64,000 nt of DNA, taken from the NCBI RefSeq assembly GCF_009914755.1, contig NC_060927.1; one strand, written 5' to 3'. Each line of letters opens with the position of its first letter. Position 1 is the stretch's first letter. The position numbers and the translations under genes are program-made. This stretch comes from the human T2T-CHM13v2.0 reference genome, Homo sapiens. This document shows positions 1-64,000 of this stretch, in pieces. The notes beneath the pieces are model-generated. The model searched no databases. It was not told the DNA's origin and saw nothing but the letters and a program-made list of their open reading frames with translations.

Positions 1-125
1 TATTTTTAGTAGAGACGGGGTTTCACCGTGTTAGCCAGGATGATCTCAGTCTCCTGACCTCATGATCCGCCTGCCTCAGCCTCCTAAAGTGCTGGGATTA
101 CAGGCATGAGCCACCACACCCAGCC
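1..125 (-). mobile_element. Alu (partial at window edge)
   Basis: Reverse-complement Alu left arm. Confidence 0.85.
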
Positions 126-162
126 ATATAATTTTTATTTTTATTTTTTATTTATTATTATT

Positions 163-500
<338 letters not shown>

Positions 501-642
501 AGTTTTTATTTTTAAAAGCATGCTGGCAAGAGGAAATGGAGATTTGTTTTCTGTTGTTGCTCGCTTGTTTTCCTTATTTGATATAAGAAATTGTATGGCT
601 ATGGTCATGAGCAAGCCATTTAACCTCTGGGCTTCAGTTTCC

Positions 643-661
643 TTTGTTTTGTTTTGTTTTG

Positions 662-692
<31 letters not shown>

Positions 693-975
693 TGAGACGA
701 CATCTGGCCCAGACTGGAGTGCAGAGTGCAGTGGCACAATCTCAGCTCACTGAAACCTCCACCTCTTGGGCTCAACCCATCCTCCCACCTCAGTGTCCCA
801 AATAGCTAGGACTACAGGCACGTGCCACCACACCTACCTAATTTTTGTAATTTTTGTAGAGACGAGGTTTTGTCATGTTGCCCAGGCTGATCTCGAACTC
901 CTGAGCTTAAGCAATCTGCCCACGTCAGCCTTCCAAAGTTCTGGGACTACAGGTGTGAGCCACCACTCCCTGCTT
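643..975 (-). mobile_element. AluJ-like element with a (GTTTT)n tail microsatellite
   Basis: Diverged Alu; pentanucleotide repeat at about 645-690. Confidence 0.8.
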
Positions 976-1143
976 CCTTTTTTTCTTTTTGACAGGAAGG
1001 GAAACTTAATGGCTACCTCAAGGATTGTTTTGAGAGTTAATTTAAGTAACGTATAAGACATGTAAGAACTGTATAGCACTATGCCAAGTATTATAACAGA
1101 TGTAATTTAGTGTTAATTTTAAAACATGTATTTTACCTCCTAG

Positions 1144-1309
1144 GTCAATATAGTCTATATTTAAACAGTATTTCTAATCAGCCAAAGGATGAGAACATTA
1201 TGGGATTATTCAAAAAAACTGAAATGGTTTCATCTGTCCCAGCTGAAAATAAATCTGTCTTAAATGAACATCAGGAGACATCTAAACAGTGTGAGCAAAA
1301 AATTGCCAT
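1144..1309 (+). CDS. CCDC66: CCDC66 coding exon (probably exon 5), 166 bp, GQYSLYLNSISNQPKDEN...CEQKIA
   Basis: cctcctag|GTCAA acceptor and GCCAT|gtatgt donor; peptide recognised as CCDC66; phase joins the next exon as ATA (I). Confidence 0.92.
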
Positions 1310-1499
1310 GTATGTAACTCCTATCTGTTGTTATTGTGTGGTCATCTTCAGAATATGGTTTTGCTTTTCCTTTACTTGCATGTGAAATAGTTACTCTGAA
1401 TACTTAGAGCTATTTAAAAGCTTATTACTTAATATTTATGGAGTCAGTTGTGTAGAAATGTATGATACAGTTTCTGTTATCTTTTGTGTTTTACCTTAG

Positions 1500-1603
1500 A
1501 GAGAATGAATGGAAACCAGCTGATATATTCAGTACTCTGGGGGAAAGGGAATGTGATAGAAGTTCGTTGGAAGCAAAAAAAGCCCAGTGGAGGAAAGAGC
1601 TAG
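1500..1603 (+). CDS. CCDC66: CCDC66 coding exon (probably exon 6), 104 bp, IENEWKPADIFSTLGERECDRSSLEAKKAQWRKEL
   Basis: taccttag|AGAG acceptor and CTAG|gtaggt donor; frame continuous with flanking exons. Confidence 0.92.
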
Positions 1604-1660
1604 GTAGGTAACTTTTATACCTTTATTATAGTTTTATTGGCTTAAAGAATATGTATTGAA

Positions 1661-2836
<1,176 letters not shown>

Positions 2837-2840
2837 AAAG

Positions 2841-2955
2841 TATAGTTATCCCTCAGTATCCATGAGAGACTGGTTCAAGGATAGTCTTCCCACTTCAGGG
2901 TGCCAAAATGCACAGATGCTCATGTGGAACCCATGGATATGGAGGGCCTACTGTA
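2841..2955. mobile_element. MER2-like (TcMar-Tigger) internally deleted DNA transposon
   Basis: Terminal inverted repeats tagttatccctcagtatcc ... ggatatggagggcctactgta with TA flanks. Confidence 0.6.
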
Positions 2956-3783
2956 TATCTTTTAGTATGATATTATCAAAAGTCGTATTTTATAATATTT
3001 GACATCTAGAGTAGTTCTCTACAAATGCTTAAGAAACTTAGTGGTTTCATAATGCCTTAGGTCGTGTCTTTTTGTTACTCTGAAGTGTGCACCAAAAACA
3101 TTAATGTCATCAGTACATTCTGCAGCCCTTGTAAGGTCAAAGATTTGTAAACTTTTCCCATTTCCTGGAAATCCTTTTTTATAATTTTTGATAGCAGACA
3201 TCCTATGCGTTTAAGGATGGTTTTACTAAAAACTAATTGATTTCACTTTTTTAAATAACCAAAACATTCTAATGAAGAAGAATCATTGTTGTATCAGACA
3301 GTATGTATTCTAGACAGAAATAAGCTTATTGCTTTCTTTCAGCTTTGGACCTTATAACAGAAAAATCTATAATTTCTGTTAGAGTCTTGAAATTTCGTTA
3401 GTGACTTAGAAATATCCATTACTTCTTCGACTAAACTTGGAGTCTGCGTATCACAATCTGCAAAACATGTGACGTAACAGTTGTATTTCTTAGGAATAGC
3501 TATGCTAAAGGCATGAGATGGGCTTCACCCTAGTTGAAAAACAAGAAAGTCTTGTGAGGCCATCACTAACTTGGCTGGGATAGATGATTTAGAAAAAGAG
3601 ATAAGCAAGACCAGCTGAGTGGCTCACATGTAATCCCAGCACTTTGGAAGGCCAAGATGGGAGGATTGCTTGAGGCCAGGGGTTCAACATCAGCCTGCTG
3701 GAGCAACAGAGTGAGACCCTATCTCTACAAAAAAACAGAGAGAAGCAGCAGAAATAAGGAGTGAATTGATGCTGGAAGTCAAG

Positions 3784-4182
3784 TGTGTTAGTCTGTTTTG
3801 TGTTGCTATAAAGGAATACCTGAGACTGAATAATTGATAAAAGAGGTTTATTTGGCCCACAGTTTTGCAGACTGTACAAGCATGGTACCAGCATCTCCTC
3901 GGCTTCTGGTGAGGCCTCAGGAAGCTTTTACTCACGGTGGAAGGCAAAGGGGGAGCAGGCATTTTACATGGCAAGAGAGATGCCAGGCTCTTTTACACAA
4001 CCAGCTCTCATGTGAACTGACAGAGGGAGAACTCAAGCATCATCCCAAGGGGATGGCACCAAGCCATTCATGAGGGATTCATCTCCTGTGACCCAAACAC
4101 CTCCCCTTAGGCCCCACCTCCAACACTGGGGAATCACATTTCAACATGAGATTTGAAGGGGACAAATATCCAAACTGTATCA
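3784..4182 (+). mobile_element. MaLR LTR (MST-like); an Alu monomer lies just upstream at about 3610-3735
   Basis: tgtgttagtctgttttgtgttgctataaagg start and ggggacaaatatccaaactgtatca end. Confidence 0.8.
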
Positions 4183-4380
4183 TCAAGGTAAAAGAAAAAT
4201 GAAGAGATTAAACTTATGTTAGCAGTATCAGAAGGTTTGGCGGTCTTGATGTGTGTTTATATCACAATTTCATCTTTAAATATTTTCTTTCAGCACATTC
4301 CACATCAAAATGCAATACCAAATGTCTGAAATAATATGGAACTACTTGGAAATGACCAGAATATTTTGTGCTTTAATCAT

Positions 4381-6313
<1,933 letters not shown>

Positions 6314-7602
6314 CTCATATGGTATTTTAAAACAGTGTTATTTTTAATTTAATTATGACCTTAACTGGTCTCTATTTACATTCTGTGAGTTGTCTCGTTA
6401 TGTCGTTAGGTGAATGTAGAGGCTCCCTTTAGAGTCTTATAAAGGAGCTGTGCAATTTTTGAAATGAATACAAAACTCTGCCACTATGTGTAAGTGTTTA
6501 GTTATCAAATATACACATATGCCAAGTGTGTCTTGTGTAGTGCTTTTGTGATTTTTAAATTTTATCTGTGGTTAATTTTGGGTAAAGAAACAGTGTCACT
6601 GTTTTTCTATTTATTTTTACACTTCTGCTAGCTCTTCAAGCATTCTATCACAGTCTCGTAGCCAGGTTATGGTGGTCCAAGCTGATGGGGCATTCACAAC
6701 TTAGAGCTAGTCAGACTTTAGAGGTAAGTCCTAAGTGTCAGTACTTTGGATATTTAAACCTTTTAGTATTTGACCTCTAACCTATTTTCCTTGAAGGAGA
6801 GAATCTAAGTCCTCCTTATTTTTAGTTATCAGTTAATTTTTACTTGAGTGTATTATGCTTCATTTGCCTTCATTTCTTTTTTACATTTACTATCCCTTCC
6901 TCCTTGTGAACATTTACATTTTAGCAAATGTATTCTGAAAATAATGTAGTAACCTGAAGGGATGATTCTCCTAAAGAGATGATTCTGGTGGTAGAAATTT
7001 TTGGCACTATGGCCTAATTAGGTAAATTTCTTATAGAAACCCTTCAAGTTAAATTTTGTGCATGGCTGTCTGTTCTGCTTCATGTAGAGCTGACTTGCCT
7101 ACATTGAATACTTTTGTTGTCTGTTGATAATTTTACATTAACAAAAGGAATGAAATCTGAATTGCATTTGCCCACAATCCCAAAAGCACATTGACTGAAA
7201 AGGCAATAAGGTTGTCTTGGTAGAACTCATTTTGGAAAATTCTGTAGCTCTGGGTGATAATTTTAAGTGTGTAAAGTTTAGAAGTTGTATGCAGACACCG
7301 TTAAAAGTTGTAGCTAAAACTAAGTTTTCATGAAGTTGGTGAGGATCCGTTGTTGGCTTATTTACTTTTCAACATCAGGATAAAAAATCTGTAATACTAA
7401 AAATGTTAAATAATTTCAGTTGCCAAATTTTCAGTTGAAATGTCAATATATAATTTATTTCTTAATTTGCATGGCTTTTTAGGTCATTTATTATCTGGGG
7501 ATAATCCATACCATGATTGTTAATGCAAGTAAAGAACCATTTGAGGTGACATTTAGGTTTTAAAATATTTTGTATATATTTTTTAATGATAGTATTTGTC
7601 AG

Positions 7603-8208
7603 TTGATGAAATGACGAGGCTCATGAATTTGGAAAGGAGAACTTTATTTCTCATCAGCAGTTGCAACCTGCAGCATGGCCATTCTGACAGGCTGGGAAGC
7701 ATAGCCTTCGGCCAACCAGGAGCCAGAAACTTCAAGGTGTTGGGGAAGGGAACAGGAATTTATGCTGAGTGAAGTGGCTGAATATACGTATTTAATAAGC
7801 ATAGAAGGAGTCATGAATATTTATGAAAGGAGAAACATCCATGCACAATTGAGTTTTATGCCCCTTCATGGGTCCCATGTACAAAAAATGTCAGCGTTAG
7901 CATGATCCAAGGGTAGAGTTTTCAGCCCTCTGACATCAAAAAGTAAAGCAGAGGACACAAAAACCTTTTGGACAGAAGCATCAGGTGGTTGGTTGGTATC
8001 AGTGCTGACATCTTCTGAAGGGCTGGTTTCTGTTTAGCCCTTAGGCTAAATAGTGGTTAGCCAGGGAGGGAGGAGGTATAATGTGGTGTGTCTGATTTCC
8101 CCATCCACTCATGGCCAAGAACTCAGTTTTCAAGGCACTTTGGGGTCCTTGGCCAAGAGATGATCCATTCAGTTGGTTGGGGGACTTAGAATTTTACTTT
8201 TATTCCTC
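7603..8208 (-). mobile_element. ERV1-class solo LTR
   Basis: TG...CA bounded; minus-strand start tgaggaataaaagtaaaattctaagtcccccaacc resembles MER4-group LTRs. Confidence 0.55.
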
Positions 8209-8400
8209 ATGTGTATCTTTTTTTAAATAACTAAAAAAAAACAAAGTTATTTAAAAAATTTTTGGAATCAAAAGTTGTGGGGGTTGATGATGGGAGAAGG
8301 ACTAGAAAACGAAACACATGCTATATCCAGGACTGGACAACCAAGAGTTAAAAGAGTATGATTATTGGCTCATTTTTTTTACTATTTAAATGCAGTTTTC

Positions 8401-8792
<392 letters not shown>

Positions 8793-9124
8793 TCAAATAC
8801 CTTAGAGCAGTTGTTTTCAGAAATCCCAGCTGTAGCCACAACTATTTATACTATTTGAATATCTAGTTAGTCTCTCCATATAATTGGGAGGGAAAGAAGT
8901 TTGGTTGTAGGCAGTCACCAAAGCCTTGAGTGTTAAAACATGAGGTAATGCATATGAAGTGCTTAGAATAGTGACTGACAATAGAACAAATGCTAACAAA
9001 GTTTTGTTCTACTTATAATTTAAAGAGTTGGGGTCTCACTTTGTTACCCAGGCTGAACAGGCACAGTCATGTTGCACTCCAGCCTTGAACTCCTGGGTTC
9101 AAGTGATTCTCCTGTCTCAGCCTC

Positions 9125-10721
9125 TAACTGGCTTATTTCACTTAGCATAATGTCCTCAAGGTTTACCCATACTGTAGCATGTGTCAGAATTTCATTTCTT
9201 TTTAATGCTAAATAACATCCTATTGTATGTATATACCATGTTTTCTTTATCCATTAATCCATGGATAGAAATTTGGATTGTTTCTACCTTTTGGCTATTG
9301 GGAATAATGCTGCTATGAACATTGGTGTATAAATAATCTTTTTGAGTTCCTGCTTCAATTCTTTTGGGTGTGTACTCAGAATTGGAATTGCAGGATTGTG
9401 TGGTAATTTTTTGTTTAATTTTTATGTTAAATTTTTACCAATTTTAATTTTGTAATTTTGTGTTAAACTATTTTGTGTTAAATTTTGTGTTAAACTGCTT
9501 TCCACAGCAGCTGTACCATGTATATTTCCATCAGCAGTGCACTGTGTTCCAATTTCTTCACATCCTCACCAACACTTACTTTCTGATTTATTGACAGTAT
9601 CCATCCCAATGGTTGTGAAATGGTATCATTGTGGTTTTCATTTGCACTTCCCAATGATTAGTGATGTGGAACATTTTCCCACAGGCTTATTGACTATTTG
9701 CATGTATTTGAAGAAATGTCTATTGAGATCCTTTGCCCATTTCAGTCAGGTTTTTTGGGGTTTTTTTTGTTGTTGAGTTGTAGGAGTTATATATTTTGTA
9801 TGATAATCCCTTGTCAGATACATGATTCACAACTGTTTTCTCCCATTCTGTGAGCTACTTTTTCACTCTCTTGATAATAGTGTCCTTTGATGCACAAAAG
9901 TCTTTAATTTTGATGAAGTCTGTTTTATCTCTTTTCTTTTGTTGCCTGTGTTTTTAATGTCCTATCAAAGAAATCATTGCCAAGTCTGATCATCGGACTG
10001 TATTTTCTTCTAAGAGTTTTCTAGTTCTAGCTCTTATGTTTAGGTCTTTGATCTATTTTGAATTAAGTTTTCTATATGGTATAAGGTCAGGGCCCTACTT
10101 TATTCTTTTGCATGTGGACATCTAGTTTTTCCTAGCACCATTGTTGAAGAATGTCCTTTCCCCATTGAATGGTGTTGGCTCCCTTGTCCATAACTATTTC
10201 ACTGTGTATGTGAGGATTTATTTCTGGTCTCCTCTATTCCATTAGTCTGTCTGTATGCTACTGCCTCACCATCAGGAACTATGACCCTTCCAACTTTCTT
10301 CTTTTTTAAGATTGTTTTGTCTATTCGTGGTCCCTTGAGATTCCATATGAATTTTAGGATGGATTTTTCTATTTCTGCAAAAAAAAAAGATTATTGATAT
10401 TTTCATAGGGATTGCATTGAAACTGTAGATTGCTTTGGGTAATATTAATATCTCAATAATATTAAGTCTTCCAATTAATGAATGCAGGATATCTTTCCAT
10501 TTATTTGTGTCTTTAATTTTTTTTCAGCAATGTTTTGTAGTTTTCAGTGTACAAGTCTTACTCCTCCTTGGTTAAGTTTTTCTTTTTAATTTTTTAAATT
10601 TTTTTTGTTTTTTTATATATTTTTCTTTTTATTGTTTTGGTTAAGTTTATTCCTAAGTATTTTTTCTTTTTGATGCCATTGTACATGGGATTTTTAAAAA
10701 AAATTTTATGCCATTGTACAT
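9125..10721 (-). mobile_element. Old L1M 3' region (host of the L1PA insertion; continues at about 16863-17000)
   Basis: Diverged L1 ORF2/3'UTR motifs (tggcttatttcacttagcataatgtcc, ggtatcattgtggttttcatttgc). Confidence 0.75.
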
Positions 10722-10725
10722 GGAA

Positions 10726-16851
<6,126 letters not shown>

Positions 16852-17164
16852 GGAATTTTTTTAAATACCCTTTAAGAATTGTTCTTTATTGGTATATAGA
16901 TTAGTATATAGAAACACAACTTATTTTTGTGTGTTGGTTTTATCTCCTGCAACTTTGCTGAATTTATTCTAAAAGTGTTTTTTAGAATCTTAGTGATGGT
17001 CATTGTCCAGTGCAAGAGTTTGATGTGGATCCTTCTGGTACTATTTTGCTTTCTTGATGAGTAGATACATAAACTTCGATCTACATTAATGCTCAAGATA
17101 TTCATATATGCATAATCATAATTGAATTCTACATATCTTTCCCTTTTTTGACTTCTCAACTTTG

Positions 17165-17219
<55 letters not shown>

Positions 17220-17490
17220 GATAGGGTCTCATAACCTGTCACCCAGGCTAGAATGCACTGGCACAATCACGGCTAACTGCAGCCTTGACCTTCCTGGGCT
17301 CAAGCAATCCTCCCATCTCAGCCTTACAAGTAGCTGGGACTACAGGTACCTGCCACCATGACTGGCTAATTTTTCGTATTCTGTAGAGACAGGGTTGCTC
17401 AGGCTGGTCTCAAACTCCTGGGTTCAAGCAGTGCAACTGCCTTTGCCTCCCAAAGGGCTGGGATTACAGGCTTGAGCTGCTGTGCCTGGC
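17165..17490 (-). mobile_element. AluJ-like element with an (ATT)n microsatellite tail (about 17168-17219)
   Basis: Pure trinucleotide run followed by a diverged Alu. Confidence 0.82.
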
Positions 17491-17620
17491 CAACTTTCTG
17501 ACTTTTAAAAATATTATATGTATTTGTGAAATGCAAAAAAAACATAAAGGATAGTACAGAAGACATTTCTATCATGTCATACATATTTAGGAAGAGCCCC
17601 TCGTATGGCATAGTTAAGAG

Positions 17621-19476
17621 GTTTTTGTTTGTTTGTTTGTTTTATTGATCATTCTTGGGTGTTTCTCCCAGAGGGGGATTTGGCAGGGTCATAGGACAAT
17701 AGTGGAGGGAAGGTCAGCAGATAAACAAGTGAACAAAGGTCTCTGGTTCTCCTAGGCAGAGGACCCTGCGGCCTTCCGCAGTGTTTGTGTCCCTGGGTAC
17801 TTGAGATTAGGGAGTGGTGATGACTCTTAGGGAGCATGCTGCCTTCAAGCATCTGTTTAACAAAGCACGTCTTGCACCGCCCTTAATCCATTTAACCCTG
17901 AGTGGACACAGCACATGTTTCAGAGAGCACAGGGTTGGGGGCAAGGTCATAGATCAACAGCATCCCAAGGCAGAAGAATCTTTCTTAGTACAGAACAAAA
18001 TGGAGTCTCCTATGTCTACTTCTTTCTACACAGACACAGCAACAATCTGATATCTCTATCTTTTCCCCACATTTCCCCCTTTTCTATTCCACAAAACCGC
18101 CATCGTCATCATGGCCCGTTCTCAATGAGCTGTTGGGTACACCTCCCAGACGGGGTGGCGGCCAGGAAGAGGGGCTCCTCACTTCCCAGAAGGGGCGGCC
18201 GGGCAGAGGCGCCCCCCACCTCCCGGATGGGGCGGCTGGCCGGGCGGGGGCTGCCCCCCACCTCCCTCCCGGACGGGGCGGCTGGCCGGGCGGGGGGCTG
18301 CCCCCCACCTCCCTCCCGGACGGGGCGGCTGGCCGGGCGGGGCTGCCCCCCACCTCCCTCCCGGACGGGGCGGCTGGCCGGGCGGGGGCTGCCCCCCACC
18401 TCCCTCCCGGACGGGGCGGCTGGCCGGGCGGGGGCGGCCCCCCACCTCCCGGGCGGGGCGGCTGCCGGGCGGAGACGCTCCTCACTTCCCAGACGGGGTG
18501 GCTGCCGGGCGGAGGGGCTCCTCACTTCTCAGACGGGGCGGCTGCCGGGCGGAGGGGCTCCTCACTTCTCAGACAGCACGGCTGCCGGGCGGAGGGGCTC
18601 CTCACTTCTCAGACGGGGTGGCTGCCGGGCGGAGGGGTTCTTCACTTCTCAGACGGGGCGGCTGCCAGGTAGAGGGGCTCCTCACTTCTCAGACGGGGCG
18701 GCTGCCGGGTGGAGGGGCTCCTCACTTCTCAGACGGGGCGGCCAGGCGGAGACGCTCCTCACCTCCCAGATGGGGTCGCGGCCAGGCAGAGGTGCTCCTC
18801 ACATCCCAGACGGGGCGGCAGGGCAGAGGCGCTCCCCACATCTCAGATGATGGGCAGCCGGGAAGAGACGCTCCTCACTTCCCAGATGGGATGGCGGCCG
18901 GGAAGAGGCGCTCCTGACTTCCCAGACTGGGCGGCCGGGCAGAGGGGCTCCTCACATCCCAGACGATGGGCAGCCAGGCAGAGACGCTCCTCACTTCCCA
19001 GGCAGGGTGGCGGCCGGGCAGAGGCTGCAATCTCGGCACTTTGGGAGGCCAAGGCAGGTGGCTGGGAAGTGGAGGTTGTAGCTAGCCGAGATCACTCCAC
19101 TGCACTCCAGCCTGGGCAACATTGAGCACTGAGTGAACGAGACTCCGTCTGCAATCCCAGCACCTCGGGAGGCCGAGGCTGGCAGATCACTCACGGTTAG
19201 GAGCTGCAGACCAGCCCGGCCAGCATAGCGAAACCCCGTCTCCACCAAAAAAATATGAAAACCAGTCAGGCGTGGCGGCACACGCCTGCAGTCGCAGGCA
19301 CTCGGCAGGCTGAGGCGGGAGAATCAGGCAGGGAGGTTGCAGTGAGCCGAGATGGCAGCAGTACAGTCCAGCTTCGGCTCGGCATCAGAGGGAGACAGTG
19401 GAAAGAGAGGGAGAGGGAGACCATGGGGAGGGGGAGGGGGAGAGGGAGAGGGAGGGAGAGGGAGAGGGAGAGGGAC
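17621..19476 (-). mobile_element. Full-length SVA retrotransposon (older SVA_B/C-like)
   Basis: (CCCTCT)n hexamer on minus at about 19425-19475; Alu-like domain about 19020-19420; GC-rich VNTR about 18150-19020; SINE-R about 17645-18140; A-rich tail; TSD TAGTTAAGAG at 17611-17620 and 19477-19486. Confidence 0.95.
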
Positions 19477-20565
19477 TAGTTAAGAGTTTTTTAAGAAAAT
19501 ATTCACTCAGTTTTTATCTACTCATATCTTAAGGAATTGAAGTGGTCCAGGAAATCTTTGTACAGGAATAGGCCCAACATAAGATGGGTGGAAGAAAACA
19601 ACAATACATACAATCATAGGAAAGAAAAAAGACTTGGTATAACATTAAATTTAAAATACAGTGAGGAAAAAGAAGAAATTGCTGTGGGAACACTCCCAGA
19701 ATATAGGAAGAAGTTTCAAAAGAGATGAAAAATCTGGCATCAAAGATATTATAAATAGCTTATAAAAATACAATCTTGAATCATAGGCTTTCCTAAAGAA
19801 GAAAACAGAAGTAATAATATATCAAGTTTCATAGAAAAAACTTTCTAGATCCAGAAGAAAATTAGGTTGAATGAAAAGAGGGCCAATTTGAAGGTATATC
19901 ATAATAAGTTTGCAAATATCAAGAATAAGGATATACTTCTTCAAGCATTTAAATATGAGAAAATGACAACAAAAATCAAAGTAACCTTAGTTTTCTTCTC
20001 TGTATATAGTATAGCAATATTTATAAGGGTTTAATAAATAGAGCTAAAATATTTAATGCCTAGACAAGATGTTCATTTATAAAGAGAACATAGACATACT
20101 CAGACCTGAATAATTACATAAAATATTTCTCCCAAATATTTCTTTTAATACAAAAGTTCTTAAAGATCATTTCTGGATCAGAAAAATGGGTCAAAATTAA
20201 AACAATTTACAAGAATTTTGTGGTTAGAAAGTAATGAGTAGCTGACACAAAAGTCTCTAAGACATTGTGAAATGAAAAGAGTAATGCATATACTATAACC
20301 ATATCTATATTTAAAGAAAGACTTTAAAAGACTAGCACATACATAAACACACAAACACACACAAAAAGCAGAATGGTGGTATTGTCTCACTCTGGTGAAG
20401 GACAGTGGAAGGAAACAAGGAGAACCTTCTAATTCTTTATGCATTTGTTTTGTTAGAATATTGTGCAAAGTGTTTAGCTGTTGTGTGATCTCTCCATAAA
20501 GGCAGAGTTTATTATGATTGTGAAAATCAGATAAAAGTTAAAGAATGTACAAAACTAAAGTAACC

Positions 20566-21365
<800 letters not shown>

Positions 21366-21616
21366 AGAGATAAGATGCCAATATATTATTACTATTTGTA
21401 TTGGTGGTTCTAGGCAATATAACAAGGAAAATAAATTTCAAGTCCTAAGAATTGGAGAGGAAAAAATGAAAGTGTAGTTATTCGTCATGTGTATAGAAAC
21501 CCCAAAGAATCTATAGATGAAATATTCAAAGTAAAAAGTGAGAATTAATAATTTATTAGGCTATAAAAGTCTCAACAAATTTCATAGGTTCACATTACAT
21601 AGAATGTTATAGTGGA

Positions 21617-23028
<1,412 letters not shown>

Positions 23029-23029
23029 A

Positions 23030-24230
23030 TGGAATTAAGCTAGATATCAGTAACAAATAGTAACTAGAAAATTCCCAAATGTTTGATAATTAGGCAGTAT
23101 ACTTCTGACTGAAAGAGAAATTCACATTAGAAAATATTTTTAACTGAGTGATAATGAAAATATTACATATCAAAATGTAGGTTTCCTGTGCTGAGAGGGA
23201 AATTTTTCACCTTAAATGCATCTCTTGAAAGACTGAAAATCAAGGAATAGTGACCTAAAGTATTCATCTCAAGAGGTTAGAGAAAGAACAGCAAAATTGA
23301 AGCCCAAGGTAGGTCAAAGTGGATATTAGTAAAACTGGAAATACCTACAATAAAATTAACAAAGCCAAAAGTTAATTGTTTGAAAAGTTATTTAAATTGA
23401 TAAGCCCCTCATAAAATCGAGATGAATTAAAAAGGAGATATTACCAGAGAATATGACATTAGAAAGAGAAGGGGATTTTCTGAATAACTTCACCAATAAG
23501 TTAGAGAATTTGGGCTTAAAAATGAGCAAATTATTAGAAAAACATAGATTACTAAAATTGACACAAGAAGCAGTAAATCAGAATGGTACTATCTTTATTA
23601 ATGAAATTGAGCTTATTACTAAAAACCCAACAAAATAAACTCCAGAACCAAATGTGTTTACTGGTGAATTCTTCCCAACAAAGGTAGAAGTGAAAACCTT
23701 TTAGGTTGTTTATAAGGGTAGTAAACCTGATACCCAAAACTAACATTTTTTAATACCAAAACCCAACAGGAAATATAAGAAAGAAAAATAAATACAAGAA
23801 AGAATAATAAATCATGATGAATTGGGTCTATTCAATGAATGAAAGCAAGCTAGGTTTAACATTCACAAATCAATGATAGTCATCATATTTATAAAAATAA
23901 TAGGTAAATTTAATAAAAGTGGCTAGACACAAGAATTAATGTACCAGTGTCATTAGCACAACATTGAAAGGATGATCTGTTAAAAAGTAATTGATGAATG
24001 ACCTAATCACAAGTTCTGTTCTTGGAAGGTTAAAGTTAATATTATAAAATAGAGGGAGAAAATGTTTGCAGATTAATCCTTGATAAAAGGACTTACATCC
24101 AGCATATATTTTTAAAAACTAAACATTCACTAATTAGACAACCCAATTTTTTTAATTGGCAGAATTTTAATAGACATGGCTCCAAAGAGGATATATGGCA
24201 AATAAATACATGAGAAACGGATTTTTAGCC
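23030..24230 (+). mobile_element. Degraded old L1M ORF2 fragments
   Basis: ORF2-like peptide relics (NKLENL...KLLEKHRLLKLTQE). Confidence 0.55.
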
Positions 24231-24812
24231 ATTTGTTAAACCTCTATGGGCCCTCTGGTTCCAGAGGGAATTTAATTAATTTTTAAGTTCAAAGTAATTT
24301 TGTTTTTTAAAAAGTGATTTCAGCTCTGTGTTTTGCTGCTGTTCCTCCTGTAAGGTAATGAATGGTCTTTGTAATCCAGTGTCCCGACATCCCTACCACC
24401 CACATGAATACCTTTTCTGCGTGGCCAGTAGACAAGGTCGGCAGGTGGATGTTGTCATCTTAACTGGGGAATCATGAACTGGCAAGAAGGGCTGTTCTGG
24501 CCCATGGCAAAGTCAACACTGAGTGTTCTTTCCCAAAGCTGCATTTTTATAAGACTGCTTTAAGGGGAGAATTACATGAAATGGAAACAGGCATCTGTAG
24601 TGGACCATTTGAAAAGCCCTTTATTTTCAGTTGTGACTTAACCAGCTGCCATTTGTACAGCATTTGAATCAGGAGTGAGACTAAGATTTCCTAACAGAAT
24701 AATTTGAAGACTGAAAGAATTACATTAGGACTCTGTAACATCAGGAACTATTTTAGGGGAAGGTTGTAGTGGGTTTCCTATGAGTTTTCACACAAGGCTG
24801 TCATGTGAGAAT

Positions 24813-25145
<333 letters not shown>

Positions 25146-25713
25146 TCAGGTCAATAATAGGGAGATAGAGTGAAAAAGTCAGTTAGCCTGGGAAAAGAGG
25201 CTTCTTTCTTTAACTGTATGGAGGATTTAGTGAGAGGGAATGCTAGAAGAAGGTCAAAACAATTGTTACAGTGTGTCTTGTGTTATACACAAATATGCCT
25301 TACTCACCTTCAACTAAATGCATGCAGTAAACCAAAAGGAATGCAGTTCTACCTACTACCTCTCCCCATCTCCCACCCCCATGTTTTTCATTCTTCTAAC
25401 TGAATGCACATTGGGAGAGACTTGTGAAAAAGAATGTAAGAATAATGTAAAGCCTTTCCCAGTCAACGACAGAAATGAAATGCAGTTAAGTGGTAGTAGC
25501 TTTGTAAGACATCCTTGAGTAAGAAATTAAAGACTCAACTGAGAGATCTAATTGTTCAGTTATCTTAGGGTTATGAATATAGATAAAACATTTTGAGTGT
25601 TTAAGGAATTTTTAAGGGTAATTTTAACTTTTGTCTAATCCCTGAATAATTTGCAATGCCACTACACTAAAATATGGAATCAGATCTGGTTACATCAAAC
25701 TTAAACAAATATA

Positions 25714-25915
25714 CAGCATCCACTCTTTTAGCTTCCCTGGGTCACACTGCAAGAAGAAAAACGGTCTTGGGCAACAGATGAAATAAACTAACACTGTGAT
25801 AGCTGATAAACTTAAAAAAAATTGCAAAACACTTTCATAATGTTTTAAGGAAGTTTACAAATTTGTGTTGGGCCACATTCAAAGCTGTCTTGGGCCACAG
25901 ATTGGACAATGCTCG
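25714..25915. mobile_element. MER30 (hAT-Charlie) DNA transposon
   Basis: gcttccctgggtcacac...gtttacaaatttgtgttgggccacattcaaagc matches the recalled MER30 consensus. Confidence 0.7.
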
Positions 25916-26692
25916 TTTTTCTTTTCCCATTTTGACCTCTAAAACATTTCTTGAGGTATAAAAATTGTTAAATCTTTTACCTAAAGATAATGTTCCTTTT
26001 GAAGTGATTGTTTTAGACTTAAATAAGTTGGATGGTTTTTAATCTGGTTAGAATGTAGGAGGACCTGAGATAGAAGGATCTTTACTTTTTGTATAAATAT
26101 TTCTTCTGATCAAAACAGTGAGTTGTAAACTATGAGCTTTGTGATCTTTTCTGGTAAAAACAAGGGAAGAAAGTAACATTGTGAGGTATATCGTCATTGT
26201 AGGATTCTGTCAAACAGTTTTTCTTAATTATGTCTTGTAGTTATTTCATGTAATGAAATGTTTTGTTGTTTGCCTGTTGCATTTCAGAAGAATTTGAGTA
26301 GAATATATTTTTTTCCTTTTTTAAAAGAGTATCCTAAACTCATCAATTAAAGTGGCAGCAAACTTTTATGCTACTGTTTTCATTTTTTACTTTTTCCTTA
26401 AGATTCAAAGACTCGTTCTGGACACAGTATATTTTTGTTATTGAAACATCATAGGCTGTGATAGAGCTGTAGTAGCAGAAACCTAGAAGACAGAGGTTCT
26501 CCTAGAGAGAGACATGATTCAATAGGGAAAGTCTCTTGCTCTCACACATCTTTCTATATTCTCCTTGTTCTTGGTCCAAAGACAATATTCCAAATGTTGT
26601 ATTCCAAAGCCAAATGTAAAACAATATTCATCTGTTTTAAATTAATAACTCTTTCAGCCTCTAAAAGAGACTTAGAATTTTGAAAAACAATA

Positions 26693-26985
26693 TTTTTGAG
26701 ACAGGGTCTCACTCTGTTGCCCATGCTGGAGTGCAGTGGCATGATTTCAGCTCACTACAACCTCCACCTCCCGGGTTCAAGTGATTTGTGTCTCAGCCTC
26801 TCAAGTAGCTGGGATTACAGACATGCACCACCACAGCTGGCTAATTTTTTTTTTTTTTTTTTAGTAGAGATGAGATTTTGCCATGTTGGCCAGGGGCTGG
26901 CCTTGAACTCCTGGGCTCAAGTGATCTGCCCATGTCAGCCTCCCAACATGCTGGGATTATAGTCATGAGCTGCTGCATCCAGCTG
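26693..26985 (-). mobile_element. Alu (J/S) antisense, about 300 bp upstream of exon 8
   Basis: Reverse-complement Alu. Confidence 0.85.
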
Positions 26986-27289
26986 AATTTTGAAAGTCTT
27001 TTAATTGTTTTGGAGAAAGAATTTTCTGTTTTTCATTAGAAAATTCCCTTCCCTTACACTTAGATATCTTATTATATATCTCTGATCTAGTATATTTAAA
27101 ATATGATTCTGAGAATCAGAATATATCTACTTAATTCTTTGAATTCAAATTCGTTTGAAGTTATTGCTCCTCTTACAGATAAATGCCTCAGTGGATTAAA
27201 TCTGTATGTTACTTTGGCAAGATTTGCACATATTAAGTGATTAGAAAAAGAGAACTGAACTTTAGATGGCTTTTATGGCTGTTGTTTAG

Positions 27290-27421
27290 GAAACAGTACT
27301 GCTGGAGCACCCTTTCAGTGCTGTGAAACAAGAACTGCAGAGAAAATGGATTGAAGAGTTGAATAAGCAAATAGAAGATGACCGTCAAAGAAAAATAGAG
27401 GAAAAAATTATATATTCAAAG
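27290..27421 (+). CDS. CCDC66: CCDC66 coding exon (probably exon 8), 132 bp, ETVLLEHPFSAVKQELQRKWIEELNKQIEDDRQRKIEEKIIYSK
   Basis: gtttag|GAAACA acceptor and TCAAAG|gtaact donor; phase 0-0; coiled-coil peptide. Confidence 0.93.
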
Positions 27422-27810
27422 GTAACTTATGAGGTTTTGTGGCTATAAAAGAAAAAATAAAATCAAAGTCTTTAATCAATTAAAACTAGAAGTATTCTGA
27501 AACTCTTGACAAGACCAGAATATTCCATTTATTCCACATTTGCCCATGTGAACCTGTTTCATTGAATGCATTATGTGATGTTGCATAGCTTCTTACAACT
27601 TTTTAGAAATTTCCTAATTCTTTGAATTTCTCAAATTTTCAAAGCTAGTTATCTATATGTATAAGGACTCTAAACAGTACAGTCTTGTTAATTTTTATGA
27701 TGCTTATTCTGCTCTAAGGTGACTTTTAGAAATCATCTTTGGTTGTCATTTAGAATTATATATGAGAATAATTGGAAAAATTCTTAGCAATTCTTATTTG
27801 TCATCATTAG

Positions 27811-28061
27811 GGTGAGGAACATGACAGATGGGCAATGCACTTTGATTCATTAAAGAGTTATCCTGGTTCTCAATCTCAGCTGTTCTCTCGGTCAACACAC
27901 AAACAACCTGAGTACTTCTGTGTCTCTCCTGACACTCAGGAGCTGGCTGATGTCAGCAGTGTTTGTACACCTACAACCGGAAGCCAGGTTGAACCTTCAG
28001 AGGAGGAGCATATAGCAAAACCTATTAAGGATGTGGTTATGGCAAACAGTAAGAAAACAAA
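27811..28061 (+). CDS. CCDC66: CCDC66 coding exon (probably exon 9), 251 bp, GEEHDRWAMHFDSLKSYPG...ANSKKT
   Basis: cattag|GGTGAG acceptor and ACAAA|gtaagt donor; ORF 27835..28065. Confidence 0.93.
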
Positions 28062-28263
28062 GTAAGTTCATGCTTATGTATTTATTGACTTTTCAGAAAG
28101 TCTGTGTGCTTTAGTAAGACTGTTGTTATGTCTAATTGGTTTCAGGTTTGGTATTTGTCTTTGAAATAGAAATAATTAGTAGATTTATCCCAAACAAAAA
28201 TGATTTAGCTTGTTGAATCTACCTTTTTGAGGTTTTGAATAGCTAATGTATGTATCTTGCCAG

Positions 28264-28348
28264 CTTTCTCCGTTCTATGACTGCTCTCTTGGACCCAGCT
28301 CAGATTGAGGAACGAGACAGACGACGACAAAAACAATTAGAGCATCAG
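28264..28348 (+). CDS. CCDC66: CCDC66 coding exon (probably exon 10), 85 bp, NFLRSMTALLDPAQIEERDRRRQKQLEHQ
   Basis: ttgccag|CTTT acceptor and CATCAG|gtattg donor (ends phase 0). Confidence 0.93.
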
Positions 28349-28724
28349 GTATTGCATTGTTAAACATTGTTCTTTACCTTAATAAGTAACAGTCATGGTG
28401 AACATATACCTAAGTAAATGGAAATTTAAATTCTGATGTAAACTTTACAGCATAGGTCCTGTCCAGTTGTGTCACGAATCCAATCCCTACCACAACTGGC
28501 ATTGTAATATTAGAATTAGCTTATCAAATGCTACAGCCACCTGCCTTCCAGTACAGAAGGTCTTTAATATATTAAGTTGTATATGTGAATTTGTGTTGTC
28601 TTAGGTTAGTACTGGTTTTTTTTTTTTTCATCAATTTATTTCTCCTGAGTTCTGTTTAAGATGAGAATTCATTCTTTGAATAGGGATTGAACTAGAATTA
28701 TGACTAAGAAATCTAATGCATAAT

Positions 28725-29019
<295 letters not shown>

Positions 29020-29429
29020 CTAATGCATAATATAAGAAAGGAGGCTAAAATTAAAATTAAAACTTCCTGTCCTGATTTTAGCCTAATGCTAAAGGGACTT
29101 TAATATCTGCATAATTCTTCAAATCCTTTGATATATGAATTTGGCATCATTAATGTTATGCTTAGTCAGTGAGCAGACATTTGCAGAGCATCTGCTACTT
29201 AACAGGCACTATGCTAAGCACTGAGATTATTTCTTCAGTTTTTTTTAATACCATTTCCTCCAGTAGCCCTCCTAGGGTTGAAGAAAAGGCATGTAGAACT
29301 TGACAGTACAAATGGGAGATGGGAGAAATGCATTGGAAATTTGACATTTCCACTTCACTTATATAAATAATACTTTCAGTATGCTGATAAAAACTTATTT
29401 CTACAGTCACCAAACTAATGCTTCATGGA

Positions 29430-41066
<11,637 letters not shown>

Positions 41067-44000
41067 ATCTTCTAGAATTTTTATAGTTTCAGGTCTTAGG
41101 TTTAAGCCCTGAATCCATCTTGAGTTGATTTTTGTATAAGGTGAGAGATGAGGATCCAGTTTCATTCTCCTATATGTGGCTAGCCAATTATTCCAACACC
41201 ATTTGTTGAAAAGGGTGTCCTTTCCCCACTTCATGTTTTTGTTTGCTTTGTCGAAGATCAGTTGGCTGTAAGTATTTGGGTTTATTTCTGGGTTCTCTGT
41301 TCTGTTCCATTGGTCTATGTGCCTATTTTTATATGAGTACCATGCTGTTTTGGTGACTGCGGCCTTATAGTATAGTTTGAAATCAGGTAATATGATGCCT
41401 CCAGATTTGTTCTTTTTGCTTAGTCTTGCTGTGGCTATGTGGGCTCTTTTTTGGTTCCATATGAAGTTTAGAATTGTTTTTTCTAACTCTGTGAAGAATG
41501 ATGGTGGTATTTTGATGGGGATTATGTTGAATTTGTAGATTGCTTTTGGCAGTATGGTCATTTTCACAATGTTGATTCTACCCATCCATGAGCATGGGAT
41601 GTGTTTCCATTTGTTTGTGTAATCTGTGATTTCTTTCAGCAGCGTTTTGTAGTTTTCCTTATAGAGGTCTTTCGACTCCTTTGTTAGGTATATTCCTAAG
41701 TATTTTATATATTTTTTTGCAGTTGTGAAAGGGCTTGAGTTCTTGATTTCTCTGCTTGGTCGCTGTTGGTATATAGAAGAGCTACTGATTTGTGTCCATT
41801 AATCTTGTATCTGGAAACTTTGCAGAATTATTTTATCAGTTCTAGGAGCTTTCTGGAGGAGTCTTACAGACTCCTAAGGTAAACAGTTATATTGTCAGCA
41901 AACAGGGACAGTTTGACTTCCTCTTTACTGATTTGGATGCCCTTTATTTATTTCTGTTGTCTGATTGTTCTGGCTGGGACTTCCAGTACTACGTTGAAGA
42001 GGAGTGATGAGAGTGGGCATCCTTGTCTTGTTCCTGTTCTCAGAGGGAATGCTTTCAACTTTTCCCCATTCAGTATTATGTTGGCTGTGGGTTTGTCATA
42101 GATTGCTTTTATTACATTAAGGTATGTCCCTTGTATGCTGATTTTGCTGAGGGTTTTGATCATAAAGGATGCTGGATTTTGTCTAATGCTTTTTCTGCAT
42201 CTATTGAGATGATCATGTGATTTTTGTTCTTAATTCTGTTTATGTGGTATATTACATTTATTGAGTATGTTAAACCATCCCTGCATCCCTGGTATGAAAC
42301 CCACTTGATCATGGTGGATTATCTTTTTGATATGTTGTTAGATTCAGTTAGCTAGTATTTTGTTAAGGATTTTAGCATCTATGTTCATCAAAGATATTGG
42401 TCTGTAGTTTTCTTTTTTGGGTGTGTCCTTTCCTGGTTTTGGTATTAGGGTGATGCTGGCTTCATACAATGAATTAGGGAGGGTTCCTTCTTTCTCCATC
42501 TTGTGGAATAGCGTCAAAAGAATTGGTACCAATTACCTGAATGTCTGGTAGAATGCTGCTGTTAATCCATCTGGTCCTGGACTTTTTTTGTTGGTAATTT
42601 TTAAATTACCATTTCAATCTCACTGCTTGCTATTGGTCTGTTCAGGGTATCTAATTCTGATTTAAGCTAGGAGGGTTGTATTTTTCCGGGTCTTTATCCA
42701 TTTCTTCTAGGTTTTCTAGTTTATGTGTGTAAAGGTGTTCATAGTAGCCTTGAATGATCTTTTGTATTTCAGTGGTGTCAGTTGTAATATCTCCTGTTTT
42801 GTTTCTTAGTGAGGTGTTTGGATTTTCTCTGTTCTTTTCTTGGTTAATCTTGCTAATCTATCCATTTTATTTATCTTTTCAAAGAACCAGCTTTTTGTTT
42901 CATTTGTCTTTTGTATTTCTTTGTTTGTTTCAATTTCATTTAGTTCTGCTCTGATGTTGGTTGTTTCCTTTCTTCTGCTAGGTTTGGTTTGTTCTTGTTT
43001 CTCCATTTCCTTGAGGTGTGACCTTAGATTGTCTGTCTGTGCTCTTTCAGACTTTTTTGATGTAGGCGTTTTAGGGCTATGAACTTTCCTCTTAGCACTG
43101 TCTTAACTGTATCCCAAAGGTTTTGATAGGTTGTGTCATTACTGTCGTTCAGTTTAAAGAATTTTTAAATTTTCATCTTGATTTCATTTTTGGCCCAGTG
43201 CTCATTCAGGAGCAATTTATTTAATTTCCATGTATTTGTGTGGTTTTGAAGGTTCCTTTTGGAGTTGATTTCCACTTTTATTCCACTGTGGTCTGAGAGA
43301 GTGCTTGATATAATTTCAGTTTTCTTAAATTTATTGAGGCTTGTTTTATGGCCTGTCATATAGTCTATTTTGGAGAAAGTTCCACGTGCTTTTGAATAGA
43401 ATGTGTATTCTGTGGTTGTTAGACTAAATGTTCTGTATATATCTGTTAGGTCCATTTGTTCCAGGGTATAGTTTAAATCCATTGTTTCTTTGTTGACTTT
43501 CTGTCTTGATGACCTGTCTAGTCAGTGGAGTATTGAAGTCCTCCACTATTATGGTGTTGCTATCTCATTTCTTAGGTCTATTAGTAATTACAAGTTTGGG
43601 AGCTACAGTGTTAGGTGCATATATGTTTAGGATTGTGATGTTCTCCTGTTGGACCAGGCCTTTTACTATTATGTAATGTCCCTCTTTGTCTCTTTTAACC
43701 ACTGTTGCTTTAAAGTTTGTTTTGTCTGATATAAGAATAGCTATCCTGTTTGCTTTTGGTGTGCATTTGCATGAAATGTGTTTTTCCGCTCACATAAACT
43801 TAAAGTTTAGGTGAGTCTCCTAAGAGGGCAGATGGTTGGTAAGTTCTTATCCATTCTGCAGTTCTGTATCTTTTAAGTGGAGCCTTTAGGCCATTTACAT
43901 TCAATGTTAATATTGAAATGTGAGGTACTGTTGCATTCATCATGCTGTTTGTTGCTTGCGTACTTTGGATTTGTTTTTTGTTTTTGTTTTTTAACTTGTA

Positions 44001-46436
44001 TTTTTGTTTTATAGGTCCTCCTGTGTGATTTATGTTTTAAAGAGATTCTGTTTTGATGTGTTTCCAGGATTTGTTTCAAGATTTAGAGCTCCTTTTAGCA
44101 GTTCTTTTAGTGGTGGCTTGGTAATGGCGAATTCTCTCAGCATTTGTCTGAAAATGACTATATGATGCTTAGTTTTGCCAAATACAAAATTTGGCTGATA
44201 ATTTTTTTGTTTGAGGAGGCTGAAGATAGGGCCCCAATCTCTTCTAGCTTGTAGGGTTTCTGCTGAGAAATCTGCTGTTAATCTGATAGGTTTTCCTTTA
44301 TAGGTTACCTGGTGCTTCTGTCTCACAGCTCTTAAGATTCTTTCCTTCGTCTTCACTTTGGATAACCTGATGACACTGTGCCTAGGCAGAGATCTTTTTG
44401 TGTTGAATTTCCCAGGTGTTCTTTGTGCTTCTTGTGTATGCATGTCTAGGTCTTTAGCAAGGCCAGGGAAGTTTTCCTCAATTATTCCCCTAAATATGTT
44501 TTGCAAGCTTTTAGAATTGTCTTCTCCCTCAGGAACACCAATTATTCTTAGGTTTGGTCATCCGAGCTCTGAATTTCTTTCTTCTACTTGTTCAATTCTA
44601 TTGCTGAGACTTTCCAGAGCATTTCATATTTCTAAAAGTGTGTCCACTTTCTTTGAGCTCTGAATTTCTTTCTTCTCCTTGTTCAATTCTGTTGCTGAGA
44701 CTTACCAGAGCATTTCACATTTCTAAAAGTGTGTCCAAAGTTTCCTGAATTTTTGGTTTTTTCTTTAAGCTATCTATTTCACTGAATATTTCTCCCTTTA
44801 CTTCTTGTATCATTTTTCTGATTTCCTTGCATTGGGCTTCGCCTTTCTCTGGTCCCTCTCTGATTAGCATAATAACTAACCTCCTGAATTCTTTTTCAGG
44901 TAAATCAGGGATTTCTTTTTGGTTTAGATCCATTGCTGGTGAAGTAGTGTGATTTTTGGGGGGGTGTTGACGAGCCTTGTTTTGTTATATTACCACAGTT
45001 GGTTTTCTGGTTCCTTCTTATTTGGGTAGGCTCTGTCAGAGGGATTGTCTAGGGCTGAAGAGTGTTGTTCAGATTTTTTTGTCCCACAGGGTGTTCCCTA
45101 TGTATTACGCTTCCCCCTTTTCCTGTGGATGTTGCTTCCTGTGAACCTAACTGCAGTGATTATTGTCTGTCTTCTGGGTCCAGCCACCCAGTGAGTCTAC
45201 TTGGCTCCGGGCTGGTGCTGGGAGTTGTCTGCACAGAGTGCTTATGTGAACTGTCTGTGGCTCTCTCAGCCGTGGATACCAGTGCCTGTTCTGGTGGAGG
45301 TGGTGGAGGATGCAGTGGACTCCGTGGGACTCCTTAGCTTTGATGGTTTAATGCTCTATTTTTGTGCTGGTTGGCCTCCTGCCAGGAGGTGGTGCTTTCC
45401 AGAAAGCATCAGCTGTAGTAGTGTGTGGAGAGGGACCAGCCATGGTGAGGGCCCTAGAACTCTCAAGATTATATGTCTTTTGTCTTCCGATACCAGGGTG
45501 GATAGAGAAGGACCACCAGGTGGGGGCGGGGCTAGGTGTGTCTGAGGTCAGGCTCTCCTTGGGTGGGTCTTGCTGTGGCTGCTGTGGGGGACGGGGATGA
45601 GATTCCCAGGTCACTGGAGTAGTGTACCTAGGAGGATTATGGCTGCCTGTGCTGAGTCATGCAGGTTGTCAGGGAAGTGGGGGAAAGCCAGCAGTCACAG
45701 GCCTCACCCAACTCCCCCACAAACCAAAGGGCCAGTCTCACTGTGTCCCCCCACCCCCTCAAACGCCTGCAACATCCCCCGAGTCTGTTTCCAGGTATAG
45801 GGCCCAGCTATGAAAGAAGACCTCCCCAGCTGCGAAAGAAAACGGCTTTAGTTCTTCCCCCACCTGTGGAGTCTGCAAGCCCAATTCATGCCCACCCCCC
45901 ACCCCCCACGCCCAGTTCTGGCAAGGAAGCTTCTCGTCCTGTTCAAGTTGTTACAAAGTTCATCTAGAGAAGTAATTCTCCCTGTGGAGTTTTAACCCCT
46001 GCTCCTCTGGCCACCCTCCTGATGGATCCCTGTGGTGCCAGGCAGGGATGGGATCCTTGGGGATCCCACGAGCTCCCAGTGTCTTTCTGCTACTTCCTCT
46101 ACCCATGTATTTCACTGGGCTCGGCTCTCTAACTTGACTCAGCCCCAGGTAAAGTCGGGAGCTTCTCCCACAAAGACTTTCAGCTTCTCCAGTGGGGGTG
46201 TGTGTTCGGGAGAGGAGGGTCTCCCTTTCCCACTTCCACAGTTGGGTCACTCACAGTATTTGGGGTGTCTCCCAGCTCCTGCAGCAGCAGTCTGCTTTCT
46301 TCAGAGGGTCCTCTAAGGATTGCTGGTCTGTTCTTGCAGTTGATCTATAGCTAAAATTCACAATGCAAGCCTCCACATGCTGCTGTGTCTGGAGCTGCAA
46401 TCTAGTCCTGCCTCCCATCTGCCATGGTCCTCAACT
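41067..46436 (-). mobile_element. L1PB-like element (5'UTR, ORF1, most of ORF2), 3' end missing
   Basis: 5' start CATGGCAGATGGGAGGCAGGACTAGATTGCAGCTCC; ORF1 relics at 44030-44933; ORF2 relics at 41067-43900. Confidence 0.8.
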
Positions 46437-47870
46437 CCTATTTCCTTGCTTTTTTACATATTCTGCACCTTGATATCTGCATATCTGGTATAACGATCAC
46501 TTCTTCCGATTTTTTGAATTTGCTTTCATATCTATGATGGTGGTTGGGTAGGCACTTTGGCTTTGATTCTGGGTATGTGCAGTAGTGTAATCTCTATAGA
46601 CTTTTTTTTGGCCGAAAACAGTATCTGTGGTATCTGTAATTTCCTTGGTGGCTTAGGGTGCAGTTGTTCGTGGAGGCTGTGGTAAAGTTTTGTTGTGAAC
46701 GGGGACACCAAATGGACCAGTCGTTAGGTTGCAGGATGCTAGCAGTAGGCTGAGCATGCCTGTCCTTGGGCCCCAGGGCTGTATACACTGGCATCAGTGG
46801 TAGCAGGTCAAGCCAGGCCAATTATTGGGCTTCTAGATGGCTTGCTCAGGTGCTGAGAATGGTGACAGTGGGTTGGGTGGGTGAGTAGGTTTTCAAGCCA
46901 CTGGGCAGCAAACATGGGCAATGGCAGTAGTAGTAGTGGGACAACCCTCTGGGATCCAAGCAGCCAGTGGTGGTGTTGGCGGTGGCTATAATGGGCTGCG
47001 TGGGCCAGTCCCCAGACTTGCAGGTGGCATATGAGGGTGGGTGCCAGCTGTGATGGTAATGGCAGGTTGATTGGGCCCATACTCTAGGAGGAGTGCTCAG
47101 GTGCCAATGGTGGTGTCCTGGGCAGGGCAGTCCCCAGGTCCCTGGACCAATGTGCTTGGTTACTGGTGGAGATGCAGCAAGGCTGGGCAGACCTGCCCCC
47201 GGGTTCCCAAGGTGTTGTGTGCAGTGCTGGCTGTTGTAGGCAGGGGTGGGATGATTTCCCAGGCCACCAGCAGAATGCTTAGGTTGGGGCAGTAGCAGCT
47301 GCATTGTAGCTCTGCTACTAGGGAGGGTGGGTTTGCTTTCAGTGGGTTGCTCTTGCAGATGGTGAATGTCAGTGGGGCTCTAGGGATGTGGAGATGCAGG
47401 GGCTGTTGGGCCCCAGAGCAAGATGCAGGACCACTAGGGACTGGGCTCTCAAAATAGTGCCATGCTACAGTTCCTTAGGTCTTGGGTGTTTGTGGAGCCT
47501 AGTGTGAGCTCCCTCTTGAGCAGTGCTTTCATGTGGTCTCCAGGTAACGCCCTGTTAGTCTTGAGACCCACAAGAGTCAAGGGGCTGTTTGATGGTTAGG
47601 ATTGTAGGAGTCCTTGATGGGCATGTGGATTGCTGGGGATTGCTCACTTTCCTTTTCCTCCAATTAGGCAGCCTCTGTAGACTCCTAGCTAATCCTGTCA
47701 AGACAGGCTGCTTTGCTTTCTTCCTTGCTTTTGATGCTTCCTGTCATGTTGAATTCCACTGTTCTCTGTTAGATCTACGTGAAGTATGATTGTCTACTCA
47801 TTATTTTGGTTCCCCTCTGTGGAAGAGGTGAGCACTGAATGTATCTAGTCAGCCATCTTGAATTCCCTCC
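46437..47870 (-). mobile_element. 5' portion of the L1MA-like element
   Basis: Ends in the minus-strand L1M 5' motif GGAGGGAATTCAAGATGGCTGACTAGA at 47870. Confidence 0.65.
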
Positions 47871-47920
47871 TGCTTAGATTTTTATTTTTGACAATGATTT
47901 ACGTGATTGCTTATGACTAG

Positions 47921-48082
47921 AAAGCCATCACTGCCCAGGTAGAAGAGAAGCGCAGGAAGAAACAACTGGAGGAAGAGCAAAGAAAGAAGGAAGAACAAGA
48001 AGAGGAGCTTCGCTTAGCACAGGAACGTGAAGAGATGCAGAAACAGTATGAAGAAGACATACTTAAGCAAAAACAAAAGGAA
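47921..48082 (+). CDS. CCDC66: CCDC66 coding exon (probably exon 11), 162 bp, KAITAQVEEKRRKKQLEEEQRKK...KQKQKE
   Basis: gactag|AAAGCC acceptor and AAGGAA|gtaggt donor; phase 0-0; E/K/Q-rich coiled coil. Confidence 0.92.
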
Positions 48083-48109
48083 GTAGGTACTTACATTCTA
48101 ATTGTAACT

Positions 48110-48385
48110 TTGGTTTTTGTTTGTGTTTTTGAGACAGGGTCTCACTCTTTTGCCCAGGTTGGAGTGCAGTGGTGCAATCATAGCTCACTGCAGTCTTGAC
48201 CTCTGGGCACAAGTTGTCCTTCCACCTTGGTCTCCTCGGTAGCAGGGACTACAGGCACGTACCAACACATCTGGCTAATTTTTTTGTTGGTCTGTGGAGA
48301 CAGGGTCTCACTATGTTCAAGCGATCCTCCCACCTCAGCCTCCTAAAGTGTTGGTATTACAGGTGTGAGCTACCATGCTTGGCCT
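48110..48385 (-). mobile_element. AluJ-like (another partial antisense Alu lies at about 49675-49870)
   Basis: Alu motifs. Confidence 0.75.
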
Positions 48386-49459
48386 CCTAATTGTAACATT
48401 TTAGAATAAAAATGGATATGTTTTTAAAGGAAAAATAACCAGAAGTTGAACATTTCTATTATTTTGAATTGTGAAGCTATGTATGGAAATGTCAGACCTT
48501 CACATAAAGTTAGCAAAGAGAGAAGCTTGAGAAAGTTTTATTATTTCACATGATATAGTTCTCAAATGTTATATTGGTTTGGCTTTTTCTGTTGAAGAGG
48601 TCAAGATGAATTATTACAGCACAAAGCAAATTACCTATGTGCTTCATTTTTATCTACTCCTAGTTTCTTTGCTTCATTTCTAAGCAATAATTATTATATC
48701 AATAATTATTCTAGGTATGTTAAGAGAAATGATTGGCCTATCATTATCCACTTAGGAACATACATTTGCAGAATAATTGGCTGGGATTGATGATACAATT
48801 TGTGACTGTTAGAGATCTCTGTGTTAAATGGCCTTTTTAAAAAGTAGATACCTAGTTGGCTAGGAGAACCCTAAGTGGTGCAGACAAGATAGGTATGTAT
48901 GGTGGTGGTACCATATTTGAGCTAACCTAACAAAAATACTCACTTGCTAAAGTTTTAAAGTGTAGAGCACTTTAAACATTTTCTTGCCTTTTGCTGCAGT
49001 TTTCCCACTTGGCAACCTTCACTCCAAAATTGGCTGGTAAAGGGACACATGGTCTGGGTTCCAGTTTCATTGAGTTGATAGGCTGAGCCAGTTACCCCTA
49101 GGTAACATGAGGAAATCAGTAAAGTATCATTTGAACCGCAAGAAATGGTCATAAATCTTGTGTTTACCTTTTAAAATCTATTTTTAAATGTAATAAAAGT
49201 TTTTAAAACTTTGAAAACTTTTAGTATAAATTTGAAATGGGTAAAAAGAGTTATATTTGTGATTGAATACAGCTGTAGAAAAAGATGTTAAAATGTAAGC
49301 TCCAAAAGGGCAGGAACTTTGCCTTGTTGACTGTTGTACCCTTAGTGTCTAAACAAGTGCCTGATACATAGGAGAAGCTTAGAAAATGTTTACTGAGAGG
49401 AAATAGTCAAGTCTTTGTATGTTTAATAGATGAATTTAGTAACACATCAATATTGACAG

Positions 49460-49604
49460 GAAATCATGACTCTCAAGACAAATGAGCTATTCCAGACAAT
49501 GCAGCGAGCACAGGAACTGGCACAGAGACTAAAACAAGAACAAAGAATCCGAGAATTGGCGCAAAAGGGACATGACACTTCTAGACTGATTAAAAATCTT
49601 GGTG
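49460..49604 (+). CDS. CCDC66: CCDC66 coding exon (probably exon 12), 145 bp, EIMTLKTNELFQTMQRAQELAQRLKQEQRIRELAQKGHDTSRLIKNLG
   Basis: tgacag|GAAATC acceptor and GGTG|gtaagg donor; ORF 49466..49660. Confidence 0.93.
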
Positions 49605-50253
49605 GTAAGGGCCTAACCAGAACTTTATTTATAATATTTTTAGAAGATGATTTTAAATAATTCCTTTTTATCTTTGTTTGGAGACAAGGACTCATTCTGT
49701 TGCACAGGCTAGAGTGCAGTGGTGCCATCACAGCTCACTGCAACCTCATATTTTTTGTAGACATGGAATCTCGCTTTGTTGCCCAGGCTGGTCTTGCTGC
49801 CTTCAGATGACTCTCCCACCTTGGCCTCCCAAAGTGTTGGGATTACAGGTGTGAGTCACTGCACCCAGCCTAAATGATTGCCTATTTTTAATACCTTTAA
49901 TATACCTACTATTCTTGTAGGAATATCAGACTTTAAACTAGTATAATTTTATAAATAGGAATGCTTAATTTATGTGGAAAATTGCAATAAAAGCAGAACT
50001 AAAGGTTAAAATGTGTTAATGTTAAAATAATAGGTAAAATGTGTACTTTTTGTGTCTATTTTTACCGAGAACAATTATTAAATGATCTCCCTAAATTCAG
50101 TAACTGATAGGAATGTGGGTACTTTTTGTAAGAAAATTTTTATTGCAGTGTTCATTCTGATTAAGTGAAAATTATTGTATTTAGTTGCTGCTATACATAA
50201 TTTTTATTAATATTCCTTAAGTGTTGTTTTATCAGGTGATTTCTCTTTGCCAG

Positions 50254-50388
50254 TTGATACAATACAAATGGAATATAATGCATCTAACATTTCAAATTCA
50301 AGACATGATTCTGATGAAATCAGTGGTAAAATGAATACATATATGAATTCTACGACTTCTTCTAAGAAGGATACTGGTGTGCAAACAG
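50254..50388 (+). CDS. CCDC66: CCDC66 coding exon (probably exon 13), 135 bp, VDTIQMEYNASNISNSRHDSDE...KKDTGVQT
   Basis: ttgccag|TTGAT acceptor and ACAG|gtattt donor; phase 1-1. Confidence 0.9.
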
Positions 50389-50519
50389 GTATTTGTGTGG
50401 AAATTGTGGTTTGGTTTAAAATTTACTTAAAGTCATAATTAAAGCAGTTAGAATTAAGTTCAATTTAAAAGTTCAAAAATTAACGAAACTTGAGGTTTTC
50501 AGTAAGAGTTACAAAATAA

Positions 50520-51240
50520 AGGGATAACAGCTTTGTTGAAACATGTCATGTACCACAAAATTTATCCTACAGTTTAGTCTTTTTTGGTATTCAGTGGTGC
50601 AACCATTACCACAATCAATTCTAAAACATTTTGATCACTCTAGAAACACTGTACCCATTACTTGCCACTTTCTATTTCTCTTTTCTCCTCCAGTTAACAT
50701 TCTGTCTCTGAATATTTTTGCCTGTTGTGGACATTTCACGTAACTGGAATTAGACCACATAACGGTCTTCTCTGGCTTCTTTCTCTCTTAGCATGTTTTA
50801 AGGTTCATCCATGTTGTAGCATGTGTCAGTACTTCATTCCTGTTTGTCACTGAATAAATATTACATTTATAATACCACATTTTTATTCATGAGTTGATGA
50901 ACATTTGGGTTATCTCCACTTTTTGGCTATGAATATGCTGCTGTGAACATTCATATATAGATTTTTGTGGATGTACATTTTTAGTTCGAGAGAAGAGTAG
51001 AATTGCTGAGTCATGAGTAACAGGTACTGTATGTTTAGCATTTTGAGGAACCACCAAACTCTTCTCCAAAGCAGTGGTACCATTTTACATTCCCACCATC
51101 AGTGCATGTGGGTTCTGATTCTCTATATCCTTGCCAGCCCTTGTTATTCTACTGGTTGTGAAGTGGTATCTCAGGTGGTTTTGGTTTGCATTTCCCCCCC
51201 AGTGACTGATGATGTTGAGCATCTTTTCATGATTATCAGT
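50520..51240 (-). mobile_element. Old L1M 3' fragment
   Basis: aaggttcatccatgttgtagcatgtgtcagtacttcattcc motif. Confidence 0.7.
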
Positions 51241-51446
51241 TCATAGAAATGGAAATTAGAGTGGTGGCTGCCAGTGGTTGGGAGTATGTGGTTGTTCTTT
51301 AATGAGTATAGAGGTTCGGTTTTGTTGAAAATTAATGAAAGAAAAAAGTCTTAGAGGGCAATAATTGTTTAATGTTTTGGGGAAAATTATTTAATATTGA
51401 AAATTTTGTTTACAATTTTTAAAAATCATTTGCAACTTTTTTTTAG

Positions 51447-51940
51447 ATGACTTAAATATAGGAATATTCACCAATGCAGAATCACATTGTGGATCATTAA
51501 TGGAGAGGGACATCACAAATTGTTCATCTCCTGAGATTTCGGCAGAACTTATTGGACAGTTTAGCACCAAGAAAAACAAGCAAGAACTAACTCAGGATAA
51601 AGGAGCCAGCTTAGAAAAAGAAAACAATCGGTGTAATGACCAGTGTAATCAGTTCACAAGAATAGAGAAACAAACAAAACACATGAAGAAATATCCTAAA
51701 AGGCCTGATTGGAATATAAATAAGCCACCTAAAAGGTATATTCCAGCATCAGAAAAGTACCCTAAACAGCTTCAAAAGCAGAGAGAAGAAAAAAAAGTAA
51801 GGAGGCAGATGGAATTGCTTCATTTGGTAGAAAAAAATAATCCTGGGCACCTCTCTCAAAACAGAGGCATTTCACCAGAAATTTTTCATTCATCTCATCA
51901 AGAAACGGAGTCAAAGTTGAGGTGGCATCTAGTCAAAAAG
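51447..51940 (+). CDS. CCDC66: CCDC66 coding exon (probably exon 14), 494 bp, DDLNIGIFTNAESHCGSLMERDIT...LRWHLVKK
   Basis: ttttttag|ATGAC acceptor and AAAAAG|gtaaag donor; ORF 51500..51964. Confidence 0.93.
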
Positions 51941-52047
51941 GTAAAGCTCTTCCATCTTAGATGATGTGTTGACGTTTCTGGATTCAAAACACAGTTTCTC
52001 ATACGTATGCTTTGGTAAGGCTGTTCTGATCTGTTTCAGTTTACATT

Positions 52048-52220
52048 AGGGATCAGCAAACTATATCCCATGGGCAAATCCAGGCTGCTGCCTGTTTTTG
52101 GAAAGTTTTATACGAACATAGTCAACTCATTCTTTTATGAATTGTCTGTGGCTGACTTCACACACCAGACTAGCAACAGAAACAATATGGCCCACAAAGC
52201 TGAAAAGGTTTCCTTATGCT
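52048..52220. mobile_element. MER58-like hAT DNA transposon fragment
   Basis: gggatcagcaaact...ggcaaatccaggctgctgcctgttttt. Confidence 0.55.
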
Positions 52221-52506
52221 TATCGAGTCCTTTACACTTACACAACTTCTGTAGATGGATGCTGTGTATTCAAATACCCCTTTAAAACCCTTGTTTATAG
52301 TCCACATAGACAGAGGTTTGGGAGATTAGGAACTCCCAAGGATTAGTTTTGACTCTGGAAAAAACTATATCTATTCCATTGCTCAGTCAGTACCTGTTAT
52401 TCAAATATTACCCTCAGACTATTTCAACAAGTAGCCCTAAAAATATTTGTGGGGACATGTGAAGATGCTATATATTCCTTTCTGCATTTATCTATCCATA
52501 TTTTAG

Positions 52507-52547
52507 GAAGAAGAGCCTCTGAATATTCATTCATTCAGCAAGGAAAG
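52507..52547 (+). CDS. CCDC66: CCDC66 small coding exon (probably exon 15), 41 bp, EEEPLNIHSFSKE(R)
   Basis: ttttag|GAAGAA acceptor and GAAAG|gtaagt donor; needed to keep phase (0 in, 2 out). Confidence 0.88.
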
Positions 52548-53221
52548 GTAAGTATGCATCAGATTAATTCCGCAGCTACTTAATGCTTTCTATGTGGGAC
52601 AAAAAAGGGATTCAAGATCTGGACAGCATCATATGGTATATGTAGAGAACAATCAGAAAGGGTGTGGCTTCCAGGTGAGGGTTAGAGGTTTAAGGGATAG
52701 TGTGGCACTTTAGCAGGAGCTTGAAGGCCCAAGTTGGACTGGGCCTAGGCAGGAATGTAGATAACATTTACTTTTATCTCTAGACTTAACTAAGTGATTT
52801 TGATATTCCAGGTATGTCATTAGCAGAATAGGCATTCTGCTTTGGGAGGAGGGATGGCTGGGGGCTGTGAATGGGAAGAAATGACTGATAAGGACAATGA
52901 GAAATTCAGTCAGTTAATGAGAGATTTAGAACCATTAGAATTTTTATTCTTTGTGCATGAACCAGCTGGTTTAGTTGTCTCAGAATGGGGCTCTAAAAAC
53001 AAGTTTCATTCAAATGGTGAGTACATTATTGTATGGTGAATTATCTAAGGAGAAACAGTAGGCTCAGATTAACCAAGCCAGCACTGTTCCTCAGGATCTA
53101 GGAATTAAATTTCTCCCTTGTGCTACAGTACACATACCATAGCTAGTGCTAGTAAAAACATAAATGAATACCATTCTCTTCCCCGGTTTTATGGAACAAT
53201 ATTATAGAGTTCAGGCTTCTA

Positions 53222-53566
<345 letters not shown>

Positions 53567-53604
53567 CTAAATACACAATTTTTTACTATTTTTTTTTTAA
53601 ATAG

Positions 53605-53861
53605 GTCTCCATCATCACCAGTTCCAGTAGTGAAAAACAGAACCCAACAAACTCAAAATACATTACATTTACCACTAAAAAACAGTAGCTATGAGAGAGA
53701 GAATTTGATCTCAGGAAGTAATCAAACAGAATTATCATCTGGGATTTCTGAATCATCCCATTTTATTCCGTATGTTCGAACAAATGAGATCTATTACCTT
53801 GATCCCGATGCACCATTGTCTGGGCCTTCAACCCAGGACCCTCAGTACCAAAATTCACAAG
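53605..53861 (+). CDS. CCDC66: CCDC66 coding exon (probably exon 16), 257 bp, RSPSSPVPVVKNRTQQTQ...PYVRTNEIYYLDPDAP...QNSQ
   Basis: aaatag|GTCT acceptor and CAAG|gtaagt donor; ORF 53630..53869. Confidence 0.92.
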
Positions 53862-54108
53862 GTAAGTAAATATTAAGCATTCTAACTGTAAAAATTGAAG
53901 ACCCATGTAAACCCCCAACAACTTTAAATTCCAAATTAGTAATTCCTGCACTTAGTTCTATAAAGTTTCTTGAATATGTCTTAAATTTTTCTTAGTACTT
54001 TCCTAGGATACATACTTATTATAATGACTCCTGACAATATTATATAGCACAGGGCTATGTCATTTTACTAATGTAATTGACTGACTTGTTACTTTCATCT
54101 GGCTTTAG

Positions 54109-54233
54109 ACTGTGGCCAAAAACGACAGCTATTTGATTCTGACTGTGTCAGGGATCCACTTCTTAATCCTAACATGGTGAAAAATAGGGATCGACAGCAA
54201 GCAATCCTTAAGGGACTTTCAGAACTGAGACAG
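54109..54233 (+). CDS. CCDC66: CCDC66 coding exon (probably exon 17), 125 bp, DCGQKRQLFDSDCVRDPLLNPNMVKNRDRQQAILKGLSELRQ
   Basis: ctttag|ACTGT acceptor and AGACAG|gtatga donor. Confidence 0.92.
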
Positions 54234-54473
54234 GTATGAGCTTTTTCAAGTGTAGATATGTCTGTTCTTTATGTGGCGTGGGCGGTTGGGGGAACCTGTT
54301 GAACGGTTTAAGTTACTTCGGTGCATCCCAGGATTTAACAAAAATATTTCAGTTCCTGTATGTTTGTTAGACACAAATAAAATGGGACTTTCCTAAGACT
54401 TGCTTTTACACTGCCGTCTTTGAGTAGTTCTTTCCAGTATGAAATCATCAGACAGTTCTAAAATTAAGACAAG

Positions 54474-54479
54474 TTTATT
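54474..54479 (-). terminator. TASOR: Candidate distal TASOR poly(A) signal AATAAA inside the last CCDC66 intron
   Basis: TTTATT on +; TGTA motifs upstream on the minus strand; more proximal minus-strand AATAAA at 56428, 56446, 56865 and 57203. Confidence 0.6.
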
Positions 54480-55196
54480 GAGTAAAAAAATGCATACATT
54501 GGAACGGCAAAACATCAATAAGGCCCTAAAACAAAAAATACAGTTATGCTTTAACAAATTCTTAGCAATGTGGCCCACGCTTTTTAAAAAATTGACGTGT
54601 TGGCAGTGTTTGTTAGAACATTGACGTACATCCCAAATAGTAATAAATTCAGTATGAAATTATACGCATAACCTTACTCACCATACTACTTTTTCTCCCA
54701 AACTATTGTGACTTCTTTTTGCTCTCTGATTAAAACAAACAGGTAACATCCTTACACCTTTGCTCCATCCCTTGGGCTTTAAAAAGAATGGCTGTAGTTA
54801 GTTTTGATTCACTATATACTCTCTGTACTTGAGGAAGAGTAAGCTGTGTTTAAAAGTGCCCTTTTCCATGTCGTCATGTACCAATACCCTCTGCATTTGA
54901 AAATGTTGACTCAGATGTTTTTCCCTCTACAGAACTAGAAAATTGTCCCCCCACTTTGGTCTATTTACTCATTTGAAGACAAACAGGGTTACTAAGAGTT
55001 TTACATAAGTTATTTCTTTAGAGTGACGAAGTGTTAGTTTACTTCTTGCTTAGTGGAGACAAAAATTGTGAGATAAAGAGGAAGGAATAGGATGTACACA
55101 TTTACCCATCAATATAGCACCCAGTGTTATTTGAGCAGGACCCTTCTGTTAGCATCTAAGGTAAGGTTAGGACAGTCAAGATAAAATACTGGATGT

Positions 55197-55520
55197 TGGC
55201 CAGGAGCAGTGGCTCAAGCCTGTAATCCCAGCACTTTGGGAGGCTGAGGCAGGCAGATCATGAGGTCAGGAGATCAAGACCATCCTGGCTAACACAGTGA
55301 AACCCTGTCTCTACTAAAAATACAAAAAGTTAGTTAGTTAGTTAGCCAGGCGTGGTGGTGGGTGCCTGTAGTCCCAGCCATTCGGGAGGTTGAGGCAGGA
55401 GAATGGTGTGAACCTGGGAGGCAGAGCTTGCAGTGAGATTGCACCACTGTACTCCAGCTTGGGCGACAGAGCGAGACTCCATCTCCAAAAAAAAACAAAA
55501 AAACAACAACAAAAAAAAAA
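55197..55520 (+). mobile_element. Alu (Y/Sc-like) with a (TTAG)4 expansion in the linker; in the last CCDC66 intron and the candidate long TASOR 3'UTR
   Basis: Alu motifs; aagttagttagttagttagcc. Confidence 0.85.
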
Positions 55521-55858
55521 CACTGTATGTTAAGGGAGACTCCTTCAGTATCTAAGAGCACTTGGGGGTGGACTGGGGGAGAAGGGATGACTTCATTTAC
55601 CCCCATAGTTATGGAGTCTTGAGTTCTAAGAAAATTTTCATCCCTATTGATTTTTATGCTAAAAACAGAATCTTACAAATGTGATAGCTATATATCCAAA
55701 TGAGGTGGTCTAGTACAAGCATTTCTGAAAAAATTTTTGAATGACAAAATTTTATCCTAAGCGATATGTTTTCCAAGTGAATATAATTCTAGTTTAACAC
55801 AACATTGCAAGTCAGGTGTGCACATTTTACTAACAAACATATATCAATGTGATTTCAG

Positions 55859-55945
55859 GGCCTTCTCCAGAAGCAAAAGGAGTTGGAAAGTAGTCTCCTG
55901 CCTTTAGCTGAAAATCAAGAAGAGAGTTTTGGTTCTTCATTTTAA
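55859..55945 (+). CDS. CCDC66: CCDC66 last coding exon, GLLQKQKELESSLLPLAENQEESFGSSF*
   Basis: tttcag|GGCCTT acceptor; TAA at 55943-55945; followed by an AT-rich 3'UTR. Confidence 0.92.
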   Translation, partial: GLLQKQKELESSLLPLAENQEESFGSSF

Positions 55946-56108
55946 ATGTAGAAAATCAAATCCTTCACATTTGATTTGTGTCTTCCAAATTATAAAATGT
56001 GCTCACTGGCTCAACTGTATTTTTCAAATAGCCTAGATTTACTTATTTTTTTAAATGCTCATTAAAAACTTGTATACTATGTAGTAAAATGCTGTACTTG
56101 TTCTATAC

Positions 56109-56114
56109 AATAAA
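56109..56114 (+). terminator. CCDC66: CCDC66 polyadenylation signal AATAAA (ATTAAA variant at 56061-56066)
   Basis: Hexamer about 165 nt after the stop codon, with upstream TGTA motifs. Confidence 0.75.
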
Positions 56115-57363
56115 ACAGATACTTCTTTTGTAAAAGCTTAGTAGTAAAAAAAAAAAAAAAAAAACCGGTTCTTCTGCTCTGTCACCACCTGGGTATTGAA
56201 GCCCTATAAAAACACTTTCTACTTACCTTAATATAGTCTGGCGTTGCTGGGACCTCACAGTGTTCTTTCACACTTTTTATGTAACTTAGGAACTGAAATA
56301 CCACTCATGCATTTGTTCTAAAGTGCCAAAGTTCTGTCTAACTTATTAACACGTCTAGACCCATAACTCCATAACTTTTACTGAAATAACACAAATTCAG
56401 TTTAGGCTCCTTCTCTAAATCCTGACATTTATTTGCACTATGACATTTATTTGTAGAAATTGCAATTTTCAAAAACATTTTTAAAAGTTAGCATTAGTAA
56501 CAAGTTAGTAATTAGTATTAGAGGCAGTAGTTAGGAATAGATACGGGTTTGAAAGCTATCTCCACTGTATCTGTCTAGTATAGCATTAATGTGTTCAACA
56601 AATGGTAATTACTACTAAGACCACCTCAAAAATATATTCCCATTATACTTCCATTTTGCTAAAACTAATTTAAAAATCAAATTGTTCAACGCCTTTGATA
56701 AACAGAAGCCTATCTTTTGAAATAAAAAATTTAATTTCATTAAATCAAGGATTGCGCAGGTACTGAAAATTATCCAATACTCTCAAAAAGTTACCAGAAT
56801 TTTAGCAATAGGCAGTTTTTACATGACTAAGCCTAGAGATAAAAAATGTGTCCTATGTACATAGTTTATTATCTAAATGAAACTGCACTGTTAGATAAAT
56901 CTTGAGGTATCGAGCCAAAATCCTGTAAATATTAACACTGCTATTACTGACTTATACCTGTGTAAACACAGTATACAAAAGCCTACATCAAAATAATTCA
57001 CTTCAACAAAAGTACTTTATATCAGGTGACATTAGAGAAAAAGAAGTAAAGCCTTTGCTGTTTACCGTCCTCCTGCAAGCATCTGATTTTACACATAAAA
57101 CAGGCTTCAATTTGAAGCCTAAGTACAGGTAACATACAAAAAGTAAAACTTAGAAGTGCCAACATGAGATAATTCAAGTACAATATATGTTAAAAATATA
57201 TATTTATTTCAATTTTTAGATGCTTCAACTGTTACAGGCCATCATGATTTAAATAAAAGAAAAAACATTTGAGAAAGAACAAGAACCTTTTGTTTAGAGA
57301 ATGAAATATAAATTGTTAATAAACAAAGTCCACAACAATCTCTTAAAAAAAAAGTTACTACAG

Positions 57364-57893
57364 TTATTTCTCTTGTGAATATGGCCTGGAAGAATCACTT
57401 TTCCCCCAACTTAAGGGAGGTGGAGATTTATCTCTATCCAAGCTTTCAGTATAAGCAGATAAGAAGTAATTCTCATTTTCTTGAGACTGACTTGATGAAA
57501 GGGCATATGGTGTCCCCAAAAATGTCTGATGAGTGAGAACATTAAAATGACTAAACTGATGGGACATATTTAATTGACTATGATAAACCTGAAAGTTACT
57601 ATATGAATCTTGTTCTGTTGAATTGCTGTTCTCTCCTTCAGAGCATACTATATCAATAGAAGTTCTCTCTTCAGAATCAAGGTAAGTCTTATCTTCTAAT
57701 AAACTGTTTTGCACATCAGGAGACGATTGCAACTCAATTTGAGTATTCTTTTTTTGATCTGTTCCACGTGATCCTTTGGTCTCTTTCTCCCATATTTCTG
57801 AATGAAAATTGCTGCATACTTCTATATGTGAGATTTCATCCCCTGAATCCAGAGACATATCCTCTTCATCCTTTTCATCGTTTTCTAAAAGAG
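57364..57893 (-). CDS. TASOR: TASOR last coding exon of the long isoform, ALLENDEKDEEDMSLDSGDE...SSRPYSQEK*
   Basis: Minus-strand acceptor ttttttaaatgtag|CTCTTTTAG; ORF 57364..57858; peptide recognised as the TASOR/FAM208A C-terminus. Confidence 0.9.
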
Positions 57894-58114
57894 CTACATT
57901 TAAAAAACAAAAAGTCCTCCTCTATTGAAATACACAGTTTGTTTAAGTTTTAAAATTATACACTACTCACACAATATAACGCGTCAGGGTCTGCAAGTCC
58001 ACAATCCCTTAAAGCTTGGTCTTCTGCCACAAGTTCACTTAGTCACAACACTCACACTAGATGTGAATGTCCAGATAATCCGATGCTAAAAGCTTCTGCG
58101 AAATGTGTTCACGT

Positions 58115-58170
58115 TTAATGTTGGGAAATCCCAACTCCCAGCTCCAAAGGGGTTAATGTCAAAACAGCAT
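58115..58170 (-). CDS. TASOR: TASOR alternative terminal coding segment DAVLTLTPLELGVGISQH* (short C-terminus isoform)
   Basis: Minus-strand acceptor ataactttag|ATGCTG in phase 1 with the 58806 donor; 18 residues then TAA; consistent with the shorter TASOR isoform as recalled. Confidence 0.7.
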
Positions 58171-58805
58171 CTAAAGTTATACGGTAATTCAGTATTTGAC
58201 AAGACAAATATAAAATAAAATTTTTTGACATCTAGCTTCACTGGATTACTAAACTAGTTGGTTAGCACTAAATGAATGATCATTTCTGCTTTTTTTCATC
58301 AAAAACAAAAGTACATCTTTCATTTTACACAGAACCTGGAACCAAAGCAGAGGCCATCTCACAAAAGATTAAAGCTATGACAGCTCTACTATCTTGCAAT
58401 TAAATTGCTTTATGCATGTGGGGAAATCTAGTAGCTCAATGCTAAATCGCCATATCTGGTTTCCTACCTTTTTATTAATATAACCCCTTTGCTGACAATA
58501 GTAACCAATAATGCTTACAAAAACCTCAAAGACAAAATGCATACTCCATAGTATGCACTGTCTACAATATAGGTAGAAATGCATAATCTATAATAACTTA
58601 CAACTTACACTGGCTACAGTATAATAAATGAGCAGATCTTGTGCATGCTAAGTATTAGAATGATAAATGTCTTGAAACACTTTCCCTATGGCTGTTTATA
58701 CTGAGGTACGTGGTTTCAAAATGGTCATTTCATTATTTGGTAACAGCAAAACCATTCCTCTTTTTCTGTCTGCGTTAAACAAAATGAAAACCACTGAAAA
58801 GTTAC

Positions 58806-58970
58806 CTGACTGCGACTCAAGATTCTCATTAGCACCAAGCTGTGGAAGGTTTTCTTCTGTGATTGAATTGTGATAGCCCACAAGATTTTTAAAGTTTTGC
58901 ATGAAGTCTTCAGCAGTTGCAACCACTATTCCATTATCTGTATAACTGGAAAGCATCTTGATGTTCTTCT
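58806..58970 (-). CDS. TASOR: TASOR penultimate coding exon, 165 bp, EKNIKMLSSYTDNGIVVATAEDFMQNFKNLVGYHNSITEENLPQLGANENLESQS
   Basis: taatttag|AGAAG acceptor and TCAG|gtaact donor; phase 1-1. Confidence 0.9.
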
Positions 58971-59154
58971 CTAAATTAAGAAAAAAAGTTTCATGTATGA
59001 AACACTTCAAAATATAGACAGCCCCTAGCCCTCACAAAATCTTTTCCTTCACATTTTCAGAATCAAAGCTTAGCAATACCCACCACAGCCCCATAAAATC
59101 CTTTCATTCACATTCCTATATTCATAGTAGAAAGCTTAGGAGTGCTCTCTTTAC

Positions 59155-59333
59155 CTGTTAAAAAGACTATGTGTCGTTGCTGTATGTTCTGAGCCTGAAG
59201 TCTGATAAGGCAATCCAATTCTGGAGCATTTCGAGTTTGTGAATCACAATTGTGGTATGACAAAATTTCAACCAGATGTTTCTTCTGATAGACATTCAGA
59301 AGCGTCAACAGACTTAGAGCTTTAGCATTCAAT
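59155..59333 (-). CDS. TASOR: TASOR coding exon, 179 bp, RLNAKALSLLTLLNVYQKKHLVEILSYHNCDSQ...RHIVFLT
   Basis: ttcacag|ATTG acceptor and ACAG|gtaaag donor; ORF 59108..59332. Confidence 0.9.
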
Positions 59334-59676
59334 CTGTGAAATTAAGCAGTTCAGTTTCTGGATCTGTACTTCTAAAATTTAGTATGGAAATTTCTGCTTT
59401 AGATTAAAATTCAATTTCTCCACTGAGGCAACTAATGACAACTGCACTGCTTTAGCTCTCTGCCTGATGTAGGGGGTGTGCTTCTTTGGAAAGAAAGAAA
59501 GAAGGGATAAGTCCAGGGGTTTCTTGGTCGCGAGGCCTCAGGGCCAGCTATACAGCTTAGGCTAAAATCTCAGCTGATTATTCTACTTACTAAATAATAA
59601 ATTATGATTACCTTTATTAATTTTGAACTTTAATGAAGGACTTAAAGGGACAAAAACAGTATAAATCCTTCCTTCA

Positions 59677-60249
<573 letters not shown>

Positions 60250-60768
60250 GCTCTAAGCTGTTTCTATATTGCAAGGGACAAGGCAACAAGTGGAGATAAG
60301 CTTTTAAAAGTGAATTGCTACAATGAATTAAATACTCAAAAATTATTTAAGCCTTAATTTCCTGAACAGTGTACCATGGAATGTCGTATTTTAAGAAATT
60401 TTTGTGGTATAAAGTTTAAGGAAATAATGATTGACACAATGTAAATTCTTTTAACTAGAGTTCTTCATATCCTTTAATGTGTAAATACATTTTATAGACT
60501 TTACTAGTAGAATATAGTGTCCCAAACGTGCCTGATTACCATAATCATTTATGGAATCTCTCAATTGACTAGTGTTCCAAAGATCACACTTGGAGAAGTG
60601 ACTTCCATGCATTTTAGAAATTATCTATGTATACATGAATTGATGTCCTACTCACAAATCACTTCACCAGGTCAAGATTAATCCTTGTCCAAATATATGT
60701 AATTTTATTAGCTACCTATAAAGTAGTCAGTTGGGAGAGGGCCTGATGTAGTTGGCACATACAGTTCA

Positions 60769-61088
<320 letters not shown>

Positions 61089-61363
61089 ATGCTGATCATT
61101 CCATTTGGATGATTACTCTAAATCCACAAATGGCAAAGATTAAACCAATTTTACCTATGCACATAACAACTTCAGCAAACTTCTACTGAAAAATACTGCT
61201 TCTTATAAAGGCTAGAATAATTCAGTATCTATACTCAATTATGGCTGGCTATGGACATCTGTGAAAAATGAACATCCATAATCTACAAACATGGGAAGAG
61301 AGAAATATTATGAGTACAATGTTAAAATCAACAACCATTATATAGTTATGTTTCAAAGCTTAC

Positions 61364-61472
61364 CTGCCTAGTTCCTTTAGTTTCTTCTGAAATTTACAGT
61401 GGACTTTCCATTGCCATTTTCCTTCTGGAGTACTAAGTTCCTCAAGGAATGTCAAAAAATTTTTAAGGTTCT
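61364..61472 (-). CDS. TASOR: TASOR coding exon, 109 bp, ENLKNFLTFLEELSTPEGKWQWKVHCKFQKKLKELG
   Basis: ctaacag|AGAAC acceptor and GGCAG|gtaagc donor; phases fit neighbours. Confidence 0.9.
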
Positions 61473-61908
61473 CTGTTAGAGATAATGAAGTTTGTTTTTA
61501 ATTCAATAAATAATCATTCCATAAGTGAATTATGAAAGAAGTGTTTTTTCATATTATGTAGAAACACCTACTTTCCTATGTACTATTTTCATTTCTCTTT
61601 GTCTAAGGGAGACAGATCGATACATGCCTAAAGCTCTAATAATATAACATCTACACATAAAAAAGAACATGTTGATGACAGTAATACAAGAAGTGATTCA
61701 ACTGCAGCAGGGGCAGACAGCCTTGCTTTACACCACATTTAGAGGATATTATTGGTCTAAGAGAAGGAGAAAGAAATTTGAGGTAATAAAAGCTCAAGAA
61801 AAGACTGAAATGTACTAGTTATCTGTGAATGGCAGAATAAATGGACAGTACATTAAAAAGTATGAGAGTCAGAAGAGGAGTTACGTGCTCAAAAGAACAT
61901 CATCTTAC

Positions 61909-62068
61909 CAACTGTGACAACCTCTGGGTTTAGAATTGATTCATCAGATACGATAAAACCTCCAGATACAAATAATTCATTGTATGTATGATTTTTAACA
62001 TCATCCAGGCTATCAACACCAGCAAAACTAACACAGGGGAGCTTCTTTAAAGTCACCAAGCCAGGTAT
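61909..62068 (-). CDS. TASOR: TASOR coding exon, 160 bp, [53 protein letters not shown]
   Basis: aaacag|ATACCT acceptor and GTTG|gtaaga donor; ORF 61889..62164. Confidence 0.92.
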
Positions 62069-62815
62069 CTGTTTAAATCCCAAAACAAAAAGAGAAACAG
62101 ATGGAGGGAATGAATTGACAGACTCAAGTGTGAAGGAACCTACAAGAAGTCTAACAGAATGCATTATGGCTCATCTATATTAGTGGATTACCTCTGGAAA
62201 GCCACACAAATATTCCCAACATTATTTCCCAATATATAAACCAACATTTATGTACTGGGACCTACCACAGACGACTAAGGAAAAGGAGCTTACAATAGAC
62301 CTGAAAACACAAAATGGACAAAAGCTGACCTCTCTATAACCTGTGAGTACAGTCAGAATTCAGACGAAGGCAAAAGCCTATGTGCTCGAACAGTCAATCA
62401 GGAAAGACGTCCAAGATGTAGGATGGAGATAGGGCTCCTAAGACTAGATGGGATACCTCAAAATTTAAGGGAAAAGGGGACTGGTCTGGCAAAGATGGAG
62501 CACAAATAGGCTTTTCCTAGGACATACAAATGAAGATGAAAACATTATGTAGTCAGTCAGCAGACCCAATGGCATTCAAGGATTCAGTACTCTTATTAGT
62601 CTTGACTACCTGAGTGACAGGGAAGATCTGTGATGTGCAGCAATTTAAAATTTTGCATAGGTACAAACTTGAATCTCACAAGCTGATTCACAGATGGGTC
62701 CTTAAGTTTAATCTCCTTTAAAGCTTATTTTAAAAACACTAGTCTGGCAGACAGTAAGATTTTAAAATAAGGGAGTTTTTAAAACCAAAGTAGTGAATTT
62801 GACTTAATAGTCTAC

Positions 62816-62938
62816 CTTGTGAATGAAACCTGCAATGTCTTCATTTTGAATAATAATCAATAGTTTATCTAATTTTGATCTTCTTTCCAAAAACTGTTCA
62901 GGATGACATTCTGTATTGCCTAATTTGATAAGATATTC
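62816..62938 (-). CDS. TASOR: TASOR coding exon, 123 bp, EYLIKLGNTECHPEQFLERRSKLDKLLIIIQNEDIAGFIHK
   Basis: ctttaacag|GAATAT acceptor and CACAAG|gtagac donor; phase 0-0; open frame. Confidence 0.9.
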
Positions 62939-63088
62939 CTGTTAAAGAAAAACAACTAAATCAATATTAAAATACTTCTTTGTAAACATCAATTTAACAC
63001 CAGAAATGCAAGATAAACTGATAAGCTTAACTACTACCATGACATTATTAACAATGAATGAACTTACACTCTAAGAGACCATCAAATC

Positions 63089-63414
<326 letters not shown>

Positions 63415-63434
63415 TAGAAGAGGAATCTAAAGGT

Positions 63435-63503
63435 CAGAGCTTCACCAATCACATAGTCACAATGTTACAGAGCTTCACCAATCACACAGTCACAATGTTA
63501 CAG
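63435..63503. repeat. 33-bp tandem duplication CAGAGCTTCACCAATCACA(T/C)AGTCACAATGTTA x2
   Basis: Direct reading; one mismatch between copies. Confidence 0.9.
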
Positions 63504-64000
63504 CACTATGCAAAGCCAGCCAAGTAACAGTGTGAGTTAACAGAAAGAACTGTTAATTAGGCCAGGTTCTTAACCCAGCTCCTTTAGTTATTATAGAGGT
63601 TAATGATTAGACTCTAGGTTGACTATAATATCCTATGAGAAACACTTTAAGGCAACCTAGAGTCTAATCATTAACCACTCCCTAGCTCACCTTTTCCTTT
63701 CCATTCTAAGTAGGCCCTTGGTTATTTGCAGCAGTATTAACTGGGATAAACGCCTTCAGAGTTAAGAACTTTCACAACCATAGCTCTAATTCACAACAGC
63801 TAAAAAAGCATTTATATAGAGCTTCATTATGTACAATGGTATTCACATACAAATTAGCCATTTCTGTCAAGTTTCTGTCTTCAAAGTAGACTTTCCCAAC
63901 TAGTAACTCTTCCTCCATGCTGGTGAACATGGTACTGCCTTTCACAGGACACAGGCAGACTTTCATGCAGAGTTCCCTTTGCTCTCTGCTTGCTGGTGGA

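What the first reader, a model, noticed from the sequence alone, without database searches (positions are those of the whole stretch)
27290..28348. circCCDC66 exon block would be a stop-free infinite ORF
Seen: exons 8-10 total 132+251+85 = 468 nt = 156 codons, begin and end in phase 0 and have no in-frame stop. Back-splicing (…EHQ|ETVLL…) would give an endless reading frame with three in-frame ATGs (AMHF, VMAN, RSMT). Established (from recall): a CCDC66 three-exon circRNA of this size is reported and treated as a non-coding miRNA sponge. Inference: rolling-circle translation could produce concatemeric coiled-coil polypeptides, and the linear exon 7-11 skip product would also stay in frame.
Basis: partly seen in the sequence, partly recalled or inferred. 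Interest (0 to 1): 0.75.

Follow-up and report, generated by a model that had tools for sequence, protein, structure and literature searches.

The report
circCCDC66 stop-free frame: real but ordinary
The three CCDC66 exons that form the well-known circular RNA circCCDC66 do make an endless reading frame when joined head to tail, but this is what about one in three such exon blocks would do, and nothing I could find shows that the circle is translated.

Summary
Exons at 27290-27421, 27811-28061 and 28264-28348 total 468 nt. All six borders are AG/GT. Both ends are in phase 0. The circular frame has 0 stops and three in-frame ATGs. These are exons 8-10, and they match the published circCCDC66 / hsa_circ_0001313 in spliced length (468 nt) and genomic span (1,059 nt).

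The stop-free frame is not a signal. It follows whenever internal coding exons sum to a multiple of three. In CCDC66, 28 of 91 contiguous coding-exon blocks do so, and all 28 are stop-free circles. Published surveys put host-frame rolling-circle ORFs at 14% of human circRNAs.

I found no evidence of translation. No paper in seven searches links this circle to translation. A large junction-peptide table does not list it. In-frame ATGs are 3 of 9. The circle is not unusually structured (z -0.94). The back-splice cuts the conserved CCDC66 Pfam domain at profile position 58 of 154.

An inverted Alu pair lies 320 nt upstream and 391 nt downstream, which explains circularisation.

Verdict: a known circRNA that is a formal, untested member of the known infinite-ORF class. 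Interest is low.

The parts
27290..27421 (+). CCDC66 exon 8 (132 nt, 44 codons, phase 0 to 0). It supplies the back-splice acceptor.
   Evidence: AG acceptor and GT donor, with an open frame. Exon numbering follows from the hub table (4 exons lie upstream of the window) and from the papers read.
27811..28061 (+). CCDC66 exon 9 (251 nt). It holds in-frame ATGs at 27835 and 28039, and the three 7-mer miRNA seed matches.
   Evidence: The annotated alternative acceptors at 27880 and 27940 keep the frame, giving circles of 399 and 339 nt that are also stop-free.
28264..28348 (+). CCDC66 exon 10 (85 nt). It supplies the back-splice donor, holds the in-frame ATG at 28277, and encodes PF15236 profile positions 31-58.
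27835..27837 (+). First in-frame ATG (-3 G, +4 C). It lies inside the overlapping miR-33 and miR-93 type seed matches.
   Evidence: The seed motifs are recalled, not taken from a tool.
28039..28041 (+). Second in-frame ATG. It has the best Kozak context of the three (-3 G, +4 G).
28277..28279 (+). Third in-frame ATG, in a weak context (-3 T, +4 A).
27833..27843 (+). Overlapping single 7-mer seed matches for the miR-33 and miR-93/17 families.
   Evidence: seeds recalled. The CircVIS paper says the circle interacts with miR-33b, 93 and 185.
27923..27929 (+). Single 7-mer seed match for miR-185.
   Evidence: seed recalled.
26696..26983 (-). Alu-like (7SL-derived) element, 320 nt upstream of the back-splice acceptor. 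It is inverted relative to the downstream element.
   Evidence: blastn gave 76.0% identity over 283 nt in inverted orientation. Two sub-threshold Metazoa_SRP matches lie on the minus strand (42.9 and 25.4 bits; gathering score 70).
28724..29004 (+). Alu-like (7SL-derived) element, 391 nt downstream of the back-splice donor.
   Evidence: 28.3 and 51.2 bits on the plus strand. Duplex energy with the upstream element is -391.4 kcal/mol, against -147.6 +/- 7.9 for 30 shuffled partners.
5597..27289 (+). Upstream flanking intron, 21.7 kb.
   Evidence: Hub table. It holds 9 Alu-like hits (6 plus, 3 minus).
28349..47920 (+). Downstream flanking intron, 19.6 kb.
   Evidence: Hub table. It holds 6 Alu-like hits (1 plus, 5 minus). 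Of 65 blastn matches between the two introns, 30 are inverted.
47921..49604 (+). Exons 11 and 12 (47921-48082 and 49460-49604). They encode the rest of the CCDC66 Pfam domain, which the circle lacks.
   Evidence: PF15236 profile positions 59-112 (E 4.4e-14) and 113-153 (E 3.3e-14).

Best explanation
This block is the known exonic circular RNA circCCDC66 (hsa_circ_0001313). It forms when the exon 10 donor (28348) back-splices to the exon 8 acceptor (27290). Two features probably favour this: the two roughly 20-kb flanking introns, and an inverted Alu pair lying 320 nt upstream and 391 nt downstream.

The endless reading frame is a passive consequence of the host gene's exon phases. The block starts and ends in phase 0 and consists only of coding sequence, so it cannot contain an in-frame stop. 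Most probably the circle is not productively translated in cells. Any biological effect it has would then be that of an RNA.

Shown: the anatomy, the identity with the published circle, and the base rate. Inferred: the role of the Alu pair, and the lack of translation.
For: **Identity.** The circle is described as exons 8-10, 468 nt, with a genomic span of 1,059 nt, and mostly cytoplasmic.

**Base rate.** In CCDC66, 28 of 91 contiguous coding-exon blocks have a length divisible by 3, and 28 of those 28 are stop-free circles. Fan et al. report host-frame rolling-circle ORFs in 14% of human circRNAs. Stagsted et al. report infinite ORFs in 8% of AUG circRNAs, and their abstract reports no evidence that those circles are translated.

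**No sign of adaptation for translation.**
- In-frame ATGs are 3 of 9, as chance predicts.
- Neither of the 2 IRES-like hexamers named in the passages I read is present (0 of 2).
- The circular MFE is -106.1 kcal/mol, against -100.6 +/- 5.8 for 100 shuffles (z -0.94).
- DRACH motifs number 17, against 11.5 +/- 3.0 in shuffles, which is about 1.8 sd.

**The product would be a fragment.** The back-splice cuts PF15236 at profile position 58 of 154.

**No experimental trace found.** CCDC66 and its coordinates occur in 0 of 4 readable supplementary tables of Fan et al. 2022. These include the MS junction-peptide table, which does list gene names and chr3 coordinates. They occur in 0 of 2 supplementary files of a colorectal circRNA neoantigen study. 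In the 4 papers I opened because they combined CCDC66 with translation terms, CCDC66 appears only in the reference list.

**Biogenesis.** The flanking inverted Alu pair is documented.
Against: Absence of evidence is weak here.
- I could not read the original 2017 paper, which is not held.
- One large spreadsheet and the PDFs of Fan et al. were unreadable.
- Supplementary files closed.
- No Ribo-seq, riboCIRC or TransCirc data were available.

Several points favour possible translation.
- Published work shows that circles with infinite ORFs can be translated without a defined IRES, and that they are over-represented among MS-supported circRNAs (about 50%).
- The circle is mostly cytoplasmic.
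- One in-frame ATG has a strong Kozak context (28039).
- The sequence is A-rich (34.6% A), and the DRACH count is somewhat above shuffles.

The sponge model is also thin on sequence grounds. There is only one 7-mer site for each of the three named miRNAs.
Confidence: 0.75

Rival explanations
1. Low-level rolling translation without function. Ribosomes occasionally enter the circle and start at one of the three in-frame AUGs or at a near-cognate codon. They circle until they stall or shift frame. The products are repeats of a 156-residue unit, largely unfolded, and are cleared by the proteasome.
For: The infinite ORF and three in-frame ATGs are present. There are also 7 in-frame CTG/GTG codons. 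Fan et al. showed rolling translation of three endogenous rcORF circles from reporters, and proteasome sensitivity for two of the three. Any frameshift would terminate quickly: the mean distance to a stop is 8.6 codons after a -1 shift and 14.5 after a +1 shift. One in-frame heptamer of the X XXY YYZ form lies at 27310. By my own arithmetic, about 0.3 are expected by chance, so this is not a signal.
Against: No junction peptide for CCDC66 appears in the readable tables of Fan et al.. No paper reports ribosome association. Reporter ladders of this kind can come from linear concatemers.
Confidence: 0.17
2. Functional rolling-translated protein, analogous to rtEGFR. The concatemer, or a single-lap product, carries exon 8's charged helix and the first third of the CCDC66 domain. 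It acts on CCDC66 partners at centrosomes or microtubules. It accounts for part of the oncogenic phenotype now credited to miRNA sponging.
For: A precedent exists: circEGFR, 249 nt, has an infinite ORF and is reported to terminate by a -1 frameshift into an out-of-frame stop. The circle is abundant in tumours and cytoplasmic. With one site per miRNA, the sponge stoichiometry looks weak.
Against: The unit contains at most 58 of 154 profile positions of the only conserved domain, and only positions 31-58 were actually matched. More than half of the unit is low-complexity exon 9. Nothing distinguishes this block from the other 27 stop-free blocks of the gene. There is no experimental hint in any text I searched.
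Confidence: 0.05
3. The relevant in-frame product is linear, not circular. An mRNA that skips exons 8-10 (exon 7 joined to exon 11) would be made alongside the circle. It would encode CCDC66 lacking 156 residues, including the start of its conserved domain.
For: The exon 7-to-11 join is in frame. The general link between exon skipping and circularisation is recalled knowledge, not checked here.
Against: The hub's table does not say whether any of the 41 RefSeq transcripts skips these exons, and I could not check. One search for CCDC66 with exon skipping returned only reviews in its listing. The in-frame property again has a prior of 1 in 3.
Confidence: 0.1

Closest known systems
circCCDC66 / hsa_circ_0001313 (Hsiao et al. 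2017, as described in later papers)
   Same: It has the same three exons (8-10), the same spliced length of 468 nt and the same genomic span of 1,059 nt. It is an exonic, mostly cytoplasmic circle. The three miRNAs named for it (miR-33b, 93, 185) each have a 7-mer seed match in exon 9.
   Different: Nothing differs; this is that RNA. The infinite-ORF property is simply not discussed in any text I could search.
Rolling-circle ORF (rcORF / infinite ORF) circRNAs: circEGFR giving rtEGFR; circPSAP, circPFAS and circABHD12
   Same: It is an internal coding-exon circle whose length is a multiple of 3. It has no in-frame stop, has in-frame AUGs and is read in the host frame. Out-of-frame stops are available for termination after a frameshift.
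   Different: Those circles have polysome, MS or reporter evidence. circCCDC66 has none that I could find, and it is absent from the readable junction-peptide table of the same study.
Alu-flanked back-spliced exons (complementary-sequence-mediated circularisation; DHX9-sensitive)
   Same: It has long flanking introns and a close inverted Alu pair. The Hsiao laboratory reports that DHX9 regulates circCCDC66 expression.
   Different: Whether this particular pair is needed has not been tested. The two arms are only 76% identical.

Membership tests
Exonic back-spliced circRNA (circCCDC66, hsa_circ_0001313) | Canonical splice sites at the back-spliced acceptor and donor | tested here: met
   AG lies before 27290 and GT after 28348. 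The internal sites are also AG/GT.
Exonic back-spliced circRNA (circCCDC66, hsa_circ_0001313) | Boundaries equal to the published circle | tested here: met
   The published description is exons 8-10, 468 nt, with a span of 56628056-56626997 = 1,059. The window gives 468 nt and a span of 1,059. No coordinate lift-over between assemblies was done.
Exonic back-spliced circRNA (circCCDC66, hsa_circ_0001313) | Junction-spanning, RNase R-resistant reads | not testable with these tools
   This is reported in the literature only. The primary paper is not held.
Exonic back-spliced circRNA (circCCDC66, hsa_circ_0001313) | Long flanking introns with inverted complementary repeats | tested here: met
   The introns are 21.7 and 19.6 kb. 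The inverted Alu-like pair lies at -320 and +391 nt. Of 65 matches between the two introns, 30 are inverted.
Rolling-circle ORF (infinite ORF) circRNA | Length divisible by 3 with no in-frame stop round the circle | tested here: met
   The length is 468 nt and frame 0 has 0 stops.
Rolling-circle ORF (infinite ORF) circRNA | In-frame start codon | tested here: met
   There are three ATGs in frame 0, out of 9 ATGs in all frames. One is in a strong Kozak context.
Rolling-circle ORF (infinite ORF) circRNA | Ribosome association or a junction peptide from the endogenous circle | tested here: inconclusive
   It does not appear in the 4 readable supplementary tables of Fan et al. 2022, nor in 2 files of a colorectal neoantigen study. 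No paper was found. Databases and raw data were not available.
Rolling-circle ORF (infinite ORF) circRNA | Concatemeric protein ladder shown not to come from linear concatemers | not testable with these tools
   This needs an experiment. The artefact risk is documented.
miRNA sponge circRNA | Many sites for the sponged miRNA(s), as in ciRS-7 | tested here: not met
   There is one 7-mer match for each of three recalled seeds and none for a fourth. The circle may still bind these miRNAs, but it is not a multi-site sponge by sequence.

The most novel reading that the evidence does not exclude
Endogenous circCCDC66 is rolling-translated from the AUG at 28039 or 27835. The product is a repeat of a 156-residue unit that carries a truncated CCDC66 domain. 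This protein, rather than miRNA sponging, drives part of the circle's reported oncogenic effect. Because the first in-frame AUG sits inside the miR-33 and miR-93 seed matches, translation and miRNA binding would compete on the same molecule.
Probability: 0.05. Interest if true: 0.55.

Novelty: new member of a known kind. Interest (0 to 1): 0.18.

Why it matters
circCCDC66 is a much-cited 'non-coding' oncogenic circle. If it were translated, many sponge-based studies would need re-reading, and the junction peptide could serve as a tumour marker or neoantigen.

On present evidence the lesson runs the other way. A stop-free circular frame says nothing by itself, because about a third of internal coding-exon blocks have one. 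A scan should not score such cases highly unless there is evidence of ribosomes or peptides.

Tried and rejected
- **Special ORF signal: rejected.** The base rate is 28 of 91 blocks.
- **IRES-like structure: rejected.** The circle's MFE is ordinary (z -0.94). The Rfam scan of 26400-29300 at E up to 1 gave 12 matches. None reached its gathering score and none lay in the exons.
- **IRES-like hexamers.** I knew only two of the 97, from text passages, and neither is present. I did not retrieve the full list.
- **Programmed -1 frameshift site.** There is one in-frame heptamer against about 0.3 expected, so it is not informative.
- **m6A motifs.** The excess is about 1.8 sd over mononucleotide shuffles, which is not convincing.
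- **Primary paper.** PMC5910173 is not held.
- **Mammalian conservation of the block.** This was not attempted. The collections on hand hold no mammalian genomes, and phase conservation would in any case be explained by the linear mRNA.
- **Structure prediction of the 156-residue unit.** This was not attempted, because the unit is a spliced sequence that is not read letter for letter from the window.

Full report
**1. The observation**

I read 27150-28450 and translated the three exons. I then joined them in a script.
- The exons are 132, 251 and 85 nt, for a total of 468 nt or 156 codons.
- Each exon is preceded by AG and followed by GT.
- Read as a circle, frame 0 has no stop. Frames 1 and 2 have 8 and 13 stops per lap.
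- In-frame ATGs lie at codons 53, 121 and 133, which are window 27835, 28039 and 28277.

Using the hub's exon table, exon 7 ends and exon 11 begins on codon boundaries. The block is therefore phase 0 to phase 0, and an exon 7-to-11 join stays in frame. It does not occur in the 768 residues of linear CCDC66 encoded in the window. The first four exons lie outside the window and were not checked.

**2. Identity**

The window holds 14 of the gene's 18 exons, so these are exons 8-10.
- The abstract of PMC7140115 describes the oncogenic circle as consisting of exons 8-10 of CCDC66.
- Passages of the review PMC9869039 give chr3:56626997-56628056, 468 nt, hsa_circ_0001313, and a preference for the cytoplasm.
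- Passages of PMC11968963 agree.
- Passages of PMC9185860 say that more than 75% of the circle is cytoplasmic and that it interacts with miR-33b, 93 and 185.

The published span of 1,059 equals 28348-27290+1. I did not lift coordinates between assemblies. The primary paper (Hsiao et al. 2017, PMC5910173) is not held. I therefore do not know whether its authors tested coding potential.

**3. Is the endless frame more than chance?**

No. A block made only of internal coding exons has no stop in the host frame. Once its length is a multiple of 3, the circle is stop-free, unless the junction codon creates a stop.

I enumerated all 91 contiguous blocks of coding exons 5-17 of this gene. Of these, 28 have a length divisible by 3, and all 28 are stop-free circles. 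They include exon 8 alone, exons 9-10, exons 8-11 and exons 8-14.

The annotated alternative acceptors of exon 9 (27880 and 27940) also keep the frame. They give stop-free circles of 399 and 339 nt. The 5'-extended form of exon 8 (from 27179) brings in 4 in-frame stops.

Published genome-wide figures agree that the class is common.
- Passages of the Fan et al. preprint 10.1101/473207 report host-frame rolling-circle ORFs in 14% of human circRNAs.
- Passages of Stagsted et al., PMC6487579, report infinite ORFs in 8% of AUG circRNAs.
- The laboratory that described circCCDC66 built a database that classifies 'endless crossing' ORFs.

**4. Signs of translation**

I looked for features beyond the bare frame.
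- ATGs: 9 in the circle, of which 3 are in frame 0, 4 in frame 1 and 2 in frame 2. There is no enrichment. Only the ATG at 28039 has both -3 G and +4 G.
- IRES-like hexamers: neither of the two named in the passages I read occurs. The other 95 were not available to me.
- DRACH motifs: 17, against 11.5 +/- 3.0 in 500 mononucleotide shuffles.
- Circular MFE: -106.1 kcal/mol, against -100.6 +/- 5.8 in 100 shuffles, z -0.94.
- Rfam, at E up to 1 over 26400-29300: 12 matches, none reaching its gathering score and none in the exons.
- Slippery heptamers: one in-frame X XXY YYZ heptamer at 27310, against roughly 0.3 expected by my arithmetic. After a frameshift a stop follows within 8.6 codons (-1) or 14.5 codons (+1) on average.

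None of this marks the circle as built for translation. None of it forbids translation either.

**5. What the product would be**

Pfam was scanned one exon at a time, by window reference.
- Exon 10 matches PF15236 (CCDC66) at profile positions 31-58 of 154.
- Exon 11 matches positions 59-112.
- Exon 12 matches positions 113-153.
- Exons 8 and 9 match nothing at E up to 0.01. At E up to 10, exon 9 gave only a weak unrelated hit.

The back-splice therefore cuts the only conserved domain after at most 58 of its 154 positions. Exon 9 makes up 84 of the 156 residues. It is 40% S/T/P/Q/G/N and 25% charged. Exons 8 and 10 are 43% and 39% charged. 'Concatemeric coiled coil' is thus a generous description. 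The repeat would be a charged helix, a long low-complexity stretch and a domain fragment.

**6. Literature on translation of this circle**

Seven searches found no paper whose text ties circCCDC66 to translation.
- circCCDC66 with 'open reading frame': 82 papers.
- CCDC66 with 'rolling circle translation': 40 papers.
- hsa_circ_0001313 with CCDC66: 36 papers.
- CCDC66 with infinite-ORF terms.
- CCDC66 with polysome, riboCIRC, TransCirc and similar terms.
- circCCDC66 with 'coding potential', IRES, ribosome and encode.
- CCDC66 with 'exon skipping' and 'circular RNA'.

I opened four papers because they combined CCDC66 with translation terms. In each, CCDC66 occurs only in the reference list. 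A fifth paper had no occurrence in its main text.

In the published Fan et al. paper (PMC9242994), the 4 readable spreadsheets contain neither 'CCDC66' nor either coordinate. One of them is the junction-peptide table. It does carry gene names and coordinates, for example ABHD12, PFAS and 66 'chr3' strings. One spreadsheet was too large to read, and the PDFs could not be read. Two supplementary files of a colorectal circRNA neoantigen study also lack CCDC66. Other proteome and translatome tables that might list this circle were therefore not seen.

**7. How the circle is made**

The flanking introns are 21.7 and 19.6 kb. blastn between them gave 65 matches, of which 30 are inverted. The closest inverted pair is 26693-26970 against 28739-29007, at 76.0% identity over 283 nt. 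It lies 320 nt from the acceptor and 391 nt from the donor.

Rfam shows both elements as dimeric, sub-threshold matches to metazoan SRP RNA, on opposite strands. This is the signature of Alu elements. Their predicted duplex energy is -391.4 kcal/mol, against -147.6 +/- 7.9 for 30 shuffled partners.

A census with the downstream element as query found 9 Alu-like hits in the upstream intron (6 plus, 3 minus) and 6 in the downstream intron (1 plus, 5 minus). This fits the complementary-sequence model and the reported DHX9 sensitivity of circCCDC66. The role of this particular pair is an inference.

**8. The sponge reading**

I used recalled seed sequences, so this is a lead rather than a test of binding. 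The circle has exactly one 7-mer match each for the miR-33, miR-93/17 and miR-185 seeds, all in exon 9 (27833, 27837 and 27923). It has none for a fourth recalled seed. This agrees with the miRNAs named. It also shows that the circle is not a multi-site sponge by sequence. The first two sites overlap the in-frame ATG at 27835.

**9. Comparison with known systems**

The thing itself is already known: it is circCCDC66. The proposed mechanism is also known.
- Abe et al. used synthetic circles.
- circEGFR (249 nt) gives rtEGFR, with termination by a -1 frameshift into an out-of-frame stop (passages of PMC8740365).
- Fan et al. studied circPSAP, circPFAS and circABHD12.

circCCDC66 meets the sequence criteria of that class. 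It has none of the experimental criteria.

A study of 30 infinite-ORF circles found that overexpression vectors yield pseudo rolling-circle ladders from linear concatemers that contain the junction (passages of preprint 10.1101/2021.03.23.433163).

**10. Verdict**

- Best reading (0.75): a known Alu-flanked exonic circle whose endless frame is a by-product of exon phase and which is not productively translated.
- Low-level, non-functional rolling translation: 0.17.
- A functional rolling-translated protein: 0.05.

Novelty: at most a new, untested member of a known kind. Interest: 0.18.

Noticed in passing
window 27880 and 27940 (alternative acceptors of exon 9): Both annotated alternative acceptors shorten exon 9 by a multiple of 3 (69 and 129 nt). 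Both linear and circular isoforms that use them stay in frame, and the circles of 399 and 339 nt are also stop-free.
   Followed up: partly
window 28265-28348, 47921-48082, 49460-49603: The conserved CCDC66 Pfam domain (PF15236) is spread over exons 10, 11 and 12, at profile positions 31-58, 59-112 and 113-153. Both the back-splice and an exon 8-10 skip would cut it.
   Followed up: yes
window 27833-27843: The recalled miR-33 and miR-93/17 seed matches overlap each other and the first in-frame ATG (27835). A ribosome and a miRISC could not occupy this spot together.
   Followed up: partly
window 26718-26843 and 28724-28982: There are sub-threshold Rfam matches to mir-1268 and mir-3135 inside the two flanking Alu elements. 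The best is 58.1 bits against a gathering score of 83. They most likely reflect Alu-derived miRNA families rather than miRNA genes at this locus.
   Followed up: no
window 54459-56164: According to the hub table, the 3' end of CCDC66 (+ strand, last exon 55859-56164) overlaps the long terminal exon of TASOR (- strand, 54459-57893). This is a convergent tail-to-tail overlap, so the two mRNAs could pair.
   Followed up: no
window 27179-27289: The annotated 5'-extended form of exon 8 adds 111 nt that carry 4 in-frame stops. A transcript or circle that uses it would not have the open frame.
   Followed up: partly
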